Assembly: GCF_009834185.1 (NCBI RefSeq)
Contig: NZ_CP047173.1
Location: 1,391,725-1,455,724, forward strand
Source: Rathayibacter sp. VKM Ac-2760
GTDB taxonomy: Bacteria; Actinomycetota; Actinomycetes; Actinomycetales; Microbacteriaceae
Length of the DNA stretch: 64,000 nt
Direction of reading: 5' to 3'
Positions 1 through 64,000 of the stretch are shown here, piece by piece. Positions within the stretch are counted from its first letter, which is position 1, and every line of letters starts with the position of its first letter. The position numbers were made by a program, and so were the translations under genes. A model generated the notes under the pieces. The model was not told the DNA's origin. It was given only the letters and a program-made list of their open reading frames with translations, and did not search any database.

Positions 1-8706: not shown

Positions 8707-9851
8707 CAGGCGCCGGCGGTCTTCAGCACGCCGCAGGCGCCGCAGGCCGCGCAGCCCGCCTTCTGGCCGGAGGAGAGCATCCCCGCCGCGATCAGCAGCG
8801 CGGCGACCTGCTCGCTCACCTTCTCCAGCAGCGAGCCGGCCGGCGGCAGGACGTGGTCCACCTCCGTCGCGAGCGTGCCCCTGAGCGGCCGGAACGGCAC
8901 CACGAACGGGTAGATCCCGCGCTCGATCAGCTCGCCGGCGCTCGCGACCAGCTCGTCGGGATCCTCGCCGAGGCCGACGAGCAGGTAGGTCGAGACCTGG
9001 TTGCGGCCGAAGATCCGCACCGCCTCGTCCCAGGCCTCCCAGTACTTCGCGGTCGAGACGCGCGCCTTGCCGGGGGTCCAGCGGCGGCGGATGTCGTCGT
9101 CCATCGACTCGATGTGGATGCCGATCGAGAGGGCGCCGGCGTCCTTCAGCTCCTGCAGCGCGGCGAGGTCCTCCGGCGGCTCGCACTGCACCTGGATCGG
9201 CAGCCCGGGCACGGCCTCGAGCACAGCGCGGACGCAGCGGGCGAGGTGCCGGGCGCCGCGGTCGCGACCCTTCGAGGTGCCGGTGGTCATCACCATCTGG
9301 CGGATGCCGTCCAGCCGGGCGGCTGCCTCGGCGACCTCGGCGAGCTGCGCGGGGGTCTTCACGGCGATGGTGGAGTCGTTGGCGAGCGAGGCCTCGATCG
9401 CGCAGAAGCGGCAGCGCTCGGCCGCGTCGTAGCGCATGCAGGTCTGCACGACGGTGGTGGCGAGGATGTTCCGGCCGTGCAGGCGGGCGATCTTCTCGTA
9501 GGAGACGCCGTCGGCGGTGCTGAGGTCGTAGAAGCGCGGGCGCTTCACCGGCTCCACGTCGAGGCCGATGTCGGCGCCGTCGAGCAGGAGCCGGCCGTTG
9601 GTCACGGCGTAGGGGCTCTTCGGGTTGACGGGGATGGCGGCGCCGAGGCCGCCGAGCATCACGTGGCCGTCGTCGCTCGGGCCGGCGCCCGCCTCGCGGT
9701 GCACGGGGGCGTCGACGCGGATGCCCTGCAGGGCGATGTCGACGCGGGTGCGCAGGGCGGACGGGGCGGCTCCGCAGCCGGAGTCGGCGGGAGCGGTGTC
9801 GGTCGGGGCACTGTCGATGGTGCGGAGGCGGGGCATCTGCAGGTCGGTCAT
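8706..9851 (-). CDS. radical SAM protein (MSMEG_0568 type)
   Basis: 381-aa ORF with Cys triad C138-x8-C147-x2-C150 (TCMRYDAAERCRFCA) and a C-terminal CAACGAC. The cluster context matches Nit1C. Confidence 0.8.
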   Translation of the reverse strand: MTDLQMPRLRTIDSAPTDTAPADSGCGAAPSALRTRVDIALQGIRVDAPVHREAGAGPSDDGHVMLGGLGAAIPVNPKSPYAVTNGRLLLDGADIGLDVEPVKRPRFYDLSTADGVSYEKIARLHGRNILATTVVQTCMRYDAAERCRFCAIEASLANDSTIAVKTPAQLAEVAEAAARLDGIRQMVMTTGTSKGRDRGARHLARCVRAVLEAVPGLPIQVQCEPPEDLAALQELKDAGALSIGIHIESMDDDIRRRWTPGKARVSTAKYWEAWDEAVRIFGRNQVSTYLLVGLGEDPDELVASAGELIERGIYPFVVPFRPLRGTLATEVDHVLPPAGSLLEKVSEQVAALLIAAGMLSSGQKAGCAACGACGVLKTAGA

Positions 9852-9929
9852 GGTGCTCCTCGGATTCTCGAGTCGAGCGGTGCGCGACGGCGAGTCCGAC
9901 GTCGTGAGCCTCCATTAGGTCAACGCGGT

Positions 9930-9945
9930 GTTTCGGAGCGATGAC
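9930..9945 (-). promoter_or_regulatory. candidate GlnR-type box (GTCAT-n6-GAAAC on minus strand)
   Basis: The plus strand reads GTTTCGGAGCGATGAC. It resembles the actinobacterial GlnR a/b-site pattern gTnAc-n6-GaAAc and sits in the divergent control region. Confidence 0.2.
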
Positions 9946-10019
9946 ATCGGGAACGCGATCGTGTTACATCCGGCGGCCGCCCCGGAGCCCGCCCGGCGTC
10001 ACGCAGGCTTCTTCTGGCC

Positions 10020-10035
10020 GAAACCACTTCGAAAC
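10020..10035 (+). promoter_or_regulatory. candidate GlnR-type b-site pair (GAAAC-n6-GAAAC)
   Basis: GAAACCACTTCGAAAC lies about 195 nt upstream of the Sll0783-like start. Confidence 0.2.
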
Positions 10036-10229
10036 ACGAGCGGCCTTGACTGGACGCAGTCGGGACGAACGCTCCCGACCCGGCCCCGTCGCTCCGCTCG
10101 CCCTCGAACCGCCCCGAGCGACGCCGGCCTCTGCATCACAGCACCGCCCGTTCCACCCGGCACTCCTGTCCCTGCACCACTCGCTCGCGCCCCGCCCGGC
10201 GCGCTCCTCACCGAACCCCGGAGGTTCCC

Positions 10230-10799
10230 ATGACCGACGACCAGACCACCCCCGCCGACGTCAGCACGGACGACCAGGCCGCGATCGAAGAGCAGATCAG
10301 CGCCAACATCGAGAAGTCGCGCGGCGAGATCGCGCACCCCTCGCTGCCCAAGGGCAGCAACCTCTACGGCTCCACCAAGGTCTTCCCCGACTACCAGGCC
10401 GAGCCCGGGCAGTCCTACTTCACCCTCGTGCACGGCATCGCGCACGAGTCCTCGGTCAGCTTCGTCGCGATCCTGCAGGCGACCCGCGCGGCCCGCAAGG
10501 GCTTCGAGTCGGCCGTCTACTTCTACGGCCCCGGCACGATCAACGCGATGGCGACCCGTGGCTTCCCGACGGTCGGCGACTCCGGCTTCCCGGGGGAGCA
10601 GAACATCAACGACGCCCTGAAGACCTTCATCGACGAGGGCAACCGCGTCTTCGTCTGCCGCTTCGGCATGGCGCTGCACGGCCTGCGCGAGGAGGACCTG
10701 ATCGAGGGCACCATCCCCTGCCACCCGCTCGACGTGCAGGACGCCGTCATCCACTACGCCCGCAAGGGCGCCATCATCAACTCGACCTACAACCTCTAG
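10230..10799 (+). CDS. MSMEG_0572/Sll0783-family nitrogen-starvation response protein
   Basis: 189-aa ORF. GGAGG lies 6 nt upstream of the ATG. It is the first gene of the plus-strand arm of the Nit1C-like cluster. Confidence 0.75.
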   Translation: MTDDQTTPADVSTDDQAAIEEQISANIEKSRGEIAHPSLPKGSNLYGSTKVFPDYQAEPGQSYFTLVHGIAHESSVSFVAILQATRAARKGFESAVYFYGPGTINAMATRGFPTVGDSGFPGEQNINDALKTFIDEGNRVFVCRFGMALHGLREEDLIEGTIPCHPLDVQDAVIHYARKGAIINSTYNL

Positions 10800-10808
10800 G
10801 CCGCCGCC

Positions 10809-11687
10809 ATGACCGTCGTCGGATCGGTCGCGGCGAACTTCACCCGCGACCTCGATCAGAACTACGCGCTCATCGCCGCGCTGGCCGAGGAGGCCCGGGA
10901 GAAGCGGGTCGAGTTCCTCGTCCTGCCCGAGGCCGCGATCGGCGGCTACCTCTCCTCGCTCGGCAATCACGGCGACACCGTCAAGACGACGACCCGATCG
11001 ATGCCACCGGCGATCGCGCTGGACGGGCCGGAGCTGCGCCGGGTGCAGGAGATCGCGGGCGACCTGCTGGTCGCGATCGGCTTCTGCGAGCTCGACGAGG
11101 ACGGCGAGACCCGCTACAACGCGGCCGCCCTGCTCGACGGCGGGCAGATCTACGGCAGCTACCGCAAGGTGCACCAGCCGCTCGGCGAGCACATGTCCTA
11201 CTCGCCCGGGCCCGGCTACTCGGTCTTCGAGACGCCGGTCGGCCGGGTCGGGCTGCAGATCTGCTACGACAAGGCCTTCCCGGAGGCGGCCCGCTCGATG
11301 GCGCTGGACGGGGCGGAGATCATCGCCTCGCTCTCGGCCTGGCCGGCCGCGCGGACGGCGACGGCGGAGAACCTGCAGGAGGACCGCTGGACCTACCGCT
11401 TCAACCAGTTCGACATCGCGCGGGCCCTGGACAACCAGGTGTTCTGGCTGGCGTCGAACCAGTCCGGCACCTTCGGGTCGCTCCGCTACGTGGGCAACGC
11501 GAAGGTCGTCGATCCGGGCGGCAACATCCTCGCGACGACGCTGCTCGGCTCCGGCATGGCGGTCGCCGACATCGACGTGCGGGGCACCTTCGAGGCGATG
11601 CGCGGCGGGATGTTCCACCTGCGCGACCGCCGGCCGGACGCCTACGACATCGACCGCGTCTGGAGCGGAGGGCTGGTCCATGCCTGA
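10809..11687 (+). CDS. nitrilase / carbon-nitrogen hydrolase (Nit1C-type)
   Basis: 292 aa with an intact E-K-C triad context (LVLPEAA, YRKVHQP, LQICYDKAFPE; Cys codon 11262-11264). Confidence 0.85.
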   Translation: MTVVGSVAANFTRDLDQNYALIAALAEEAREKRVEFLVLPEAAIGGYLSSLGNHGDTVKTTTRSMPPAIALDGPELRRVQEIAGDLLVAIGFCELDEDGETRYNAAALLDGGQIYGSYRKVHQPLGEHMSYSPGPGYSVFETPVGRVGLQICYDKAFPEAARSMALDGAEIIASLSAWPAARTATAENLQEDRWTYRFNQFDIARALDNQVFWLASNQSGTFGSLRYVGNAKVVDPGGNILATTLLGSGMAVADIDVRGTFEAMRGGMFHLRDRRPDAYDIDRVWSGGLVHA

Positions 11688-12000
11688 GATGACCTTCCAC
11701 GTCCGCTGGCCGGACGGCGTCGAGGAGCGCTGCTACTCGCCGAGCCTGGTGATGCACGACTACCTCGCCGAGGGCGAGAGCTATCCGCTCGAGGACTTCG
11801 TCGGGCGCTCGACCGAGGCGCTGCGGCTGGCCAGCGAGCGGGTGCGCGCGAAGTTCGGCTTCGCCTGCACCTCCGCGCTGCAGCAGGAGTCGGAGATCGT
11901 CGCGGCCGCCGCGCGCTTCGACGGCGGGCGGGTGCGGGTGCTGGCGATGGATCCGCCGCTGCCGTCCGCTGCTCCGACCGTGCAGGGGACGCGCGCATGA
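11680..12000 (+). CDS. MSMEG_0570-family small protein
   Basis: 106-aa ORF. It has an 8-nt overlap with the nitrilase gene and an ATGA overlap with the flavoprotein gene. Confidence 0.7.
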   Translation: MPEMTFHVRWPDGVEERCYSPSLVMHDYLAEGESYPLEDFVGRSTEALRLASERVRAKFGFACTSALQQESEIVAAAARFDGGRVRVLAMDPPLPSAAPTVQGTRA

Positions 12001-13271
12001 CCGCGCTCGAGAACGGCCGGCACCTGCCGGTCGCCGTGATCGGCGCCGGTCAGGCCGGGCTGTCGATCAGCCGCCTGCTCACGGACGAGGGCGTCGAGCA
12101 CCTCGTGATCGAGCGCGACACGATCGCGCACGACTGGCTCGACCGCCGCTGGGACAACTTCACCCTCGTCACGCCGAACTGGCAGTGCCGGCTCCCGGGT
12201 TACCCCTACGACGGCGACGACCCGCACGGCTTCATGACCCGCGACGAGGTGCACGCCTGGGTGCGGCGCTACGCGGAGTCGTTCGACGCTCCGGTCGTGG
12301 AGGACACCGAGGTGCTGCGGCTGCGCGAGGGCGCGGACGGGGCCTTCGAGATCGTCACCTCGCGCGGCACGATCACGGCCGACCAGGTCGTCGTCGCGAC
12401 CGGCGGCTACCACCGGCCGGTGCTGCCGGCGGTCGCGCACCGCATCCCGGACTCGGTCGTGCAGCTGCACTCGGCCGACTACCGCTCGGCCGCGGCGCTG
12501 CCCGAGGGCGGGGTGCTCGTGGTCGGCTCCGGCCAGTCCGGCGCGCAGATCGCGGAGGACCTCTTCCTCGAGGGGCGCGCCGTGCACCTGGCGCTGGGGA
12601 CCGCTCCGAGAGTCGCCCGGTTCTACCGCGGGCGGGACTGCGTCGCGTGGCTCGCCGACATGGGCGTCTACGACGTGCCGGTGCACGCGCAGGTGGGCGG
12701 GCTCTCGAAGCGGGAGTCGACCAATCACTACGTCACCGGGCGCGGCGGCGGGCGGGATATCGACCTGCGGGCGTTCGCGCGCGACGGGATGCACCTCTAC
12801 GGGCGGCTGCAGCAGGTCGACGGTGCGTCGCTCCGGTTCGCGCCGACGGCCGAGGCGTCGCTCGACTACGCGGACTCGGTCGCCGAGTCGATCAAGAACG
12901 ACATCGACGCCTACATCGAGCGCTCGGGCGTGCAGGCGCCGACCGAGGCCCGCTACACCCCGGTCTGGCGGCCGGAGCGCGAGATCGAGGAGCTGGACCT
13001 GGCGGCCGCCGGGATCACGAGCATCGTCTGGGCGGTCGGCTTCCGCGCCGACTACTCCTGGATGCAGATCGGCGTCTTCGACGGCGCCGGGCACCCCACC
13101 CACCGCCGCGGCGCGACCGCGGTGCCGGGGCTGCACTTCCTCGGGCTGCCGTGGCTGAACACCTGGGGCTCCGGCCGCTTCGAGGCGATCGCGCGGGATG
13201 CGGAGCACGTGGTGCAGCAGCTGCTCGGCGGCGCGCGGTTGGACCGGTTCGAGGGCGCCGCGGTACGGTGA
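11997..13271 (+). CDS. flavin-dependent oxidoreductase (MSMEG_0569 type)
   Basis: 424 aa with two dinucleotide-binding motifs (VIGAGQAGLS, VVGSGQSGAQIA). Confidence 0.8.
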   Translation: MTALENGRHLPVAVIGAGQAGLSISRLLTDEGVEHLVIERDTIAHDWLDRRWDNFTLVTPNWQCRLPGYPYDGDDPHGFMTRDEVHAWVRRYAESFDAPVVEDTEVLRLREGADGAFEIVTSRGTITADQVVVATGGYHRPVLPAVAHRIPDSVVQLHSADYRSAAALPEGGVLVVGSGQSGAQIAEDLFLEGRAVHLALGTAPRVARFYRGRDCVAWLADMGVYDVPVHAQVGGLSKRESTNHYVTGRGGGRDIDLRAFARDGMHLYGRLQQVDGASLRFAPTAEASLDYADSVAESIKNDIDAYIERSGVQAPTEARYTPVWRPEREIEELDLAAAGITSIVWAVGFRADYSWMQIGVFDGAGHPTHRRGATAVPGLHFLGLPWLNTWGSGRFEAIARDAEHVVQQLLGGARLDRFEGAAVR

Positions 13272-13298
13272 CGGCCGCGCGCTCGCCCCGGGCGCGCC

Positions 13299-13334
13299 TC
13301 CGGCCGCTCGTCCGGCCGCTCGTCCGGCCGGGCG
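13299..13334. repeat. 12-bp tandem repeat x3 (TCCGGCCGCTCG)
   Basis: Three consecutive copies (the third is degenerate) in the spacer between the flavoprotein gene and the second C-N hydrolase gene. Confidence 0.6.
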
Positions 13335-13352
13335 GGGCGAGAGAAGAGGACC

Positions 13353-14207
13353 ATGTCGAGCATCACCCTGGCCGCGGTCGCGGCGCACTTCGGCCGCGAT
13401 CTCGAGCGCACCCTCGTCAAGCTGCCCGGCATGATCGCGAGCGCGCAGGAGCGCGGGATCGACCTGCTGGTGCTGCCCGACGCGACGCTCGGCGGCTACC
13501 TGCTCGACATGCACCACCCCGGCCCGGACGACCTGCCGCAGGCCGTGGAGGTCGACGGGCCGGAGGTCGCCGCGGTCGCGGCGATGGCGGGGGACACGAC
13601 GGTGTGCTTCGGCATCGCCGAGCGCGCGCTCGAGGGCGGCGAGGTCCGCCGCTACAACTCGGCGGTCTGCGTGCAGGGCGGCCGGGTGATCGGGACGCAC
13701 CGGAAGGTGCACCTGCCGCTGGGCGAATCGGAGGCGTACGCGGCGGGCGACGCGTTCCGCTCCTTCGACTCCGCGGTCGGGCGGATCGGGATGATGATCG
13801 ACTTCGACAAGACCTTCCCCGAGTCGGCGCGCTCGCTGGCGCTGGACGGGGCGGAGATCCTCTGCTGCCTCAGCGCCTGGCCGGCCAGCGTCACCGACCG
13901 GTCCGACCGGATCCGCAACGACCGGCAGGCGCACCTGTTCGACCTCTACGACTGCGCGCGCGCCGCCGAGAACCAGGTCTACCTGGTGTCCTCGAACCAG
14001 ACAGGCGTGCTCGGCGGGCTGCGCTTCCTCGGGCAGGCGAAGGTCGTCGATCCGGCCGGCGAGATCATCGCGAAGACGTGGGCGAAGGGCGGGCTCGCGG
14101 TCGCGACGGACGACGTGTCCGCGTCCGTGGCGCGAGCCCGGCGGAGCATGGACCACCTGCGGGACCGCGCCGTGCACGCGTACCACGGGGCGGCGCCCAC
14201 CGGCTGA
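13353..14207 (+). CDS. carbon-nitrogen hydrolase family paralogue lacking the catalytic Cys (MSMEG_0566-like position)
   Basis: 284 aa, alignable to the nitrilase. It has LVLPDAT (Glu to Asp), HRKVHLP (Lys kept) and MMIDFDKTFPE (Cys to Asp, codon 13800-13802). Confidence 0.8.
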   Translation: MSSITLAAVAAHFGRDLERTLVKLPGMIASAQERGIDLLVLPDATLGGYLLDMHHPGPDDLPQAVEVDGPEVAAVAAMAGDTTVCFGIAERALEGGEVRRYNSAVCVQGGRVIGTHRKVHLPLGESEAYAAGDAFRSFDSAVGRIGMMIDFDKTFPESARSLALDGAEILCCLSAWPASVTDRSDRIRNDRQAHLFDLYDCARAAENQVYLVSSNQTGVLGGLRFLGQAKVVDPAGEIIAKTWAKGGLAVATDDVSASVARARRSMDHLRDRAVHAYHGAAPTG

Positions 14208-14278
14208 CCCGGCCGGCCTGCCCGCCCGGCTGCCCGGCCCCGCTGCCCACCCGCCCGCTCGATCGAGAAGGAGACCCC

Positions 14279-15385
14279 GTGCGGATCGCGCAGCTGACCT
14301 ACTCCACCAGGCCCCGCGGCGGCGTGGTGCACACGCTCGCGCTCTCGGAGGCGCTGGCCCGGCGCGGGCACGAGGTGACCGTCTGGACGCTCGGCCGCGG
14401 CGGTGACTCCGCCTTCTTCCGCGCGGTCGATCCCGCCGTGGCGGTCCGGGTCGTGCCGTTCGCGGCGCGAGAGGGCGAGAGCGTCGGCGACCGGATCGTC
14501 CGCTCCCTCGATGCGCTCGCGGCCGGGCTCGCGGCGACGGGCGGGACGGAGTGGGACGTCGTGCACGCGCAGGACTGCATCTCGGCCAACGCCGCGCTCC
14601 GTGCCGGCGCCGCCGGACCGGGCGGGCTGCTGCGCACCGTGCACCACCTCGATGAGTTCACGACGCCGGCGCTGATCGACTGCCACGAGCGCGCGCTCAC
14701 CGGGCCGGCCGCGCTGCTCGCGGTCTCGGCGTCGGTCGCGGGCGACGTCGCCGCAGGCTGGGGCCGCGAGCCGACCGTGATCCCGAACGGCGTCGACGCC
14801 GCGCGCTTCGCCGCCGCCGCGGGCGGCCAGGGGGTCGCCGAGTGGCGGGCCGAGCTCGGCCGCTACGTGCTCGCGCTCGGCGGCATCGAGCCGCGGAAGG
14901 GCAGCGTCGACCTGCTGGCGGCGTTCGCGGGACTCGCGCCCGGCACGGTGCTCGTCTTCGGCGGCGGGGAGACGCTGTTCGACTACCGGGGCTATCGCGA
15001 GGAGTTCGAGCGCCGGGCGGCCGAGCTGGGGGTGACGCCGGTCGTGCTCGGCACGGTGCCCGAGGAGCGGCTCGCAGCGCTCGTCGCCGGCGCGGCGGTG
15101 CTCGGCTTCGTCTCGACCAAGGAGGGCTTCGGCCTCGCGGCGATGGAGGCGCTCGCCGCGGGGGTGCCGGTCGTCGCGCGCGATCTGCCGGTGCTGCGCG
15201 AGGTGTTCGGCGGGACGGTGGCGTACGGGAGCGACGTGGCGGGCATCCGGGCGGCGCTGGCCGCGGCGCTCGCGGGGGAGGCGCCGGACCCGCGGCCCGG
15301 GCGGGAGCTGGCCTTCTCGCACTCCTGGGACGACGTCGCCGCGAGCCACGAGGCCCTGTACCGGTCGCACGCGAGCGCCGCCTGA
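14279..15385 (+). CDS. glycosyltransferase (MSMEG_0565 type, GT-B/GT4-like)
   Basis: GTG at 14279 is preceded by GAAGGAG. The sequence VRIAQLTYSTRPRGGVVHTLALSEALARRGHEV ... EGFGLAAMEALAAGVPVV is GT-like; the upstream part of track ORF 12185..15385 is shadow. Confidence 0.8.
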   Translation: MRIAQLTYSTRPRGGVVHTLALSEALARRGHEVTVWTLGRGGDSAFFRAVDPAVAVRVVPFAAREGESVGDRIVRSLDALAAGLAATGGTEWDVVHAQDCISANAALRAGAAGPGGLLRTVHHLDEFTTPALIDCHERALTGPAALLAVSASVAGDVAAGWGREPTVIPNGVDAARFAAAAGGQGVAEWRAELGRYVLALGGIEPRKGSVDLLAAFAGLAPGTVLVFGGGETLFDYRGYREEFERRAAELGVTPVVLGTVPEERLAALVAGAAVLGFVSTKEGFGLAAMEALAAGVPVVARDLPVLREVFGGTVAYGSDVAGIRAALAAALAGEAPDPRPGRELAFSHSWDDVAASHEALYRSHASAA

Positions 15386-16800
15386 TGCGCCGCTCGTTCT
15401 CGCGCTGCTTCTCGGCGCTCGCCGCGGAGGATCCCGAGCGGGTCGTGGTCGTCGCGGACGACGCGACGCTCACCGCGGGCGCCCTGGACCGGGCCTCGAA
15501 CCGGCTCGCGCGCGCCTACGCGGCGCGGGGCGTCACTCCGGACTCGCTCGTCGCGGTCTCGCTGCCGAACTCGGCCGAGCTGGTGCTGGCCTGCGCCGCG
15601 ATCTGGAAGGCGGGCGCGACGCCGCAGCCGCTCTCGCGCGGGCTCTCGGCGCGGGAGCTCGCCGAGGTCGGCGCGCTCGGGCGGCCCACGCTGAGCGTCG
15701 GCGTCGAGCTGGAGGGCGTGCCGTTCGTCCCCGCCGGCTTCGAGCCCGACCCGGCGCTGCCGGACGACGAGCTGCCGGATCTCCGGGCGGCGTCGTGGAA
15801 GGCGCCCGCCTCCTCCGGCAGCACCGGTCGGCCGAAGATCGTTCTCGCGGCGGCTCCCGCGCTGATGGACCCGACGCAGCCGGTCGCGGCCTTCCTGCCG
15901 CGGGAGGGGGTGCAGCTCGTGGCCGGGCCGCTCACCCACTCCGCGACCTTCACCTACGCGTTCCGCGGGCTCCTGACCGGGCAGCGGCTGGTGATCCTGC
16001 CGCGCTTCGACGAGGCGCGGGTGCTCGCCGCGATCGCGGCGCACCGGGTGACCTGGGCGCTGCTGGTGCCGACGATGATCCACCGGCTGCTGCGGACGCC
16101 CGCGCACCGGGACGCGGACGTGTCGTCGCTCGAGACGGTGCTGCACCTGGGCTCGCCGTGCCCGCCCGCGGACAAGCGCGCGCTGATCGACTGGGTCGGG
16201 GCGGAGAAGGTGGTCGAGGTCTACGCGGGCAGCGAGTCGAACGGGCTGACGATGATCCGCGGCGACGAGTGGCTGGAGCGGCCCGGCAGTGTCGGCCGGC
16301 CGATCGGCGGCACGGAGCTTCGGGTGCTGCGCCCGGACGGGACGGAGTGCGCGGTCGGTGAGCCGGGGCGGGTCTGGCTGAAGCGCGGCGAGCCGACCTA
16401 CCGCTACCTCGGCGGGGAGTCGAAGCGGACGGAGGACGGCTGGGACACGCTCGGCGACGTCGGCTCGGTCGACGCCGACGGCTACCTGACCGTGCTCGAC
16501 CGGGCCGACGACCTGATCCTGCGCGGCGGGGTGAACGTCTACCCGGCGGAGATCGAGCGGGTGCTGGAGGAGCACCCGGCGGTGCGCGGGGCGGTCGCGT
16601 ACGGCGTCCCGGATGCGGAGCTGGGCCAGGCGATCGAGGCGGTGGTCGACATCGCGGACGCCGCAGTGACGGCGGAGGAGCTGCTCGCCTTCGCGCGCGA
16701 GCACCTCGGCTCACGCGCGCCGCGGGCGCTGCGGCTCCAGCGCTCGCCGCTGCGCGACGACGCGGGCAAGGTGCGGCGCGCGGCGCTCGCGGACGACTGA
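15385..16800 (+). CDS. AMP-dependent synthetase/ligase (acyl/aryl-CoA ligase family)
   Basis: The ATG at 15385 shares 1 nt with the GT stop (TGATG). Adenylation motifs are SSGSTGRPK, YAGSE and GDVGSVDADGYLTVLDR. Confidence 0.8.
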   Translation: MRRSFSRCFSALAAEDPERVVVVADDATLTAGALDRASNRLARAYAARGVTPDSLVAVSLPNSAELVLACAAIWKAGATPQPLSRGLSARELAEVGALGRPTLSVGVELEGVPFVPAGFEPDPALPDDELPDLRAASWKAPASSGSTGRPKIVLAAAPALMDPTQPVAAFLPREGVQLVAGPLTHSATFTYAFRGLLTGQRLVILPRFDEARVLAAIAAHRVTWALLVPTMIHRLLRTPAHRDADVSSLETVLHLGSPCPPADKRALIDWVGAEKVVEVYAGSESNGLTMIRGDEWLERPGSVGRPIGGTELRVLRPDGTECAVGEPGRVWLKRGEPTYRYLGGESKRTEDGWDTLGDVGSVDADGYLTVLDRADDLILRGGVNVYPAEIERVLEEHPAVRGAVAYGVPDAELGQAIEAVVDIADAAVTAEELLAFAREHLGSRAPRALRLQRSPLRDDAGKVRRAALADD

Positions 16801-16847
16801 GCAGCCGCGCAGGCGGGGCCCGCGAGTGGCCGCCGCCCGCAGGTCGC

Positions 16848-16920
16848 CGCACAACATCAGCTGAGAGGTGGGTCCCTCCCCCCACAGCGGAGGCCCTCCC
16901 TTCTCAGCTGATGTTGTGCG
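16848..16920 (+). repeat. family-2 palindromic element, copy B
   Basis: Perfect 19-bp arms, CGCACAACATCAGCTGAGA / TCTCAGCTGATGTTGTGCG. Confidence 0.8.
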
Positions 16921-16965
16921 GGGCTCGACGGCCGTCTCCGGTTTCGGAACGCCCCGGACGGGGAA

Positions 16966-18111
16966 GTGGAGGAGTGCCCCTTCCCCGGAGTCGTCCCGCG
17001 CGGCTCCGCAGCACCGAGAGGAACCCCCGTGGTCGCCATCGCCCCGCTCCGAGACCGCTTCGACGGAGTCGAGAGGATCGCCGTGCTCCGCGGTGGCGGA
17101 CTCGGCGATCTGCTCTTCGCGCTGCCCGCCGTGGACGCGCTCGCCGCCGCGTACCCGGGCGCCGAGATCACCCTGCTCGGCACTCCGGCGCACCGCGTGC
17201 TGATCGAGGGCAGCGACGCGCCCGTGGCGGGCGTCGAGGTGCTGCCGGTGGCGCAGGGTGTGCGCGACGGCGACGGGGAGGACGAGCGGATCGTCGAGGA
17301 CTTCACGGCCCGGATGCGCGCCCGGCGCTTCGACCTCGCGGTGCAGCTGCACGGCGGCGGGCGCTTCTCCAACCCGTTCCTGCTACGGCTCGGCGCGCGG
17401 CACACGATCGGCACGCGCACCGACGACGCGGCGGACCTGGAGCGCACCATCCCCTACGTCTATTACCAGCACGAGATGCTGCGCGCGCTCGAGGTCGTCG
17501 GGCTCGCGGGCGCGCCGGCGGTGCGGCTGGAGCCGTCGCTGCAGGTCGACCCGGAGCGCCGCGACCGGCTCGCCGCGGTGCTGCCCGACGGCGGACCGCT
17601 GGTGCTGATCCACCCGGGGGCGACGGACGTGCGGCGGCGCTGGGCGAGCGCGTCCTTCGCCGAGGTGGCGCGGGCGCTGCTGGCGGACGGGGCGCGCGTG
17701 CTCGTGGTCGGCGACGCCTCCGACGTGCCCGCCGCCGACGCGATCGTCGCGGGCGCGCCGGGCGCCGTGTCGTGGGCCGGCGCGGTCGAGCTGCCGGACC
17801 TCGCTCCGCTGCTCTCGCTCGCCGACCTCGTGCTCGGCAACGACAGCGGACCGCGGCACCTCGCAGCGGCGGTCGGGGCGCCCACGGTCGGCGTCTTCTG
17901 GGTGGGCAACGCGATCAACGCCCAGCCCCTCGGCCGCCAGCGCCACCGCGTCCAGCTGAGCTGGACCACCCGCTGCCCGGTCTGCGGCATCGACGTCACG
18001 CAGGTCGGCTGGACCGCCCCGCGCTGCGAGCACGAGCTGTCCTTCGTCGACGACGTCCCCGTCTCCCGCGTCCTGGAGGACGCCCGAGCCGTCCTCGCCT
18101 CGACCAGCTGA
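16966..18111 (+). CDS. glycosyltransferase family 9 (heptosyltransferase-like)
   Basis: GT9 hallmarks: VLRGGGLGDLLFALPAVDAL, LIHPGATDVRRRW, LGNDSGPRHLAAAVGAPTVGVF. The start is uncertain (GTG at 16966 or GTG at 17029). Confidence 0.75.
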   Translation: MEECPFPGVVPRGSAAPRGTPVVAIAPLRDRFDGVERIAVLRGGGLGDLLFALPAVDALAAAYPGAEITLLGTPAHRVLIEGSDAPVAGVEVLPVAQGVRDGDGEDERIVEDFTARMRARRFDLAVQLHGGGRFSNPFLLRLGARHTIGTRTDDAADLERTIPYVYYQHEMLRALEVVGLAGAPAVRLEPSLQVDPERRDRLAAVLPDGGPLVLIHPGATDVRRRWASASFAEVARALLADGARVLVVGDASDVPAADAIVAGAPGAVSWAGAVELPDLAPLLSLADLVLGNDSGPRHLAAAVGAPTVGVFWVGNAINAQPLGRQRHRVQLSWTTRCPVCGIDVTQVGWTAPRCEHELSFVDDVPVSRVLEDARAVLASTS

Positions 18112-18133
18112 CGACGCCCGGGCCTTGCCCCAA

Positions 18134-18196
18134 CCGCGAGATGCCACTTATGAGCGGCGACACCGGCGTGTCGCGCTCATAAGTGGCATCTCGCGG
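18134..18196 (+). repeat. family-1 palindromic element, copy 3
   Basis: CCGCGAGATGCCACTTATGAGCG ... CGCTCATAAGTGGCATCTCGCGG. It carries a compensatory G>A / C>T change relative to copy 2. Confidence 0.85.
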
Positions 18197-18243
18197 GAGG
18201 GGTCGGACGCGGGTGAGCGTCAGACGTCCTGGGCGTCAGCGGG

Positions 18244-18948
18244 TCACGGCCAGGAGGGCTCCTCCTCGTGGGTGATGACGAGCTCGCGGACCTCGCAACC
18301 GCGGGGCTGGCCGAGGACGAACATCACGGCGTTCGCGACGTTCTCCGGGTCGTTGAGGAGCGCGTCGGGGCCCGGCTTGTACTGGGCGTCGCGGTCGTCG
18401 AAGAAGCGGGTCTTCATGCCGGAGGGGATCAGGGTGGTGACGCCGATCTCGCCCTTGGTCTCGGCCGCGAGGGCGCGGGTGAAGCCGAGCACGCCGAATT
18501 TCGACGCGCAGTAGGCGGTCGCGTCCGAGACGGCCTTGATCGCGAGCGAGGACGCGACGGTGACGACGCGGCCGTGGGTCTCCGTCAGGAACGGCAGCGC
18601 GGCGCGGACGACAGCGGCGGTGCCGAGCAGGTTGACCGAGATCACGCGCTCCCACTCCTCCGGGTCGACGTCGACGAGGCGGCCGCAGCGGTCGATGCCG
18701 GCCGCGGTGACGACGGCGTCGAGTCCGCCGTGCTCGTGGGCGATCTCGACGACCGCCTTCTCGGCCTCGCGGGTCTTCGCGACGTCCACCTGGTAGGCGG
18801 CGACGCCCTCCTGCACGTTCGACACGTCGCGGTCGAGGACGATCGGCGTGCCGCCCGCGGCCGCGACGGCAGCGGCGACGGCGGCTCCGAGTCCGGAGGC
18901 GCCTCCGGTGATCAGGACGCGGCCGATGGGGGTGGGGGTGGTGGTCAT
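18244..18948 (-). CDS. SDR-family oxidoreductase
   Basis: 234 aa with TGGASGLG and YCASK motifs. Confidence 0.85.
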   Translation of the reverse strand: MTTTPTPIGRVLITGGASGLGAAVAAAVAAAGGTPIVLDRDVSNVQEGVAAYQVDVAKTREAEKAVVEIAHEHGGLDAVVTAAGIDRCGRLVDVDPEEWERVISVNLLGTAAVVRAALPFLTETHGRVVTVASSLAIKAVSDATAYCASKFGVLGFTRALAAETKGEIGVTTLIPSGMKTRFFDDRDAQYKPGPDALLNDPENVANAVMFVLGQPRGCEVRELVITHEEEPSWP

Positions 18949-19020
18949 GGGTGTCCCTTCCAGGATCCTCGGCGCCGGCGAGCGGGCGCGGTGGGTGGTG
19001 GTCGGCCGGAGCCGACGCGG

Positions 19021-20395
19021 TCAGCCGACGCGCGCGAGCGCGGCGGCGAGATGGGTGGTCGAGCGGCCCGCGTGGTACGGCACCGTCAGGACGCGGCCGC
19101 CCCACTCGGCGACCGTCGCGGTCTCGGGCAGCGATTCGGCGGAGTAGTCGCCGCCCTTGACCCAGACGTCCGGGCGGATGCGGCGCAGTGCCTCGTCCGG
19201 GGTGTCCTCGCCGAAGACGAGCACGGCGTCGACGCACTCGAGCGCGAGCAGCAGGTCGACCCGGTCGTCCTCGGGGATGATCGGCCGCGCCGGTCCCTTC
19301 AGGCGACGGACGGAGTCGTCCGAGTTGAGGCAGACGATCAGGCAGTCGCCGAGCGCCCGGGCGGCCGAGAGGGTGCGGGCGTGCCCGGCGTGCAGCAGGT
19401 CGAAGCAGCCGCCGGTCGCGACCACGGTGCCGCCGGCGCCGCGGACGGCCTCGGCGACGCGCAGCGCGTCCACCCCCGAGGCCCCGTGCAGGGCGGCGGT
19501 GTCGGCGGGCACGGCGAGGGAGGCGCGACCGCCCGCGAGCAGATAGGCACCGGCCGCGGCGACGGCCGCGCCGACCGCCTCGGACGCAGTGGCCCCGCCC
19601 GCGAGTGCGACGGCGGCGGAGGCGGCGAAGGTCGCCCGCCCCGCACGGGTCCGTCGGCGGCACGGGGGCGGCAGGATGCACGACCGGAACGCCGGCGCCG
19701 CGCGAGCGGACCAGCGCACCGCCGGAGCCCATCGTCACGGCGACCGCGCCGCAGCCCCAGCGCTCGAGCAGCGTCGTCGCGGCGGTCTCGGCGAGGGTGA
19801 CGCCGCGGCCACTCGCGCCGGAGAAGCCGGTGGCCTCGCCGAGGTTCGGCGTCGCGAGGGTCGTCCCGGCGACGGGCGCCGAGCCGCGCGGGTGCGGATC
19901 CCAGACCAGCGGCACCGAGAGCGCGTCGAGGGCGGCCCGCAGCGAGGCGTCCTCGGTCAGCCGGCGGCCGTAGTCCGCCACGACGACCGCGTCCACCTCG
20001 TCGAGCGCGGCGAGCATCTCCAGGGTCACGCTCGGCACCGGCGGTCGCTCGCAGCCGCGGTCGAAGCGGACGACGGCCTGGCCGGAGGCCGCGACCCGCG
20101 TCTTCACCGGCGTCGGAGCGCCGGACGGACCGGCGACCACCCGCACGCCGTCGAGCGCGACCAGCAGCTCGGCGGCATCCGGGTCCGCGGCGTCGGCGAG
20201 CGCCGTCACCAGCACGACGTCGTGGCCGTCGCGCGCGAGCATCCGCGCCACGAGCCCGGCGCCGCCGGCCCGGACCCCGCGGGTCGACACGTCGACCACG
20301 GGCACGGGCGCGTCGGGGCTCAGCCGCTCGGCCGGGCCGGAGAGGTCGACGTCGAGCATCACGTCGCCGACCACGGCGATCCGCAGGCGGCTCAC
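19021..20395 (-). pseudogene. hldE: second hldE paralogue with an apparent frameshift inside the GAGD motif
   Basis: The kinase frame (from GTG at 20395) reads ...DPCGAGD and then turns to nonsense. The adenylyltransferase frame resumes with TFAASAAVALAGG...GGCFDLLHAGH. The span is 1375 nt (3n+1) and the break is near 19628-19633. Confidence 0.65.
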
Positions 20396-21024
20396 GCGGC
20401 CGCCCCCGTCCGCACGCGGATCCGGTGCTCGAACGCCCGGCAGAGCGCGTGCACCAGCACGAGCTGCGCCTCCTGCACGTTCGAGCCGTGGCCCTCGAGA
20501 GCGATCGACTCGTCGCAGGCCTCGGTCAGCGGGTTCGGCCCGTCGCCGGTCAGCGCCCAGGAGCGGGCTCCGGCTGCGCGCGCCGCCTCGGCCGCGTGCA
20601 GCAGGTTGGCGCTGCGGCCGCTGGTCGAGAGCAGCACGACGACGTCGCCGGCGCGGGCGTGCGCGGTGACCTGGCGGGAGAACACGTGGTCGAAGCCGTA
20701 GTCGTTGCCGATGGCGGTGAGGCTGGAGGTCTCGGAGTGCAGCGAGATCGCCGAGAACGGCACGCGGTCGCCGTCGAAGCGGCCGACCAGCTCGGCAGTG
20801 AGGTGCTGCGCCTCCGCCGCCGAGCCGCCGTTGCCGGCCGCGAGCAGCCGCGCGCCGGAGTGCAGCCGGTCGGCCAGCTCGACGCCCCAGGCGACGATCC
20901 GGTCGGAGTGCCGCTCCAGCTGCGCGACGACGTCGAGCGCGCGGGCGATGTGGTCGTCGACGAGGCGCCGGGCGGCGTCCGTCGGGGTGTCGGTCGGGGT
21001 GTCCAGAACGGTGTCGATGCTCAT
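20392..21024 (-). CDS. gmhA: D-sedoheptulose-7-phosphate isomerase
   Basis: 210 aa from the ATG at 21024. SIS domain ([34 protein letters not shown]). 4-nt overlaps on both sides. Confidence 0.85.
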
Positions 21025-22337
21025 CTGCGCGGGGCCGCCTTCCGGGGGGTGGAGGAGAGGGGAGTGCGGGCGGTGCCGCTCATGGCGGCCTCGCCGTCGC
21101 CGAGTCCGGCGAGGGTGGTCAGGTAGGCGCGCTCCGTGTCCGCGGCGACGCGGTCCCAGGAGTAGCGCGCCTCGACGCGGGCGCGGCCGGCGGCCCCGTA
21201 GGCACGGGCGCGCTCGGGGTCGGCGATCAGCGCGGCGAGCGCCTCGGCGAGGGCCTCGGGGTCGCGCGGCGGCACGTGCACGCCGGTGACGTCCTCGACG
21301 ACCGTGTCGATCAGCCCGCCGACCGAGGAGGCGACCACCGGCACGCCGCAGGCCATCGCCTCCAGCGGGGTGATGCCGAACGGCTCGTACCAGGGCGCGC
21401 AGATCACGATGTCCGCCGATCGGAGCATCGCCGGCATCTCGGTCTGCGAGAGCTGGCCGGCGAAGTCGACGCGATCGGCGACGCCGAGGCCCTCGGCGAC
21501 GCTGTGCAGGCGCTGATACTCCGGGTCGGCGGCGAGCGCGTCGCCCGAGCCGGAGCCGCCGACGATCACCAGCTCGGCGTCGCAGCCGTCGGCGACCAGG
21601 CGGGCGAGCGCCTCGATGGCGTGGCCCATGCCCTTGCGCGGCACGAGGCGGCCGATGCTCATCAGGCGCACCCGCCCGGAGCGCTCGGCGACGGGTCCGT
21701 CGGGCGTGAACCGCTCGAGGTCGACCCCGCAGGGCACCACCGAGATGCTCGCGGTCGGCACGCCCAGGCCCTTGAGCTCGAAGGCCTCGTCGGAGCAGGT
21801 GGCGACGACGCCGTCCGCCCGCTGGCCGACGCCGGGCTCGAGCCAGGCGCGCTCCTCGGGGCTGGTGTCGAGCGCGCCCTGCTGGCGGCGCTTCACCACG
21901 CCGAGCGCGTGGAAGGTGTGGAAGACGGGCACGCGGCGCCCGGTGGCGCGCTCGACCCGCTCGGAGGCGTCGAGGGCGGCGACCCCGGACATCCAGAAGT
22001 GGCTGTGCACCAGGTCGGGGCGGGAGTCGAGCCAGTCGTTCGCGAGATCGACGGCGAAGTCGCCCATGAACGGCAGCAGCTCGTCCTTCGAGACCTTGGC
22101 GGCCGGCCCGGCGTCGATGTGCACGACCTCGACGCCGGAGGTGAAGGGCACGCGCCGGGGGAGGGACGCGTCGTCGCGCCGGGTGTAGACGGTGACGCGG
22201 TGGCCGCGGCGCGCGAGCGCGTCGGCGAGCGCGGCGACGTGCACGTTCTGGCCGCCGGCGTCGACGCCGCCGAGCGTCGCCAGCGGGCTGGCGTGCTCGG
22301 AGACCATCGCGATCGAGAGGGGTCGGGTCGAGGTCAC
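21021..22337 (-). CDS. glycosyltransferase family 4 (GT-B)
   Basis: 438 aa with [25 protein letters not shown] and [22 protein letters not shown] overlap with the upstream gene. Confidence 0.8.
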
Positions 22338-23341
22338 AGGGTGCTCCCTTCGCGGGTTCCGGCGGTGGACAGGGTGCGCGGGGCGGCGGCGAGGTCGCCG
22401 AGCACCCCGTCCCAGTCGCGGTGGAACCGGCCGAGGCTGTAGCGCGCGAGCGCGGCCTCACGGGCGACCGCGCCGGCGATCGCGGCCCGCTCCGGATCCT
22501 CGATCAGCGCGCGGGCCGCGGCGGCGAGTGCGTCCAGGTCGTTCGAGATCGCGCCGGCCTCGGGCGGCACGGCGCGGCCGGCCTCGGTCGTCTCGAGCGC
22601 GACGACCGGCATCCCCAGGTGCATCGCCTCGAGCAGCGCGAGCCCGAGCGAGGTCCAGCGGAACGGGTGCAGGTAGACGCGGCGGCGGGCGAGCTCGGCG
22701 TGCATCGCGCCGGTCTTCACATCGCCGAGCACCTCGAGCCGGTCGGCGGGCAGCCCGGGCGTGCCGACGAGCCCCTCGGTCTTCATCCCGAAGACGTCGA
22801 GCGGCGCGACCGCGGCGAAGCGCGGCAGCAGATCGGTGCCGGTCACCCGCTGACGGCGCACCGGCTCGTTGATGACGACGCCGAAGCGCGCCAGCTCGCC
22901 GGTGTAGAGCGGTCCGGGGTCGTTGATCCCGTGCTCGATCACCGTGGTGCGCGTCGATCCGGTATCCCACATCAGCGCGTTGAAGTGCGTCACGTGCACG
23001 AGCAGGAGGTCGTCGCGGTCGGCGAGCGGGTGGCGGTTGTCGGGCACGTCGCCGCGGGGCGTGTTGTGCTCGACGTAGACCGCGGGGATCTCGCGGCCGA
23101 GCCGCCGGCCGAGCAGCCGCTCCGCCTCGGCGAGCTCGTCCGGACGCTGGAGGAGGACGACGTCGACGTCGGCGTCGCGCAGCTCCTCCGGGGCGATCTC
23201 GATCGTGTTCGGCCAGTCGCGGCCGCCGGTGCCGAGGCCCCAGCCGTCGCGGGCCGGAGTGGTGGGGAGCAGGTACTCGTGGTCGCCGCGGACGAACGCG
23301 TCCGCCCAGCCGCCGTGCACGTGCCAGAGCAGGATCCTCAT
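22334..23341 (-). CDS. glycosyltransferase (GT-B, GT1/GT4-like)
   Basis: 335 aa from the ATG at 23341 ([12 protein letters not shown]...[18 protein letters not shown]). The upstream part of the track ORF is shadow. Confidence 0.75.
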
Positions 23342-24420
23342 GCGAGTGCCTCCGAGGGTGTGGTGGTGGGGGTCGTCGTGGCTGTCGTCGTGGCGCGGCG
23401 CGGGAGCGCGCGGAGCCGGTGCGCGGCGGCCACCGCCTCCTCGGCGCTCACCCCCGCGAGGCAGGGGTGACCGGGCACCGGGCAGACCCGCGCGCGCGAG
23501 CCGGCGCAGGCCGCGCCCTGATCGCCGAGCAGCTCGACCGGCACGCCGTAGGGCGCCCAGCGGATCGCCGGGACGACCGGTGCGAACAGGCTGACGACCG
23601 GGGTGCCGACGGCCGCCGCGAGGTGGGCCGGGCCGGTGTTGCCGCTGATCACGACCTCGGCGCGCGCGAGCACCTCGGCCGCGCCGGCGAAGTCGGTGGC
23701 GCCGCCGAGGTCGATGCCGCGGCTGCCCGCGACCTGCGCGGTGAGCACTCGCTCGCCGGGCCCGCCGGTGACGGCGACCGCGACTCCGGAGTCGGCGAGC
23801 AGCTCCACGGCACGCGCCGCGTTCTCGGCCGGCCAGGCCCGCGCGGGAACGGCGGCACCGGGGTGCACGACCACGTACGGGCCGACCCCCTCGAGCGCGG
23901 CGGGCAGCACGCCCTCGCGGCGCACCCGCAGCAGCCCGTCGTCGCCCTTCGGCAGCGCGAAGCCCGCGGCCGCCGCGATCGCGAGGGCGCGCTCCGGCTC
24001 GGGCTGGTCCTCGTCGAGGGTCTCGCCGGGCACCAGCCGCACGTCGAGCAGGGCACCGGCGAAGTCGACCGAGGCGCCCGAGATCCGGGCGACACCGGCC
24101 AGGCGCAGCAGCAGCGCGAGCGGCAGCGGCGACTGGTGGAAGGAGGTGAGGATCACGGCCTCGTCCGGAGCGAACTCCTCGACGATCGCGCGCAGCTCCG
24201 CCACCAGGGCGGCGTCCACCGGCCGCGAGGCGTCGCCGATCCACGGGCAGGACCAGGTGCGCACCGACGTCGGCCCCGGCAGCAGCGCCGCGGCGGGCGC
24301 CCCCTGCGGCCCGGCGAGCAGCAGCACCTCGGCATCCGCGGCGATCGCCCGCACGGCCGGCCCGCAGAGCAGCACGTCGCCCGCGCTGTCCAGCCGGGCG
24401 ACCAGCACCCGCCGGGTCAC
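23338..24420 (-). CDS. glycosyltransferase family 9 (heptosyltransferase-like)
   Basis: 360 aa from the GTG at 24420 (VARLDSAGDVLLCGPAVRAI, VVHPGAAVPARAWP, SGNTGPAHLAAAVGTPVVSLF). Confidence 0.8.
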   Translation of the reverse strand: MTRRVLVARLDSAGDVLLCGPAVRAIAADAEVLLLAGPQGAPAAALLPGPTSVRTWSCPWIGDASRPVDAALVAELRAIVEEFAPDEAVILTSFHQSPLPLALLLRLAGVARISGASVDFAGALLDVRLVPGETLDEDQPEPERALAIAAAAGFALPKGDDGLLRVRREGVLPAALEGVGPYVVVHPGAAVPARAWPAENAARAVELLADSGVAVAVTGGPGERVLTAQVAGSRGIDLGGATDFAGAAEVLARAEVVISGNTGPAHLAAAVGTPVVSLFAPVVPAIRWAPYGVPVELLGDQGAACAGSRARVCPVPGHPCLAGVSAEEAVAAAHRLRALPRRATTTATTTPTTTPSEALA

Positions 24421-25028
24421 GCCTCGTCCTCGTCGGGCTGCATCGCGAGCAGCAGCTCCACGGCCTCGAGGAGCGTCGCCGCGCGCAGCGGTGCGGCGGT
24501 CACCTCCTCCGTGCGGGTGATCGGGGTCGGCACGAGGACGCCTCGCGCGCCGGCGGCGGCCGCGGCCCCCACATCGGCGCCGATGTCGCCGATCACAGCG
24601 AGCGACTCGGCGGGCAGATCCAGAGCCCGGGCCGCCTGGAGCACCATGCCCGGAGCGGGCTTGCGGCAGGCGCAGCCGTCCTCCTGCCCGTGCGGGCACA
24701 GCTGCCAGGTGTCGAAGCCGCCGAAGAGCTCGTCCACGCGGCGGTTCACCGCGTCGGCCTGCTCGCGGTCGATGATGCCGCGGGCGATGCCGGACTGGTT
24801 GGTGACGACGCCGACGGCGAGCCCCGACTGGCGGGCCCGGTCCACCGCGTCGAGGGCGGTCGGCATCGGCTCGACCCGCGCCGGGTCGCCGTTGTAGGGC
24901 ACGTCGACGACGAGCGTGGCGTCGCGGTCGAAGAGGATGCCGCGCAGCCGCGGCGCGCCCGCGACGGACGCGACGGGCGCGTCCTCGGCGGTGCGGTGCG
25001 CGGAGCCCTGCTGGATCGAGTCGTTCAC
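24417..25028 (-). CDS. gmhB: D-glycero-D-manno-heptose-1,7-bisphosphate phosphatase (HAD-IIIA)
   Basis: FDRDATLV, VTNQSG, CxC Zn-site-like CPHGQEDGCACRKP, and GDIGADV. The start is uncertain: GTG at 25028 after GAGGAG is preferred over the track's TTG at 25061. Confidence 0.8.
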   Translation of the reverse strand: MNDSIQQGSAHRTAEDAPVASVAGAPRLRGILFDRDATLVVDVPYNGDPARVEPMPTALDAVDRARQSGLAVGVVTNQSGIARGIIDREQADAVNRRVDELFGGFDTWQLCPHGQEDGCACRKPAPGMVLQAARALDLPAESLAVIGDIGADVGAAAAAGARGVLVPTPITRTEEVTAAPLRAATLLEAVELLLAMQPDEDEA

Positions 25029-25156
25029 CTTCTCCTCGTACCCCCCTCGTCCGGGTTCCAAACGCGGGGGAGGAGAAGTCGTCCGCTCGGGCGCGTCGGT
25101 CGCCGTCCGCGTCTGCGCGGGTCCGGGGTCTCCGCGGGTCCGGGGATCCGCGCGCC

Positions 25157-25201
25157 TGAGGATCCCGCGTCCGAGGATCCCGCGTCTGAGGATCCCGCGT
25201 C
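25157..25201. repeat. 15-bp tandem repeat x3, YGAGGATCCCGCGTC (each unit contains GGATCC)
   Basis: Three exact or near-exact units, with degenerate copies upstream (about 25120-25156). They lie in the divergent gmhB / GT9 promoter region. Confidence 0.7.
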
Positions 25202-25249
25202 TGAGCCGCTCGGAGCGGGGTACGGGACCTCCGACAGGAAGGAGGCGCC

Positions 25250-26272
25250 GTGCGCGCTCTCACCGCCCCCGACGGCACCCCGGAGATCCTCGCCCTGCGA
25301 GCCCTCAAGCTCGGCGACCTCCTCGTGGCCGTCCCCGCGCTCAAGGCCCTGCGCCGCGGGTTCCCCGAGCACCGGCTGATCCTCGCGACCACGCCCTGGC
25401 TCGAGCCGATCGTCGACCTCGTCGACGGCCTCGACGCGCTCGTCCCGACCCTCCGCGGTCTCGACGACCCGCTGCCGGTCGATCCGGGCCGGATCGAGCT
25501 GGCCGTCAACCTGCACGGCAACGGCCCGGAGTCGCGCGACGCCCTGATCGCGCTGGAGCCGCAGCGCCGGCTCGATTTCCGCGTCCCCGCCCTCGACCCG
25601 GATGCGAGCCACGACGACCCGCGCCCGCTCTGGATCGACGGGGAGCTCGAGCGCGCCCGCTGGGCCCGCCTGGTCAACTCCATCGGCCTCGACGCCGACC
25701 CGGAGGACGTGGCCATCGCCGTCCCGGACGCGCCGGCTCCGGTCGCCGGCGCCGCGATCGTGCACATCGGCGCCTTCTACGGCTCGCGCGAGTGGCCGGA
25801 GGAGCGCTTCGCCGCCGTCGCCCGCTCGCTCGCCGCCGAGGGCCACCGCGTCGTCTACACCGGGGGTGCGAACGAGGCCGACCGCGCCCGCCGCGTCGCC
25901 GAGCTGGCCGGCACCGGCGAGGTGCTCGCCGGCACGATCGACCTGACCGGGTTCGCGGCGGTCGTCGCAGCCTCCGAGGTCCTCGTCACCGTCGACACCG
26001 GAGCCGCGCACCTCGCCTCGGCCTACGGCATCCCGTCGGTGGTGATCTTCGGACCGGCGCCGCCCGAGGCCTGGGGCCCGCCGGTGAGCGGACCGCACGT
26101 CGTGCTGACCGACGCGTCGCTCCGCCGCGGCGACGTCTTCTCCTCCGAGCCGGACCCCGCGCTGCTCGCGGTGCAGACCGAGCACGTGCTCGACGCGCTC
26201 GCCGCTCTGCCCTCGCGCGCCGAGGCGCACCTCAGGCGGTCCGCAGCCGCGCTGCCGGGCGGACGGGCGTGA
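25250..26272 (+). CDS. glycosyltransferase family 9 (heptosyltransferase-like)
   Basis: 340 aa. GGAAGGAGG precedes the GTG. Motifs: LRALKLGDLLVAVPALKAL, VHIGAFYGSREWP, VDTGAAHLASAYGIPSVVIFG. Confidence 0.8.
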   Translation: MRALTAPDGTPEILALRALKLGDLLVAVPALKALRRGFPEHRLILATTPWLEPIVDLVDGLDALVPTLRGLDDPLPVDPGRIELAVNLHGNGPESRDALIALEPQRRLDFRVPALDPDASHDDPRPLWIDGELERARWARLVNSIGLDADPEDVAIAVPDAPAPVAGAAIVHIGAFYGSREWPEERFAAVARSLAAEGHRVVYTGGANEADRARRVAELAGTGEVLAGTIDLTGFAAVVAASEVLVTVDTGAAHLASAYGIPSVVIFGPAPPEAWGPPVSGPHVVLTDASLRRGDVFSSEPDPALLAVQTEHVLDALAALPSRAEAHLRRSAAALPGGRA

Positions 26273-27164
26273 CGGTCGCGACCCGCGCGCGGGCCGCCCT
26301 GGGCTGATGGCTGCGCGAGGGGGCGCCGAGGCGGTCGGCGAGCTGCGCGAGGATCCGGCGCTGCAGCCGCGAGACCTGCATCTGCGTGGTCCCGAGCGCG
26401 TCGGCGATCTGCTGCTGCGTCATCTCCTCGACGAAGCGCATCCGGAGCAGCTCGCGCTGGCCGGCCTCCAGCTCCGCGAGCGCCTCGGCCAGACCGTGCC
26501 GGCGGTCGATCGCGGCGAGGTCCGCGTCGTCTCCGCCGAGCGTCTCGCCCAGGCGGACGCCGGTCTCGCCGACCGACTCGTCGAGCGAGAGCGGGTGCCC
26601 CGCCGAGCGCGCGTCCGCGACCTCGGCCGGGTCGACGCCGAGCCGCCGCGCGATCTCGCGATCGGACGGATGACGGCCGAGCTCCTGCGCCAGCTCGTCG
26701 GCGACGACCGCCGAGCGCCGGTGCAGCTCCTGCACCCCGCGGGGCGGCCGGATCATCCAGCCCAGATCGCGGAGATGGCGCTTCAGCTCACCCGTGATCG
26801 TGGGCACCGCGAACGCGGCGAAGCTGTCGCCGCGCTCCGGGCTGAACCGCCGGGCCGCCTTCACGAGACCGACGTAGGCGACCTGCCGGAGATCCGCGCG
26901 ATCGCCGCCGCCGCGGGAGACCCGGTTCGCCATCGCCTCGGCCAGGCCGAGGTGGTCGAGCACGATGCGCTCGCGGATCCGCGCGCCCTCGGCGTCGTCG
27001 GCGCCGGCCGCCGCCTGGAACAGCGAGAGCGTGCGCGCGTCCTTCTCCTCGCGCGGCGATCCGGCCGCCGGGGGGAGCGCGGGCGGCACGGAGGCGGGCG
27101 GCACAGGGGCGGGCGGCACGGGGGCGGGGAGTGCAGTGGCGGTGGCGAGAACGACCGTGCTCAT
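26232..27164 (-). CDS. RNA polymerase sigma factor, SigB/SigF/SigG (group 3) type
   Basis: The ATG at 27164 follows GGAAGGGG. Region 2 (LRQVAYVGLVKAARRFSPERGDSFAAFAVPTITGELKRHLRD) and region 4 (RELLRMRFVEEMTQQQIADALGTTQMQVSRL) are present. The 3' end overlaps the convergent GT9 gene by 41 nt. Confidence 0.8.
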   Translation of the reverse strand: MSTVVLATATALPAPVPPAPVPPASVPPALPPAAGSPREEKDARTLSLFQAAAGADDAEGARIRERIVLDHLGLAEAMANRVSRGGGDRADLRQVAYVGLVKAARRFSPERGDSFAAFAVPTITGELKRHLRDLGWMIRPPRGVQELHRRSAVVADELAQELGRHPSDREIARRLGVDPAEVADARSAGHPLSLDESVGETGVRLGETLGGDDADLAAIDRRHGLAEALAELEAGQRELLRMRFVEEMTQQQIADALGTTQMQVSRLQRRILAQLADRLGAPSRSHQPRAARARVATVTPVRPAARLRTA

Positions 27165-27353
27165 CGGTACCCCTTCCGGGCATGCTGGCGCCCAGGTCCG
27201 GAGCGGCGGGTTGCGACGCGCTCGTCGTCGAGCGGCCCCGGGAGAAGCGGTGCCCACAGGCCACCACTGCTCCTCTCGTTCTAGAAGTCCGTTGACTCGG
27301 AGCACTGCTTCGCGCTAGGCACCCCGAGCGCACCCGCCTCCGGCACGTCGAAC

Positions 27354-28200
27354 CACCTCCGGCTCGCAGATCCGCGTCCGGCTCGCTGAATCTCCCGTTT
27401 CCCGCGAGCCGAGCCTGTTTCCGCGAGCCGAGCCTCGACCCGTGGCACCTCCGGCTCGCAGAATGACGTCCGGCTCGCCGAATCGCCTGATTCCCGCGAG
27501 CCGAACCGGTTTCCGCGAGCCGAACCTCGGCCCGCGTCACCTCCGGCTCGCAGATTCGCGTCCGGCTCGCTGAATCGTCTGAATCCGGCGAGCCGAACGG
27601 GTTTCCGCGAGCCGAACCTCGGTCCTCGTCACCTCCGGCTCGCAGATTCGCGTCCGGCTCGCTGAATCGCCCGTTTCCCGCGAGCCGAACGGATTTCCGC
27701 GAGCCGAGCCTCGACCCGTGGCACCTCCGGCTCGCAGAATGACGTCCGGCTCGCCGAATCGCCCGATTCCCGCGAGCCGGACCGGTTTCCGCGAGCCGAA
27801 TCTCGGTCCGAGTCACCTCCGGCTCGCAGATTCGCGTCCGGCTCGCTGAATCGCCCATTTCCCGCGAGCCGGACCGGTTTCCGCGAGCCGAACCGCGACC
27901 CGCGTCACCTCGGGCTCGCAGAATGACGTCCGGCTCGCTGAATCACCTGATTCCCGCGAGCCGAACGGGTTTCCGCGAGCCGAACCTCGGTCCGCGTCAC
28001 CTCCGGCTCGCAGATTGACGTCCGGCTCGCCGAATCGCCTGATTCCCGCGAGCCGGACCGGTTTCCACGAGCCGAGCCTCGGCCCGCGTCACCTCCGGCT
28101 CGCAGATTGACGTCCGGCTCGCCGAATCGCCCGTTTCCCGCGAGCCGAACCGGTTTCCGCGAGCCCGACCTCGGCCCGCGCCACCTCCGCCCCGCAGACC
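27354..28200. repeat. tandem array of nine exact-length 92-bp units plus a degenerate tenth
   Basis: Unit starts (CACCTCCGGCTCGCAGA) are at 27354, 27446, 27538, 27630, 27722, 27814, 27906, 27998, 28090 and 28182. Each unit holds 2x CCGGCTCGC and 2x GCGAGCCG (mutually inverted). Confidence 0.95.
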
Positions 28201-28288
28201 CCCCCCGCCCCGCCCACCACTCCGACCCCGCCCCATCCCCCTCCCGCCCCCTCGCTGTCCAGTCCGCCCCCGATCCCCGCCCCGCCGC

Positions 28289-28294
28289 TAGAAT
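28289..28294 (+). promoter_or_regulatory. candidate -10 hexamer TAGAAT for a leaderless or short-leader gltX mRNA
   Basis: TAGAAT ends 9 nt before the gltX ATG and no Shine-Dalgarno lies between them. Leaderless mRNAs are common in actinobacteria. Confidence 0.3.
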
Positions 28295-28302
28295 CGCCGC
28301 GT

Positions 28303-29844
28303 ATGTCTGAGCTCACCCCGCCCTCCGATCGCGCCCACGACGCGCACCCGTTCACCACCGCGACCGGGAGCGACGTCCGCGTCCGCTTCTGCCCGTCCCC
28401 GACCGGGACGCCGCACGTCGGCCTCATCCGCACCGCCCTGTTCAACTGGGCCTACGCGCGGCACACCGGAGGCACCTTCGTCTTCCGGATCGAGGACACC
28501 GACGCGGCCCGCGACAGCGAGGAGAGCTACGAGCAGCTCATCGACGCGCTGCAGTGGCTGAAGCTCGACTGGGACGAGGGCGTCGGAGTCGGCGGCCCGC
28601 ACGGCCCGTACCGCCAGTCCGAGCGCAGCGACGTCTACACCGACGTCATCCAGCGCCTGCTCGCCTCCGGCCACCTCTACGAGAGCTACTCGAACGCGGA
28701 GGAGATCGACGCCCGCAACGAGGCGGCCGGCCGCGCCAAGCAGCACGGCTACGACAACCACGACCGCGACCTCACCGAGGAGCAGCGCGCCGCCTTCCGC
28801 GCCGAGGGCCGCAGCCCCGCGCTGCGCCTGCGCGTCCCGGACGCCGACCTCTCCTTCGACGACCTCGTCCGCGGCGAGATCACCTTCCCGGCCGGCTCGT
28901 TCAGCGACTTCGTCGTCGTCCGCCCCAACGGCCAGCCGCTCTACACGCTGGTGAACCCGGTCGACGACGCGCTCATGCAGATCACCCACGTCCTCCGCGG
29001 CGAGGACATCCTGCCCTCCACCGCGCGCCAGATCGCGCTGTACCACGCGCTGATCGACATCGGAGTGACGACGTTCGTCCCGCGCTTCGGTCACCTCCCC
29101 TACGTGATGGGGGAGGGCAACAAGAAGCTCTCCAAGCGCGACCCCTCGGCCAACCTCTTCCACCACCGCGACCGCGGCTTCATCCCCGAGGGCCTGGTCA
29201 ACTACCTCGCCCTGCTCGGCTGGTCGCTCACCCACGACCGCGACGTCTTCTCGATCGACGAGATGATCGCCGCCTTCGACGTCGCCGACGTGAACCCCAA
29301 CCCGGCCCGCTTCGACCTCAAGAAGGCCGAGTCGATCAACGGCGACCACATCCGCCTGCTCGCGGTCGACGACTTCACCGAGCGCACCATCCCCTACCTG
29401 ATCGCCGCCGGCGTTCTCGAGGGCCGGCCGACCGCCGACCAGCGCGCCGTCCTCGACGCCGCCGCCCCGCTCGTCCAGGAGCGGATCGGCCTGCTCGGCG
29501 AGGCGCCCGGCATGCTCGGCTTCCTCTTCACCACCGCCGACGCCCTCTCCTACGACGAGGACGCGCTGAAGGGCCTGCCCGCGAACGCCGGCGAGGTCCT
29601 CGCCGCATCGATCGGCGCCCTCGAGCTCGTGCCCGAGGGGGAGTGGCTGACCGCTTCGATCCAGGAGGCGCTCGCCGGCGCCCTGATCGAGGGCCTGGGC
29701 CTCAAGCCCCGCATCGCCTACGGGCCGTTGCGCACCGCGATCTCGGGCCGCCGCGTCTCGCCGCCGCTGTTCGAGTCGATGGAGATCCTCGGCAAGTCCG
29801 AGTCGATCGCCCGCCTCGCCCGCCTCGCCGACACCCGGAGCTGA
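28303..29844 (+). CDS. gltX: glutamate--tRNA ligase
   Basis: 513 aa with the HIGH-type motif [15 protein letters not shown] and the KMSKS-type KLSKRD. Confidence 0.95.
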
Positions 29845-29846
29845 TC

Positions 29847-30851
29847 GTGGCGGAGGTGCAGGGCGGCCACTACGACGTCGTCATCATCGGAGCCGGTCCC
29901 GCGGGCCTGTCCGCCGGGCTGAATCTCGTTCGTGCGCGCCGCAGCGTGCTGCTGCTCGACAGCAACCGGCCGCGCAACGCGGCGACCCTGCACTCGCACG
30001 GCTTCCTCACCCGCGACGGCGTCTCGCCGCTCGAGCTGCGCCGCCTCGGCCGCGCCGAGCTGGAGCAGTACGACGAGGCCGAGGTGCACAACGCGATGGT
30101 CACCTCCGTCGAGCGCTCCGGCGGCGAGTTCGTCGTCACCGCGAAGGGCGTCCGCGGCTCGGCCGACCGCTCGGTGCTCGCGACCGCCGTCGTCGTCGCC
30201 GGCGGCCTCTCCGAGCGCCTGCCGACGCTGCCGAGCCTCCGCGCCTACTACGGCACCGCCGTGCACAGCTGCATGGAGTGCGACGGCTACGAGAAGGCCG
30301 GCGAGCCGCTCGCGCTGATCGGCGAGACCGCCGACCTCGCCGAGCGCGCCATGCTGCTCTCGCAGTGGTCGACCGACCTCATCGTCTTCACCAACGGCGT
30401 CGGAGTCGTCAGCGACGCCGACGAGTCGCTGCTCGGCTCGATCGGCATCCGCGTCGAGCGCCGCCCCGTCGCCGACCTCGCGGGGGAGCGCGCCGTGATG
30501 ACCGGAGTCGCCCTCGCCGACGGCGACGTCATCCCGCGCACCGGCGCCTTCGTCCGCCCGGTCTGGGTGCCCGTCCTCGACTACCTCGACCCGGCCGGCC
30601 CCGACGTGGACGCCGACGGCTTCCTCCGCGTCGACGCGGGCGGCCGCACCTCCGTCCCCGGCCTCTACGGCGCCGGCGAGGTCACCGCCCCCGGACCGCA
30701 GCAGCTGATCGTCGCCGCCGGCTCCGGCGCGCAGGTCGCCTCGGCGATCAACCGCGACCTCGTCCGCGCCCGCCTCGGCGAGGCCGCGCCCGAGTCGGAG
30801 GCCCCCGCCATCGACACCCGGGCCGCCGATCTGAGCGACGTCCGTCCGTAG
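29847..30851 (+). CDS. NAD(P)/FAD-dependent oxidoreductase (thioredoxin-reductase-like)
   Basis: The GTG at 29847 lies 2 nt after the gltX stop. Motifs: VVIIGAGPAGLSAG, a redox-type CMEC, GLYGAGEV. Confidence 0.8.
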   Translation: MAEVQGGHYDVVIIGAGPAGLSAGLNLVRARRSVLLLDSNRPRNAATLHSHGFLTRDGVSPLELRRLGRAELEQYDEAEVHNAMVTSVERSGGEFVVTAKGVRGSADRSVLATAVVVAGGLSERLPTLPSLRAYYGTAVHSCMECDGYEKAGEPLALIGETADLAERAMLLSQWSTDLIVFTNGVGVVSDADESLLGSIGIRVERRPVADLAGERAVMTGVALADGDVIPRTGAFVRPVWVPVLDYLDPAGPDVDADGFLRVDAGGRTSVPGLYGAGEVTAPGPQQLIVAAGSGAQVASAINRDLVRARLGEAAPESEAPAIDTRAADLSDVRP

Positions 30852-30887
30852 CCCGGGCCGGTCGATTTGAGCGACGTCCGTCCGTAG
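30817..30887 (+). repeat. 35/36-nt tandem duplication that includes the stop codon of the preceding gene
   Basis: CCCGGGCCGCCGATCTGAGCGACGTCCGTCCGTAG (30817-30851) is followed by CCCGGGCCGGTCGATTTGAGCGACGTCCGTCCGTAG (30852-30887). Confidence 0.8.
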
Positions 30888-30960
30888 GGTACTGTCGTCT
30901 CTCGGCGCCGGGTTCACCCCCGATCGCCATCTGGTCCCGGCCTCACCGCCGGATGACCAT

Positions 30961-31032
30961 TGGGGTATGGTGTAATTGGCAACACGACTGATTCTGGTTC
31001 AGTTGTTCTTGGTTCGAGTCCAGGTACCCCAG
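30961..31032 (+). tRNA. tRNA-Gln (anticodon CTG)
   Basis: A hand-folded cloverleaf: acceptor TGGGGTA/TACCCCA, D stem GTGT/ACAC, anticodon stem ACTGA/TCAGT with loop TTCTGGT, and T arm CTTGG-TTCGAGT-CCAGG. CCA is not encoded. Confidence 0.9.
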
Positions 31033-31240
31033 CACTTCTCCTCCTCGCCCTGAGGATCCTCGCCCGGCTGTCGCCCGCCGCTGTTCCGGCTGTGTCGTTC
31101 CGGCAGCGCCGCGCGTCTCGCGCAGGGCCGCTGCATCCCCCGCCCGGCCGACGCCCGACTCCTCCCGGCATGCCACGATGAACCTGTACATCGCTCAGAA
31201 ACCCGCCTCCCGCGGGTTCCGAGAAGGGGGTCTCTCGTCC

Positions 31241-32761
31241 ATGAATTCTGATCTGCTCTGGGTCGTCGGCGCCGGCATCGTCGTCGGCGTCGTGCTGCTG
31301 CTCGCCATCATCGGCTTCTTCATCTTCCGGGCCTGGTACCAGGTCCCGCAGGCCGACGAGGCCATCGTGATCGTCGGAAAGAAGCAGAAGGGCGACGACG
31401 GCCTGACCTCGAACATGACCGTCATCACCGGCGGCGGCGCCTTCGTCAACAAGCTGACCCAGCGCTCCGACCGCATCTCGCTGCGGTCGCGGCAGATCAA
31501 GATGGAGCCGGTCGCGCAGACCAAGAACGGCGTCACGATCCACCTCGCGGGCGTCGCCCTCGTCAAGATCGGCTCCACGCCCGACCAGGTGCGCGCCGCC
31601 GCCGAGCGGTTCGCCTCTCAGGACCAGTCGATCGACGTCTTCACGACCGAGCAGCTCGAGGGCGCGCTGCGCGGCGTCGTCGCGAAGCTCAGCGTCGAGG
31701 AGGTCATGCAGGACCGCCAGAAGCTCGGTGACGAGATCGCCGAGGGCATCAAGGGCGACCTGCTCGCCCAGGGGCTCGTCCTCGACTCCTTCGCCATCCA
31801 GGGCGTCACCGACCGCAACGGCTACATCGAGGCGCTCGGCGCGCAGGAGATCGAGCGCGTCCGCCGCGAGGCCGACGTCGCCCGGATCAACGCGGCCCGC
31901 GAGGTCAAGGCCCGTCAGCTCGCCACCGACGAGGCGAACCTGATCGAGCAGACCGCCTTCGACAAGAACACCGCCGCCTCGAAGTCCGAGGTCGGCCGCG
32001 CCAACGCCGAGGCCGAGCAGGCCGAGAACCTCGCCCGCGCCGAGCGCGAGCAGGCCGTCCTCGTCCAGCGCGCCGAGAACCGGCAGGCCGAGCTCGACGC
32101 CGACGTCAAGCGCGTCGCCGACGCCGAGAAGTACCGCCGCCAGACCGAGGCCGACGCCGACGCCTACGGGCGCGAGAAGAAGGCCTCGACGGATCGCCAG
32201 GTCGCGCAGCAGGTGTCCGACGCCGAGGCCTACGCCGTCCAGCGCCAGGCCGAGGCCCGTCAGGCGTCCGCCGCGGCCGAGGCGGCGGCTCTGAGCGCCC
32301 GCGCCGAGGCGGAGGCCCACGCCCTGCGGGCCAAGGCCGGCGCCGAGGCCGAGGCCCTGCGCGCGAACGCCGCGGCCGAGGCGGAGGCCATCCGCGCTAA
32401 GGGTGAGGCGAGCGCGGCCGCGATCCAGGCCGAGGCGGAGGCCCTCCGCGAGAACCAGGAGGCGATCCTGGGCCGCGAGCTCATCGGACAGCTCCCCTCC
32501 CTCATGGCGGAGTTCGCGAAGGGCTACCAGAACGTCGGCACCGTCACCCTGATCGGCGGCGACACCGCCGGCACCCACATCGCCCGGGAGCAGGCGGCGA
32601 GCCTCGCGGCCACCTTCGACAGCGTGAAGTCCGCGACCGGCGTCGACCTCGGCGCGATCCTGCAGGGCCAGGCGTTCGGCCGGGGAGTGGCGTCGGCCGC
32701 CGAGCCCGCCGCTCCCACCGGCCTCACCGGCGATCCCACCGCCGTCCCCTCGACGAGCTGA
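31241..32761 (+). CDS. flotillin-like SPFH/band-7 domain protein
   Basis: An N-terminal TM helix, an SPFH core, and a long Ala/Glu-rich coiled-coil (AEAEA repeats). The ATG at 31241 after GAAGGGGG is preferred to the track start 31178. Confidence 0.8.
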   Translation: MNSDLLWVVGAGIVVGVVLLLAIIGFFIFRAWYQVPQADEAIVIVGKKQKGDDGLTSNMTVITGGGAFVNKLTQRSDRISLRSRQIKMEPVAQTKNGVTIHLAGVALVKIGSTPDQVRAAAERFASQDQSIDVFTTEQLEGALRGVVAKLSVEEVMQDRQKLGDEIAEGIKGDLLAQGLVLDSFAIQGVTDRNGYIEALGAQEIERVRREADVARINAAREVKARQLATDEANLIEQTAFDKNTAASKSEVGRANAEAEQAENLARAEREQAVLVQRAENRQAELDADVKRVADAEKYRRQTEADADAYGREKKASTDRQVAQQVSDAEAYAVQRQAEARQASAAAEAAALSARAEAEAHALRAKAGAEAEALRANAAAEAEAIRAKGEASAAAIQAEAEALRENQEAILGRELIGQLPSLMAEFAKGYQNVGTVTLIGGDTAGTHIAREQAASLAATFDSVKSATGVDLGAILQGQAFGRGVASAAEPAAPTGLTGDPTAVPSTS

Positions 32762-32905
32762 CCGCCGATCCGTCGCGGACGGCCGCCTCGACGGCCGGCG
32801 GACGACCGTTCGCGACGGATCGAGCACGCCTCAGGCTTGTCGAGCACGGGAAGGGCGATCCGTCCACTCCCCGCGGGCCCCGCGGTCCGGACGTACGCTG
32901 ACCGG

Positions 32906-33679
32906 ATGAGGCAGGGTCGGACGCGCGCGCTCGGCGGCGCCGCGCTGGCGCTGACCGCGGTGCTCCTGCTGGCCGGCTGCAGCGGCGACTCCTTCCGCGC
33001 GGACTTCGCGCGGACCTTCGGCAGCGACGAGTCGGTCGCCGATGTGGAGCTCGCGAGCGTCGACGACAGGCCGTTCAGCGGCGGAGTGAGCGCCGAGGTC
33101 GTGGCCCGCGAGGACCTGTCCGATGCCGACCTGACGTCCCTCGCCGCCCGGTTGGCCACCTTCGCCGCGAAGCGTCCGACGGGCGACGTGCGGATCCTCC
33201 TCGACGCCGAGGACCTCACCCTGCCCGTCTCCGGCGACGACGCCCTTACGTCCGGCCGGATCGCGGCCGCGCTCGCGCTCCGGGACGACTCGCGGGTCTC
33301 GTCCCTCGCCCTCGCCGCCGACGACAGCGAGGACCGCGTCAGCGGACTGAGCCTCTTCCTGGCGGAGGGGACGTCCGCCGCGGACGCCTTCGCACTCGCC
33401 CGCGACGCGCCCGCGCTGCTCCCCGACGCCCCACCCCTGCACATCAGCGTCCAGAGCGCCGACCGCGCGCAGCTCGTCACCGGCTCCCCGGGCCCGTGGC
33501 TCGACGACGCGGAGCGCCTCTGGACCGCGATCTCGGCCGCCGTCCCCGCCGCGGGCTTCCGCGCCGACTCCGACCACCTCGACGTGACCCTGACGAGCGA
33601 CGCCGACCGCGCCGCGGCGACGCTCGCCGCCGACACTGTCCCCAGCGACGGCATCTCCGTCACGTTCTCCGCCCCCTGA
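32906..33679 (+). CDS. hypothetical lipoprotein
   Basis: The ATG at 32906 gives MRQGRTRALGGAALALTAVLLLAGCSG (signal peptide plus lipobox LAGC). I recognise no domain. Confidence 0.6.
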   Translation: MRQGRTRALGGAALALTAVLLLAGCSGDSFRADFARTFGSDESVADVELASVDDRPFSGGVSAEVVAREDLSDADLTSLAARLATFAAKRPTGDVRILLDAEDLTLPVSGDDALTSGRIAAALALRDDSRVSSLALAADDSEDRVSGLSLFLAEGTSAADAFALARDAPALLPDAPPLHISVQSADRAQLVTGSPGPWLDDAERLWTAISAAVPAAGFRADSDHLDVTLTSDADRAAATLAADTVPSDGISVTFSAP

Positions 33680-33770
33680 CCGCCGAGGACGCACCCCGTT
33701 CGCTGCCCATCGCACAGCGAGGTGCAGGTCGTCACGGTCGGAGGGCGACCGATCAGCCGGAGGAGGCTCC

Positions 33771-33926
33771 ATGAAGCGCAAAGACGTGACCGCCGAGGCT
33801 CTCCGCCGTGCCGCAGAGCGATCGACGCGTGCCTCGGCCGCCTTGGAGAACCGCTCGGTGCCGACCGATACCGTCCGCTCCGACAGGGTGGCTCGATTCC
33901 TCGCTGCCCGGGGGTCCCGCGCCTGA
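33771..33926 (+). CDS. small ORF, VbhA-like (Fic-inhibitory antitoxin motif)
   Basis: 51 aa, below the ORF-track cutoff. GGAGGA lies 5 nt upstream of the ATG. It contains S-A-A-L-E-N, matching the [S/T]xxxE[G/N] Fic-inhibition motif. No Fic gene is adjacent. Confidence 0.3.
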   Translation: MKRKDVTAEALRRAAERSTRASAALENRSVPTDTVRSDRVARFLAARGSRA

Positions 33927-34109
33927 CCGGCGTCGGTCCCGCGTGCACGGGTGATGCTCTGCACGCTGATCGTGTGGCAGATGCTTCCCGACGCGGTCGC
34001 GGTGAAGGGCGGCATAGGTGTGAAGCTCCGTCTCGGTGAGCCAGGCGACAAGTCCGCGGACGGGAAGGGCGCGAGCGACGCGGTCACGCCGCCCGCTCGC
34101 ACAGCCCGC

Positions 34110-34183
34110 CGCGCAACATCAGCCCGGAGCCGACCTCAGCCACGATGGCGGACGGCGACCGCTCTCAGCCGACGTTCTGCGCG
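34110..34183 (+). repeat. family-2 palindromic element, copy C (degenerate)
   Basis: CGCGCAACATCAGCCCGGAG ... CTCTCAGCCGACGTTCTGCGCG, with the centre CCACGATGGCGGACGG. Confidence 0.65.
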
Positions 34184-34255
34184 GCCCGCGCGCGCCGTCG
34201 GTCTCGTCCAACACTCCGATCGCTCGGAATCGAGTTCCGTATTACGATAATCGTC

Positions 34256-34519
34256 ATGAGCGACGGGGAGACGATCGACGGCCGGCCGGTGACGGAGGAG
34301 CAGATCGCAGAGTGGGCGGCGGAGGCGGAGCGCGGCTACGACATCGATGCCCTCAAGGCGAGAGGCCGAGGACGCCCCGGTAGAGGCGCTCTCCCCTCGC
34401 AGGTCGTCGCCGTTCGGCTCACCCTGGACGAGCTCGCCGCACTCGACGAGCGCGCCGCCCGGGAGCACAAGACGCGCTCCGAGGTCGTCCGCGAGGCGCT
34501 CGCCGCGTCGGCGGCGTGA
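34256..34519 (+). CDS. ribbon-helix-helix (CopG-like) antitoxin
   Basis: 87 aa from the ATG at 34256. The C-terminal RHH is VVAVRLTLDELAALDERAAREHKTRSEVVREAL. GTGA overlap with the next ORF. Confidence 0.7.
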   Translation: MSDGETIDGRPVTEEQIAEWAAEAERGYDIDALKARGRGRPGRGALPSQVVAVRLTLDELAALDERAAREHKTRSEVVREALAASAA

Positions 34520-34755
34520 AGGTCCACCCTTCGGCGCTCAAGCACGGGATCTCGGCGGACGACGCCGTCCACGCCGCAGACCTGGCGCTCTGGGTCGAGG
34601 AACTCGACGACGACTCTCCGGCGCGTCAGCTCCGCCTGGGCTTCGATACCCGCGGTCGGCTCCTCGAGACGGTCGTCCTGATCTTCGACAGCGGCCACGA
34701 ACTCGTCATTCACGCGATGAAGGCCCGCCCGGGCATGATCGAGCTCCTGCCCTGA
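34516..34755 (+). CDS. BrnT-like small toxin candidate
   Basis: 79 aa. The motif order KHGIS ... GRLLETVV ... VIHAMKARP resembles the BrnT family (KHGVS ... ISARKA). It is coupled to the RHH gene, but the gene order is the reverse of classical BrnTA. Confidence 0.5.
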   Translation: MKVHPSALKHGISADDAVHAADLALWVEELDDDSPARQLRLGFDTRGRLLETVVLIFDSGHELVIHAMKARPGMIELLP

Positions 34756-34779
34756 CGGGCCGCTGACGGGTCGTTCAGG

Positions 34780-34795
34780 CCGACGCGCGCGTCGG
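34780..34795. terminator. 16-bp perfect palindrome CCGACGCGCGCGTCGG between convergent genes
   Basis: It lies between the toxin-like ORF (+) and the DUF2075 gene (-). There is no U-tract. Confidence 0.3.
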
Positions 34796-34875
34796 TGCCG
34801 GTCAGGGGCGATACGTCTGTGCGGCTCCCCGCTGCGTCCTCCCTCTTCCGAACGTCGGCGACTTCTCGCGCCCCC

Positions 34876-36594
34876 TCAGAAGTAGCGCGCCAGGTGCTCG
34901 CGGAGCGCCTCGTCGCAGACGTGCACGTACGTCCCCCTGATGCCGCGCGTGAGCAGCACCGTGTAGATGTTGCGGACGTACGCGAGCAGGTCCTCGTCGC
35001 TGTAGGTGATGCCGAGCTTCGGGTTGTTCTCGCGCCCCTTCTTGTCGAAGTAGTGCGAGCGGTCGAAGACGACGCGTCCCGAGGCGGTGTCGAAGCGCAG
35101 ATCGCGGCCGATGATGACGCCCGCGTAGTTGAGGTCGTAGCCCTGCACCGTGTGGATCGAGCCGACCTCGTCGATCGCGCCGGGGGAGTTGATCCAGTCG
35201 CGCTGCGTCTGATTCCAGCGGAGCGACTCGTCGCCGATCACGATGTCGAAGGCGCTCCTGTCCGTCTTCGTGACCCACTTCCACGCGTAGCCCGCGACCA
35301 GTCGTGAGAGGCCGTGCTCCCGGTCGCGCTCGACGATCGAGCGGCGCAGCTCGCCCGGATCGTCGAAGAAGCGCAGGTCGTACTCGCCGAAGTCCTCGCG
35401 CGCCGACGGCGGATCATCGGACAGCGCGGCGCGGACGTAGCCGACGTAGTCCTTCTCCGCGGCGATGCGCATCTGCGAGCGGAGCGGGTAGACCCGGCCC
35501 TCGGCCGACGCCTCCGCGAGGACGGCGCGGGTGACCGTCGCGGGCAGGTCCGCTGGGCGGACGGTCTGCGCGGTGTCCAGCATCAGGATCGTGTGCCTGC
35601 TCCGCGCGCGGATCCAGTCCAGCTGCGTGTACTCGAGCGAGTCCTCGCCGAACAGCCGCTCGTTGATGTCGATGAACTTGCGGTTGAGCGGCCCCGAGGG
35701 CTGGTTCGCCCGCTGGCTGAGCCGGTGCGCTTCGTCGACGAGGAGCAGATCGAACGGCTCGTCGCTCTCGCCGACCTGGAAGGGCGTCAGCACCAGGTCC
35801 TTCGACAGTCCCGGGGTGAGGCTGAAGACCCGGGAGATCGACCCGCGCAGCGACTGCTGCGGCACGACGAGGCCGACCCGCAGCGTCGACAGCAGCTCCG
35901 CGTGGCCCGGGGTGAAGAACTCGCTGAAGATCGAGTCGCCGTCCAGCGGCTCCTCCGGGTCGTGCTCGCGGATGTCCTGCAGCAGCTTCAGCAGGTAGAT
36001 GGCGACGACGGTCTTCCCGGTCCCCGGATCGCCCTGCACGACGACGGTGCTGGGACCGCCGGACTCGAGGTCGGTGAACAGCCCTTCGAGGATGTCCTCG
36101 ACCGCGATCGCCTGATCGTGGTTCAGCGCCTTGAACGGAGACAGCTTGAAGAGATCGCTGTTGACGATCTCGGGGAGCGTCCGCTGGAAGAGCTTCTCCT
36201 CGGTGCGGAGGACCTCGAACACCTCGTCGAACGTCCGGCGGTAGGACGCGCGGTCGAAGTAGTCGGCGTCGGTGATGCCGGCGTTGTGATTGAGGACAGC
36301 CAGGCGGCCCTCCCCCGAGAGCATCCGCAGGAGGAACGATTCGAGGTCGAGGCAGGCCGACTTGTTGAAGGTGTCGTCGAGGACGACCCGCACCCGGTCC
36401 AGCCGGCTCTTCTCCGGCGAGTCGAGGTGCTGGCGCAGTCGCCCCTCGGCGTTCAGCGACTCGCCGACGTAGACCTCCGAGGCGCTGTCGAGCACGTAGA
36501 CGACGGGCCAGTTCCGGTGCCGCGGGTCGGCGGCGCCCCACACGCGCACCCGATCGGAGTCGAACGGGAGTCGCTCGACGCTAAAGCCGGTCAT
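34876..36594 (-). CDS. GIY-YIG-like nuclease / DUF2075 (Schlafen-type helicase-like ATPase) protein
   Basis: 572 aa. The N-terminus is VVYVL-x6-VYVGES-N-x4-RLRQH. Walker A is GDPGTGKT and Walker B is LLLVDEAHRL. The C-terminal part is DUF2075-like. Confidence 0.85.
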   Translation of the reverse strand: MTGFSVERLPFDSDRVRVWGAADPRHRNWPVVYVLDSASEVYVGESLNAEGRLRQHLDSPEKSRLDRVRVVLDDTFNKSACLDLESFLLRMLSGEGRLAVLNHNAGITDADYFDRASYRRTFDEVFEVLRTEEKLFQRTLPEIVNSDLFKLSPFKALNHDQAIAVEDILEGLFTDLESGGPSTVVVQGDPGTGKTVVAIYLLKLLQDIREHDPEEPLDGDSIFSEFFTPGHAELLSTLRVGLVVPQQSLRGSISRVFSLTPGLSKDLVLTPFQVGESDEPFDLLLVDEAHRLSQRANQPSGPLNRKFIDINERLFGEDSLEYTQLDWIRARSRHTILMLDTAQTVRPADLPATVTRAVLAEASAEGRVYPLRSQMRIAAEKDYVGYVRAALSDDPPSAREDFGEYDLRFFDDPGELRRSIVERDREHGLSRLVAGYAWKWVTKTDRSAFDIVIGDESLRWNQTQRDWINSPGAIDEVGSIHTVQGYDLNYAGVIIGRDLRFDTASGRVVFDRSHYFDKKGRENNPKLGITYSDEDLLAYVRNIYTVLLTRGIRGTYVHVCDEALREHLARYF

Positions 36595-36907
36595 GCCTGG
36601 TGCTTCTCCCGCGAGCCTTCTCCACCGGGTACTTGGCCCTGGTCCTCTCGAGCTTCGCGAGGACGATCTCGCCCGCGTCCACCCCGAGTCGGTCGGCGAG
36701 CAGGAGAGAGTAGGTCAGCACGTCCGCGAGCTCGTCGACGGCCGAGGGGAGGTCGCCCTCGCCCCACTGGAAGCACTCGAGCAGCTCGCCCGACTCGATG
36801 CTGATGCTCTTCGCGAGGTTCTCCGGCGTGTGGAACTGCGCCCAGTCGCGCTCGCGCACGAAGGCGCGGAGGGCGTCGAGGACCTCGTCATCGGGCATGG
36901 CTGCCAA
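36581..36907 (-). CDS. MazG-like nucleotide pyrophosphohydrolase
   Basis: 108 aa with acidic metal-binding helices ESGELLECFQW and VDELADVL. The 3' end overlaps the DUF2075 start by 14 nt. Confidence 0.8.
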   Translation of the reverse strand: MAAMPDDEVLDALRAFVRERDWAQFHTPENLAKSISIESGELLECFQWGEGDLPSAVDELADVLTYSLLLADRLGVDAGEIVLAKLERTRAKYPVEKARGRSTRHDRL

Positions 36908-37066
36908 CCTACAGCGGCGGTGCGGCGGTCACCCTGCCCCCGCTCGCTTCGACGCCCGAGATCCGCCGAGCGTGCGATCGCGGCGAGGCCCCCCCTTCGC
37001 GTCCACTGCCTCGCCACCCGCCACCGACCGGACCCGAGCGGGGCTTCGCCGCGCCGCCAGGCCCTG

Positions 37067-37561
37067 TCACATGTCCGGCCGGCCGAGTTCCTTCCGCAAC
37101 TGCAGAGCCGTCGGCTCGTAGCCGAGCGACTCGTACAGCCCGCGGGCCGCGGTGTTGAAGCCGAAGACGTTCAGCGCGAGCGCCCGGTAGCCGCGCGAGC
37201 GGGCGTGCTCCTCCGCCAGCAGCATCGCCGCGCGGCCGAACCCGCGGCCCCGCTCGGCCGGGTCGACCTCGACGTCCCAGACGTAGGCGACGCCCTCGAG
37301 GTCCTGCGGGTGCGGGCCGACCCAGAGCACCCCGACCGGGCGTCCGTCGTCGAGGATCCGCAGCAGGTCGTGGCCCGGCGCGAGGTCGCCGCCCGGGAAG
37401 AGCCGCTCGTCGTTCGCGTCCGCGTTCCGCACCGCGGCGGCCTCGTCGTCGCCCGCTCGGATCCGATCAGCGACGTACGTCCTGCGTTGGACGGACCTCC
37501 ACGCCGTCAGTTCGTCGGGTGGGAGCGGCGCGAGGGAGACGGACATGCCCCACGGTCCCAC
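37067..37561 (-). CDS. GNAT-family N-acetyltransferase
   Basis: 164 aa with an acetyl-CoA binding motif RGRGFGRAAM. The start could be the ATG at 37546. Confidence 0.8.
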   Translation of the reverse strand: MGPWGMSVSLAPLPPDELTAWRSVQRRTYVADRIRAGDDEAAAVRNADANDERLFPGGDLAPGHDLLRILDDGRPVGVLWVGPHPQDLEGVAYVWDVEVDPAERGRGFGRAAMLLAEEHARSRGYRALALNVFGFNTAARGLYESLGYEPTALQLRKELGRPDM

Positions 37562-37568
37562 ACCGCCG

Positions 37569-37638
37569 GCACGACGTCAGCTGAGGCACCGGCTCAACGC
37601 CGATGGTGGATGACGAGCGGTCTCAGCTGACGTCGTGC
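37569..37638 (+). repeat. family-2 palindromic element, copy D
   Basis: Perfect 17-bp arms GCACGACGTCAGCTGAG / CTCAGCTGACGTCGTGC. Both arms carry the same A>G variants relative to copy B. Confidence 0.8.
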
Positions 37639-37661
37639 GCCGCCGAGGCGCCGGAGTCCGC

Positions 37662-39038
37662 TCAGGAGCGGTCCGCGTCCGAGCTCTCGGCCGCCGCGGT
37701 CTGCTCCGCGTGCTTCTTCTTGCCGAGGCGGGTCGCCAGGAAGAGCAGCGTGCCGACCACGACGTAGCCGGCGGTGCCCAGCCAGACCACGCCGGTCTGC
37801 TGGGTCAGCAGCACGGCGCTCGTGATGATCGCCAGCACCGGCACGACGCGCGGCACCGAGAAGTGCGGGTGGTCGACGCGGTCCTTCTTCAGCACCAGCA
37901 CCGAGACGTTCGCCGAGATGAAGACCAGGAGCAGCAGCAGCACGGTCGTCTCGGCGAGGGTTCCGACGTCGCCGACCAGGCTCAGCGCGGCGGTCGCGCC
38001 GCCGACCACGACGATCGACACCCACGGCGTGCGGCGGTTCGGCAGCACCCGGCCGAATGCGCTCGGCATCAGCCCCGACTTCGCCAGCCCGAAGCCGACC
38101 CGGCTCGCCATCACCATGAACAGCAGCGCGCCGTTCGCGATCGCGATCAGCGCGATCAGGCCGAACAGCCACGGCGGCACCGCCACTCCGCTCGCCGCGA
38201 CCACGTCGAGCAGCGGGCCCGTCGACTCCGCGAGCTCCTCGTTCGGCAGCACGATCACCGCGCCGAGGGCGATCAGCAGGTAGACGACGGCGGCGGTGAT
38301 CAGTGCGCCGAAGAGCGCCCGCGGGTAGACCTTCGACGGGTTCCGCACCTCCTCCGCCATGTTGGCCGCCGCCTCGAAGCCGAGGAAGGAGAAGAAGGCG
38401 ACGATGGACGCGGCGAACGCGCCCTGCAGCGGAGCGACGTCGGGCGCGAACTCGAAGATCCGGCCCGGGTCGCCGTTGCCGCCACCGAAGAAGATCGCTG
38501 CGCAGACGATCACGATCACCAGTCCGCTCACCTCGATCACCGACGCGACCAGGTTCGCGGTGAGCGACTCCTTCACTCCGCGCAGGTTGATCAGCGTGAG
38601 GACCGCGATGAAGACGACGGCCGTCGGTGCGGCCGGCACGTCGAGCAGCGCGCCGAGGTAGTCGCCGGCGAAGGCGTTGGCGAGCGAGGCCGCGGTCGTG
38701 ATCCCGGACGCCATCATCAGGAAGCCGACGAGGAACGACAGGTACGGCTTGCCGAACGCCCGGTCGGCGTAGCGGGCGGCGCCGCCGGCGTGCGGGTACT
38801 TGGTGATCAGCTCGGCGTAGGTGCCGGCCGTCAGCAGGGCGATGACGAGCGCGATGAGCAGCGGCAGCCAGATCACGCCGCCGACGTCGGTGGCCATCGT
38901 CCCGACCAGCGTGTAGATGCCGGCGCCAAGCGTGTCGCCGACGATGAAGGCGAAGAGGAGCGGGCCGGTGATGACCTTCTTCAGCGATCCTCCGCCCTTC
39001 GCGGGGGCGGCGGACTCGGCGTTCGTGGTGTCGGTCAT
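37662..39038 (-). CDS. APC-family amino acid permease
   Basis: 458 aa from the ATG at 39038. It is polytopic, with GDTLGAGIYTLVG and other typical APC sequence. Confidence 0.85.
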   Translation of the reverse strand: MTDTTNAESAAPAKGGGSLKKVITGPLLFAFIVGDTLGAGIYTLVGTMATDVGGVIWLPLLIALVIALLTAGTYAELITKYPHAGGAARYADRAFGKPYLSFLVGFLMMASGITTAASLANAFAGDYLGALLDVPAAPTAVVFIAVLTLINLRGVKESLTANLVASVIEVSGLVIVIVCAAIFFGGGNGDPGRIFEFAPDVAPLQGAFAASIVAFFSFLGFEAAANMAEEVRNPSKVYPRALFGALITAAVVYLLIALGAVIVLPNEELAESTGPLLDVVAASGVAVPPWLFGLIALIAIANGALLFMVMASRVGFGLAKSGLMPSAFGRVLPNRRTPWVSIVVVGGATAALSLVGDVGTLAETTVLLLLLVFISANVSVLVLKKDRVDHPHFSVPRVVPVLAIITSAVLLTQQTGVVWLGTAGYVVVGTLLFLATRLGKKKHAEQTAAAESSDADRS

Positions 39039-39242
39039 CCGGCGATTCCAACGAGAACCGGCCCGGGGCGCAACCCCCGCCGCGAGATCGCTTCGGAATT
39101 TCTCACGATCGAAACACGCGAGGCGAGCGGCCGGGCCCAGGGCCGGGCGGAGGAGGCGGAGCGCCACCGACCCGCCCGTCCGCCCCGCCCCCGCCCCGGT
39201 GCGCCACCATGGGCGCACGCCCCGCGACGGATCGAGGACCCC

Positions 39243-40565
39243 GTGCACGACATCACCCCGCGCCCCGGCCTGCCCGAGCGCCTCGCGCGGCTGATCCGCC
39301 TGCGCACGGTGTCCGCCGAACTCGAGACCGTCGACGAGCCGCTCGCGCTGCTGCGCGAGCTCTACCCGCTGACGCACGAGCGCCTCGAGCTCGAGCGCAT
39401 CACCGACCGCGGACTCCTCTACCGCTGGCCGGGCCGCGACTCCGGGGCGGATCCGCTGGTCCTGATGGCGCACCTCGACGTGGTGCCGGTCGAGGACCCC
39501 GCCGCCTGGACGCACCCGCCGTTCGGCGGCGAGATCGTCGGCGGCGCGGTCTGGGGCCGCGGCGCGCTCGACGACAAGGGACCGCTCGTCGTCGTGCTCG
39601 AGGCCGTGGAGAACCTGCTGGCCGCCGGCGTCGTCCCCGCCCGCGACGTCCTGCTCGCCTTCGGCGGCGACGAGGAGGTGCGCGGATCCGCAGCGTGCGC
39701 CGTCGCCGCCACCCTGCGCGAGCGCGGGGTCGTGCCGTGGCTGGTGCTCGACGAGGGCAGCGCCGTCGTCGAGGCGCCGCTGCCCGGCGTCGTCGGCCCG
39801 GTCGCGATGATCGGCGTCGGCGAGAAGGGCCTGCTCACGCTGCGCCTGACCGCGCGCTCGGCCGGCGGCCACGCCTCCGCTCCGCCGCGCCTCACCGCCG
39901 TCGGCCGCCTGGCGCGCGGTCACCCGGCTCACCCCGTCGACCTTCCCCGCCTGGGTCCCGAGGCGCTCGCCCGCGCGCTGACGCTCCTCGCCGAGCGCGC
40001 GCCCGGGCGTCGCGGCACTCTCTACCGGCTGCTCGGGTCGCGCCCGCAGGTCGCCGCGCCCCTGCTCGCCGCGCTCGGCGGCGAGACCGCCGCGCTGGTG
40101 CGCACCACGATCGCCCCGACGATGCTGCGCGCCGGCACCGCCGACAACGTGCTCGCGGCGGAGGCGTCGGTCGTGCTGAACCTGCGCCTCGCGCCCGGCG
40201 AGACGGTGTCGAGCGCCACCGAGCGCGTCCGCCGCCGCGTCCGCGACCGCGAGCTGACCGTCGAGGTCGTCGCGGGGGAGGACCCGTCGCCGCAGTCGCC
40301 GAGCGACGGCGCTCCGTTCGCCGCCGTGCGGGCGGCGCTCGCCGTGTCGCACCCGGACGCCGCGGTCGTGCCCTACGTGATCAACGCGGCCACCGACTCC
40401 CGGCACCTGCACCGCTTCGCGCCCGCCGTCTACCGCTTCGCGCCGCTGCTGATGTCGAAGGAGCAGCGCGCCGGCATCCACGGGGTCGACGAGCGCGTCG
40501 ACGTCGCGGCGCTCGAGCGCGGCGAGGTCTTCCACCGCGCCCTGATCACGGGGCTCGGAGCCTGA
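39243..40565 (+). CDS. M20/M25/M40-family metallopeptidase
   Basis: GTG at 39243. Motifs: LMAHLDVVP, RGALDDKG, GGDEEV. Confidence 0.8.
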   Translation: MHDITPRPGLPERLARLIRLRTVSAELETVDEPLALLRELYPLTHERLELERITDRGLLYRWPGRDSGADPLVLMAHLDVVPVEDPAAWTHPPFGGEIVGGAVWGRGALDDKGPLVVVLEAVENLLAAGVVPARDVLLAFGGDEEVRGSAACAVAATLRERGVVPWLVLDEGSAVVEAPLPGVVGPVAMIGVGEKGLLTLRLTARSAGGHASAPPRLTAVGRLARGHPAHPVDLPRLGPEALARALTLLAERAPGRRGTLYRLLGSRPQVAAPLLAALGGETAALVRTTIAPTMLRAGTADNVLAAEASVVLNLRLAPGETVSSATERVRRRVRDRELTVEVVAGEDPSPQSPSDGAPFAAVRAALAVSHPDAAVVPYVINAATDSRHLHRFAPAVYRFAPLLMSKEQRAGIHGVDERVDVAALERGEVFHRALITGLGA

Positions 40566-40608
40566 CCCGCCGAAGGCCCCGCAGGCGCCGGGTGTAGGTT
40601 CGTCCGTC

Positions 40609-42045
40609 GTGGAGACGGTGCCGATGCAGACCCAGGATCGCGTGCGGACCCAGGACGGCCCGCACGTCCGGGACCGCGTGCTCGCCGACCTGCGCGCGCT
40701 GCTCGGCGACCGCGTGCTCACCGACCACGACGTCCTCGAGGCGTACCGCCACGACGACGCCGAGTGGGCGCCCTCCGGGCTGCCGCTCGCGGTCGTCGTC
40801 GCCGAGAGCGCGGAGGACGTGGCGCACGCCGTCCGCGTCGCCGCCCGCGAGGGCCTCAGCGTCGTCCCGCGCGGTGCCGGCACCGGCCTGTCCGGCGGCG
40901 CCAACGCCCTCACCGGCTGCCTCGTCGTCTCGCTCGAGCGGATGACCGCCGTCCTCGAGATCGACGCCGACGAGCGCTTCGTCGTCGCCCAGCCCGGCGT
41001 GATCAACGACGCACTGCGGGCGGCCGTCGCCGAGGTCGGGCTCTGGTACCCGCCGGACCCGGCCAGCTCCGCCATCTCGACGATCGGCGGCAACGCCGCG
41101 ACCAACGCCGGCGGCATCTGCTGCGTCAAGTACGGCGTCACCCGCGATTACGTGCTCGGGATGAAGGTCGTCCTCGCCGACGGCTCGCTGGTGAACCTCG
41201 GCCGCCGCACCGCGAAGGGCGTCGTCGGCTACGACCTCACCGGCCTGATGGTCGGCTCCGAGGGCACCCTCGGCATCATCGTCGAGCTCACCCTCCGCCT
41301 GCTCCCGCTCGCCGGCCGCGAGCAGCGCGCCGTCGTCGGCTCCTTCGCCTCGCTCGAGGCCGCCGGAGTCGCGGTCGCCGCGATCTCGGCCGCCGGCATC
41401 ATCCCGTCCGCGCTCGAGATCATCGACAGCACCTGCCTGCGCGCCGTCGACGACTGGCAGCACCTCGGCCTGCCGCACGGCGTCGACACGCTGCTGCTGG
41501 CGAAGGTCGACGAGCCGGGCGAGGCGGGCCGCGCCGCCGCGGACCGTGTCGAGGCGCTGATGGCCGGCGCCCGCGCCCTCTCCGTCGAGCAGGCCACCGA
41601 CCAGGACGAGGTCGACCGGCTCTTCCTCGCCCGCCGCCTCGCCTACCCGGCGCTCGAGCGCCTCGGCCCGGTGCTGACCGAGGACGTCTGCGTGCCGCGC
41701 GGCGCGGTCCCAGAGATGCTCGCCCGCATCCGCTCCGCCGCAGAGGACCACGACGTGGTGATCGCGACCATCGCGCACGCCGGCGACGGCAACCTGCACC
41801 CGTTGATCATCGCGCCCGAGGGCGACGACGCCGCGAAGGACCGCGCGAAGAGCGCCTTCGACCGCATCGTCGCCGACTGCCTGGCGCTCGGCGGCACCGT
41901 CACCGGCGAGCACGGCGTGGGCCTGCTCAAGCTGCCTGGCGCGGCCGACGAGCTCGGGCCGCGCGTGCTCGCAATGCACCGCTCGATCAAGGACGCGCTC
42001 GACCCGCTCGGCGTGCTCAACCCGGGCAAGGCGTTCCCTGGCTGA
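40609..42045 (+). CDS. FAD-linked oxidase (GlcD-like)
   Basis: 478 aa with an FAD-binding PCMH domain (VVPRGAGTGLSGGA) and C-terminal GEHGVGLLK. Confidence 0.85.
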   Translation: METVPMQTQDRVRTQDGPHVRDRVLADLRALLGDRVLTDHDVLEAYRHDDAEWAPSGLPLAVVVAESAEDVAHAVRVAAREGLSVVPRGAGTGLSGGANALTGCLVVSLERMTAVLEIDADERFVVAQPGVINDALRAAVAEVGLWYPPDPASSAISTIGGNAATNAGGICCVKYGVTRDYVLGMKVVLADGSLVNLGRRTAKGVVGYDLTGLMVGSEGTLGIIVELTLRLLPLAGREQRAVVGSFASLEAAGVAVAAISAAGIIPSALEIIDSTCLRAVDDWQHLGLPHGVDTLLLAKVDEPGEAGRAAADRVEALMAGARALSVEQATDQDEVDRLFLARRLAYPALERLGPVLTEDVCVPRGAVPEMLARIRSAAEDHDVVIATIAHAGDGNLHPLIIAPEGDDAAKDRAKSAFDRIVADCLALGGTVTGEHGVGLLKLPGAADELGPRVLAMHRSIKDALDPLGVLNPGKAFPG

Positions 42046-42058
42046 CGCGCCGCCCGCC

Positions 42059-42871
42059 TCAGCGCGCCAGGAACTCCAGCAGGGCCTCGGTGAACACCTT
42101 CGGCTGCTCGATGTTCGCCGCGTGCCCGTCCTTCTCGATCACGAGCGAGTCGCCGTGCGGAGCGAGTGCTGCCGCCGCCGCCGCGTGCTCGGCCGGCCAG
42201 AACTCGCTCTCGCGCCCGGCGACGAAGAGCACCGGCACGCCCGTCCGCGCGATCACCGGCCGCCAGTCCGCCGCCGCGTGGTCGTTCAGGAGCCGCCGCT
42301 CGGTCTCGGTCAGCTCGCGCCGCTCGCCACCGCCGAGCGCCTTCAGCAGCCGAGCGATGCGCACCGGCCCCTTCGACGCGACGCTCCACCGGCCCGGATC
42401 GGGGATCGTCGTCGCGAAGAGGGTGTCGCGATTCGCCTCGGTGTAGTCGTAGAAGCCGTAGGGCCAGTCCTCGCCGTTCAGCATCCGCGGCGTCTGGTCG
42501 ACGATCACGATGCGCTCGACCCGGCTCGCCGCCTCCACGCCCGCCCCCGCGAGGAACGCCCAGATCGAGTTGCCGCCCATCGAGCCGCCGACCAGCGCGG
42601 CACCGCGCAGATCCAGGTGCTCGAGCAGCTGCGCGAGATCCGCCCCGTGCCGCAGCATCGTCGCGCCGGCCTCCGTCCGCTCGGACAGCCCGTGCCCGCG
42701 CCGGTCGAACGAGACCACCCGGTAGCCCGCCTCGGCGAGCGGCCCCTGCTGCGGCTTCCAGCTCGTCGCCGGCGCCTTGAACCCCGCGATCAGCACCACC
42801 GGGCGCCCCGCGGGGTCGCCCTGCTCGGTCCAGCTCAGCCGGACCCCGTCGTCCGTGGTGAAGTCCGGCAT
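42059..42871 (-). CDS. alpha/beta hydrolase
   Basis: 270 aa from the ATG at 42871, with a GGSMGG nucleophile elbow. Confidence 0.8.
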   Translation of the reverse strand: MPDFTTDDGVRLSWTEQGDPAGRPVVLIAGFKAPATSWKPQQGPLAEAGYRVVSFDRRGHGLSERTEAGATMLRHGADLAQLLEHLDLRGAALVGGSMGGNSIWAFLAGAGVEAASRVERIVIVDQTPRMLNGEDWPYGFYDYTEANRDTLFATTIPDPGRWSVASKGPVRIARLLKALGGGERRELTETERRLLNDHAAADWRPVIARTGVPVLFVAGRESEFWPAEHAAAAAALAPHGDSLVIEKDGHAANIEQPKVFTEALLEFLAR

Positions 42872-42972
42872 CGTCGCCCCTCGTCGCAGTCGTCGCGGTC
42901 GGCTCCGGCCGCTCCCCGCCACGCTAGTGCGACGGGAGGCGCGAGTCGCTGCAGAGGAGGGGGCTGTGGCGA

Positions 42973-43368
42973 TCAGGCTTCCTCGAGCACGCTCCGCACC
43001 GCGTCGTTGGCCTCGCGCCACTCGTCCGGGTCGGCCTCCTCCCAGAGCTCCGTGAGCTCGCTCCCGGGCGAGTCGGAGGCGGCCAGCGCGGCGAGGGCGA
43101 GCGCCACGAGCTCGTCGTCGGGTCGCCCGGCCCGCTGCACGAAGTGCGCGATCGTGTCGGCGTGCGGACCGCCCTCGCGGCCGAGCCCGCGCGCGACCAC
43201 CTCGGCGGCCGCGATCGCGCAGGTCGCCGCATCGGCGTCCACCCCTCTCGGCGCGACGGCGGTCTCCAGCGCCTCGCGGACGTACTGCCAGTCGCCGGCC
43301 TCGTCGAGCTCGTAGACCCAGTCGCTCGCCGTGTCGTTGCCGAACGGCTCTCCACTCCATGCACCCAT
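42973..43368 (-). CDS. DUF4259 domain protein
   Basis: 131 aa with the N-terminal MGAWSGEPFGNDTASDW typical of DUF4259. Confidence 0.7.
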   Translation of the reverse strand: MGAWSGEPFGNDTASDWVYELDEAGDWQYVREALETAVAPRGVDADAATCAIAAAEVVARGLGREGGPHADTIAHFVQRAGRPDDELVALALAALAASDSPGSELTELWEEADPDEWREANDAVRSVLEEA

Positions 43369-43413
43369 GGCCCGACGCTACGCCGACCCGCGCGCGGCCG
43401 CACCGCCGATGCA

Positions 43414-43479
43414 CCGATCGATCCGTCGGAGAAGCACGTGCCGGAGCACGCGGGAGATCCGTCCGTGACGGATCGATCC
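43414..43479. repeat. inverted repeat CGATCGATCCGTC / GACGGATCGATCC (12 of 13 positions) with a roughly 40-nt spacer
   Basis: Seen directly, between the VOC gene stop and the DUF4259 gene start. Confidence 0.5.
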
Positions 43480-43494
43480 GAGCGGAGGAGCGCC

Positions 43495-43935
43495 TCAGGC
43501 CAAGCGCTCGCTGAGTGCGACGATGACGCCCTCCGGTCCGCGGACGTACGCCATGCGCCAGGCCCCCTCGTACTCGTCGACACCGCCGACCAGTCCGTAC
43601 CCGTCGGCCGCGAGCCGCTCGAGGACGGCGGCGAGGTCGTCGACGACGAAGGCGAGGCTCCGAAGCCCCGGCTCGTCCGCATCGACGGGGGCGGGGACGG
43701 GCCGCGGCGCCGGCCGGACGAACCGTGAGAGCTCGACGGCGGTCCCGCCGCCGGGCGGACGCAGCATCACGATGTCGGTGCGGGCGTCCTGCATGCCGAC
43801 CACCGTGTCGAGGAACTCGCCCTCCACGGGCGCCCGTCCCTCGAGCACGAGACCCAGCCCGACGAAGAACGCGGTCGCCGCCTCGAGGTCGTGGACCGTC
43901 ACTCCGATGTGGTCGAACCCGGTGATCCCGGCCAT
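43495..43935 (-). CDS. VOC (glyoxalase/bleomycin-resistance) family protein
   Basis: 146 aa with N-terminal FDHIGVTVHDLEAATAFF. Confidence 0.8.
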   Translation of the reverse strand: MAGITGFDHIGVTVHDLEAATAFFVGLGLVLEGRAPVEGEFLDTVVGMQDARTDIVMLRPPGGGTAVELSRFVRPAPRPVPAPVDADEPGLRSLAFVVDDLAAVLERLAADGYGLVGGVDEYEGAWRMAYVRGPEGVIVALSERLA

Positions 43936-44172
43936 GCGCGTCTCCTCGTGTCGGCCCCAGTCAGGCAGGACCGCGCTGCCGCGTCAAGGCGCACTCCCAC
44001 CCCGTCTCCGCGGGGTGCAGCCGCCCGGCCGGGCCGGCCGAGCCGCTCCGTCGAGCCGCTCCGCCGAGTTCCTGCACCGTTCACCCACGGGAGCCCGCCG
44101 TGCGTACCGCGGCGCGCGAGCACTGGGTAGGCTGTACTGCTTCGTCGTGAGTGGAGCGGTCGCGGAGGAACG

Positions 44173-46014
44173 ATGGGCAAGAAGCGCAATCAGGGACGAT
44201 CCGGAGGCGGGCGCTCCGGCGGATCGGGCGGTCAGGGCGGCGGCCGCACGGCCGAGACCGCGCTGATGGTGCGGTTCCGCAGCTGGTACCGCTCCCACCT
44301 GGCCGACGTCGCCGTGATGCACGAGCACCTCGACGTCGACGAGGCCGTCGAGGTCCTCACCGATCTCTTCGCCATGACCCGCGACCTCCGCCCGCGCGGC
44401 TCGTTCGCCCAGCCCGACGCAGAGCTGCTCGAGGCCGTCTTCGACCAGATCGAGGCCGACCTCTCCGGTGAGGAGAGCGAGGCCGACCTCGACGACACCC
44501 TCTTCACCGTCGCCGAGGTGGTCGAGCACTTCCTCGACTTCCTCACCGACGAGGACCTCTGGACCGGCACCGACGAGGAGCTCGACGAGTGCCAGGCCGT
44601 GCTCGACGAGGTCCTCGACCTCGCCGGCTCCTTCGTCGAGGCCGTCCTCGACGACCTGCTCGAGGTCGACGAGGTCCCGGACGCCGAGATGCTCACCGCC
44701 GCCCGCGCCACCGCGCTCGTGCACGCCGCCGACGTCGTGGTCGAGCACCTCGCCGCGACCGCCGACGCGACGATCACTGAGCGCGCCGCCCGCGAGATCG
44801 TGGTCGAGGCGGGCATCTCCTCCGCCGGCTCGACCCCGAGCGACGACGCCGTCCGCATCCCCGTCTCGGCCTGGTGGGACGCGCTGGTCGCCTCCGACGT
44901 GCTCGAGACCGACGGCTCGACCGCGGGCCTCGGCGACGCCGCCCGGCCCTGGCGCAGCTCCGACGCTCGCGAGGCGACGGTCGAGCGCATCGCCTACATC
45001 GCCCGCTTCGTCGAGCAGTGGCTCGCCAGCTCGCAGGAGGCGCTCGCCGCCGCCGACACCGAGAACGGCGCCTTCTCGCCGCGCGAGCGCGCGATCACGA
45101 CGACCGACGCCGTCCTGGTGCGGATGGCCGTCGCCTGCCAGGCGCAGATCCACGAGGGCCTCGTCGTCGGCGAGCTGGTCGACGAGCTCGCCGCCGACCT
45201 CGACGTCTCGCTCGAGGAGGCGCTCGACGAGCGCGAGCGGATGGTCGGCTCGGCCGAGCGGATGCTCGACGACGCCGCCGAGCTCGGCCTGCTGCTGCAC
45301 TCGCCCGAGTTCGGCTACGTGCTGCCCGAGGGCCTGCAGCCCGTCCTCGCCTCGGTGGTCCGAGCGAGCATCGTGCTGCTCGGCGCCCGCGACGCGACCC
45401 GCCTCGAGATCCTCGACGAGGCGACGGAGGACACCGACGCCTCCTACGCCCTGCACGTCTCGCTCCTCGGCACCAAGCCGGTCGTCTGGCGCCGGCTCGA
45501 GCTGTCCTCGGAGTCGTCGCTGCGCGATCTGCACCTCGCGCTGCAGCTCTCGCTCGGCTGGACCGACGCGCAGCCGCACTACTTCAGCGTCGGCGTGCCC
45601 GACGAGGAGCGCGCGCCGATCGGCTCGCCGGCCGATGCCGAGGAGCTCGGCGCCGACCTGGTCGACGAGGGCGGCGTCGCGCTCGCCGAAGTGCTCGAGA
45701 GCGTCGACGACGAGCTGTTCTACGTCTACGACCTCGAGGACGAGTGGCGCCACGTCATCCGCCTCGAGTCGGTCTCGCCGCTGCGGGCCGCGCTGCCGCG
45801 CTGCACGGGGGCCCGGGGCGCCGCTCCGCTCGACGCCCCCGGTGGTCCGGCCGCGTGGGCCGACACGGTCCGAGCCGCGACCGATCCGGCCTCGGCCGAT
45901 CACGCGGAGGCGCTGGACGCCCTCGGCCTCGCCGCCGGGGCGACCTTCGACCCGGCGAGCGTCGACGTCGACGGCATCAACCGATCGCTCGGCCTGCTGC
46001 GCGCGGCGGTCTGA
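44173..46014 (+). CDS. plasmid pRiA4b ORF-3-like domain protein with acidic N-terminal region
   Basis: 613 aa. GGAGG precedes the ATG. The C-terminal region is YALHVSLLGTKPVVWRRLEL...LHLALQLSLGWTDAQPHYF...FYVYDLEDEWRHVIRLE (PRiA4_ORF3 pattern). Confidence 0.75.
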   Translation: MGKKRNQGRSGGGRSGGSGGQGGGRTAETALMVRFRSWYRSHLADVAVMHEHLDVDEAVEVLTDLFAMTRDLRPRGSFAQPDAELLEAVFDQIEADLSGEESEADLDDTLFTVAEVVEHFLDFLTDEDLWTGTDEELDECQAVLDEVLDLAGSFVEAVLDDLLEVDEVPDAEMLTAARATALVHAADVVVEHLAATADATITERAAREIVVEAGISSAGSTPSDDAVRIPVSAWWDALVASDVLETDGSTAGLGDAARPWRSSDAREATVERIAYIARFVEQWLASSQEALAAADTENGAFSPRERAITTTDAVLVRMAVACQAQIHEGLVVGELVDELAADLDVSLEEALDERERMVGSAERMLDDAAELGLLLHSPEFGYVLPEGLQPVLASVVRASIVLLGARDATRLEILDEATEDTDASYALHVSLLGTKPVVWRRLELSSESSLRDLHLALQLSLGWTDAQPHYFSVGVPDEERAPIGSPADAEELGADLVDEGGVALAEVLESVDDELFYVYDLEDEWRHVIRLESVSPLRAALPRCTGARGAAPLDAPGGPAAWADTVRAATDPASADHAEALDALGLAAGATFDPASVDVDGINRSLGLLRAAV

Positions 46015-46026
46015 GCTCGTCGCCGA

Positions 46027-46094
46027 CAGAACATCAGCCGGGAGCGGACCTCCTCCACCATCGTGGACGAGGTCGCTTCTCAGCTGATCTTGTG
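46027..46094 (-). repeat. family-2 palindromic element, copy E (inverted orientation)
   Basis: CAGAACATCAGCCGGGAG ... CTTCTCAGCTGATCTTGTG. The centre CCACCATCGTGGA is the reverse complement of the CCACGATGGTGGA-type centre of the other copies. Confidence 0.7.
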
Positions 46095-46120
46095 AAGCCG
46101 TCCGCCCCTGCCGGCCGTCC

Positions 46121-47095
46121 TCACGGCGTGAGCAGCAGCTTGCCGATGTGCCCGGAGGAGCGCATCCGCTCGTGCGCCCGCTCCGCCTCGGCCAGCGGGA
46201 TCACCTCGTCGACCACCGGCCGCACCGTCCCGCCCGCGACCAGCGGCCACACCTTCTCGCGCACCGCGGCGACGATCGCACGCCGCTCCTCCAGTGGGCG
46301 GGCGCGGAGTGTCGTCGCGTGCACCGACGCGCGCTTGCGCATCAGCGTCCCGATGTCGAGCGCGCCCTCCGCGCCGGACTGGTTGCCGATGAACACGACG
46401 CGACCGCCGAGCGCGAGCGCCTCGATGTCCCGGGCGAGGTAGTCGCCGCCGACCGGATCGAGGATCACGTCGACCCCGCCGTCGGTCTCGGCGGCGATGC
46501 GCTCCACGAAGTCCTGCTCGCGGTAGTCGATCAGGATGTCCGCGCCGAGCGCCCGGCAGGCGTCGAGCTTGCGCGGACTGCCGGCCGTGACGGCGACGCG
46601 CGCCCCGATCGCCGACGCGATCTGGATCCCCGTCGTGCCGATCCCGCTGCCGCCGCCGTGGATCAGCACCGTCTCGCCGGCGCGGAGCCCCGCCACCAGC
46701 ACCAGGTTCGACCAGACGGTCGCGGTCGTCTCGGGCAGCGCGGCCGCCGAGATCAGCCCGACACCGTCGGGGACGGGCAGCAGCAGGCCCGCGTCGACGA
46801 CGACGTGCTCGGCGTAGCCGCCGCCCGAGAGCAGCGCGCAGACCTCCTCGCCCTCCGCCACCGCGGTCACGCCCTCGCCGAGGCCGACGACCGTGCCCGA
46901 GACCTCCATGCCGAGGATCTCCGAGGCCCCGGCGGGCGGCGGATAGACGCCGGCGCGCTGCCCGAGGTCGGCCCGGTTGACGCCGGCGGCGGCCACGCGC
47001 AGCAGCACCTCGCCGGGGCCGGGAGACGGGGTCGGCACCTCCTCGAGCACGAGGCGGGAGTCGGGGCCGGGGTTCTCGACGCGGATCGCAAGCAT
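46121..47095 (-). CDS. NAD(P)H:quinone oxidoreductase (MDR superfamily)
   Basis: 324 aa with the cofactor motif IHGGGSGIGT and overall Qor/PIG3-like sequence. Confidence 0.85.
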   Translation of the reverse strand: MLAIRVENPGPDSRLVLEEVPTPSPGPGEVLLRVAAAGVNRADLGQRAGVYPPPAGASEILGMEVSGTVVGLGEGVTAVAEGEEVCALLSGGGYAEHVVVDAGLLLPVPDGVGLISAAALPETTATVWSNLVLVAGLRAGETVLIHGGGSGIGTTGIQIASAIGARVAVTAGSPRKLDACRALGADILIDYREQDFVERIAAETDGGVDVILDPVGGDYLARDIEALALGGRVVFIGNQSGAEGALDIGTLMRKRASVHATTLRARPLEERRAIVAAVREKVWPLVAGGTVRPVVDEVIPLAEAERAHERMRSSGHIGKLLLTP

Positions 47096-47130
47096 GCCGC
47101 GATGCTACGCCGCGCGCGTCCGGCGGCCCT

Positions 47131-47220
47131 CCGTTCGATCTGCAGGCGGTCCGGGCCGTCGCGCGACCGGACGCACGGCGGAGGGCCCTTTCCCGGCGGG
47201 ATCGCCTGCAGATCGGACGG
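47131..47220. repeat. 90-nt imperfect palindrome (18-nt arms, 17 of 18 paired) with competing inner pairings
   Basis: CCGTTCGATCTGCAGGCG (47131-47148) pairs with CGCCTGCAGATCGGACGG (47203-47220). GGCCCTCCG (47125-47133) pairs with CGGAGGGCC (47179-47187) and overlaps or crosses the first stem. Confidence 0.6.
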
Positions 47221-47227
47221 CGGCCGC

Positions 47228-48007
47228 TCAGGCGTGCTCGGCGAGGAAGGCGAGCACCGCGTCCTTGAACGCGCGTGCCGGAACCGTGCTGGTGTGGTCG
47301 CGGCCCGGGACGCTGACGAAGCGCGCCCCCGCCTCCTCCGCCAGCCGCGCCCCGCCGGGTGCGATGGGGTCGGCGCCGCCGGTCACCATCAGGGTCGGCA
47401 GTGCCGGGTGCACCCCGAGCTCCGGATGCGCCCCGCCGCGGACGCCGTCCGCCACCGCCACCAGCGCGGCGAGGTCGTTGCCGGCCACGCCCTCCGCCAT
47501 GCCGATGAACGCGCGGGTGAAGCCGTCGTCGATCTCGCCGCCGTCTGCCACCCGCGCCCGCGCCGCCGCCGCGTCGAAGTGCCGGAGCGGCTCGCCCACG
47601 GTGAGCCCGCCGAGGCTGAGGGTCGCCAGCAGCTCCGGGCGCTCGAGTCCGAGCACCCAGCCCATCCGCGCGCCGAGCGAGTAGCCCAGGTAGTGCGGAG
47701 CGATCAGGTCGTAGGTCTCGATCACCCGGACGATGTCGGCCACCATCGGATCGACCCCGTAGGCGCCGGCCCGGTGCGGCTTCTCGCTGGCCCCGTGCCC
47801 GCGCTGGTCGAGCGCCACCACGCGGTAGCCCGCGCGGCTCAGCGTCCGCAGCCAGCCCGCCGTCTCCCAGTTCAGCACCGCGTTCGACGCGAAGCCGTGC
47901 ACCGCCAGCACGGTCGGAGCCCCCTCGTCGCCGACCGCGTAGGTCGCGATCCGCGTCCCGTCGTCGGCGACCACGGACACGGGCGGGGGGAAGGCGATCG
48001 GCGTCAC
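47228..48007 (-). CDS. alpha/beta hydrolase
   Basis: 259 aa from the GTG at 48007, with a GYSLGA nucleophile elbow. The upstream part of the track ORF is acidic/Arg-rich shadow. Confidence 0.75.
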   Translation of the reverse strand: MTPIAFPPPVSVVADDGTRIATYAVGDEGAPTVLAVHGFASNAVLNWETAGWLRTLSRAGYRVVALDQRGHGASEKPHRAGAYGVDPMVADIVRVIETYDLIAPHYLGYSLGARMGWVLGLERPELLATLSLGGLTVGEPLRHFDAAAARARVADGGEIDDGFTRAFIGMAEGVAGNDLAALVAVADGVRGGAHPELGVHPALPTLMVTGGADPIAPGGARLAEEAGARFVSVPGRDHTSTVPARAFKDAVLAFLAEHA

Positions 48008-48175
48008 CCGACAACCCTGCCACCCCGCGGGCGCGGGCTCGGCAGGCCCTCCGCGACGGCCGGACTGCACGGCCCGTCGCGCCATCGGACGGCCGGAAGG
48101 CCGACATCGCACGCCGACACCCGACGAGGGCCGCCGAGAGCCTCCTGAGCGAGGGCATCTGCGTTTGGTTCTCGG

Positions 48176-48406
48176 ATGGGAGATCCAGAACGCTCGAGTG
48201 ACCGGCACGACCGGAGGTCGCTGTACGGGGCGCACACACCGTGGGGCTTCCTCGCGATCCTGTTCGTCGGGTTGTCCGTCGGAAGCGCCGTCGCCGGTGC
48301 CGTCGGCGTGACCCTCTCGCTCGACGTCGTACCGATCGCCCTCTCCGTCGCGATCACCTGCCTGATCAGCCGCCTGGTGCTCTTCCTCCGACACCGCCGC
48401 CGGTGA
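48176..48406 (+). CDS. small membrane protein (two predicted TM helices)
   Basis: 76-aa ORF with high third-position GC and hydrophobic stretches WGFLAILFVGLSVGSAVAGAVGV and VVPIALSVAITCLISRLVLFL. There is no clear RBS. Confidence 0.4.
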   Translation: MGDPERSSDRHDRRSLYGAHTPWGFLAILFVGLSVGSAVAGAVGVTLSLDVVPIALSVAITCLISRLVLFLRHRRR

Positions 48407-48455
48407 GCGTGACGGCCGACGGACGCTGCGGTCGCTGAAGAAGGGCGCGGCGCGG

Positions 48456-48887
48456 TCAGCGCGCCGCTCGCGAGGAGCGCACGAACGGCACCGCGAGGAC
48501 GAGCCGCACGCTGTGCCCCCGCCCCGAGCGGATCCCGAGCACGACGGAGAGCACGAGGTTCAGCACGAAGAGGCCGAGGATCGCCGCGATCGTGAGGGTG
48601 GGCCAGCCGCCGCCGTAGGCGTCGCGCGCCGAGACCAGCGCGAGGTGCAGCGGGACGAGCATCAGCTGGAGCGCCAGGTAGGTGAGCTGCCAGTTCACGG
48701 CGACGACGCCGTTGCGGTCGCTCAGGGTGCCGGTGCGGCGGCGCGCGCCCCACGCCATCACGGTCGCCGTCAGAGAGATCAGCGGCGAGAGGATGACGAA
48801 GCCGGCGATCGCCGAGAGCCCCGCGAACCAGATCGCCCGGGCGCCGCGGCCGTCGCGGCGGCGGCGCAGCGTGTCGTCGTCGTCCAT
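48456..48887 (-). CDS. DUF4870-like membrane protein
   Basis: 143 aa from the ATG at 48887. It has 3-4 TM segments and an NWQLT motif. Confidence 0.55.
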   Translation of the reverse strand: MDDDDTLRRRRDGRGARAIWFAGLSAIAGFVILSPLISLTATVMAWGARRRTGTLSDRNGVVAVNWQLTYLALQLMLVPLHLALVSARDAYGGGWPTLTIAAILGLFVLNLVLSVVLGIRSGRGHSVRLVLAVPFVRSSRAAR

Positions 48888-49077
48888 CCGCCACCGCTCC
48901 CTCGCGATCCCGCCGGCGATCCGCCGGCACTCCAGTCTCCCACCCGCCCCCGGCGAGGGGCGGGGACGTCCCCCGCCGCCCCGGGGGTTACCCGGATGGG
49001 ATGCCGCGCGGCCGCTCCGTAGCGTGGAGGAGTCGCCGGGCGCCCCCGGCATCCCACCCGCAGAAGGAGCACCGACC

Positions 49078-49584
49078 ATGTCGAACACCGAGTCCACCCC
49101 CTCCAGTGCCACCACCGCCGTCCCCACCACCGCGACCGCCGCCGACGCGAAGCCCACCGAGGTCTACGGCGCCACCGCCGTCCTGACCGACCCGGCCCCG
49201 GTGCAGGAGCAGGAGCGGGAGCGAGCGCAGCGCGAGCAGCAGCCCGCCGCACAGCCCGCCGCCCAGCACCCCGCGCCCTACGGTGTCCCGCCCGTCGCCC
49301 CCGCCGCCGCCACCCCCGCGCCGTCCACCCCGTTCTCGCTGACCAGCCTCATCCTCGGCGTCACCTCGGTCTTCTTCGGCCTCACCGTGATCGCCCCCGT
49401 CGCCGGCCTGATCTTCGGCATCCTCGGCCTCCGCCGCGAGCCGACCGGGCGCACCCTCGCGATCTGGGGCATCGTCCTGAACGCCGTGATGATCGGCCTC
49501 GTCGTCCTCTTCGTCGTCGCGCTGCTCTTCCTCGGTCTTCTGGTGCCGTTCGTCGCGCTCGCGACCGGCACCGACGTCAACTGA
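49078..49584 (+). CDS. DUF4190-like membrane protein with Pro/Ala/Gln-rich N-terminus
   Basis: The ATG at 49078 follows GAAGGAG. The C-terminal part is LILGVTSVFFGLTVIAPVAGLIFGILGLRRE...WGIVLNAVMIG. Confidence 0.6.
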   Translation: MSNTESTPSSATTAVPTTATAADAKPTEVYGATAVLTDPAPVQEQERERAQREQQPAAQPAAQHPAPYGVPPVAPAAATPAPSTPFSLTSLILGVTSVFFGLTVIAPVAGLIFGILGLRREPTGRTLAIWGIVLNAVMIGLVVLFVVALLFLGLLVPFVALATGTDVN

Positions 49585-49606
49585 CCGGCGTCACCTCCGC
49601 CGCCCC

Positions 49607-50347
49607 TCAGGCCAGGAACGCCCGGAGCAGCGCGGCCGACGCCCGCACGTGCTCGCCGGCCAGCCGCGCCGCCTCGTCCGCCCGCCCCGACAGGACGGCG
49701 ATCACGAGCGCCCGGTGCTGCTCGTCCGCGTGCGCGATGTTGCGCGGCAGCAGCGGGATGTCGTCGAGCAGGGCGTTCAGCCGCATCCGGTTCTCGGCGA
49801 CGAGCGGCAGCAGCGACGGCACGCCGGCCAGCTCGGCGAGCACCAGGTGCAGCCGGGAATCCCGGCGGCGGTAGTCCTCCTGGCTCGCGTCCTCCACCGC
49901 CCCGAGCGCGTCGAACAGCTGCTCCCGGTCGGCCGCACTCAACTCGGCCGCCGCGGCCAGGCGCACCGCGCCCACCTCGAGGATCTCGCGGAGCCCCACC
50001 ACGTCGTCGATCTCGGCCCGGTCGAAGCCGCGCCGCCCGGTCGGCACCGCCGGCAGCTCGACCGCGACGAAGGTGCCGCCGTAGCGGCCGCGTCGCACCT
50101 CGAGGTACCCGGCGTCCACCAGCGACGCGATCGCCTCGCGCAGCGTGTCGCGCCCCACGGCGAGCCGCCGGGCCAGCTCGCGCTCGGCCGGCAGCCGCTC
50201 GCCGGGCGCCACCAGCCCGAGCCGCACCGTCTGCATCAGCCGCTGCACCGTCTCCTCGAAGGCGTTGCCCGAGCGCACGGGCCGCAGGACCGCCTCGCCG
50301 GCGCTCACCGCCGGCCCGGCCGCGGGCCCGGAGTCCGCGCCGGTCAC
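49607..50347 (-). CDS. GntR-family transcriptional regulator (FadR/FCD subfamily)
   Basis: 246 aa with a wHTH (PGERLPAERELARRLAVGRDTLREAIASLVDAGYLEVRRGRYGGTFV) and a helical C-terminal domain. Confidence 0.85.
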   Translation of the reverse strand: MTGADSGPAAGPAVSAGEAVLRPVRSGNAFEETVQRLMQTVRLGLVAPGERLPAERELARRLAVGRDTLREAIASLVDAGYLEVRRGRYGGTFVAVELPAVPTGRRGFDRAEIDDVVGLREILEVGAVRLAAAAELSAADREQLFDALGAVEDASQEDYRRRDSRLHLVLAELAGVPSLLPLVAENRMRLNALLDDIPLLPRNIAHADEQHRALVIAVLSGRADEAARLAGEHVRASAALLRAFLA

Positions 50348-51147
50348 TCCGGCGTGACGTAGGCGGAGGAGATGCCGCCGTCGACGAGGAAGGTCGAGCC
50401 GGTGATGAACGAGGCGTCGTCGCTCGCGAGGAAGGCCACCGCGGCGGCCAGCTCCTCCGGCTCGGCGAACCGCCCGATCGGGATGTGCACGAGCCGGCGC
50501 TGCGCCCGCACCGGGTCCGCCGCGAACAGCTCCTGCAGCAGCGCCGTGTTGACCGGCCCGGGGCAGAGCGCGTTCACCCGGATGCCCTGGCGGGCGTACT
50601 GCACGCCGAGCTCGCGGCTCATCGCGAGCACGCCGCCCTTCGAGGCGGTGTAGCTGATCTGCGAGGTCGCCGAGCCGAGCACGGCCACGAACGACGCGGT
50701 GTTGATGATCGAGCCGCGGCCCTGCCGGGTCATGTGCCGCAGCGCCGCCCGGCAGCAGAGGTAGACCGACTTCAGATTCACGTCCTGCACCCGCTCCCAG
50801 GCCGGCAGCTCGGTCGTCTCGATCGAGTCGTCGTCCGGAGGCGAGATGCCCGCGTTGTTGAAGGCGATGTCGACCGAGCCGTAGGCGTCGACCGCGGCCT
50901 GGAAGAGCGCGTCGACCTCGGCCTCGCTCGTGACGTCGACCCGCACGAACATCCCGCCGAGCAGCTCCGCCGCCTCGGTGCCGCGCGCGACGTCGACGTC
51001 GGCGATGACCACGCGCGCTCCCTCGCGGGCGAAGCGCACCGCGGTGGCGAGACCGATGCCGCTGGCGCCGCCGGTGATGACGGCGACCCGGCCGGCGAGG
51101 CGCTGCGTCAGATCCAGCGGAGTGGTGTCGAGGGGAGGGAGCGCCAT
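50344..51147 (-). CDS. SDR-family oxidoreductase
   Basis: 267 aa from the ATG at 51147, with TGGASGIG, NNAG and YTASK. Confidence 0.85.
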   Translation of the reverse strand: MALPPLDTTPLDLTQRLAGRVAVITGGASGIGLATAVRFAREGARVVIADVDVARGTEAAELLGGMFVRVDVTSEAEVDALFQAAVDAYGSVDIAFNNAGISPPDDDSIETTELPAWERVQDVNLKSVYLCCRAALRHMTRQGRGSIINTASFVAVLGSATSQISYTASKGGVLAMSRELGVQYARQGIRVNALCPGPVNTALLQELFAADPVRAQRRLVHIPIGRFAEPEELAAAVAFLASDDASFITGSTFLVDGGISSAYVTPE

Positions 51148-51215
51148 GGATCGGCCTTTCACGGAGGAGGAGCGGGGGAGGAGCGGGAGGAGCGGAGGGG
51201 GAGTCGTGGGCCGGC

Positions 51216-52594
51216 TCAGTCGGCCGCGAAGAAGACGTTCTTGGTCTCGGTGAAGCCGAGGGCCGCGTCCGGTCCGAGCTCGCGCCCGAGCCCGGACTGC
51301 TTGAAGCCGCCGAACGGCGTCGCGTAGCGGACCGACGAGTGCGAGTTGACCGAGAGGTTGCCGGCCTCGACCGCGCGGGACATCCGCAGTGCGCGGCCGA
51401 GATCGCGGGTCCAGATCGAGCCGGAGAGCCCGTAGTCGGTGTCGTTGGCGAGCCGGATCGCGTCCGCCTCGTCCTCGAACGGCAGCACGGAGACGACCGG
51501 GCCGAAGACCTCCTCGCGCCAGACGGCGTCGCCGGTAGCGGGCAGCAGGACGGTCGGCGGGAACCAGAAGCCCGGGCCGGACGGAGCCGACCCGCGGAAC
51601 GCGACCGGCGCTCCCTCCGGCACGAAGCCGGCCACCCGCGCGTGATGCTCGGCCGACACCAGCGGACCCATCTCCGTCGCCTCCTCGCGCGGGTCGCCGA
51701 CGACGACGCCCTGCACGGCCGGCTCGAGCAGCTCGAGGAAGCGGTCGAGGACGCGCCTCTCGACCAGGATCCGGCTGCGCGCGCAGCAGTCCTGGCCCGC
51801 GTTCTCGAAGACGCCGGAGGGCGCGGTGCTCGCGGCGCGCTCGAGGTCGGAGTCGGCGAAGACGATGTTCGCGCTCTTGCCGCCGAGCTCGAGCGTCACC
51901 CGCTTCACCTGGTCGGCGCAGCCCGCCATCACCCGCTTGCCGACGCGCGTCGATCCGGTGAAGACGACCTTGCGGACCAGCGGATGCGTCACGAAGCGCT
52001 CGCCGACCACGTCGCCGCGCCCGGGCAGCACCTGGAAGAGGCCCTCGGGCAGGCCGGACGCGAGGGCCAGCTCGGCCAGGCGGAGACTCGTCAGCGGCGT
52101 CCACTCCGCGGGCTTCAGCACGACGGCGTTGCCCGCGGCGAGCGCCGGCGCGAAGCCCCAGGAGGCGATCGTCATCGGGAAGTTCCACGGCGTGATGATG
52201 CCGACCACGCCGAGCGGCTCGTGGACGGTGACGTCGAGCCCGCCGGCGACCGGGATCTGCGCGCCGAGCAGGCGCTCGGGGGCGGAGGAGGAGTACTCCA
52301 GCACGTCGCGGACGTGACCCGCCTCCCAGCGCGACTGGGTGATCGGGTGGCCGGAGTTGCGGGTCTCGAGCTGCGCCAGCTCCTCGATCGCGCCGTCGAC
52401 GGCGGCGGCGAAGCGGCGGAGGGCGCGGGCCCGGTCGACGGGGGCGAGCGCCGCCCAGCCGCGCGTGCGCCGCGGCGGCGCGGCTCGATCGCGGCGTCGA
52501 CGGCGGCGAGGTCGGCGAGGGCGATCTCGTCGAAGGCGGCGCCGGTCGCGGGGTCGACCAGGGTTTGCACGGCAGCGGGGGAGGGCGGGGTCAT
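51216..52594 (-). pseudogene. aldehyde dehydrogenase with an apparent 1-nt frameshift near the N-terminus
   Basis: The N-terminal 37 aa (MTPPSPAAVQTLVDPATGAAFDEIALADLAAVDAAIE) are in one frame. The rest (GWAALAPVDRARALRRF ... VVLKPAEWTPLT ... ELGGKS ... FENAGQDCCA) is in another. The span is 1379 nt (3n+2) and the break lies within 52461-52483. Confidence 0.65.
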
Positions 52595-53403
52595 CGGGGT
52601 GCGTCCTTCGGGGTTCCGGAGCGGTCGTCGGCGTCGTGCGCGGCTCCCGCGCGGTGGGCGAGCGCCGCGGCGACGAGGCCGGTGAACAGTCGGGTGTCGG
52701 CGGTGTCCTCCTCCGGGTGCCACTGCACGCCGAGCGCGAAGCGGCGGCCCGGCAGCTCGAGCGCCTCGATGGTGCCGTCGGCGGTCCGGGCGGCGACCTC
52801 GAGGCCGTCGGCGACCCGGTCGACCGCCTGGTGGTGGTAGACCTGCGCGACGACGACGTCCTCGCCGAGCAGTCCGCGCAGGCGCGACTCCGGCTCGACG
52901 GCGACGTCGACGTGGGAGAACACGCCGCCGCCCGCCTGGTAGCGGCGGTCGCCGACGACGTCGGGCAGGTGCTGGTGCAGGGTGCCGCCGAGCGAGACGT
53001 TGAGCAGCTGCGCGCCGCGGCAGATGCCGAGGAACGGCAGATCGGCCTCGAGGGCGGCGGTCATCAGGTGGTCCTCCCAGGCGTCGCGCTCGGGGCGGGG
53101 CTCGTCCGTCTCCGGGTGCGGCTCCTGGCCGTAGCGGGCCGGGTCGATGTCCTTGCCGCCGCAGACGATCAGCCCGTCGAGCCGGGCGACGACCGCGCGG
53201 GCGGTCTCGGCCGAGGCCGGCTGGGGCGGCAGGAGCAGCGCCACGCCGCCGGCGCGGGTCACGGAGTCGAGGTAGTTCGCGGGCAGGAAGGACGCCTCGA
53301 CGTCCCACACGCCCGACACGGCGCGCTCGCGGTAGGTCGTCAGTCCGATGATCGGGCGCGGGGCGACGACGCCGCCGCCGGTCGACGCGTCAGAGCCGCT
53401 CAA
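52591..53403 (-). CDS. gamma-glutamyl-gamma-aminobutyrate hydrolase family (class-I glutamine amidotransferase, PuuD-like)
   Basis: 270 aa with the nucleophile motif GICRGAQLLNV and GVQWHPE. Confidence 0.85.
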   Translation of the reverse strand: MSGSDASTGGGVVAPRPIIGLTTYRERAVSGVWDVEASFLPANYLDSVTRAGGVALLLPPQPASAETARAVVARLDGLIVCGGKDIDPARYGQEPHPETDEPRPERDAWEDHLMTAALEADLPFLGICRGAQLLNVSLGGTLHQHLPDVVGDRRYQAGGGVFSHVDVAVEPESRLRGLLGEDVVVAQVYHHQAVDRVADGLEVAARTADGTIEALELPGRRFALGVQWHPEEDTADTRLFTGLVAAALAHRAGAAHDADDRSGTPKDAPR

Positions 53404-54823
53404 AGCCGCGCACCCTCTCCCAGTCGGTCACCGCCGCGTCGTAGGCGGCCAGCTCCACGCGGGCGTTGTTCACGTAGTGCTCCACGACCTCGTCGCCGAA
53501 GGCGGCCCTGGCGAGCGCGGACGACTCGAACAGGTCGGCCGCCTCGCGGAGGGTGGCCGGGACCCGCGGCGCCCCCGAGCCGTAGGCGTTGCCGGTGCAG
53601 GCGTCCTCGAGCTCGAGCTCGTTCTCTATGCCGTGCAGACCGGCGGCGACGAGCGCCGCGACGGCCAGGTACTGGTTGACGTCGCCGCCCGGCACCCGGT
53701 TCTCGACCCGCAGCCCGGCGCCGTGTCCGACGACGCGCAGGGCGCAGGTGCGGTTGTCGAGACCCCAGGCGACCGCGGTCGGCGCGAAGGAGCCGTCGAC
53801 GTAGCGCTTGTAGGAGTTGATGTTCGGGGCGAAGAACAGCGTGAGCTCGCGCATCGCGGCCAGCTGGCCGGCCAGGTAGTGCCGGAAGAGCGGCGACATC
53901 CCGTGCTCGCCCGCCGCGTCGGCGAAGACGGGGGTGCCGTCCGTACCGCGGAGGGAGAGGTGGATGTGGCAGGAGTTGCCCTCGCGCTCGTTGAACTTGG
54001 CCATGAAGGTCAGGCTCTTGCCGTGCTTGTCGGCGATCTCCTTGGCGCCCGACTTGTAGATCGAGTGGTTGTCGCAGGTGACGAGGGCGGCGTCGTAGCG
54101 GAAGCCGATCTCCTGCTGGCCGAGGTTGCACTCGCCCTTGATGCCCTCGCAGTACAGGCCGGCGCCCTCCATCGACACCCGGATGTCCCGCATCAGCGGC
54201 TCCATCCGGGTCGAGGCGAGCAGGGCGTAGTCGATGTTGTAGTCGCTGGCGGGGGTCAGCTCGCGGTAGCCCTTCCGGAAGGCGTCGCGGTAGGAGTCGT
54301 CGAAGACGATGAACTCGAGCTCGGTCGCGACGAACGCCTCGAGCCCCCGGTCGGCGAGCCGGTCGAGCTGCGCGCGGAGGATCTGCCGGGGCGCCTCGCC
54401 CACCGGAGCGTCGTCGAGCCAGGTCAGATCGGCCGTCACCAGCGCGGTCCCCGGCAGCCACGGCGCGAGGCGCAGCGTCGACAGGTCCGGGATCATCTTC
54501 ATGTCGCCGTAGCCGCGCTCCCAGCTGGAGAGGGCGTAGCCGTCGACGGTGTTCATCTCGACGTCGACCGCGAGCAGGTAGTTGCAGCACTCGGCGCCGT
54601 GCTCGGCCACGTCGTCCTGGAACAGCCGTGCGGAGATGCGCTTGCCGACGAGCCGGCCCTGCATGTCGGTGAAGGCGACGATGACGGTGTCGATCTCGCC
54701 GGCCTCGATCAGGGTGTCGAGCCGGTCGAGGGTGAGCATGCCGCGGGGGAGCGTGCGGGCGGCGCGCGTCGTGTCGGCGCGCGGCTGGGCGGCGCGCGGC
54801 TGGTCGGCGCTGTCGGGTGCCAT
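53390..54823 (-). CDS. glutamine-synthetase-family gamma-glutamyl ligase (PuuA/GlnA3-GlnA4-like)
   Basis: 477 aa with GS beta-grasp and catalytic domains (NSCHIHLSL, FAPNINSYKR). GGAGG lies 6 nt upstream of the ATG at 54823. Confidence 0.85.
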   Translation of the reverse strand: MAPDSADQPRAAQPRADTTRAARTLPRGMLTLDRLDTLIEAGEIDTVIVAFTDMQGRLVGKRISARLFQDDVAEHGAECCNYLLAVDVEMNTVDGYALSSWERGYGDMKMIPDLSTLRLAPWLPGTALVTADLTWLDDAPVGEAPRQILRAQLDRLADRGLEAFVATELEFIVFDDSYRDAFRKGYRELTPASDYNIDYALLASTRMEPLMRDIRVSMEGAGLYCEGIKGECNLGQQEIGFRYDAALVTCDNHSIYKSGAKEIADKHGKSLTFMAKFNEREGNSCHIHLSLRGTDGTPVFADAAGEHGMSPLFRHYLAGQLAAMRELTLFFAPNINSYKRYVDGSFAPTAVAWGLDNRTCALRVVGHGAGLRVENRVPGGDVNQYLAVAALVAAGLHGIENELELEDACTGNAYGSGAPRVPATLREAADLFESSALARAAFGDEVVEHYVNNARVELAAYDAAVTDWERVRGFERL

Positions 54824-54887
54824 GGCGTGCCTCCGGAGATCGCTCCGCCGGGCGGGACGGACGCCGCATGGTCGGATTCGGGACCAT

Positions 54888-55006
54888 TAGACCACAGCCC
54901 GTCTCGGTCGTGCTCCCGGTCGCCCGGTTGTCGCGCAGGGTCCATGGCGAGCCGTCGGCGCAGTGCCTCGATCGCGCCGTTCACACCCCTGTAACGCCAT
55001 TGGTCT
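54888..55006. promoter_or_regulatory. candidate GntR-type operator half-sites TAGACCAC (54888-54895) and TGGTCT (55001-55006)
   Basis: Mutually inverted TGGTCT/AGACCA half-sites, as in GntR-family operators of the TGGTCTAGACCA type. They lie in the divergent GS-like / permease promoter region. Confidence 0.2.
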
Positions 55007-55061
55007 TCCCCGCGTCCATTGAGGACCCTATGCTCTGAGCCACCCGAGCCGAGGAGACCCG

Positions 55062-56648
55062 ATGGCAGAGCAGACGAAGCAGACTCCGACGAGCAAGGGT
55101 GCGAGGCGCCCGGCGGCGTCCGGGCCCGACTCCGCGAACGTCACGAGCACCGCGGGGGTGACCTACCGCGAGGCCGAGGCCGGCTACTTCGAGAAGCGCA
55201 CCCTGCGCCGCTCCGCCGGCGTCTGGGGGCTCTGGGGTCTGGCCGTCGCCGCCGTCATCTCGGGTGACTTCTCGGGCTGGAACTTCGGGATCGAGTTCGC
55301 CGGCTTCGGCGGGATGCTGATCGCCTTCGCGGTCCTCGTGGTGATGTACTACGGCCTGATCTTCTCGATCGGCGAGATGTCGGCCGCGATGCCGCACACC
55401 GGCGGCGCCTACTCCTTCGCCCGCTCGGCGATGGGGCCGTGGGGCGGTCTGGTCACCGGACTGGCCGAGACCATCGAGTACGTGGCCACCACCGCCGTGG
55501 TCGTCTTCTTCTCGGCGCAGTACGCGAACGGGGTGACGAGCGAGCTGCTCGGCTTCGACCTCTCCGGCGCGATGTGGATCTGGTGGCTCGTCCTCTACAT
55601 CGTCTTCGTCGCGCTGAACTCCGCGGGCGCGGCGATCTCGTTCCGCTTCGCGATCGTCGTCTCGATCGTGTCCATCGCGATCCTGCTGGCCTTCTCCGTG
55701 ATGGCGCTGCTCTCGCCGGCGCTCGACTGGTCGAGCCTGTGGAACATCGCGCCGGACGCGGGCCAGTCCGAGTTCCTCCCGCACGGCGTCCTGCCGATCC
55801 TCTTCGCACTGCCGTTCGCCATGTGGTTCTTCCTCGGCATCGAGGAGCTGCCGCTCGCGGCCGAGGAGGCGCACGATCCGGTCCGCGACATCCCCCGCGC
55901 CGGCTTCTGGGCCCGCGGCACGCTGATCGTGACCGGACTGCTCGTCCTCTTCCTCAACACCGCGCTGATCGGCTCCGAGGACATGGGCGTCTCGACCGAG
56001 CCGCTGCTCGACGGCTTCCGCGCGATGGTCGGCGACGGGGCGGCGGCCGTGCTCGCGCTGTTCGCCCTGATCGGGCTGCTCGCCTCACTGCAGGGCATCA
56101 TGTTCGCCTACGGGCGCAACATGTACTCGCTCTCCCGGGCGGGCTACTACCCCCGCGTCTTCTCGCTCACCGGGAAGCGCCAGACGCCGTGGATCGCCCT
56201 GACCGTGGGCGCGGTCATCGGCTTCGTCGCCCTCGTCGTCGTCGACGTGCTCAGCCGGCTCGACCCGGACAACGCCGGCGCCGTCGCGGGAGCGATCGTG
56301 CTGAACATCGCGGTCTGGGGCGCGGTCGTCGCGTACTTCATGCAGATGGTCTCGTTCGTGCTGCTGCGCCGCCGGTTCCCGAGCGCGACCCGTCCGTACC
56401 GCAGCCCGTGGGGTGTGCCGGGTGCGGTGATCGCGGCGCTGATCAACGTGCTGATCTTCCTCGGCTTCCTCTTCAACGACGCGTTCCAGCCCGCGATCAT
56501 CGCCATCGCCGTGGTCTACGTGATCATCCTGATCGGCTTCGCGGTCTGGGGGCGGAAGCGCCTCGTGCTCTCGCCCGAGGAGCGCTACGCGCTGAGCGGC
56601 GGACTGCACGCGGCGCCGAGCATCCCGGAGCCGGATCGCGTCGACTGA
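55062..56648 (+). CDS. ethanolamine-permease-like APC transporter
   Basis: 528 aa. The N-terminal YFEKRTLRRSAGVWGLWGLAVAAVISGDFSGWNFG pattern is typical of ethanolamine permeases. Confidence 0.75.
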   Translation: MAEQTKQTPTSKGARRPAASGPDSANVTSTAGVTYREAEAGYFEKRTLRRSAGVWGLWGLAVAAVISGDFSGWNFGIEFAGFGGMLIAFAVLVVMYYGLIFSIGEMSAAMPHTGGAYSFARSAMGPWGGLVTGLAETIEYVATTAVVVFFSAQYANGVTSELLGFDLSGAMWIWWLVLYIVFVALNSAGAAISFRFAIVVSIVSIAILLAFSVMALLSPALDWSSLWNIAPDAGQSEFLPHGVLPILFALPFAMWFFLGIEELPLAAEEAHDPVRDIPRAGFWARGTLIVTGLLVLFLNTALIGSEDMGVSTEPLLDGFRAMVGDGAAAVLALFALIGLLASLQGIMFAYGRNMYSLSRAGYYPRVFSLTGKRQTPWIALTVGAVIGFVALVVVDVLSRLDPDNAGAVAGAIVLNIAVWGAVVAYFMQMVSFVLLRRRFPSATRPYRSPWGVPGAVIAALINVLIFLGFLFNDAFQPAIIAIAVVYVIILIGFAVWGRKRLVLSPEERYALSGGLHAAPSIPEPDRVD

Positions 56649-56664
56649 CGCGCGGCGTCCGGGG

Positions 56665-56802
56665 TCAGGAGGCGCCGCCGCGGCTGTCGTGGCCGGGGTC
56701 GAACGCGACGGGGGAGAGCCCGTCGCTCCGGATCGCGAGCGCGAGCGGGAGGGCGAGCGCGGTGAGCAGGACGGCGGTGAGGAGGGTGAGCAGGAGGAGC
56801 AT
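56665..56802 (-). CDS. possible 45-aa hydrophobic peptide
   Basis: MLLLLTLLTAVLLTALALPLALAIRSDG..., with almost every codon ending in G or C. There is no convincing RBS and it is below the track cutoff as a separate ORF. Confidence 0.3.
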   Translation of the reverse strand: MLLLLTLLTAVLLTALALPLALAIRSDGLSPVAFDPGHDSRGGAS

Positions 56803-56866
56803 GAGGGGTCCGATCTCGAGGTGATGCTCCGAGAGTGGACCCGTCCACTTGTCCGCGGGGCTCGAG

Positions 56867-56927
56867 GAGCAGTCCACTTCGGCCGGTCCGGTCCATCCCC
56901 GTCCGGCCGCGCCAAGGTGGACTGCTC
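56867..56927 (+). repeat. 61-nt hairpin-forming inverted repeat in the aspA upstream region
   Basis: GAGCAGTCCAC (56867-56877) pairs with GTGGACTGCTC (56917-56927), with an inner CGGCCGG/CCGGCCG pairing. Nearby is the 7-2-7 palindrome AGTGGAC-CC-GTCCACT (56834-56849). Confidence 0.5.
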
Positions 56928-57013
56928 GGCTGGAGCCCCGGCGTAGGCTGGCCCCGCAGTCCGCGGACCCCCTGCACCCTTCGGGGCCGCACGACGACAG
57001 CGATGGAGCTGAC

Positions 57014-58519
57014 GTGACCTCCGCCTCGACCACCCTCCCCGAGAGCATCGACCCGCCGAGCCGGCCGGAAGGACCCCCTGTGAACGGCGCCACCCGCACC
57101 GAGACCGACTCGCTCGGCCCGCTCGACATCCCGGCCGACGCCTACTGGGGCATCCACACCGCCCGGGCCCTGGACAACTTCCCGATCTCGAAGCGCCCGA
57201 TCTCGATCTACCCGGACCTCGTCCGCGCGCTGGCGACCGTCAAGCTCGCGGGGGCCCGGGCGAACACGGAGATCGGCAGCCTCGCCCCGGCGAAGGCCGA
57301 GCTGATCGAGCAGGCCTGCCGCCGGATCATCGACGGCGAGTTCCACGACCAGTTCGTGGTCGGTGTCATCCAGGGCGGCGCCGGCACCTCGACGAACATG
57401 AACGCGAACGAGGTCGTCGCCAACGTCGCCCTCGAGATCGCCGGCCGGCCCAAGGGTGACTACGCCTTCCTGCACCCCCTCGACGACGTGAACCGCAGCC
57501 AGTCCACCAACGACGTCTACCCGACGTCGATCAAGATCGCGATGACCTGGTCGCTGCGCCGGCTGCTCGACGAGCTCGCCCTCCTCCAGGCCTCGTTCTC
57601 GCGGAAGGCCGTCGAGTTCGGCAGCGTCCTCAAGGTCGGCCGGACGCAGCTGCAGGACGCGGTGCCGATGACCCTCGGCCAGGAGTTCCACGGCTTCGCC
57701 ACCACGCTCGGCGAGGACCACGCGCGCCTCTCCGAGACGATCTGGCTGCTCGCCGAGGTCAACATCGGCGCCACCGCGATCGGCACCGGCATCACCGCCG
57801 ATCCGCGCTACGGCGCCGCCGCCGTCCGCCACCTCAACGAGCTGACCGACCTCGACCTCGAGATGGCGCAGGACCTGGTCGAGGCGACCAGCGACGCCGG
57901 CGTCTTCATGTCGTTCTCGAGCGCGCTGAAGCGCTCGGCGATCAAGCTCTCCAAGATCTGCAACGACCTCCGCCTGCTCTCCTCGGGCCCGCAGGCCGGC
58001 TTCGGCGAGCTCAACCTGCCGCCGCGCCAGGCCGGCTCGAGCATCATGCCCGGCAAGGTGAACCCGGTGATCCCCGAGGTCGTCAACCAGGTCGCCTACT
58101 CGGTGGCCGGCGCCGACGTCACCGTGACCATGGCGGCCGAGGCCGGCCAGCTGCAGCTCAACGCCTTCGAGCCGGTGATCGCGCACTCGCTGCTGCAGTC
58201 GATCACCTGGATGACCCAGGCCTGTCTCACGCTCCGGATCAACTGCATCGACGGCGTCACCGCCAACGTCGACCGGCTGGAGGCGATGGTCGCCTCCTCG
58301 GTCGGCGTGGTCACCGCGCTGACCCCGAGCATCGGCTACACCGCGTCGGCGGCCCTCGCGAAGGCGGCGCTCGCCACCGGGCGCAACGTCGCCGACCTGG
58401 TGGTCGAGGCCGGTCTGATGTCGCGCGAGGAGGTGCTGCGGCTCATCTCACCCGCGCGCCTCTCCGGCATCGAGGCGATGACCGCGTCCCTCCCGATCAT
58501 CGAGCCGACGCCGGAGTAG
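57014..58519 (+). CDS. aspA: aspartate ammonia-lyase
   Basis: The GTG at 57014 follows GGAG. Fumarase/aspartase signature GSSIMPGKVNPVIPE and N-terminal TETDSLGPLDIPADAYWGIHTARALDNF. Confidence 0.85.
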   Translation: MTSASTTLPESIDPPSRPEGPPVNGATRTETDSLGPLDIPADAYWGIHTARALDNFPISKRPISIYPDLVRALATVKLAGARANTEIGSLAPAKAELIEQACRRIIDGEFHDQFVVGVIQGGAGTSTNMNANEVVANVALEIAGRPKGDYAFLHPLDDVNRSQSTNDVYPTSIKIAMTWSLRRLLDELALLQASFSRKAVEFGSVLKVGRTQLQDAVPMTLGQEFHGFATTLGEDHARLSETIWLLAEVNIGATAIGTGITADPRYGAAAVRHLNELTDLDLEMAQDLVEATSDAGVFMSFSSALKRSAIKLSKICNDLRLLSSGPQAGFGELNLPPRQAGSSIMPGKVNPVIPEVVNQVAYSVAGADVTVTMAAEAGQLQLNAFEPVIAHSLLQSITWMTQACLTLRINCIDGVTANVDRLEAMVASSVGVVTALTPSIGYTASAALAKAALATGRNVADLVVEAGLMSREEVLRLISPARLSGIEAMTASLPIIEPTPE

Positions 58520-58530
58520 TCCGGCCCACT

Positions 58531-58593
58531 CCGCGAGATGCCACTTGCGCGCGCCTTCCTCGGCGTGTCGCGCTCACAAGTGGCATCTCGCGG
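58531..58593 (+). repeat. family-1 palindromic element, copy 4
   Basis: CCGCGAGATGCCACTTG ... CAAGTGGCATCTCGCGG. It lies 12 nt after the aspA stop, and the alkA-like stop codon (58574-58576) is inside it. Confidence 0.8.
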
Positions 58594-60038
58594 AGAGGTG
58601 CAGGGCGGCGTAGCTGCGCCAGGGGGACCAGGGGCGGGAGGAGTCGGCGAGGGCTCGAGGGGTCGAGGGGAGACCGAGGGCCGCGGCGCCGCGGCGGACG
58701 GGACCGTCGTCGGCGAGCAGCACGTCCGGGTCGCCGGTGATCCGTGCCGCGACGGAGCCGGCGGCCACCGGATCGATGCCGTCCACGGCGAGCAGGCGTT
58801 CCAGCAACTCCTCGCGACTCGCGCCGGCGTCGAGCCGCAGCTCGCCGGCGGCGAGGAGCGCGGCGACGCGGAGGACGGTCCCGACTCCGCGAGCGCCTGC
58901 CAGCGGCTCCGCGCCGCGGTCGGCGATCGCCGCGGGCGAGGAAGGCGCGGGTGATCGCCCCACTCGCGAGCGCGGCGGGCAGCGGCTCGCCGAGGGCCGC
59001 GACCAGCCGGGTCAGCGCCGCGCGGGCCGCGACCGGAGCACCGCGCCCGATCAGCGTGCGGAGCAGGGTCTCCGCCGGGTCGACGGAGCCCGGCAGGCGG
59101 ATCCCGGGCCTCGCGGCGACGAGCGGAGCGAGCACCGGATCCGCCGCGAGCGCCTCGTCGATCGCCGCGGAGTCGGCGTCGAGGTCGAGCAGACGGCGCA
59201 CCCGCGCGACCAGCGGGCCGACGTCGGCGACGGAGGCGAGCGTCGCAGTGCAGCGCACCGCGTCGCCGTCGAGCTCGAGCCGGGCGATCGCCGGGCCGCC
59301 GGGCAGCGCGAGCGAGCGGGCGTACCGGTCCGGCCCTGCCTCCTCGACCCCCGGCAGGGCGGTGCCCCCGAGCGCGGTGAGCACGCCCGCGTCGAACGGC
59401 GCCCGCACCGGCAGGCGCAGCTCGAGCGTCGTCGCGCCCGCCTGCACGGCCGCCGCCGAGCGGTCGCCGCGGGTCGAGGCGCGCACGGCGCTGGGGCTGC
59501 GCTCGTACACCTCCTGGATCGTCGCGTTGAACTGCCGGATGCTCGCGAAGCCCGCCGCGAACGCCACCTCCGACACCGGCAGCTCGGTGCCGGTGAGCAG
59601 CAGCCGGGCCGTCTGCGCGCGCTGGGCCCTGGCCAGGGCGAGCGGAGGCGCGCCGAGCTCGTCGCGCAGGATCCGGCCGAGCTGGCGGGTGCCGTAGCCG
59701 AGTCGTGCGGCGAGCCCGGCGACACCCTCGCGGTCGACCACCCCGTCGCCGATCAGCCGCATCGCCCGGGCGGCGGTGTCGTCGCGGAGGTTCCACTCCG
59801 GCGAGCCGGGCACGGCGTCCGGCAGGCAGCGCTTGCACGCGCGCAGCCCCGCCTCGTGCGCGGCGGCCGCGGTCGGATAGAAGCGGACGTTGCCGGGCCG
59901 CGGAGTCGCGGCGGGGCAGCTCGGGCGGCAGTAGATGCCGGTCGAGTGCACGCCGGTGAGGAAGCGGCCGTCGAAGCGGGAGTCGCGCGAGGCGACCGCG
60001 CGGTAGCGCTGCTCGAAGAGCGGGTCGACGTCCGTCAT
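58574..60038 (-). pseudogene. Ada/AlkA-type protein (Ada Zn-binding + AraC HTH + DNA-3-methyladenine glycosylase II) with an apparent frameshift
   Basis: Frame 1 reads MTDVDPLFEQRYRAV...YCRPSCPA...CKRCLP...HTH...GAITRAF. Frame 2 reads SPAAIADRGAEPLAGARGVG...WRSYAALHL (HhH-GPD part). The span is 1465 nt (3n+1) and the break is near 58940. Confidence 0.65.
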
Positions 60039-60142
60039 GCTCCGAGCCTCGCACGGCACGCGGCCGCTCGATCGCGGGAATCGGACACGGCCGCTGTCAA
60101 CCGCCGGTCCGGCGGCCCGCCGGTGCCCTACTCTCGGTCCCC

Positions 60143-61258
60143 ATGAGCGTCTACCCGCCGCCCCCGCCCGCCCGGCCCTCGATCGTCCCGACCGTGCTGG
60201 GCGCGATCGGCGTCGCGCTGCTCGGCGTGCTGCTGCTCCTCGTGCTCGCCTACGTCGTGTCGGGTCTCGGCGCGACCGCCGCGGGGATCTGCGCGGTCGT
60301 CGCCCTGGTGCCGCTGCTGATCGTGCTCGCGGGCGTCCGCTGGGTCGACCGCTGGGAGCCGGAGGCGCCGCTCGGGCTGTGGTTCGCGTTCCTCTGGGGC
60401 GCGGCGGGCTCCGTGGCGATCTCGCTCCTGGTCGACCTCGGCGTGCAGATCGCGGTCTACGCGACCGGGGCGCAGCCGAGCGAGTCGGACTTCGTCGGCG
60501 CGGTGATCCAGGCGCCGATCGTCGAGGAGTCGGCCAAGGGGCTCGGCGTGCTGCTGATCCTGCTGATCTGGCGCCGGAGCTTCGACGGACCGGTCGACGG
60601 CATCGTCTACGCGGCGGTCGTCGCCTCCGGATTCGCCTTCGTCGAGAACATCCTCTACTTCGGCAGCGCGCTGGTGGAGGGCGGGCTCGGCTCGCTGGCC
60701 GTCACCTTCTTCCTCCGCGGCGTGCTCTCGCCGTTCGCGCACGTGCTCTTCACCGCCTGCTTCGGCGCCGCACTCGGTGTCGCGATGAACCGCCCGCCCG
60801 CCGCGCGCCTGCCGATCGCGCTGCTCGGCCTGGCGCTCGCCGCTTTCCTGCACGCGCTCTGGAACGGCTCGTCGTTCCTCGTCGCCGACTGGTTCGGCTT
60901 CTACGGCGTGGTGCAGGTGCCGCTGTTCGTCGTCGCGGTGGTGATCGTCTCGCTGCTGCGCCGGCAGGAGCGGCGGGTCACCCTGGAGCGGCTCGGCGAC
61001 TACGCCGCGGCCGGCTGGCTCTCGCCGACCGAGGTGCGGATGATCGGCACGGCCGAGGGGCGCCGCACCGCCGCGCGCTGGGCCCGGGTGGCCGGCGGCG
61101 ACCGGCCGCGGGCGATGCGCGGCTTCATCCGCTCGGCGACGCGGCTCGCCCACGTGGGTCAGCAGCAGCTGGCCGGGCGCGGTGGGCGCGGGGCGGTGCT
61201 CGACGAGCGGGTGCTGCTGGACGAGCTGGTGGCGCGCCGCGCCGCGCTGACCGGCTGA
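60143..61258 (+). CDS. PrsW-family intramembrane glutamic/metallo-protease
   Basis: 371 aa, polytopic, with motifs APIVEESAKG, FAFVENILYF and SPFAHVLFT. Confidence 0.8.
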   Translation: MSVYPPPPPARPSIVPTVLGAIGVALLGVLLLLVLAYVVSGLGATAAGICAVVALVPLLIVLAGVRWVDRWEPEAPLGLWFAFLWGAAGSVAISLLVDLGVQIAVYATGAQPSESDFVGAVIQAPIVEESAKGLGVLLILLIWRRSFDGPVDGIVYAAVVASGFAFVENILYFGSALVEGGLGSLAVTFFLRGVLSPFAHVLFTACFGAALGVAMNRPPAARLPIALLGLALAAFLHALWNGSSFLVADWFGFYGVVQVPLFVVAVVIVSLLRRQERRVTLERLGDYAAAGWLSPTEVRMIGTAEGRRTAARWARVAGGDRPRAMRGFIRSATRLAHVGQQQLAGRGGRGAVLDERVLLDELVARRAALTG

Positions 61259-61284
61259 CCACGGGGAACGAAGGGAGTCGCCGA

Positions 61285-62103
61285 GTGCGCAGCATCGAGG
61301 TCGGGACCGCCGACGGGGGAGTCCTCCGCGTCCACGACAGCGCCGGCCCGGGCCGGCCGCTGCTCTGGCAGCACGGCTCCCCGCAGACCGGGGCGCTGCT
61401 GGCGCCCGTGCTGCGGGCCGCCCGCGAGCGCGGACTCCGGCTGCTCTCCTACGGCCGGCCGGGCTACGGCGGCTCGACCGCCCGGCCGGGTCGCGACGTG
61501 GCCTCGGCGGCGGAGGACGTCCGCGCCGTCCTCGACGCACTCGGCCTCGACCGGATCCTGACGGCCGGCGCCTCGGGCGGTGGACCGCACGCCCTGGCCT
61601 GCGGCGCCCTGCTCGCCGACCGGGTCGACGGCGTGCTGGCGCTCGCCTCACCCGCGCCGGACGACGGCGGCCCCGAGTGGCTCGCCGGCATGGCGGCGCC
61701 GGGCGGGCTCGCCTCCGCGCGGGAGGGCCGCGATTCGCGCGCCCGCTTCGCCGAGACGGACGAGTTCGATCCCGCGTCGTTCGTCCCGGCGGACGACGAG
61801 GCGCTCGAGGGCGAGTGGGCGGCGCTCGGCGAGGACGTCGCGCGCTCCGAGGAGTGGGGCGACGGCGGCCTGATCGACGACGACGTCGCCTTCGCGCGGC
61901 CCTGGGGCGTCGACCTCGCGGCGGTGCGCTGCCCGGTCGTCCTGGTGCAGGGCGGCCTCGACCGGGTGATCCCGCCGCACCACGCCCGCAGGCTGCGCGC
62001 GCTCCTCCCGAGCGCCGAGCTGCACGAGCACCCGGGCGACGGCCACGTCTCGGTGCTGCGGCGGTTGCCCGAGGCGCTCGACCGGCTGCTCGCAGTGAGC
62101 TGA
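61285..62103 (+). CDS. alpha/beta hydrolase
   Basis: The GTG at 61285 follows GAAGGGA. It has a GASGGG nucleophile elbow and C-terminal GDGH. Confidence 0.75.
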   Translation: MRSIEVGTADGGVLRVHDSAGPGRPLLWQHGSPQTGALLAPVLRAARERGLRLLSYGRPGYGGSTARPGRDVASAAEDVRAVLDALGLDRILTAGASGGGPHALACGALLADRVDGVLALASPAPDDGGPEWLAGMAAPGGLASAREGRDSRARFAETDEFDPASFVPADDEALEGEWAALGEDVARSEEWGDGGLIDDDVAFARPWGVDLAAVRCPVVLVQGGLDRVIPPHHARRLRALLPSAELHEHPGDGHVSVLRRLPEALDRLLAVS

Positions 62104-62125
62104 GGCGACGGCGGCCGCCGCCTGG

Positions 62126-63394
62126 TCAGCTCGGCTGCACCGCGACCTCGGGGTCGGTCGCCGTCCGCCTCGCCCGCAGTCGTTCCGCGGCGCGGCGGCG
62201 GAGATCCGCGAACGCGACGACGCCGGAGGCGAGGCACAGCGCCGCCACGGCCGGTGCGACCAGGTCGATCGCCGCCTCCAGCCCGAGCGCCGTCGCCACG
62301 GCTCCCGCGGCGACCGCGGTGATGGCCTGCGCGAGGTAGCTCAGAAGGTAGACGGCCGAGATCATCGAGCCGCGGTGCTCGGGCGGCGCCGCCTGCCCGA
62401 CCAGTGCGAGCCCGCCCGAGAAGCTGAGCGAGTAGCCGACGCCGCCGACGATCATGAAGGCGACGAACAGCACGAGCGAGCCGCTCGCCGCCGTCCACTC
62501 CATCAGCGCGAGACCGGCGATCGCGACCACGGCGCCGGCGATGATCGCGAGATGCGCGTGCACCCGCTGGATCGCCAGGGCGGTGAGACCGATCACGACC
62601 GACGACAGCGCGAGCACCGCGCCGATCACGAGCAGATCGGTCGTGCCGGTGAGCTCCCGCGCCATCTGCGCGCCGAGGGAGAGCACGAGGGCGCCGACCG
62701 CGTAGGCGACCGAGACGGCGAGCGTCGCTCCGGCGTACGCGCTCCGCAGACCCGCGGGCACGGTGGGCAGGCGCGGGCGCCAGCGGGCACCCGGGACCGG
62801 GCGGTCGTCGCGACCGAGGGCCAGCAGGACGAGCGTGACCGCGCCGACCAGCCCCAGGACCCAGTAGCTCAGCTGCAGGGGCAGCGGCGCGTACTGCGCC
62901 AGGGCTCCCGAGAGCAGGAGCGACAGGGTGAGCCCCGCGGCGGTCGACACGGTCGTCAGCGACGAGGGGAGCCGCGGGTTGGCCGACACGTTGTTGTCGA
63001 CGAGGGAGGCGCTCGCCGCGCTGAGCGCGAGCGCCGTCCCGACGCCCTGCATCGCCCGGCCGAGATAGAGCAGCGCGACGCCGTCCGCGAGCGAGAAGAC
63101 GAGCGCCGAGAGCGCGATCAGGGCGATGCCCAGCAGCATCGTCCGCCGCCGCCCGATGACGTCGGAGAGCCCGCCGACGAGGAGCAGCGCGAGCAGCAGC
63201 GCGACGGGATAGGCGCCGAAGACCGAGGTGATGACGACGGGGGAGAGTCCCCACTCCGCCGCGTAGCTGGGGTAAAGCACGGAGGGCGCGCCGCTGGACC
63301 AGAGGCACAGGGCCAGCACGAGCGTCGAGACCCAGAAGGCGCCTCGCCGCCCGAAGCGCGCGGGAGGGCGGAGGACGGTCCGGGGAGTCGGCAT
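62126..63394 (-). CDS. MFS transporter
   Basis: About 12 TM segments with the MFS motif GGLSDVIGRRR. The ATG at 63394 is preferred to the track start 63454. Confidence 0.8.
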   Translation of the reverse strand: MPTPRTVLRPPARFGRRGAFWVSTLVLALCLWSSGAPSVLYPSYAAEWGLSPVVITSVFGAYPVALLLALLLVGGLSDVIGRRRTMLLGIALIALSALVFSLADGVALLYLGRAMQGVGTALALSAASASLVDNNVSANPRLPSSLTTVSTAAGLTLSLLLSGALAQYAPLPLQLSYWVLGLVGAVTLVLLALGRDDRPVPGARWRPRLPTVPAGLRSAYAGATLAVSVAYAVGALVLSLGAQMARELTGTTDLLVIGAVLALSSVVIGLTALAIQRVHAHLAIIAGAVVAIAGLALMEWTAASGSLVLFVAFMIVGGVGYSLSFSGGLALVGQAAPPEHRGSMISAVYLLSYLAQAITAVAAGAVATALGLEAAIDLVAPAVAALCLASGVVAFADLRRRAAERLRARRTATDPEVAVQPS

Positions 63395-63454
63395 GGCGGC
63401 CACGCTAGTGCCCTGGCTTGGAAAAACCAAGCGAGCCTGCGATAGTCTCGACAC

Positions 63455-63952
63455 GTGCCCGCCACCGCCCGCCTCCCCGTCGACGTCGACAGCGACCGGG
63501 CCGAGCGCTGCTCGGTCGCCCGATCCCTCGAGCTCCTCGGCGAGCGCTGGAGCCTGCTGATCATCCGGGAGGCGCTGCGCGGAGCGAGCACCTACTCCGA
63601 GTTCCGCGAGCGGCTCGGTGTGCCGAGCGACGTGCTCTCGGCGCGGCTGCGCACCCTCACCGAGGCCGGGATCTTCGCCAAGGTCCCCTACCGGCCGGAA
63701 GGAGCGCGCGAGCGCTCCCGCTACGAGCTCACCGAGCAGGGCCGCGCGCTGAAGCTCGTGCTCGTCGCGCTCGCGCAGTGGGGCGATGAGAACCGTCCGC
63801 TGCCGCAGGGTGCGAGCTCGATCCCGGCCGACGCCGACTCGGGCGAGCGGCTCGAGCTCGCCTTCGTCGACCGGGAGGGCCGCCGGTCGCCTCTCGAGCG
63901 CGTCCGGATCGTGCCCGGCCCCGCCGCCCGGTCGACCTGGAAGAGTCTCTGA
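63455..63952 (+). CDS. HxlR-family (winged-helix) transcriptional regulator
   Basis: 165 aa with CSVARSLELLGERWSLLIIREAL...YSEFRERLGVPSDVLSARLRTLTEAGI. Divergent from the MFS gene. Confidence 0.85.
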   Translation: MPATARLPVDVDSDRAERCSVARSLELLGERWSLLIIREALRGASTYSEFRERLGVPSDVLSARLRTLTEAGIFAKVPYRPEGARERSRYELTEQGRALKLVLVALAQWGDENRPLPQGASSIPADADSGERLELAFVDREGRRSPLERVRIVPGPAARSTWKSL

Positions 63953-64000
63953 GCCGAGCGTCCCGGCCGAGGGCGGTCCTCAGGCCGCGCGCAGCACCCG

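Follow-up and report, generated by a model that had tools for sequence, protein, structure and literature searches.

A nitrilase-fold protein with aspartate in place of the nucleophilic cysteine, encoded in the gpr (MSMEG_0565-0572) cluster of Rathayibacter: a predicted pseudo-enzyme or non-canonical enzyme

The gpr (MSMEG_0565-0572, Nit1C-like) gene cluster of Rathayibacter sp. VKM Ac-2760 encodes two carbon-nitrogen (CN) hydrolase-fold proteins, one of which, here named CNH2, has Asp at the position of the nucleophilic Cys of the nitrilase superfamily. The DNA analyzed was a stretch of 64,000 nucleotides of contig NZ_CP047173.1 (the window), which contains the whole cluster, split into two divergent units (Table 1). 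We consider it nearly certain that the Asp of CNH2 is family-wide and under selection. Judged by its sequence, CNH2 is either a selected pseudo-enzyme or a non-canonical enzyme, and we tentatively favor, at somewhat under an even chance, a role as a partner of its Cys-bearing paralogue, CNH1, with a pocket that would bind a pathway intermediate.

Table 1. Positions of CNH2, its active-site codons and the surrounding cluster genes in the window
Feature	Position	Strand	Remark
CNH2	13353..14207	+	Nitrilase-fold (CN_hydrolase), MSMEG_0566-position orthologue, Asp replacing nucleophilic Cys
CNH2 codon 43 (GAC, Asp)	13479..13481	+	Column of first catalytic Glu (phmmer alignment, DNA)
CNH2 codon 118 (Lys)	13704..13706	+	Catalytic-position Lys, kept; 329/329 homologues, 72/72 loci
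CNH2 codon 125 (Glu)	13725..13727	+	Second catalytic-position Glu, kept; 329/329 homologues, 72/72 loci
CNH2 codon 150 (GAC, Asp)	13800..13802	+	Nucleophile Cys column, strand-to-helix elbow
CNH2 D152-K153-x-x-P156-E157	13806..13823	+	Part of IDFDKTFPE motif, common to active paralogue CNH1
CNH2 Gln192 and Leu195	13926..13937	+	Start of helix 189-207; clade-diagnostic vs CNH1 Trp194/Arg197
CNH1	10809..11687	+	Cys-bearing paralogue, MSMEG_0571 position; E41-K120-E127-C152 intact; not a Nit6803-family nitrilase
MSMEG_0572/Sll0783-family protein	10230..10799	+	TIGR04044, 242 bits vs cut-off 109.85; start codon uncertain
MSMEG_0570-family small protein	11680..12000	+	TIGR04042, 126.1 bits vs cut-off 79.85
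MSMEG_0569-family flavin-dependent oxidoreductase	11997..13271	+	TIGR04046, 634.7 bits vs cut-off 498.35
MSMEG_0565-family GT4 glycosyltransferase	14282..15385	+	Directly downstream of CNH2; TIGR04047, 403.8 bits vs 259.85
MSMEG_0568-family radical SAM protein	8706..9851	-	TIGR04043, 496.5 bits vs cut-off 303.7
MSMEG_0567-type GNAT and AIR-synthase-like fusion	7321..8643	-	TIGR04045 114.9 bits, TIGR04050 434.8 bits; upstream end approximate
Acyl-CoA ligase	15400..16800	+	Downstream of cluster; start approximate

The CNH2 gene encodes a full-length CN hydrolase-fold protein of 284 aa, and its ATG is preceded, at a distance of 3 bases, by a purine-rich sequence that resembles a Shine-Dalgarno site (gagaagagga). 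The Pfam CN_hydrolase profile (PF00795) spans the protein end to end (E=8e-37, 127.4 bits, gathering score 23.2), with residues 7-257 aligned to profile positions 3-248. An AlphaFold2 model had a pLDDT of 90.6 and a pTM of 0.91, and Foldseek matched this model to D-carbamoylase 6lei (TM 0.85, E=2e-23); both point to the alpha-beta-beta-alpha sandwich of the nitrilase superfamily. The fold of this protein is intact, in agreement with a first-pass annotation, which called it well conserved apart from the active-site changes. In phmmer alignments with solved structures of the superfamily (3ivz, 7ovg and 6ypa), CNH2 'vlpDat' lies opposite 'vlpElf', which holds the first catalytic Glu, 'hrKvhl' lies opposite 'yrKihl', and 'mmiDfd' lies opposite 'vmiCfd', which holds the nucleophile Cys146 (Ala in the C146A entries). 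The predicted strand 143-149 is followed by a helix (150-154), with residue 150 at the elbow between them. Thus, profile HMM, PDB alignment and structural model concur on the register that had been proposed from the sequence.

In this register, the two substitutions described in the first-pass annotation are present, as both codons read GAC in the DNA, and the Lys and second Glu that it listed as kept are found as Lys118 and, shortly after it, Glu125. Glu157, in the FPE motif, is kept as well. In place of the Glu-Lys-Cys triad, CNH2 has Asp43-Lys118-Asp150, and this is a family-wide feature. Asp150 was found in 329/329 database homologue clusters from Micrococcales, Nocardiaceae and Mycobacteriaceae and in all 72 orthologues taken from genome loci, where codon 150 varies only synonymously (GAC in 69, GAT in 3), and so the alignment of orthologues, which might have brought back a Cys at this column, gave none. 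Asp152, Lys153 and Glu157 are constant in the 329 homologues as well, and Pro156 is constant in a 65-sequence alignment. The constant active-site shell (Lys118, Glu125, Asp150, Asp152, Lys153 and Glu157) is net-acidic, and the active-site loops are conserved as strongly as those of the active paralogue. The first-Glu column behaves differently: it is Asp in 328 of the 329 homologues but Gly, His or Ser in remote orthologues within complete clusters, where Asp150 is unchanged, and the first Glu is, as far as these alignments tell, dispensable in the CNH2 family. We also considered that the nucleophile had moved to another Cys. This was rejected, since no Cys is constant in CNH2 among the 329 homologues; Cys85 occurs in 325/329 and Cys106 in 316/329, with Ala or Ser tolerated.

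The sister gene gives a reference within the same genomes. CNH1 is 44% identical to CNH2 (E=5e-81) and is Glu-Lys-Glu-Cys in 69/69 loci, and the motifs LVLPEAA, YRKVHQP and LQICYDKAFPE, against which CNH2 had originally been compared, are read in it as described. The name nitrilase that the first-pass annotation gave to this neighbor is loose and fails in its strict sense, as the score of CNH1 with the Nit6803 nitrilase model (TIGR04048, cut-off 502.6 bits) was 39.9 bits and that of CNH2 was 32.3; CNH1 is best described as a CN hydrolase without a finer family. The residues Trp194 and Arg197, which are constant in CNH1, correspond to Gln192 and Leu195 in CNH2 and are pocket or lid residues. 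A selenocysteine read-through joining MSMEG_0571 to MSMEG_0569 has been proposed (PMC6039565). The stop codon of MSMEG_0571-type genes was TGA in 66/66 loci and shared its frame with MSMEG_0569 in 62 of them; such a fusion was not conserved, however, as in-frame stops occur in 22 of these 62.

In a phylogenetic tree, CNH1, CNH2 and two Cys-type sisters formed a clade with 100% bootstrap support, in which the Asp clade (80%) and CNH1 (90%) were each monophyletic and were sisters. We infer a single origin of CNH2, in which the Cys-bearing CN hydrolase of the cluster itself (MSMEG_0571 type, CNH1) was duplicated; the nucleophilic Cys would have been Asp in CNH2 ever since. The dN/dS check proposed with the first-pass annotation gave values of 0.07-0.125 against close relatives, which indicates purifying selection and is below most other cluster genes (0.03-0.09 for CNH1, about 0.07-0.38 for the remainder). 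The mean pairwise divergence of CNH2 (0.217) was the third lowest among nine cluster proteins. Low dN/dS, low divergence and the purely synonymous variation of codon 150 uphold the earlier claim that the gene is retained and not decaying, and CNH2 combines two marks of a pseudoenzyme, loss of an essential catalytic residue and purifying selection. The idea that the Asp reflects a local mutation, a sequencing error, early pseudogenization or an out-of-register alignment hiding the true Cys has nothing in its favor except the general presumption that a CN hydrolase lacking its Cys no longer works, and it is refuted, with practically no chance left to it, by the constancy of Asp150 in homologues and loci, a dN/dS of about 0.1, an intact ORF with a well-predicted structure, a register upheld by three independent methods, the lack of any constant Cys, and the two base changes that separate Cys (TGY) from Asp (GAY), which exclude a single sequencing error as the cause.

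All seven curated families of the cluster (TIGR04042-04047 and TIGR04050) scored above their cut-offs within positions 7321-15385 of the window. The TIGR04045 and TIGR04050 matches lie on residues 425-860 of a long ORF (7321-9915). The glycosyltransferase gene is masked in the ORF list by a long spurious ORF (12185-15385), as frame and GC3 analysis indicated. The acyl-CoA ligase gene is found downstream of the cluster in most of the Micrococcales and Corynebacterium loci examined and is missing there in Rhodococcus and Mycolicibacterium. The placement of CNH2 at the MSMEG_0566 position agreed with synteny in Mycolicibacterium litorale (L078) and in an annotated Rhodococcus plasmid (L074). The M. 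litorale order is 0572-CNH1-0570-0569-0568-0567-CNH2-0565, the same as in the MSMEG numbering. The four catalytic positions of the M. litorale CNH2 read Asp-Lys-Glu-Asp. It is this synteny and the monophyly of the Asp clade, rather than the M. smegmatis sequence itself, that mark CNH2 as the MSMEG_0566-position orthologue.

CNH1 and CNH2 always occurred together in the cluster, in Micrococcales, Corynebacterium, Rhodococcus, Mycolicibacterium and two metagenomic lineages. An invariant block CNH1-0570-0569-CNH2, suggested by 66 loci, is broken in Mycolicibacterium, where CNH2 follows 0567, and the glycosyltransferase gene is next to CNH2 in most loci, Curtobacterium being an exception. Only cluster membership of CNH2, not its exact neighbors, is universal. 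A 669-aa protein (P0131) that appeared to fuse CNH2 to the glycosyltransferase, and would have given a Rosetta-stone link, was rejected because its in-frame patches lie between Arg-rich out-of-frame stretches, the pattern of a frameshifted assembly artifact; P0134, P0140 and P0155 are likewise frameshifted in part. Asp-type proteins also form an out-of-cluster subclade on short contigs, in which Asp150 is kept and the Lys and second Glu are lost, so that an Asp-type protein can apparently exist without the cluster context.

In M. smegmatis, the gpr operon MSMEG_0565-0572 (gpr stands for GlnR-dependent peroxide resistance; PMC6039565, PMC4222082, PMC4617892) is induced via GlnR under nitrogen starvation (PMC4222082, PMC6039565). 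In the window, two half sites resembling the GlnR box, each with a single mismatch, lie in the divergent intergenic region. This signal is weak, and the box pattern occurred 10 times across the window against 19.8 expected, i.e., below chance.

To our knowledge, every characterized enzyme of the nitrilase superfamily proceeds via a thioester or thioimidate intermediate. CNH2 has no thiol to form one and should therefore not be a canonical amidase or nitrilase; that it performs no canonical thiol hydrolysis is, on this reasoning, highly probable. Proteins of the nitrilase fold are known as obligate dimers or oligomers. In our favored explanation CNH2 would join CNH1 in a hetero-oligomer, arranged around the two-fold dimer typical of the fold, as the protomer that lacks the thiol. 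Its remodeled pocket would bind, and not hydrolyze, a pathway intermediate that is probably cationic or amine-bearing, and Asp150 would be the key contact to this ligand. That CNH2 is a physical partner of CNH1 has rather less than an even chance. A mirror-tree analysis of 56 genomes gave partial correlations, for which no significance test was made, of 0.31 for CNH2 with CNH1, 0.30 with MSMEG_0572 and 0.30 with the CoA ligase. The value for CNH1 is no better than the other two, which does not favor the partnership; the non-adjacency of the two genes, with CNH2 more often beside the glycosyltransferase gene, and the existence of the out-of-cluster Asp-type subclade count against it. With Gln192 and Leu195 in place of Trp194 and Arg197, CNH2 probably does not bind the CNH1 substrate as CNH1 does. 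Moreover, the absolute constancy of Lys118, Glu125 and Asp150 exceeds the needs of a scaffold, and catalysis or precise ligand binding would fit it equally well or better.

It is possible, but on balance unlikely, that CNH2 is a true enzyme with non-canonical, thiol-independent chemistry, in which Asp150 works jointly with Lys118 and Glu125, as the nucleophile or the general base, in a reaction with another substrate. This substrate might be an activated intermediate (for instance, an acyl-adenylate, acyl-phosphate, thioester, imine, oxime or glycosyl species) supplied by the AIRS-like, radical SAM, flavin or glycosyltransferase enzymes of the cluster; the Cys-to-Gln change of ketosynthases offers a parallel. 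The six constant residues of the site, the loops conserved like those of active CNH1 and the synonymous-only change at codon 150 speak for catalysis, since dead sites are expected to drift, as in the Gly-type second domains of tandem CN hydrolases, and specificity-type residues (Trp to Gln192, Arg to Leu195) have changed alongside the nucleophile. However, the column of the general-base Glu freely accepts Gly, His or Ser in orthologues that lie within clusters, and the out-of-cluster subclade drops Lys and second Glu while keeping Asp, which points to a binding or structural Asp and not to a triad residue. In addition, we know of no member of the nitrilase superfamily shown to work without Cys, and the Cys-to-Ala and Cys-to-Ser mutants that we are aware of are inactive. 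That Asp150 is itself catalytic, in what would be the first nitrilase-fold enzyme with carboxylate-based, thiol-independent chemistry, acting on a cluster-made intermediate, we regard as improbable but by no means remote.

Less likely still, CNH2 might act apart from CNH1 as a stand-alone, non-catalytic ligand binder, i.e., a carrier, a sequestering protein or a sensor of a pathway intermediate, ammonium or an amine. The conserved, net-acidic pocket, the lid residues unlike those of CNH1, the mirror-tree signal without preference for CNH1 and the occurrence of Asp-type proteins outside clusters are consistent with such a role. On the other hand, CNH1 accompanied CNH2 strictly in every complete cluster examined, the Pfam profile search gave no DNA-binding or signaling domain in CNH2, and the oligomerization typical of the nitrilase fold also argues for a partner.

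Whether CNH2 is a dedicated partner, as we tentatively favor, a binder or an enzyme with new chemistry, only one of the two 'hydrolases' of the cluster (CNH1) appears capable of canonical C-N hydrolysis. Database names for the CNH2 family are amidase, nitrilase, carbamoylase or acyltransferase, an annotation that is spread over hundreds of genomes and would be corrected, and the mycobacterial literature assumes that MSMEG_0566 frees nitrogen as an amidase, whereas the Cys-less clade speaks otherwise. A literature search for a pseudo-nitrilase or for Cys loss in the CNH2/MSMEG_0566 family found nothing relevant, and the clade adds a natural, conserved nucleophile swap to the nitrilase superfamily. 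Clusters of the MSMEG_0565-0572/Nit1C type are widespread, and nitrogen starvation induces them strongly; they have links to peroxide resistance and to the assimilation of cyanide or nitriles. A constant Asp, strong constraint and a constant Cys-bearing companion should change how the pathway is dissected. If Asp150 is catalytic, finding the reaction of CNH2 would unlock the function of the Nit1C/gpr pathway.

The closest known system is the eight-gene gpr cluster of M. smegmatis, in which MSMEG_0566 occupies the same position as CNH2; the cluster in the window differs from it by its two divergent units and the extra acyl-CoA ligase gene downstream. MSMEG_0566 has been called a "putative aliphatic amidase" in the literature. 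For a family that by its sequences has no catalytic Cys, an amidase role is unlikely, and CNH2 scored 30.7 bits with the aliphatic amidase model (AmiE, NF009802; cut-off 427). It was far below the cut-off of every curated enzyme model, e.g., AguB (95.5 vs 410). D-carbamoylase (1erz/6lei), N-carbamoylputrescine amidase (5h8i) and the Pyrococcus PH0642 amidase (1j31/6ypa) share the fold of CNH2 (TM 0.75-0.85), together with Lys, second Glu, elbow geometry and the xDxDKxFPE and AWP motifs, but CNH2 has Asp for the nucleophile Cys, and its first-Glu column holds Asp or varies.

The nitrilase of the Nit1C cluster (NitC/Nit6803/Sll0784; PMC1199592, PMC7815647) is likewise a CN-hydrolase-fold member of a homologous cluster, which also has Sll0783-like, radical SAM, GNAT, AIRS-like, small and flavoprotein members. 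It belongs, by the TIGR04048 scores, to another branch of the superfamily than CNH1 and CNH2, and in published Nit1C clusters a single Cys-bearing nitrilase of the Nit6803 type is the only CN hydrolase (PMC1199592).

Outside the nitrilase fold, the KS-alpha/KS-beta (chain-length factor) pair and KSQ of polyketide synthases resemble CNH1 and CNH2 in that a paralogue beside an active enzyme has one constant polar residue in place of the nucleophilic Cys. In the type II ketosynthase/chain-length-factor pair, the Cys of the partner is a constant Gln, selected as part of a functional partner, and Cys-to-Gln converts ketosynthases to decarboxylases. These proteins differ from CNH2 in fold and chemistry, which are unrelated, in having Gln instead of Asp, and in a decarboxylase role that has been demonstrated. 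Within the fold, tandem two-domain CN hydrolases were among our remote matches; their N-terminal domain has the Cys (Glu-Lys-x-Cys), and the same position of the C-terminal domain is mostly Gly, with Asp in P0264. Unlike CNH1 and CNH2, they are fused in one chain, belong to another clade and have no link to gpr clusters, but they give a natural precedent for the pairing of an active with a dead nitrilase-fold unit.

CNH2, the carbon-nitrogen (CN) hydrolase-fold protein of the cluster, spans the whole CN_hydrolase domain (Pfam, E=8e-37), and in an NCBIfam search it fell below the cut-off of every curated enzyme model, scoring 98.8 bits for archaeal nitrilase (cut-off 500), 95.5 for AguB (410), 32.3 for the Nit6803 nitrilase (502.6) and 30.7 for aliphatic amidase (427). 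In phmmer alignments to the solved structures 3ivz, 7ovg and 6ypa, Asp43 (GAC, 13479-13481) aligned with the first catalytic Glu, Lys118 with the catalytic Lys, and Asp150 (GAC, 13800-13802) with the nucleophile Cys146. A change from a Cys to an Asp codon needs two base changes. These alignments and the DNA codons showed that the motifs, coordinates and alignment register of the first-pass annotation were correct for both CNH2 and its Cys-bearing paralogue CNH1 (44% identity). The name nitrilase that it gave to CNH1 was imprecise (39.9 bits against the Nit6803 cut-off of 502.6). CNH1 has Glu41, Lys120, Glu127 and Cys152, and Glu-Lys-Glu-Cys was present in all 69 CNH1 copies, which came from the same loci as the CNH2 copies.

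The Cys-to-Asp change is family-wide: Asp150 occurred in 329/329 pooled homologues and in all 72 CNH2 copies from genome and metagenome loci (codons GAC 69, GAT 3). In the nearest 120 homologue clusters (Micrococcales), Asp150 was found in 120 and Asp43 in 119, and Asp-Lys-Glu-Asp was complete in 120/120 Nocardiaceae-type and 89/89 further Mycobacteriaceae-type homologues, including Mycolicibacterium. Over the pooled set, Asp43 was present in 328/329, and Lys118, Glu125, Asp152, Lys153, Glu157, Gln192 and Leu195 in 329/329 each. A remote search covered 1.8 billion representatives; remoter Asp-type members (50-61% identity) had an unchanged Asp150 with Gly, His or Asp in the first-Glu column, and two of them belong to complete clusters that also encode a CNH1 with Cys. 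Column 43 is Ser in Corynebacterium orthologues, and we infer that the first Glu of CNH2 is dispensable. A small Asp-type metagenomic subclade (L076/P0129, L077/P0126 and P0163), found on short contigs without gpr cluster neighbors, reads Ala-Gln-x-Asp, the first Glu being replaced by Ala, Lys by Gln and the second Glu lost, with Asp retained at the Cys column. Among cluster-embedded members, Asp150, Lys118, Glu125, Asp152, Lys153 and Glu157 are absolutely conserved, which suggests that the site still does something specific. CNH2 has no invariant Cys at any position; thus, the nucleophile has not simply moved to another Cys. Two Cys residues are nearly invariant, Cys85 (13605-13607; 325/329 homologues) and Cys106 (13668-13670; 316/329). 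They sit on the two strands of a hairpin (residues 83-94 and 97-108), would face each other by simple hairpin register, and may form a structural pair or one sensitive to redox state.

An AlphaFold2 model of CNH2, built from an input alignment of 65 sequences (pLDDT 90.6, pTM 0.91; 181-190 the only low-confidence stretch), predicts an intact fold, with residue 150 where strand 143-149 meets helix 150-154, i.e., the nucleophile elbow. Foldseek matched it to D-carbamoylases, N-carbamoylputrescine amidase and a Pyrococcus amidase (TM 0.75-0.85). As a nitrilase-fold protein, CNH2 is full-length and well folded and is strongly selected, and the thiol nucleophile is missing family-wide. Because all characterised members of the nitrilase superfamily, to our knowledge, go through a thioester or thioimidate on Cys, CNH2 very probably has no canonical amidase or nitrilase activity. 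We tentatively favor a CNH1:CNH2 hetero-oligomer in which CNH2 would be the non-thiol protomer and would bind a ligand, since its conserved site seems to keep a specific task, it is constantly accompanied by CNH1, nitrilase-fold proteins obligately dimerise or oligomerise, and natural tandem proteins combine one Cys-bearing and one Cys-less CN_hydrolase domain. Such tandem proteins (P0158, P0174, P0178, P0179, P0265 and P0264; about 560-610 aa, two CN_hydrolase domains, outside the window) keep Glu-Lys-x-Cys in the N-terminal domain and have Gly, or Asp in P0264, at the C-terminal Cys column; they resemble a family of their own, in which the second nitrilase-fold domain has apparently degenerated. 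Non-canonical catalysis by Asp150 is somewhat less likely than the hetero-oligomer, and a stand-alone binder is less likely still; a mirror-tree test did not discriminate between these two.

Decay or sequence error as the cause of the substitutions is excluded, and the earlier view of CNH2 as retained agrees with its dN/dS of 0.07-0.125 against close Rathayibacter relatives (CNH1, 0.03-0.09; other cluster genes, about 0.07-0.38). By divergence, it ranks among the most constrained cluster proteins (see the table). Neighbour joining (200 bootstraps) placed CNH1 and CNH2 together with two metagenomic sisters of the Cys type, apart from other CN hydrolases, with 100% support, and the Asp clade was monophyletic (80%; CNH1 clade, 90%). 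These values indicate that a single duplication and a single Cys-to-Asp event lie behind CNH2. Forty positions are conserved within each paralogue and differ between them; 13 fall within residues 179-206 (a loop and helix 189-207), where the CNH1-invariant Arg182, Trp194 and Arg197 are Val, Gln and Leu in CNH2.

Features of the cluster region, with mean pairwise protein divergence over 56 genomes
Feature	Position	Strand	Divergence	Remark
Aldehyde dehydrogenase	5798-7261	-		
0567-type GNAT + AIRS-like fusion	7321 to about 8643	-	0.335	
0568 radical SAM protein	8706-9851	-	0.226	
0572 family protein	10230-10799	+	0.209	
CNH1	10809-11687	+	0.170	
0570 family protein	11680-12000	+	0.376	
0569 flavoprotein	11997-13271	+	0.302	
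CNH2	13353-14207	+	0.217	284 aa; Pfam CN_hydrolase
0565-family GT4 glycosyltransferase	14282-15385	+	0.314	TIGR04047, 403.8 bits
Acyl-CoA ligase	about 15400-16800	+	0.419	

The window (74% G+C) has its nearest relatives in Rathayibacter (best protein match 92% identity, best loci 96%) and holds a complete MSMEG_0565-0572-type cluster. The glycosyltransferase has no ORF-list entry, as it lies in frame within a spurious 1066-aa ORF (12185-15385); it directly follows CNH2 in most loci examined, Curtobacterium being the exception. In most of the Micrococcales and Corynebacterium loci examined (L001-L066), the cluster is followed by the acyl-CoA ligase; neither Rhodococcus (L074) nor Mycolicibacterium (L078) has it there, and it may have joined the pathway in some lineages only. 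The aldehyde dehydrogenase gene adjoins the 0567 end, a placement that is conserved solely in the nearest Rathayibacter loci (L001, L002 and L004). In Mycolicibacterium litorale the order 0572-CNH1-0570-0569-0568-0567-CNH2-0565 matches the M. smegmatis numbering exactly, and an annotated Rhodococcus plasmid has the identical gene set; this synteny makes CNH2 the MSMEG_0566-position protein. One metagenome contig (L073, 1.86 Mb) carries a copy that appears degraded: the flavoprotein is in two ORFs, the CNH2-like ORF is partly frameshifted, radical SAM and AIRS-like genes were not found nearby, and a nitrile hydratase operon lies downstream.

The M. smegmatis gpr operon is induced >100-fold by GlnR under nitrogen starvation, and peroxide resistance requires the cluster (PMC6039565; PMC4222082, PMC4617892). 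The GlnR-box half-site pattern (GTnAC-n6-GnAAC) matched with one mismatch each at 9930-9945 (-) and 10020-10035 (+), both in the intergenic region that separates the divergent radical SAM and 0572 genes; across the window it was not enriched (10 found, 19.8 expected). A selenocysteine read-through fusion of MSMEG_0571-0569 has been proposed (PMC6039565). The CNH1 stop codon, which overlaps the 0570 start (ATGCCTGA; 11680-11687), was TGA in all 66 loci, and the 0570/0569 junction lies at 11997-12000. CNH1 and 0569 share a frame in 62/66 loci; because 22 of these 62 carry stops between them, a conserved fusion is ruled out, and the CNH1-0570-0569 arrangement looks like ordinary overlapping-gene coupling.

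The gene family and cluster are already known and annotated generically, some members being wrongly named nitrilase, amidase, carbamoylase or acyltransferase. We found no publication on the Cys loss or a pseudo-nitrilase in a search that most subscription journals lay outside, and an earlier mention is possible. The finding corrects the annotation of the CNH2 family and offers a handle on an unsolved pathway. The window-type cluster is an actinobacterial relative of Nit1C, described in 2005 as a seven-gene cluster in which one nitrilase is the only CN hydrolase (PMC1199592). Whereas the Nit6803-type Nit1C has a single nitrilase, the actinobacterial cluster has, in every complete copy examined, an Asp-type CNH2 along with the Cys-bearing CNH1.

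Follow-up and report, generated by a model that had tools for sequence, protein, structure and literature searches.

We analysed a 64,000-nt stretch of DNA from Rathayibacter sp. VKM Ac-2760 (the window), in which a sigma factor gene and gltX diverge, as a preliminary description of the sequence had stated, on either side of a spacer that holds an array of 92-bp tandem repeats. The locus carries the following features.

26232..27164, minus strand: SigB/SigF/SigG-like sigma factor gene, divergent from gltX (207 bits, under the 234-bit cut-off).
27292..27321, plus strand: promoter-like TTGACT-N18-TAGGCA, 33 bp upstream of unit 1, from sequence comparison.
27336..27353, unstranded: additional direct sub-repeat, degenerate, bordering the array on its left (box CCGGCACG at 27340-27347; two-mismatch match at 27340-27367).
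27354..28181, unstranded: array of nine units, each consisting of four 8-bp boxes and a 21-nt linker.
27452..27522, unstranded: example module, unit 2 (CGGCTCGC at 27452-27459 and 27471-27478; GCGAGCCG at 27496-27503 and 27515-27522).
28182..28254, unstranded: partial tenth unit, both boxes changed to CGCCCCGC, running on as a C-rich tract.
28289..28294, plus strand: -10-like TAGAAT, 8 nt before the gltX ATG and downstream of the array.
28303..29844, plus strand: gltX, glutamate-tRNA ligase (414 bits, over its cut-off).

Tandem Repeats Finder places the array at 27354-28198 with a period of 92, 9.2 copies, 87% matches, 0% indels and a score of 1249. When units were defined by slicing every 92 bp from position 27354, the register was perfect across nine 92-bp units (27354-28181), without indels, and pairs of units differed at 4-16 of 92 positions (mean 10.6, or 11.6%). 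Both procedures bear out the nine strict units of the preliminary description, and its by-eye estimate of about one substitution per ten bases agrees with the measured value. The boxes of each unit are oriented > > < <, with starts 19, 25 and 19 nt apart and 29 nt to the next unit. CGGCTCGC occupies unit positions 7-14 and 26-33, and GCGAGCCG positions 51-58 and 70-77, giving the layout CACCTC-CGGCTCGC-(11 nt)-CGGCTCGC-(17 nt)-GCGAGCCG-(11 nt)-GCGAGCCG-(15 nt). With 33 of the 36 boxes exact, this map matches the two direct and two inverted blocks noticed earlier; the boxes are indeed the conserved part of the unit, and a two-tier hairpin is possible in each.

The pattern CCGGCTCGC-N10-CCGGCTCGC, allowing up to two mismatches, occurs 19 times in the window, always inside 27340-28167, compared with 0.42 times in shuffled sequences. 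Two sequence flavours had been noticed among the units, and the unit table confirms them: CAGATTCGCG is found in units 3, 4 and 6 and CAGAATGACG in units 2, 5 and 7, with a hybrid CAGATTGACG in units 8 and 9 and CAGATCCGCG in unit 1. Left arms with three boxes, as at the left edge of the array, also occur at loci L028, L030 and L033. On the right, the C-rich tract repeats a CCGCCCCGC-like motif every ~19 nt and is absent from the sister strains; of the 107 nt at 28182-28288, 73 are C and 16 are G (68% C).

The array is non-coding, because its period is not a multiple of 3 and its GC content by codon position is flat (0.69/0.67/0.70), compared with ~0.7/0.5/0.95 in real genes of the window. The long antisense ORF at 26788..27858 does exist, and the flat GC profile is that of its codon positions within the array; a coding repeat was rejected. 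The earlier statement that the units are not CRISPR-like is also correct, since the entire 92-bp unit repeats and the boxes switch orientation; the Pfam families of genes called at orthologous loci include no Cas family. In the R. festucae record, the sigma gene is called as a 456-aa protein that reads through the module, and arrays like the window's produce long spurious ORFs in annotation.

Other identities were considered as well. At gathering score, Rfam 15 finds only a tRNA-Gln (30961-31032) in the window, and inside the array, also at an E-value threshold, all matches are sub-threshold and of the hairpin, miRNA-precursor type (at most 29 bits against cut-offs of 47-90). A search of 26900-28500 for hairpin-plus-T-run terminators found none, and the array lies upstream of both genes; an intrinsic (Rho-independent) terminator was rejected for the window, there being no U-tract. 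An iteron or plasmid origin and a phage attachment site were likewise considered and rejected. A plasmid database search with the whole array gave no match, nor did a scan of viral contigs with the four-box pattern.

Promoter-like elements and copy number in related spacers

The element TTGACT-N18-TAGGCA lies ~15 bp before the degenerate sub-repeat at 27336 and is kept in all Rathayibacter orthologous spacers; its conservation is consistent with a function as a promoter. A consensus sigma-70 promoter scan of 26900-28500 made no call, this element included, and metagenomes scanned with the promoter-like 18-mer GTCCGTTGACTCGGAGCA yielded 12 chance matches on unrelated contigs with no modules. 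The -10-like element before gltX reads TAGGAT or TAGAAT in L035, L045 and L059-L065, and the TAGAAT of the window is consistent with a leaderless-type proximal gltX promoter that the array would leave untouched. The ~150 bp adjoining the sigma start are also conserved in orthologous spacers. The array and the lineage-specific C-rich tract fill the non-conserved middle of the spacer; consequently, both genes would retain their proximal control regions. The array increases the distance from TTGACT-N18-TAGGCA to gltX from ~110 to ~980 bp. Any read-through transcript from the upstream element would carry nine hairpins, and negative supercoiling between the divergent promoters could favour cruciform extrusion.

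The window's GltX shares 93% identity with the representative of a Rathayibacter cluster, and 99.0% and 98.8% with two members of that cluster, R. festucae-group proteins of which one is from R. festucae DSM 15932; no exact match is on record. Judged by these identities, the window belongs to the R. festucae group. Distant Rathayibacter keep the gene order GT9-HAD-GT9-sigma<->gltX-oxidoreductase-Band7, and the sigma factor gene is likewise called in orthologous loci. Their spacers, of 250 bp (L035-L044) or 212 bp (R. toxicus, L045), have no module. In close relatives, the spacer contents are as follows.

L060, L061 and L065: right arm only (two inverted boxes), half a module; spacer ~265 bp.
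L059 (R. festucae DSM 15932, complete genome): a single canonical module, its ends GACCTC...GAGGTC.
L062, L063 and L064: four 92-bp units.
Window: nine 92-bp units.

Among L059-L063 the flanks share 97-99% identity, and those of the window match them at 97.5% next to gltX and 88% next to the sigma gene. Because 0.5, 1, 4 or 9 copies occur at one site in close relatives, the array is a VNTR, a class marked by a repeat count that changes from strain to strain at one locus, rather than a conserved device for regulation. Neither gene needs the array or a set copy number, since near-identical strains vary and distant species are without it. That close relatives tolerate 0.5 to 9 units argues that any effects of the array on the sigma gene and gltX are incidental. 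The module was gained at this spacer at least once, because the spacer outside the festucae clade lacks it. A second locus varies similarly, with one module in L023, one module and two extra sub-repeats in L032 and a ~7-unit 92-bp array in L024.

The preliminary description had named two outcomes that would refute it: an array that varies arbitrarily or collapses on reassembly, as an assembly artefact, and orthologous loci with no repeat together with flanking-gene expression unaffected by its removal. These were borne out in part: orthologous loci without the repeat were found and copy number does vary, but as natural variation between strains and not through faulty assembly.

A dispersed Rathayibacter repeat family

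We scanned 185,579 species-representative genomes with the pattern GGCTCGC-N12-GGCTCGC-N14-24-GCGAGCC-N12-GCGAGCC and found 34 loci, all in Rathayibacter, in eight species-level genomes with up to 13 exact-pattern loci each. The central gap was 17 nt at every locus, though 14-24 nt were permitted, and further degenerate copies occur at ~1 per 40 kb of fetched flank. All mapped loci have the arrangement > 19 > 25 < 19 <; most modules are single, and some have a third direct sub-repeat per arm. Species that carry modules include VKM Ac-2754, Leaf185, R. tritici and R. rubneri, whereas R. toxicus and the AY1-type strains are without them. A family profile of 83 columns built from 42 dispersed modules scores the window units at 57-69 bits each (E 1e-16 to 1e-19) and has no other match in the window's 64 kb. 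Isolated boxes elsewhere in the window (27 in 63 kb) show no clear enrichment, on which ground a DNA uptake sequence was rejected. Full-text literature searches returned no description of such repeats in Rathayibacter; the family is previously undescribed and confined to this genus.

Tandem arrays also occur at other loci, with 29-30 nt between modules and hence periods of 92-93 bp: two units each in L001 and L003 (period 92-93), 2.8 units in L006 (period 92) and ~6-7 units in L024 (period 92). Since unrelated loci in other species have arrays that repeat at the same interval, the period belongs to the element and not to the sigma/gltX spacer. Array linkers at unrelated loci are equal in length (21-22 nt) and partly similar (AACGTCCACCCGC in L062 and AACGTCCTCCCAC in L024, for example), which suggests, by analogy with BIME-2, that the 92-bp unit of module and linker may be what propagates. 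Random duplication breakpoints do not explain why independent loci agree in period (92 bp) and, in part, in linker sequence. Strict unit length combined with sequence drift had earlier been read as a sign of constraint at this promoter region, through helical phasing, binding specific to the locus or structured RNA. That reading is unsupported: the family is dispersed and usually sited after stop codons instead of in promoter regions, its period recurs elsewhere, its copy number varies and its arms do not covary.

With neighbouring genes called crudely from GC3, at least 30 of the 41 module clusters lie 0-70 bp past a stop codon, mostly within less than 20 bp; many are between convergent genes and, among those resolvable, none is between divergent genes. 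Alignments of orthologous loci revealed stop codons beside several modules that the crude caller had overlooked. The window array, upstream of both of its neighbours, is an exception to this siting. The neighbours of modules are housekeeping genes (dehydrogenases, ABC and MFS transporters, PhoX, M13 peptidases), and in a Pfam search of 195 module-neighbouring ORFs only housekeeping families recurred, with no recurrent transposase. A crude scan for the HUH...Y (Y1) motif found none in the 34 module loci, the festucae-group loci or the window. Target-site duplications of 3-9 nt were absent from 38 copies at any offset, the best case being 4 of 38 for a 3-mer.

Their position indicates that the gene-end modules are most likely REP/BIME-like hairpins that terminate transcription or protect 3' ends, and possibly binding sites for topology proteins. 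The consensus of the dispersed copies has no T-run, and family members at gene ends could be terminators that lack a U-tract.

Exchange between units, pairing and box sequence

Units 1-3 differ from units 4-6 at 6, 5 and 12 positions, respectively, which suggests the duplication of a 276-bp block of three units. Differences among the window units (4-16) are fewer than those to the units of L059, L062 and L063 (20-32), and the units are homogenised by lineage, with the array in concerted evolution. Between L062 and L063, units 4, 3 and 2 differ at 0, 1 and 4 positions and unit 1 at 13; the right half of unit 1 in L063 matches unit 3, so that this unit is a recombinant and bears the signature of conversion or unequal exchange between units. 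Orthologous single modules across species keep their position and boxes, their 4-nt spacers and loop having changed at one third of positions or more, within surrounding DNA that is 95-99% identical. Such a pattern suggests that sub-repeats or copies frequently undergo templated exchange and do not simply drift by point mutation. Loop inversion (flip-flop) was considered as a source of the loop differences; the alignment, checked by eye, did not fit it.

We compared the folding of units as RNA with that of shuffled sequences. The window units fold moderately better than their shuffles (z of -2.7 to -4.7), with unit 2 at -42.1 kcal/mol on the plus strand and -55 kcal/mol on the minus strand (z of -3.6 and -4.7). 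Dispersed copies fold at -43 to -81 kcal/mol, the strongly folding ones at -72 to -75 kcal/mol (z ~ -12). The palindromic consensus accounts for all of the pairing in the window units. In the set of 42 dispersed modules, the paired fraction of cells is 79.7%, compared with 80.2 +/- 0.5 after partner shuffling, no measure of covariation beats its shuffles, and a separate permutation test of hairpin covariation gave no signal. In the sister array of L062 and L063, each box of the right arm reads GCGTGCCG, a sequence that does not complement CGGCTCGC; for two units of this array, folding is no better than that of shuffles (z of -0.5 and -1.4). The strand asymmetry of G-U versus A-C mismatches relative to the upstream gene was not significant, nor was the trend towards a sense-strand folding advantage at gene-end modules (p = 0.14-0.19). 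On balance, pairing is not demonstrably under selection.

Window boxes vary in 3 of 288 cells, compared with 58 of 540 in the rest of the units, a ten-fold difference (Fisher p = 1.5e-8). In the dispersed copies, where the invariance of boxes is partly built in by the search pattern, the positions beside the boxes and outside the pattern are 85-95% conserved, compared with 40-60% in the spacers. Copies outside the search selection (L021:2795, L006:6634, L024 and L062) show decay of their boxes. Either selection acts on the box sequence, or biased conversion keeps it uniform. Recent amplification alone fails to account for the invariance of the boxes, a hint of sequence-specific selection or biased conversion.

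Origin of the array and alternative explanations

We propose that the array is probably a copy-variable tandem amplification (a VNTR or minisatellite) of a Rathayibacter-specific, non-coding palindromic module of REP/BIME-like type. The module is ~80 bp long and made of 19-nt sub-repeats, nnTY-CGGCTCGC-RGRA-nnn, of which two are direct and two inverted; single-stranded, as DNA or RNA, it folds into a long hairpin of two tiers, and cruciform extrusion would be possible in double-stranded DNA. A single module would have landed in the middle of the sigma/gltX spacer in the R. festucae lineage, between the conserved upstream promoter-like element and the -10 beside the gltX start. It would then have grown and shrunk by in-register unequal recombination, slippage and gene conversion, the processes to which the lineage-specific homogenisation, the recombinant unit and the duplication of a three-unit block point. 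The 92-bp period would come from the element itself (module plus 21-nt linker) and not from selection for helical phasing at the locus, and the effects of the array on both genes would be tolerated and incidental.

Alternatively, the 36 boxes could be the recognition sites of a sequence-specific protein, with the array acting as a binding cluster or sink that couples or insulates both promoters. We consider this unlikely and keep it as a minority view because of the uniformity of the boxes. Such a protein would account for the conservation of TY-CGGCTCGC-RGRA beside free 4-nt spacers and loop, in the array and in dispersed copies, for the fixed box spacing of 19/25/19 and for the absence of compensatory covariation. 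It would also fit the orthologous modules, which keep their boxes as the spacers diverge far quicker than the flanks, and the GCGTGCCG variant of L062 and L063, which spread in concert despite breaking arm complementarity. However, near-identical strains differ in copy number (0.5, 1, 4 or 9) and other species lack the array, which shows that no fixed array is needed here; unselected copies let their boxes decay, isolated boxes in the window are not clearly enriched, no candidate protein gene was found among the neighbours of modules, and the invariance of dispersed boxes owes something to the search design. Of the protein-binding array suggested earlier, the locus-specific version finds no support, and the minority reading survives on boxes that are ten-fold less variable. 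On this reading, the protein could be a regulator, a nucleoid or topology protein (as gyrase is at BIME-2), or a domesticated transposase or nuclease responsible for maintaining the family. Likewise unlikely is a further reading, in which the 19-nt sub-repeat is the site of a dedicated Rathayibacter protein, either an actinobacterial counterpart of REPIN-RAYT that uses another enzyme or a topology or nucleoid protein. If true, a dedicated protein would keep the boxes constant amid the churn of spacers and generate in-register 92-bp arrays, and it would explain the common period and similar linkers at independent loci.

The remaining alternatives are far less probable than a binding protein. 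Structured RNA modules, forming a multi-hairpin attenuator in the gltX 5' leader or giving rise to small RNAs, would draw on the folding advantage of units and dispersed copies over shuffles and on the position of the array downstream of the conserved TTGACT-N18-TAGGCA that faces gltX. We regard them as very improbable: pairing does not exceed its partner-shuffled level, Rfam has no match over threshold, the element has strand symmetry and no significant G-U/A-C bias, and sister-array units fold no better than shuffles, in addition to which copy number varies freely and gltX keeps its own -10 by the start codon. Slightly less probable still is a MITE derived from a DDE transposon with multi-repeat ends (in the style of Tn7, Tn402, Mu or IS21), the array having arisen by repeated insertion. 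The inverted-repeat-like ends ACCTCCGG...CCGGAGGT, the two to four direct 19-nt repeats per arm and the lineage-dependent presence or absence at the sigma/gltX locus would suit such an element, but the target-site duplication that marks a MITE was not found (at best 4 of 38, for a 3-mer), the same module sites across species imply vertical inheritance, no transposase recurs among the 195 neighbouring ORFs, and in-register 92-bp arrays are unlike the product of repeated insertion. Assembly from short reads can go wrong at 92-bp repeats, yet an assembly artefact has hardly any probability here, as all nine units are distinguishable (4-16 differences), independent assemblies of relatives (NCBI, Logan) have a four-unit array at the site with orthologous units 0-4 differences apart, and arrays of equal period occur at other loci in other genomes.

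For the preferred reading of a copy-variable palindromic module, the closest analogues are REP elements, BIME arrays and REPINs, although the modules are not established members of the REP family. Catalogues of REP/BIME-type elements cover mainly Proteobacteria. The Rathayibacter family resembles those of Enterobacteria (especially BIME-2 arrays) and the REP clusters of Pseudomonas and Stenotrophomonas in being dispersed extragenic palindromes that lie mostly just after genes, in alternating orientation and at fixed spacing, as singles, dimers and tandem arrays with constant linkers, with no target-site duplication and limited to a narrow taxon. The siting and folding of the dispersed copies correspond to the classical niche of REP/BIME-type elements and terminator hairpins. 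BIMEs are described in one source as regularly spaced REPs in alternating orientations (PMC2817692). A comparable composite was found here, with box order > > < <, spacings of 19/25/19/29 and a period of 92-93, in the window, L062-L064, L024, L006, L001 and L003.

Several properties set the family apart. Its host is an actinobacterium, and a survey of REPs lists eight phyla without mention of Actinobacteria (PMC3733652). A REP is one hairpin of 20-40 nt, whereas the Rathayibacter arm is a doublet or triplet of the 19-nt sub-repeat. REP hairpins carry a conserved unpaired GTAG or CGTC at one end (PMC3733652), a tag that the Rathayibacter module lacks: CCTC or CGTY precedes the boxes but is paired with GAGG or RACG within the palindrome, and GTAG is absent. 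Among the module loci scanned, no RAYT was found beside a module. The REPIN concept, as set out for Pseudomonas fluorescens, takes the inverted pair as the functional unit (PMC3116915, PMC3337134). The Rathayibacter modules share with this REPIN-RAYT system an inverted pair that forms one long hairpin and vertical inheritance at the same sites in related species, but a crude motif scan and Pfam found no RAYT or other Y1/HUH gene beside them, and their arms do not covary.

Evenly spaced, conserved short blocks that alternate with more variable sequence also recall CRISPR; here, however, the 'spacers' are 4-17 nt variants of one consensus, and the same module stands single at many loci. In Mycobacterium tuberculosis, MIRU-VNTR loci are intergenic tandem repeats of 40-100 bp with strain-variable copy number, and the array is like them in being such a repeat in an actinobacterium. 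MIRUs lie inside operons and, with their small overlapping ORFs, often preserve the reading frame; to our knowledge they are not palindromic four-box modules. The Rathayibacter period of 92 is not a multiple of 3, its unit is a hairpin and its single copies are dispersed at gene ends, in all of which it differs from a MIRU.

The family adds to an actinobacterial genus an extragenic palindromic repeat with an unusual, nested architecture of 19-nt sub-repeats. The natural allelic series of half, one, four and nine units between the same two promoters is a ready test system for divergent transcription, supercoiling, read-through and BIME-like array growth, and the locus is a candidate VNTR marker for typing strains of the R. 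festucae group.

Variation within the module

Module copies at orthologous loci were compared between species, using three pairs drawn from four loci elsewhere in the genus (L021, L023, L029 and L032).

L029 3743-3820 and L021 5649-5728: orthologous module pair, different species
L029 6597-6675 and L021 2795-2875: orthologous module pair, different species
L023 4634-4712 and L032 7697-7777: orthologous module pair, different species

In all three pairs, the module's position and boxes are unchanged and flank identity is 95-99%, while about one third or more of the positions in the 4-nt spacers and the loop differ. The module interior is hypervariable, and conversion among copies is the probable cause.

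In one variant of the box (CGGCACGC / GCGTGCCG), A replaces the central T. This variant occupies one arm throughout whole arrays, and the other arm carries no compensating change.

L062/L063 (R. festucae group, same spacer) 3573-3940: array with the T-to-A variant
L024 (elsewhere in the genus) 1056-1595: array with the T-to-A variant

The variant has thus spread along one arm of entire arrays in two different species and at two different loci.

Elements between the array and its flanking genes

Three further elements of the spacer lie outside the nine units.

27262-27325 (within), + strand: promoter-like TTGACT-N18-TAG(G/A)(C/A)(A/G), kept in the orthologous spacers of L035, R. toxicus (L045) and the R. 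festucae group (L059-L065)
28182-28288: C-rich tract, 107 nt, 68% C (73 C, 16 G)
28289-28302 (within): TAGAAT, 8 nt upstream of the gltX ATG, TAGGAT or TAGAAT in all orthologues

The first element, whose conservation spans R. toxicus to the festucae group, is enclosed by a 9-bp inverted repeat, CACTGCTCC...GGAGCA(C/G)TG. Its -10-like hexamer is missing the usual final T. The element could constitute an operator or promoter common to both divergent genes. Beside gltX, the conserved TAGAAT/TAGGAT suggests that the gltX mRNA is leaderless or near-leaderless.

The C-rich tract opens as a tenth unit in which both boxes have changed from CGGCTCGC to CGCCCCGC; after this partial unit, CCGCCCCGC-like motifs recur every ~19 nt. 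The tract contains twelve C-runs of at least 3 and is absent from the sister strains compared (L060 and L062). Its - strand is rich in G-runs and has predicted G-quadruplex potential, and as gltX-sense RNA the tract resembles a rut site in being C-rich and G-poor.

The sigma factor gene and other repeats

27074-27142: 15-bp tandem repeat GGAGGCGGGCGGCAC, 3.6 copies, inside the sigma gene at its 5′ end

This repeat encodes a PAPVPP-type repeated N-terminal stretch of the sigma factor. Identity to festucae-group strains is only 88% in the sigma-side flank, compared to 97.5% on the gltX side. In the R. festucae CP028137 record (L059 2755-4125), the sigma factor is annotated with 456 aa, compared to 299-301 aa in relatives, and the call passes through the module and overlaps the gltX start. 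It is probably an over-extended ORF, arising because the module repeat is stop-free and G+C-rich.

Two other repeats were also noted in the window. A second intergenic tandem repeat, GGATCCCGCGTCTGA (25131-25205, 4-5 copies of 15 bp), occupies the divergent spacer between HAD-hydrolase and GT9 glycosyltransferase genes. Two 91% identical copies of a 36-bp direct repeat (30817-30887) extend over the 3′-terminal part of the oxidoreductase gene next after gltX, including its stop codon, with tRNA-Gln (30961-31033) following ~75 bp downstream.

Follow-up and report, generated by a model that had tools for sequence, protein, structure and literature searches.

Genes within and around the interval

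The window, i.e. the whole 64-kb stretch of Rathayibacter DNA that was analysed (74% GC), contains five copies, A to E, of a hairpin repeat called family-2. Two of these copies, C (34110–34183) and D (37569–37638), flank a 3.4-kb interval whose gene content agrees with that listed in an earlier note, i.e. a toxin-antitoxin (TA) pair, a MazG/DUF2075 pair and a GNAT gene. The TA pair is carried by the + strand. It includes an RHH_1 antitoxin-like gene (ribbon-helix-helix, CopG-type; 34256–34519; Pfam RHH_1, E 2.9e-7) and its partner, a 79-aa ORF encoding a putative toxin (34516–34755), whose start overlaps the RHH stop by 4 nt. This ORF has no Pfam, NCBIfam or PADLOC match. The two genes are found together on Rhodococcus and Arthrobacter plasmids, and in two records of Rhodococcus plasmids (H5 and H6) the neighbour homologous to the 79-aa ORF bears the label 'toxin'. 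On actinobacterial plasmids, the TA pair stands alone, no other part of the C–D block having been found on plasmids.

The other genes of the interval are carried by the − strand. They encode a DUF2075/SLFN-g3 (Schlafen-group-3-type) helicase (34876–36594; Pfam PF09848, E 3e-66), a MazG-like nucleotide pyrophosphohydrolase (36581–36907; Pfam PF12643, E 2e-15), whose gene overlaps the DUF2075 start, and a GNAT acetyltransferase (37067–37561; Pfam Acetyltransf_1, E 2e-18). The helicase gives only weak matches with PADLOC, and its orthologues in the relatives L002, L006 and L007 are 84–92% identical. Just beyond the interval, on the same strand, lies an amino-acid permease gene (37662–39038; AA_permease in the L001 gene calls) with hairpin D at its 3' end and with orthologues in L002–L009 that are 88–94% identical. 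On the left side, a tRNA-Gln gene (30961–31033) is located 3 kb from the block and therefore, as the earlier note had it, outside the interval. A flotillin gene and a lipoprotein gene, both conserved core genes (92–96% identity), separate the tRNA gene from the block. No recombinase was noticed in the annotated part of the window.

A conserved hairpin repeat at gene 3' ends

Copies A, B, D and E all lie 12–49 nt past a stop codon. Copy A (7238–7305) is located 15 nt past the stop of a (−) gene (7321–8706), copy B (16850–16918), which belongs to the CACAG-centre subtype, 49 nt past the stop of a (+) gene (15385–16800), and copy E (46027–46094) between the stops of two convergent genes (44266–46014, +, and 46121–47095, −). 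Copy D starts about 22–25 nt past the permease stop codon and stops just upstream of the GNAT start. Unlike these four copies, copy C is more than 60 nt away from every stop codon. More largely, across 38 copies, family-2 elements sit just past stop codons, chiefly between convergent genes. By gene context, 20 copies lie between convergent genes, 7 between tandem and 1 between divergent ones, versus 22/63/28 in the background (Fisher p = 5e-4 once orthologues and pair partners are removed). Besides the five copies of the window, 28 copies occur in metagenome contigs, many of them at contig ends according to our own reading of the coordinates, which fits a high-copy repeat. In other genera, 72 loci amounting to 1.46 Mb contained no copy.

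The metagenome copies fall into two centre subtypes and form five composite pairs whose partners are 2–3 nt apart; another hairpin family adjoins them. Family-1 hairpins show the same behaviour as family-2. The conserved outer stem of the family-2 hairpin is 19 bp long, the outer arms read GCACAAC ... GTTGTGC (AAC and GTT being at least 90% conserved) and the palindrome present within each arm is no longer than 8 nt (TCAGCTGA). Among 37 copies, double changes affect 20 of the 34 base pairs of the hairpin and amount to 85 cells, versus 50 ± 5 in shuffles and 33–46 in slid controls. The family-2 hairpin is thus kept by compensatory changes, and its copies are enriched at the 3' ends of genes.

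The elements can also come and go while gene content stays the same. Copy E has orthologues in L002, L003, L005 and L008 and is absent from L004, L006 and L009; in all, five species carry it and three cleanly lack it, with unchanged flanking genes. The earlier note had regarded elements lacking any content polymorphism as evidence against a role in cassette mobility, and this site provides such a case.

The family resembles the enterobacterial REP/BIME sequences, which are also high-copy, genus-restricted, GC-rich imperfect palindromes found only in extragenic DNA. In both cases, most elements follow the 3' ends of genes or separate convergent genes, subtypes (two in family-2) form abutting pairs and associate with other hairpin families, and compensatory changes preserve the hairpin. 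The established roles of REPs are 3'-end protection and transcription attenuation, and the same roles may be proposed for family-2. However, there is no sequence similarity between them, the host of family-2 is a high-GC actinobacterium, and the family-2 unit is a hairpin of about 70 nt with a 19-bp conserved outer stem, whereas a REP has 35–40 nt. The architecture, with two inverted conserved arms and a spacer forming one long hairpin of about 70–80 nt, is reminiscent of REPINs, as are the numerous and clustered copies and their presence or absence at orthologous sites without change in the flanking genes. Nevertheless, the family-2 arm, limited to its 8-nt palindrome, lacks the REP stem-loop. 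Furthermore, REPINs, which are mobilised by RAYT transposases, are described as distributed randomly in extragenic space (Bertels & Rainey 2011, PMC3116915), unlike family-2, which is strongly biased towards convergent and 3' spacers.

Among actinobacteria, where few terminators have the canonical stem followed by a U-tract, Mycobacterium tuberculosis has TRIT, a terminator motif of conserved sequence found at well-defined 3' ends of mRNAs (PMC3384566). Family-2 is likewise a repeated hairpin with a conserved sequence in an actinobacterium, positioned right past stop codons, often between convergent genes. It differs from TRIT in showing no sequence relation to it and in lacking a T-tract. As T-tracts are absent at family-2 hairpins, a terminator role can only be inferred. 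Folding energies of the sense and antisense strands show no decisive strand bias, so that action at the RNA level is not established over action at the DNA level.

The hairpins also recall integron attC sites and the boundaries of pdif modules, i.e. palindromes located past ORFs, of which same-orientation copies bracket accessory genes such as TA pairs. They could thus be imagined as attC-type sites and the enclosed genes as the cassettes of an integrase-less (CALIN-like) array. Family-2 copies are indeed imperfect palindromes of about 70–80 nt directly past ORFs, and their outer arms, including the conserved AAC and GTT, are one mismatch away from the attC core consensus, RYYYAAC/GTTRRRY. Integron cassettes are, however, co-oriented and about 0.5–1 kb long, whereas family-2 copies are 3–17 kb apart among housekeeping genes, favour convergent pairs and also occur as abutting pairs, and the block genes lie on both strands, three of them in one operon. 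Furthermore, conservation covers the entire 19-bp stem and not only the core, the region examined yielded neither a tyrosine recombinase nor any other cognate recombinase, and comparative genomics shows that the C–D block is no single unit. The hairpins fit such a system neither in their distribution and spacing nor in the orientation of the genes and the pattern of conservation, and an integron-like origin is extremely improbable.

Copies C and D and their flanks

The covariance model R1 matches copy C at 34106–34185 (64.9 bits, E 2e-14) and copy D at 37564–37643 (71.1 bits, E 4e-16); since C and D were both included in the R1 training alignment, these scores confirm the coordinates and are no independent test of them. 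The same orientation that the earlier note had attributed to the two copies was recovered: both carry the central loop CGATGG on the + strand, and the centre of C aligns better with D in direct than in inverted orientation (score 11 versus 6). Copy D folds on the permease sense strand with −45.8 kcal/mol (z −6.0). Copies A, B and D have fold z-scores between −6.0 and −9.3, and copy E has one of −4.5. Copy C, which belongs to the GATG-centre subtype, only reaches −1.9 (+ strand) and −2.7 (− strand); it is a degraded hairpin. No orthologue of copy C was found in any of the relatives compared.

The similarity between C and D exceeds the hairpin and runs on asymmetrically into one flank, in agreement with the direct orientation. 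Blastn aligns 146 nt (71% identity, E 3e-17) between a left arm, 34051–34193, and a right arm, 37509–37651, both on the + strand. The right arm includes the intact GNAT start, hairpin D and about 12 nt; the left arm includes hairpin C, about 10 nt and, joined to C on the − strand, a sequence (34051–34109, aligned to 37509–37567) that corresponds to the GNAT 5' UTR and the first ~17 codons (GGVTASLAPFPSADLS). Beyond the hairpin, the similarity spans 58–59 nt and extends into these 17 codons, with a score reached by none of 2000 random windows. The left arm also matches the permease-GNAT junction of L002 (72.8%), and the relic, once translated, matches the N-terminal GNAT sequences of L002, L006 and L008. 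C and D are a true direct repeat, which probably arose when the permease-GNAT junction was once duplicated or recombined. As the longest exact match between them is, from our own reading of the blastn alignment, about 8 nt, they are no present-day recombination substrate.

One way to obtain such a repeat would be the recombination, in this lineage and in one step, of a hairpin-GNAT-MazG-DUF2075-TA segment into a resident permease-GNAT junction, either by a Campbell-type event or by one homologous and one illegitimate crossover. The resident hairpin and GNAT would have become C and then lost everything past 17 codons, and C and D would mark the ends of the 3.4-kb segment because the junction was homologous and not through any hairpin activity. 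This would account for a direct repeat that includes GNAT 5' sequence foreign to the element, with order and orientation kept. The C-side relic is closer to the GNAT N-termini of L002/L008 than to that of the window's own GNAT (alignment scores 29 versus 22), which fits the meeting of two alleles, and GC falls to 0.66–0.70 over DUF2075. However, L002 and L007 display the same permease-(GNAT)-MazG-DUF2075 order without C, so that this arrangement looks ancestral rather than newly inserted. Furthermore, at 71% identity the event would have to be old or the donor distant, a further deletion of some 420 nt of GNAT would be required, and the intermediate genome was not observed among the relatives. 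Overall, this scenario appears rather unlikely.

Independent variation of the modules in related species

The comparison involves species-level Rathayibacter relatives, the species itself being represented by a single identical 6.3-kb contig. The GNAT gene lies directly downstream of the permease gene in seven of eight Rathayibacter species, and is a core neighbour of the permease rather than an accessory gene. Among these seven, only L002 has a family-2 hairpin at the junction, the others having another hairpin family or none; in L003, L006, L007, L008 and L009, a different long hairpin family occupies the D site. The L002 hairpin (11390–11470) is orthologous to D and lies within the collinear alignment; its centre is of the other subtype, and it shares 87% identity with copy B of the window. 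This indicates that copies undergo replacement or conversion, and the elements may thus have some recombinational activity.

The MazG-DUF2075 pair, also present in Naasia (L067), is a conserved 2.05-kb unit (34867–36911 in the window) that sits at two different positions among L002, L006 and L007, with no family-2 hairpin at either of its borders in these genomes. Compared with the closest relative, L002, the variable segment is 33684–34846, which includes orf51, the GNAT relic, C and the RHH/79-aa pair; blastn homology breaks at its ends, and L002 carries an AbiEi/AbiEii pair in its place (AbiEii Pfam match). The variable boundaries (33683/34847 and 36917/37082) are away from the hairpins, C being 427 bp within the variable segment and D within the collinear block 37082–39119.

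These results bear directly on the proposal of the earlier note that the elements mediate, or mark the ends of, a mobilised or recombined cassette. In this reading, family-2 copies are recombination or transposition sites that move the content lying between same-orientation copies, the 3.4-kb block being one such cassette. The direct orientation of C and D around accessory-type genes, the variability of the region among species, and the gain, loss and replacement of elements at orthologous sites speak in its favour. Nevertheless, the limits of variation against L002 do not coincide with the elements, and the same genes occur without a flanking pair of elements, GNAT as the permease neighbour and MazG-DUF2075 as a unit of its own. 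Most copies are single and lie between conserved convergent genes, C is degraded, the C/D similarity takes in coding sequence and only the TA pair of the block is known from plasmids. Therefore, while the region is genuinely variable and C and D are a true direct repeat, it is very unlikely that the hairpins mobilise or delimit a 3.4-kb unit.

Between permease-GNAT and flotillin/tRNA-Gln, species differ in TA modules, MazG-DUF2075, the AbiE pair and a BREX system, found in L003. This content, the nearby tRNA-Gln and the MazG-DUF2075 pair of L006, which directly adjoins the tRNA gene, could evoke a genomic island inserted by an integrase between tRNA-Gln and the permease gene, the hairpins being incidental. 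Such an island is highly improbable: the tRNA 3' end is repeated nowhere in the window (no tRNA-derived att site), the region showed no integrase and the flotillin and lipoprotein genes in between are core genes.

The best explanation, to which we give a probability of roughly 0.7, is that family-2 is a REP/BIME-like family of conserved hairpins of about 70 nt proper to Rathayibacter and located in short spacers past stop codons, and that the 3.4 kb is a mosaic not mobilised by the hairpins. Copy D would simply be the hairpin at the 3' end of the permease gene. Copy C would be no independent functional copy but the decayed remnant of a second permease-GNAT junction (hairpin and first 17 GNAT codons), probably left by an old duplication or by illegitimate recombination within the hot spot of TA and defence modules. 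The mosaic would combine the core GNAT, the 2-kb MazG-DUF2075 pair, either separately mobile or separately lost, and the plasmid-type RHH toxin-antitoxin pair; since it joins one core gene to two modules that vary independently of each other, it would not be a cassette moved by repeats. The hairpins probably act as 3'-end hairpins at the RNA or single-stranded DNA level, and could be U-tract-less termination or pause sites or, instead, stop 3' exonucleases and thereby stabilise mRNAs. Globally, apart from being a hot spot of TA and defence modules, the locus is ordinary, and family-2 hairpins may spread or be exchanged among the 3'-end sites of genes.

The interval between copies C and D

The family-2 hairpin, a repeat of about 70 nt, is present on both sides of a 3.4-kb block, as copies C (34110-34183) and D (37569-37638). 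These two elements, already described in the earlier note, are confirmed by a repeat search of the window, which groups 34115-34179 and 37573-37637 with the copies at 7241 and 46030, and by covariance-model matches (C at 34106-34185, 64.9 bits; D at 37564-37643, 71.1 bits); these scores are not independent tests, since C and D are among the nine copies used to build the model. Their same orientation also holds, because CGATGG lies in the loop on the + strand in both and D+ gives a better alignment with the centre of C than D- does. The gene content between them is likewise borne out: an RHH_1 gene (34256-34519, +), an overlapping 79-aa ORF (34516-34755, +), a DUF2075/SLFN-g3 helicase gene (34876-36594, -), a MazG-like gene (36581-36907, -) and a GNAT gene (37067-37561, -).

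From this geometry, it had been proposed that C and D mediate, or mark the ends of, a mobilised cassette. This interpretation stands only in part: the interval does lie in a variable toxin-antitoxin (TA)/defence hot spot, and C and D are a true repeat, but the idea of a mobile 3.4-kb cassette moved or bounded by the hairpins fails. The note itself had named, as observations that would speak against its idea, the same genes in relatives without the elements, or the elements without any difference in gene content; both the relatives and the turnover of the hairpin at the site of copy E, between the same flanking genes, go against the cassette.

The relatives compared are eight other Rathayibacter species, whose permeases are 88-94% identical to the amino-acid permease of the window (37662-39038, -). 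Same-species material consists of one identical 6.3-kb Logan contig, and exact-protein look-ups with the DUF2075, 79-aa and MazG-like proteins returned one such contig or nothing. The closest relative (locus L002) displays the order permease-hairpin-GNAT-(Phd-like pair)-MazG-DUF2075-(AbiEi/AbiEii)-lipoprotein-flotillin. The order is permease-MazG-DUF2075-RHH fragment-flotillin in L007, which has lost the GNAT gene, permease-GNAT-DUF4190-flotillin-MazG-DUF2075-tRNA-Gln in L006 and permease-GNAT-DUF4190-flotillin in L009. Rathayibacter iranicus (L003) carries permease-GNAT-RHH remnant-truncated flotillin, then a BREX system (BrxL, PglZ), and L005 carries permease-GNAT-RHH remnant with fragments of flotillin and DUF2075. 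The last two loci reach a contig end, L004 after permease-GNAT and the C-terminal part of flotillin, L008 after permease-GNAT.

An element-bounded mobile cassette is rejected on three grounds. Firstly, the GNAT gene accompanies the permease at the level of the genus, being kept beside it in 7 of the 8 species. Secondly, MazG-DUF2075 is a separate unit of 2.05 kb, whose homology ends at window positions 34867 and 36911 in L002, L006 and L007; it occupies two different positions among these three relatives, neither of its borders carries a family-2 hairpin, and the pair is also found near the permease in Naasia. Thirdly, the breakpoints with L002 fall off the hairpins. The segments without homology to this locus are 33684-34846 and 36918-37081 (breakpoints 33683/34847 and 36917/37082); therefore, C lies 427 bp inside a variable segment and D within a collinear block. 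Searches of plasmids and phages with the whole block never matched it as a unit: plasmids matched only the TA pair, and two phage-like contigs without annotation matched only DUF2075. No att repeat derived from tRNA-Gln and longer than 12 nt was found.

The interval delimited by permease-GNAT, flotillin and tRNA-Gln is a hot spot for the turnover of RHH-TA, Phd-like TA, AbiE, BREX and MazG-DUF2075 modules. The RHH_1 protein and its 79-aa partner are small and encoded in the same orientation with a 4-nt start/stop overlap, and the pair recurs by itself on Rhodococcus and Arthrobacter plasmids, with the partner annotated 'toxin' in two listed records. Judged from these sequence features, it is a type II TA module with the RHH_1 protein as antitoxin and the 79-aa protein as putative toxin, the latter having no family match in Pfam, NCBIfam or PADLOC. 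More generally, PADLOC and NCBIfam searches with six or seven proteins gave weak partial matches but no defence-system or named-family call for the MazG-like, DUF2075, 79-aa and orf51 proteins. At the two variable junctions, L002 carries other modules than the window: GNAT and MazG are separated by genes for a Phd/YefM-like antitoxin and its 113-aa partner (11970-12763), and an AbiEi/AbiEii type IV TA pair (15037-16502) lies where the window has orf51, the GNAT relic described below, C and the RHH-TA pair. The proposal that the decayed region (33684-34110) is a remnant of this AbiEi/AbiEii pair was dropped, as the two have no similarity.

Several other observations concern this region. Besides PglZ and the Lon-like protease BrxL, the BREX-type system of R. 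iranicus (L003 13598-20710) comprises other large genes; it is located at the equivalent of the tRNA-Gln/flotillin side of the hot spot in the window, and the flotillin gene of this species is truncated. The small orf51 (33771-33926; 51 aa, MKRKDVTAEALRRAAERSTRASAALENRSVPTDTVRSDRVARFLAARGSRA), which appears among the gene calls of the Logan contig and is included in the segment missing from L002, has no match in Pfam, NCBIfam or PADLOC. The DUF2075 region matches at 67% over 2 kb a contig that was obtained from human faecal samples and is recorded as 'Bacteriophage sp.' with no annotation (H13, MT836409.1, 6660-8686). On the other side of the permease, a gene labelled from its sequence as a candidate M20-type peptidase (39209-40565) separates the permease from a FAD-linked oxidase; it is present in L001, L006 and L009 and missing from L002, where the oxidase is directly beside the permease, and no family-2 hairpin is found at its borders.

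Copy C as a relic and hairpin turnover at orthologous sites

The similarity between C and D exceeds the hairpin, as 34051-34193 and 37509-37651 align over 146 nt with 71% identity (E 3e-17). The pairing of C and D is genuine and corresponds to an old direct duplication, in which the longest exact match, read from the alignment, is about 8 nt. The additional 58 nt left of C correspond to the beginning of the GNAT gene, with its 5' UTR and its first 17 codons: on the minus strand, the flank of C gives GGVTASLAPFPSADLS, where the intact GNAT of the window has GMSVSLAPLPPDELT and the equivalents in L002 and L006 have VMSVSVAPFPPAELA and GGVTVSLSPLTASDLA, respectively. This match was equalled by none of 2000 random windows, and the flanks of the other family-2 copies are unrelated. 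The homology with GNAT stops at 34051, and the flank of C is slightly nearer the GNAT alleles of L002 and L008 than that of the window itself. This GNAT 5'-end extension, the degraded hairpin (fold z-scores of -1.9 and -2.7) and the lack of C in all the relatives lead to the conclusion that C is the relic of a second permease-GNAT junction, and neither an independently inserted nor a functional element.

Such a relic might have originated from an old in-situ duplication followed by a deletion, or from two alleles meeting during a recombination that would have brought in part of the 3.4-kb block. A one-step duplicative insertion would have produced both C and the block; it is considered quite unlikely, because L002 and L007 already have GNAT and MazG-DUF2075 in the same order without C.

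At the site of copy E (46027-46094), the flanking genes are the same in all the loci named here. A hairpin is present there in the window, L002, L003, L005 and, in a degenerate form, L008; L004, L006 and L009 have none, their two stop codons being 11-47 nt apart. The site of copy D, after the permease stop codon, carries in L002 a family-2 hairpin within a continuous 2-kb alignment, with the centre of the other subtype and 87% identity to copy B (16850-16918) of the window. In L003, L006, L007, L008 and L009, this spacer holds long hairpins that belong to another family, GTCGCGAACGGC...GCCGTTCGCGAC; hairpins of this family and of a second one (CCGTTGGACAC...GTGTCCAACGG) are located at L003 11388-11452, L006 11352-11414, L007 11453-11512, L008 11471-11530 and L009 11352-11410, and also at L007 11379-11441 and L008 11397-11459. 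The spacer is almost missing in L004 and L005. Copy D is therefore the present occupant of a slot after the permease stop codon that bears a hairpin in most species.

Family 2 among gene-end palindromes

The window, whose G+C content is 74%, contains five copies of family 2, the fifth (16854-16914) having been added by a pattern scan. Each is a hairpin of about 70 nt with conserved arms CACAACATCAGCTGAGA / TCTCAGCTGATGTTGTG, and two subtypes can be distinguished by their centre, GATG (A, C, D and E) or CACAG (B). Five more copies were found in about 146 kb from the eight other Rathayibacter species, and none in 1.46 Mb from neighbouring genera (72 loci). A metagenome scan for the conserved arms yielded 29 contigs, in which the covariance model finds 28 further full copies; many of them lie, according to their coordinates, at contig ends, as expected for a high-copy repeat. 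At the gathering threshold, Rfam recognizes only tRNA-Gln in the whole window, so that the hairpin has no Rfam family, and an E-value scan of 33700-38000 gave only chance-level matches.

According to gene calls made with our own GC3-based caller, a stop codon precedes four of the five copies in the window by 12-49 nt: A (7238-7305) downstream of the (-) gene 7321-8706, B downstream of the (+) gene 15385-16800, D downstream of the permease, and E between the stop codons of a convergent gene pair. None of 38 copies is within a called gene. Where both neighbours were called, they are convergent in 20 cases, tandem in 7 and divergent in 1, versus 22/63/28 for all spacers, a bias that persists after removal of orthologues and pair partners (Fisher p = 5e-4). 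Five metagenome contigs carry composite pairs made of a GATG-centre and a CACAG-centre copy 2-3 nt apart (L092 228-390; L097 1527-1690; L099 1423-1585; L110 10145-10307; L090 1075-1237), and two carry copies beside another hairpin family, GCGCAGCGGCGTATCGAGA...TCTCGATACGCC (L088 2835-3002; L104 2755-3137). This is a BIME-like mosaic organisation, of which the window contains no abutting subtype pair.

The hairpin is maintained by compensatory changes. Among 37 aligned copies, 20 of the 34 stem pairs changed on both sides, the double-changed cells numbering 85, compared with 50 +/- 5 after shuffling and 33-46 for slid controls; all five covariation measures exceed both kinds of controls, and an A-U to G-C switch at columns 13/69 is found in 12 copies. 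The arms hold just one local palindrome, the 8-nt TCAGCTGA, within which compensatory changes keep the pairing between arms while breaking the palindrome (for example CAGCCGAG/CTCGGCTG in the L002a copy). As read from these alignments, the conserved feature is therefore the long hairpin and not a dimer-binding site. Fold z-scores range from -6.0 to -9.3 for A, B and D and reach -4.5 for E.

The hairpins are not canonical intrinsic (Rho-independent) terminators, as no T/U tract follows the stem-loop: the flanks of all copies are GC-rich and devoid of any T run, and neither C nor D is among the terminators predicted by a scan of 33600-38000. Sense-strand folding energies and G-U counts are mixed, 10 of the 14 hairpins in tandem context folding better in the sense orientation, five of these being orthologues. 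A role at 3' ends, in termination, pausing or as a block to exonucleases, is inferred, and the profile of family 2 functionally recalls TRIT, a conserved terminator motif of Actinomycetota, a phylum in which canonical terminators are scarce (PMC3384566).

Globally, family 2 joins the extragenic palindromes of REP/BIME type, a class already known at gene ends, as a new member specific to the genus. Like these, it is an imperfect palindrome of conserved sequence scattered in many copies, is strictly extragenic with a bias towards 3' ends and convergent spacers, forms a stable hairpin kept by compensatory substitutions and, in metagenome contigs, builds mosaic clusters of alternating subtypes. 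In REPIN-RAYT systems each arm is a REP stem-loop that bears a conserved tetranucleotide at its 5' end, but the arms of family 2 hold nothing beyond the 8-nt palindrome. Compared with MITEs, it has inverted termini, its ends are not sharply defined, and no consistent direct target-site duplication is visible, given these ill-defined ends, when occupied sites are compared with empty ones or when the sequences beside the aligned copies are inspected; neither a transposase nor an integrase gene was seen in the region examined. Integron attC sites have R''/R' cores RYYYAAC...GTTRRRY, their cassettes are co-oriented, contain a single ORF and lie about 0.5-1 kb apart, and an IntI integrase or a dense cluster of attC sites goes with them. 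The family-2 core GCACAAC/GTTGTGC is one mismatch from this consensus, but an attC/gene-cassette array is ruled out by the spacing of 3-17 kb, the preference for convergent genes and the presence of block genes on both strands. The dif/pdif sites were also dropped, as there is no resemblance to the architecture of Xer sites. Among the Rathayibacter papers retrieved, none was found to describe these hairpin families.

Other repeats of the window and significance of the hairpins

Family 1 hairpins (CGCGAGATGCCACTTGTGAGCG...CGCTCACAAGTGGCATCTCGCG, about -50 to -58 kcal/mol) are located at 2003-2072, 3997-4064, 18131-18200 and 58528-58597; all four directly follow stop codons and two are between convergent genes. 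A 92-bp unit composed of inverted CGGCTCGC.../...GCGAGCCG half-sites is repeated in tandem 9.2 times with 87% matches (27354-28198), and this array fills a 1.2-kb spacer between the divergent genes 26232-27104 (-) and 28303-29844 (+), the latter resembling, by the N-terminus of its predicted product, a gltX-type Glu-tRNA ligase gene. One similar stretch of unit length is found at L008 2677-2816. A CRISPR was dropped for this array because it has no unique spacers.

Families 1, 2 and 3 of Rathayibacter might together be undescribed actinobacterial REPIN/BIME-like non-autonomous mobile hairpins that home to post-stop spacers and replace one another at orthologous sites. Through microhomology, copies would occasionally anchor illegitimate recombination, and relics such as C would thereby record the points at which accessory modules were inserted into the TA/defence hot spot. 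This broad reading is tentative, with roughly one chance in five of being correct.

Nothing in these results would surprise a specialist. For annotation, they remove a false lead, as high-copy gene-end hairpins in the same orientation around accessory genes are insufficient to call a mobile cassette. For Rathayibacter, they reveal several families of conserved hairpins of about 70 nt at gene 3' ends, with a REP/BIME-like organisation, which break short-read assemblies and could be strain-typing markers and candidate 3'-end signals.

Follow-up and report, generated by a model that had tools for sequence, protein, structure and literature searches.

A MazG-like pyrophosphohydrolase co-inherited with a GIY-YIG nuclease–DUF2075 helicase: a candidate defence module in Rathayibacter

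Two overlapping genes on the minus strand of the 64,000-nucleotide (nt) stretch of Rathayibacter sp. VKM Ac-2760 DNA analysed here (the window) encode a small nucleotide hydrolase and a large nuclease–helicase. The upstream gene (36581–36898) begins with an ATG at 36898 and encodes a 105-residue, all-alpha, MazG-like dNTP pyrophosphohydrolase of the DCTPP1/RS21-C6 type. An alternative in-frame TTG at 36907 would give a 108-residue open reading frame (ORF; 36581–36907); the ATG is the start in the public annotation and in nearly all MazG-like homologues, an annotated one of which also has 105 residues. The downstream gene (34876–36594) encodes a 572-residue protein in which a GIY-YIG nuclease is fused to a DUF2075/SF1B-type helicase. 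The coupling region (36581–36610) comprises the 14-nt overlap between the MazG-like stop and the helicase start (36581–36594) and a Shine–Dalgarno-like GGGAGA motif at 36605–36610, located 10 nt ahead of the helicase ATG. An initial annotation, made from the letters of the window and its ORF translations, had placed both ORFs and their overlap correctly, and the motifs that it quoted (ESGELLECFQW, VDELADVL, GDPGTGKT and LLLVDEAHRL) are all present in the two proteins. A promoter and terminator scan at the gene pair was uninformative; the genome has a G+C content of 70%.

The MazG-like assignment is borne out by a Pfam scan, in which the small protein matches PF12643 (E = 2e-15, 57.2 bits; gathering cut-off, 27), and by its acidic motifs. 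The metal-binding residues E35, E38, E41, E56 and D59 form the ExxExxE and ExxD motifs and are invariant among 75 paired MazG-like homologues. Its matches in the Protein Data Bank (PDB) include chains of 4qgp (5e-17) and of mouse and human DCTPP1 (5e-16). Judged by its sequence, the enzyme is a homologue of DCTPP1/RS21-C6: it shares with these proteins and with the archaeal 4qgp the all-alpha MazG-like family and the conserved RDWxQFH, ExxExxE, ExxD and KYP motifs, whereas the loop that separates its acidic motifs is shorter, it reads RH at the near-invariant C-terminal KY and it is encoded in an operon with a nuclease–helicase. DCTPP1 acts on dCTP and has a house-cleaning role (PMC7162842). 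The probable substrate of the window enzyme is dCTP or a 5-modified dCTP, which would be hydrolysed to the monophosphate and pyrophosphate.

The GIY-YIG domain of the 572-residue protein (36265–36516, minus strand; residues ~27–110) contains Y33, Y42, R52, H56, E85 and N102, which, together with G44, are invariant in the family alignments and follow the canonical GIY-YIG order and spacing. On the window N terminus alone, PF01541 scores 19.4 bits (E = 0.0013), below its gathering score of 22.6; it matches all 36 family N termini tested at E < 0.01 (best, 1.9e-11). When a profile of the N-terminal region was searched against the PDB, I-TevI, T4 endonuclease II and UvrC came out on top, with marginal E-values (0.013–0.08). 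The nuclease motif described in the initial annotation is present, and only its spacing needs a trivial correction, to VVYVL-x5-VYVGES-x-N-x3-RLRQH.

The DUF2075/Schlafen-group-3-type helicase core (34912–36051, minus strand; residues 182–561) matches PF09848 (SLFN-g3_helicase, DUF2075) over profile positions 2–354 of 354 with E = 3e-66, in agreement with the earlier assignment. The core contains Walker A (GDPGTGKT, 36010–36033) and Walker B (DE, 35731–35736) motifs on the same strand, an arginine finger and a conserved IHTVQGYDLNY motif, and its alignment invariants are G188, G191, G193, K194, D287, E288, Q343, Q374, R376 and R550. With their catalytic residues intact and invariant, both enzymes look active. 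A fold search was needed because a PDB sequence search with the helicase protein gave nothing useful. The AlphaFold2 model of the 572-residue protein (pLDDT 94.3) matched the SLFN11 helicase domain first in Foldseek, with RecD2, RecD, Dna2 and Upf1 also among the top matches. The 'Schlafen' label given earlier holds for the helicase domain only, in which the protein resembles the group III Schlafens SLFN11 and SLFN14. The Schlafen family and the bacterial Schlafen defences are defined by their nuclease, the AlbA_2 tRNase domain, whereas the Pfam scan found no Schlafen/AlbA_2 ribonuclease domain in the 572-residue protein, the N terminus of which is GIY-YIG instead. The scan also found no modification-reader domain (SRA, PUA, EVE, DUF3427, GmrS and similar) in this protein; readers of this kind are encoded only by neighbours of the pair at other loci. 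The GIY-YIG branch comprises 468 clusters (50% identity) at E ≤ 1e-30 and is common in Actinomycetota and candidate-phylum bacteria.

Downstream of the helicase gene, on the plus strand, lies a variable slot (34257–34755) that we treat as context and not as part of the module. It holds a gene for a ribbon–helix–helix (RHH) protein (PF01402, 6e-7; probable start 34257, end 34519) and a 79-residue ORF (34516–34755) that overlaps it by 4 nt. The toxin–antitoxin pair listed as a neighbour in the initial annotation stands as regards the RHH protein and the overlapping, toxin–antitoxin-like layout, but the partner ORF matches no family. The corresponding slot of R. festucae is occupied by AbiEi/AbiEii, with both flanks collinear. 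The GNAT neighbour that had been proposed is confirmed (PF00583, 2e-18), and the pair occupies a chromosomal position with conserved synteny in Rathayibacter, between GNAT/amino-acid permease and SPFH/GluRS genes. The locus, at which we found no integrase and no flanking repeats, looks ordinary, with no obvious island. A tRNA-Gln gene lies ~4 kb away, and a tRNA-linked island was considered; both flanks are collinear with those of R. festucae, and the pair is therefore not an integration at this gene. The description of the block as bounded by two family-2 elements could not be reproduced, as repeat searches of the 28–44 kb region and of the whole window revealed none flanking the 33.7–37.6 kb block. 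The repeated elements of the window are located at ~2.0, 4.0, 18.1, 27.3–28.3 and 58.5 kb; they consist of a 92-nt tandem array at 27.3–28.3 kb and a palindromic REP-like element at the other four positions, and a 36-nt duplication precedes tRNA-Gln.

The two genes make up one translationally coupled operon, which spreads as a unit both by descent and by horizontal transfer; the lack of co-inheritance that the initial annotation had named as a refuting outcome was not seen. A MazG-like gene adjoins the helicase gene in 73 of the 78 testable species-representative genomes (94%; helicase identity, 35–84%), which, where paired, span Actinomycetota, Saccharibacteria, Bacillota, Bacteroidota, Firestonebacteria and one archaeon, a Woesearchaeote. 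Where the MazG-like gene lies upstream in the same orientation (73 loci), the two ORFs overlap in 57 cases, by the identical 14 nt in 43, and are separated by 0–22 nt in the other 16. The pairwise divergences of the two proteins are correlated (Mantel r = 0.74; none of 999 permutations reached this value). Of the five loci lacking the MazG-like gene, two carry a disrupted helicase gene, and the other three have an intact one with no MazG-like gene within 10 kb. Seen from the MazG-like side, the association is looser: a DUF2075 gene adjoins ~62% of related MazG-like genes and is missing from the neighbourhood in 29 of 77 metagenome loci. The enzyme therefore probably also works alone in house-cleaning. 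In 10 of these 77 loci the two genes stand in the opposite order, and a Rosetta-stone test found no natural MazG–DUF2075 fusion among 270 family proteins. The partnership between MazG-like and DUF2075 proteins outlasts exchange of the N-terminal domain: at four further loci, a MazG-like gene adjoins a DUF2075 gene whose product has no GIY-YIG domain, and the SG192 and SG193 systems discussed below likewise keep the MazG-like gene next to a DUF2075 gene with another N-terminal domain.

Sequence identity departs from taxonomy. The Rathayibacter protein is 70–78% identical to homologues from Brevibacterium, Arthrobacter, Leucobacter and Rothia and only 58–60% identical to those from other Microbacteriaceae. 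Homologues occur on 109 plasmid records, including a Bacillus thuringiensis megaplasmid on which NUDIX, zeta-toxin and HNH genes are found close to the pair. A phage origin was considered and rejected: homologues were found in four phage records, all weak or unverified, and on 13 IMG/VR contigs, mostly as distant relatives, and the pair is not typically phage-borne.

All-against-all clustering of the flanking ORFs revealed no universal third gene. A conserved housekeeping context, which the initial annotation had named as an outcome that would count against a defence role, was not what we observed: the flanks are variable, and the genes found most often right beside the pair belong to restriction and defence. 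Defence families head the list as raw counts, uncorrected for the genome-wide background, and these counts are approximate because GC3-based gene calls are imperfect in high-G+C loci. The most frequent neighbours are genes for PLD–helicase–DUF3427 proteins (SauUSI-type type IV restriction; PADLOC mREase_IV, E = 4e-207), present in 11 of 80 loci, and a small NUDIX gene of the NudG/MutT-like type, present in 12 of 80. In four loci from two phyla, the pair, the DUF3427 protein gene and the NUDIX gene form four-gene, same-strand operons. Further neighbours include GmrSD, NERD, RloB, BrxH, mads, SoFic, McrBC, AbiE, Eco57I/T5orf172 and, in five loci, C5 methyltransferases, which would sit awkwardly beside a 5-methylcytosine-dependent nuclease. 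LigD is encoded near the pair in three loci, many of the neighbours in actinobacteria are ordinary genes of metabolism, and a sizeable clade carries a C-terminal LexA/UmuD-type Peptidase_S24 domain.

The suggestion that the pair is an uncharacterised defence module is right in that we found no characterised system of exactly this composition, but the idea itself is not new. Among the candidate systems shortlisted by Millman et al. 2022 is one named 'Pyrophosphatase + DUF2075', represented by SG192 (Bacillus firmus) and SG193 (B. thuringiensis). The SG192 construct, the sole relative of the two-gene arrangement to have been assayed, gave no defence against phages that the accessible text does not state, and SG193 could not be cloned. 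Both systems, like the window pair, place a small MazG-like pyrophosphatase beside a DUF2075 protein, and the SG193 pyrophosphatase is 42% identical to that of the window. Their DUF2075 proteins, by contrast, have a different N-terminal domain of ~240 residues with a D...ELKQW motif, PD-(D/E)XK-like by eye, and only the helicase core aligns with the window protein (~24% identity). The SG192 N-terminal domain is shared with one of the four GIY-YIG-less loci (L102) and not with the window protein; the SG192 pyrophosphatase lacks the conserved C-terminal tail, and the SG193 gene order is the reverse of that in the window. Our literature search found no paper naming both DUF2075 and MazG. A PADLOC run, as had been recommended, gave only weak partial matches for the window proteins (PDC-S14, PDC-S41, AbiO and Nhi) and no system-level match, and NCBIfam had nothing specific for them.

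The closest characterised architecture is that of Nhi (Staphylococcus epidermidis SERP2475) and Nhi-like (Bacillus cereus SG141), verified single-gene anti-phage nuclease–helicases in which an N-terminal nuclease precedes an SF1 helicase core, overlapping DUF2075/PF09848, in one polypeptide. In PADLOC, the Nhi model aligns with the window protein over residues 157–205 only (~50 residues; E = 4e-4). The Nhi nuclease is of the PD-(D/E)XK type and that of Nhi-like is unspecified, whereas the window protein has a GIY-YIG nuclease; moreover, Nhi and Nhi-like act as single genes, whereas 94% of the window family is coupled to a MazG-like gene. Nhi-like depends on methylation, because phages escape it through loss of their DNA methylase. 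SauUSI-type enzymes likewise join a nuclease to an ATP-dependent motor and co-occur with the pair, sometimes in one operon, but they consist of an SF2 helicase and a PLD nuclease instead of SF1 and GIY-YIG, and the window contains neither DUF3427 nor a SauUSI-like gene. DUF3427 proteins restrict the 5-hydroxymethylcytosine-containing phage T4gt and were noted earlier beside DUF2075 NTPases.

Our best reading, in which we have about even confidence, is a modification-directed nuclease–helicase defence module with an obligate sanitiser of modified dCTP. The pair would act against phages or other mobile DNA carrying modified bases, in the manner of type IV restriction. The ATP-driven helicase would load on invading or replicating DNA, which the GIY-YIG domain would nick or cut, while the pyrophosphatase, which may bind its partner physically, would hydrolyse 5-methyl- or 5-hydroxymethyl-dCTP and possibly dCTP itself. 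Such modified precursors could be made by the phage or salvaged from degraded modified DNA. By keeping them out of DNA, hydrolysis would starve phages with modified genomes, shield the host chromosome from its own nuclease, or both. The modification dependence of the window protein is argued from association and analogy, because the protein carries no recognisable reader domain.

More tentatively, we suggest a two-layer defence against modified-cytosine DNA, in which the GIY-YIG helicase restricts and the DCTPP1-like enzyme is both obligate safeguard and co-effector. The enzyme would destroy 5-methyl-, 5-hydroxymethyl- or otherwise modified dCTP, blocking phages built on such precursors, and nucleotides salvaged from restricted DNA would be kept off the host chromosome, preventing self-restriction. 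If so, modification-dependent immunity would in general require sanitising of the nucleotide pool, a need that has so far gone unrecognised; this would also account for the NudG/MutT-like NUDIX genes in operons with SauUSI-like enzymes.

A defence role of the pair would add a large GIY-YIG branch to the Nhi/Nhi-like class of nuclease–DUF2075 proteins and introduce a new principle, a dedicated modified-dNTP sanitiser wired to a nuclease for foreign DNA, as a bacterial counterpart of the supposed role of DCTPP1 in human epigenetic fidelity. It would also explain the SG192 result, in that SG192 has a different nuclease variant and a truncated pyrophosphatase and the accessible text leaves its phages unstated. 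The family could supply enzymes for modified-cytosine detection, and could mark barriers to transforming actinobacteria with methylated DNA.

The main rival, to which we assign a modest probability, is a genome-maintenance operon in which the pyrophosphatase cleans non-canonical dNTPs from the pool. The GIY-YIG helicase, which resembles UvrC joined to an SF1 helicase, would clear lesions or structures caused by their incorporation or by stalled forks. Such a role is consistent with the homology to DCTPP1 and its house-cleaning function (PMC7162842), the MutT/NudG-like NUDIX partners, the stable syntenic position in Rathayibacter, the metabolic neighbours in several genomes, nearby LigD and strong purifying selection on both proteins. 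The Peptidase_S24 clade suggests a link to the RecA/SOS response, and the absence of phage defence by SG192 points the same way. However, the discordance with taxonomy and the plasmid-borne copies argue against it, as does the prevalence of restriction and defence genes among immediate neighbours, far above the expectation for a repair operon. The operons shared with a full-length type IV restriction enzyme and the defensive function of Nhi and Nhi-like weigh against it further. If the pair is nonetheless a repair operon, it would represent a widespread, horizontally mobile pathway joining pool sanitation to incision.

It is unlikely that the pair works as a toxin–antitoxin or abortive-infection system, in which the upstream pyrophosphatase would curb a nuclease–helicase toxin, by binding it or by destroying an activating nucleotide, until the toxin was freed, either by a phage interfering with the enzyme or by a sudden rise in that nucleotide. 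The small upstream gene overlapping a larger one would fit, as would the asymmetric association (the helicase almost never occurs without the MazG-like gene, which is often found alone), the disrupted helicase genes in two of the five MazG-less loci, the toxin–antitoxin and Abi cassettes adjoining the pair in Rathayibacter and the failed cloning of SG193. Yet all of the MazG-like catalytic residues are invariant, which indicates selection on enzyme activity and not on mere binding; three intact helicase genes manage without the partner, SG193 and 10 of 77 metagenome loci have the opposite gene order, and no fusion occurs in the 270 family proteins.

General dNTP depletion, with the helicase–nuclease sensing phage replication and the pyrophosphatase draining dCTP or other dNTPs as the effector, is very unlikely. 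MazG-like enzymes do hydrolyse dNTPs, as DCTPP1 does dCTP, and a MazG-like protein is the predicted NTP-targeting effector that replaces the dNTP-depleting calcineurin-type effector in rare PUA–HAD systems. The analogy drawn in the initial annotation, to anti-phage systems with a nucleotide-pool-modifying enzyme, would also fit. The pair also shares with dNTP-depletion defences (dCTP deaminase, dGTPase and PUA–calcineurin–HAD) a nucleotide-pool enzyme in a defence context. These, however, are regulated effectors, whereas the window pyrophosphatase is a minimal, sensor-free domain of 105 residues paired with a DNA nuclease; it is a constitutive enzyme with no visible regulatory domain, and dCTP depletion without regulation would be toxic. 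The conserved, intact nuclease points instead to DNA cleavage as the effector step, and stand-alone MazG-like relatives occupy ordinary contexts. Chance adjacency of two unrelated genes can be dismissed in view of the pairing in 73 of 78 genomes, the upstream same-strand spacing of at most 22 nt and the correlated divergence of the two proteins.

The two genes of the module lie on the minus strand of the window. The MazG-like open reading frame (ORF; 36581–36907) encodes 108 amino acids from a TTG codon, or 105 from the ATG at 36898, which is the start used in the public annotation and in almost all homologues. The GIY-YIG–DUF2075 helicase ORF (34876–36594) encodes 572 amino acids, and its product is 100% identical to a Rathayibacter sp. 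VKM Ac-2760 entry labelled "DUF2075 domain-containing protein". The end of the first ORF and the start of the second share 14 nt, and a GGGAGA motif is located 10 nt ahead of the helicase start codon, within the 3′ end of the MazG-like gene. The G+C content of the surrounding actinobacterial chromosome is roughly 72%. The two overlapping ORFs described in the initial annotation are present at the coordinates checked in the window sequence, and every sequence motif cited there for the two proteins was found.

The large protein matches PF09848 (DUF2075/Schlafen-group-3 helicase domain) end to end (3e-66), and its AlphaFold2 model, which used 62 diverse homologues, has a pLDDT of 94.3 and a pTM of 0.92. 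Its first 110 residues are predicted to be a GIY-YIG nuclease domain. The Pfam GIY-YIG model scores 19.4 bits on the window protein alone, under the gathering score of 22.6, and matches 36 of 36 N termini of the family. The top PDB matches of the family N-terminal profile are I-TevI, T4 endonuclease II and UvrC, with marginal E-values (0.013–0.08), and the canonical residues Y33, Y42, R52, H56, E85 and N102 are invariant in the family. We found no Schlafen ribonuclease domain in the 572-residue protein, so that the Schlafen-type label suits the helicase part and not the protein as a whole.

A clade of GIY-YIG–DUF2075 proteins of 669–776 residues (P0260, P0262, P0267, P0315, P0317 and P0363) has a C-terminal Peptidase_S24 domain of the LexA/UmuD type, which suggests that the members bearing it may be controlled by RecA or single-stranded DNA. 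In each of the four loci of this clade that were checked (L075, 9932–11986; L078, 1858–4074; L083, 9992–12001; L097, 7905–10151), the MazG-like gene keeps its upstream position.

Pfam assigns the small protein to the MazG-like family PF12643 (2e-15, 57 bits; cut-off 27), and its PDB matches include the archaeal pyrophosphatase 4qgp (5e-17) and the mouse and human dCTP pyrophosphatase 1 (RS21-C6; 5e-16). Selection appears to act on the pyrophosphatase activity itself, because none of the 75 MazG-like proteins paired with a member of the helicase family departs from W19, F22, H23, E35, E38, E41, E56, D59, K82 or Y90. The C terminus of the window protein (36581–36600) reads ...STRHDRL; the K and Y of ...KYxxL occur in 95–96% of the 75 paired partners, and among 120 close homologues 99 have KY, 12 RY, 4 KH and 1 RH. 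This conserved tail is absent from the pyrophosphatase of SG192, a related construct without defence.

To survey the helicase family, we searched 1.8 billion cluster representatives, which yielded 468 clusters at E ≤ 1e-30, and aligned 62 full-length relatives that are 30–51% identical to the window protein; the alignment was used to fetch 80 loci, on contigs from one genome per species. A MazG-like ORF adjoins the helicase gene in 73 of the 80, upstream on the same strand in 72 and divergently in L066, and two further loci end at the gene, at a contig edge. In the five others, no reading frame within 10 kb of the helicase gene encodes a MazG-like sequence; the helicase gene is frameshifted or split in two of these loci. 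The positive loci span Actinomycetota, Saccharibacteria, Bacillota, Bacteroidota, Firestonebacteria and a Woesearchaeote, with helicase identities of 35–84%. For the 73 same-strand upstream loci scored for spacing, the genes overlap in 57, by exactly 14 nt as in the window in 43 of these, and are separated by 0–22 nt in the other 16. Furthermore, the pairwise identities of the two proteins are correlated (Mantel r = 0.74, a value reached by 0 of 999 permutations). Adjacency, spacing and this correlation bear out the co-inheritance of the two genes; chance adjacency was excluded.

The pairing is retained on Bacillus cereus-group megaplasmids (30% identity) and with DUF2075 proteins that have another N-terminal domain of ~250 residues instead of GIY-YIG (L102, L103, L107 and L109). 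From the pyrophosphatase side, three MazG-like proteins were picked from genomes new to the helicase survey, and all three adjoin a DUF2075 gene. Among 77 testable metagenomic loci of close MazG-like relatives, the helicase gene is directly downstream in 30, directly upstream in 10, one gene away in 6, divergent in 2 and missing in 29, and the unpaired genes have miscellaneous contexts. Because 73 helicase loci are paired while 29 of 77 MazG-like loci have no helicase, the helicase–nuclease is almost always accompanied by the pyrophosphatase, whereas the pyrophosphatase is able to live alone.

Several variants of the arrangement were observed. Five metagenome contigs (L129–L131, L157 and L162) carry, after the MazG-like gene, a gene for a ~200–270-residue protein of no known family, apparently membrane-associated in L129–L131, and then a DUF2075 gene whose product has an N terminus resembling the SG192 type. 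An IMG/VR contig (L105, 5749–9653) has a single MazG-like gene between two DUF2075 paralogues, of which the first carries GIY-YIG and the second the alternative N-terminal domain. A further pair comes from a contig (L103; IMGVR_UViG_GVMAG-S-1041346-124) whose label is that of a giant-virus metagenome-assembled genome; this could reflect contamination or real viral acquisition.

The flanking ORFs of the fetched loci revealed no universal third gene. The most frequent neighbour (11 of 80 loci) is a ~1000-residue PLD nuclease–SF2 helicase–DUF3427 protein, which PADLOC matches over its full length to a type IV methyl-directed restriction enzyme (E = 4e-207) and which has the architecture of SauUSI, an enzyme described as cutting 5mC and 5hmC DNA (PMC3141236). 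The second is a small NUDIX protein (12 of 80 loci), whose best NCBIfam matches, to the pyrimidine (d)NTP diphosphatase NudG and to MutT, both fall under the cut-offs. The SauUSI-like, NUDIX, MazG-like and helicase genes stand head to tail on one strand in two Actinomycetota (L033 and L057) and two Clostridia (L061 and L074). The top Pfam and PADLOC families among 143 immediate neighbours are ResIII/PLD/DUF3427 (mREase_IV), NERD, NUDIX, mads components, RloB, GmrSD, NYN, BrxH and SoFic, with ordinary metabolic genes interspersed; annotated actinobacterial neighbourhoods also contain McrBC, a reverse transcriptase beside an IS fragment, a T5orf172–helicase with an Eco57I-type enzyme, and AbiEi/AbiEii. 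These counts, taken without a genome-wide background, indicate enrichment of defence genes only qualitatively. Proteins with a GmrSD_C (DUF1524) nuclease domain also lie beside the pair (L009, 7841–9634; L015, L052, L011 and L025; Cryobacterium and Microcella), at least the one in L009 having an Excalibur calcium-binding domain as well; they are probably secreted nucleases and not type IV enzymes.

The Rathayibacter helicase shares 70–78% identity with its counterparts in Leucobacter, Brevibacterium, Arthrobacter, Rothia and Georgenia, but only 58–60% with those in Clavibacter, Cryobacterium, Frigoribacterium and most Microbacterium, members of its own family, which are no closer to it than those of Nocardioides or Pseudonocardia. 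This higher identity outside the family indicates horizontal transfer. Within Rathayibacter, however, the locus has a stable position, both flanks being collinear with those of R. festucae, in the shared order FAD oxidase, M20 peptidase, amino-acid permease, GNAT, the pair, SPFH, tRNA-Gln and GluRS. The sole non-collinear slot, directly downstream of the helicase gene, holds an RHH (CopG) gene and a 79-residue ORF matching no family in the window (34257–34755; 4-nt overlap) and AbiEi/AbiEii in R. festucae (L095, 11741–13191), and is thus a small hotspot for toxin–antitoxin or Abi cassettes. In R. agropyri (L005), the RHH cassette is upstream of the pair.

Nhi and Nhi-like, which share the nuclease–DUF2075 layout of the window protein, are verified single-gene defences, and the authors of Nhi-like concluded that methylation sensitizes phage DNA to it. 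DUF3427 proteins restrict the 5hmC phage T4gt and were earlier noted beside DUF2075 NTPases. The name "Pyrophosphatase" stands against two entries in the supplementary candidate table of Millman et al. 2022, where a "v" denotes a verified system. One, SG192 from Bacillus firmus, consists of a 98-residue pyrophosphatase with a 643-residue DUF2075 protein and has an "x"; for the other, SG193 from B. thuringiensis, the table gives "Cloning failed". The SG193 pyrophosphatase is 42% identical to that of the window. The SG192 helicase resembles the window protein in the core only (24% identity) and groups with L102 (32% over the N-terminal domain and helicase core). The literature searched makes no mention of DUF2075 together with MazG. 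Nuclease–DUF2075 defence proteins and candidate pyrophosphatase-linked relatives were already known; what is new is the GIY-YIG branch obligately paired with a pyrophosphatase. The proposal of a two-gene defence module is borne out in part, in co-inheritance and defence-type context, but not in demonstrated defence or in the novelty of the idea.

We favour a modification-directed nuclease–helicase module in which the pyrophosphatase would exclude modified dCTP from DNA, and thereby might deny it to the phage or, alternatively or in addition, avert self-targeting after salvage. We infer this because cleaning of 5-modified dCTP is a known trait of the pyrophosphatase family (PMC7162842, PMC4491611), the closest verified nuclease–helicase relative depends on phage DNA methylation, modified-cytosine type IV enzymes and NudG/MutT-like NUDIX genes are found repeatedly in operons with the pair, and the dependence is asymmetric, the nuclease needing the sanitizer and not vice versa. 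Against it, the 572-residue protein has no recognizable modification-reader domain, C5 methyltransferases lie near the pair in five loci, and the sole related construct tested, SG192, gave a negative result. A repair and sanitation operon is the main rival, and draws some support from the S24-bearing clade and from the stable, ordinary-looking Rathayibacter locus; a toxin–antitoxin-like pair and a general dNTP-depletion defence are possible. Modification-directed immunity joined to nucleotide-pool sanitation is a concrete, testable hypothesis.

Neither an integrase nor flanking repeats were found at the module locus, and repeat searches of the window did not reproduce the "family-2 elements" said to bound the block. 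A palindromic ~60-nt element resembling a REP or MITE (CGCGAGATGCCACTTGTG ... CACAAGTGGCATCTCGCG) occurs in four copies, none near the module (2007–2067, 4000–4060, 18135–18195 and 58532–58592; 8 arm matches versus ~0.07 expected by chance). In the intergenic region at 27257–28292, a 92-nt unit is repeated ~11 times in tandem; its central copies are 85–90% identical to the reference and those at the ends 69%, and R. festucae has a related repeat in the syntenic position (L095, about 18789–18918). In addition, a 36-nt direct duplication (…GATCTGAGCGACGTCCGTCCGTAG, twice; 30817–30887 and 30961–31033) overlaps the preceding ORF at its stop codon and is followed by tRNA-Gln(CTG).
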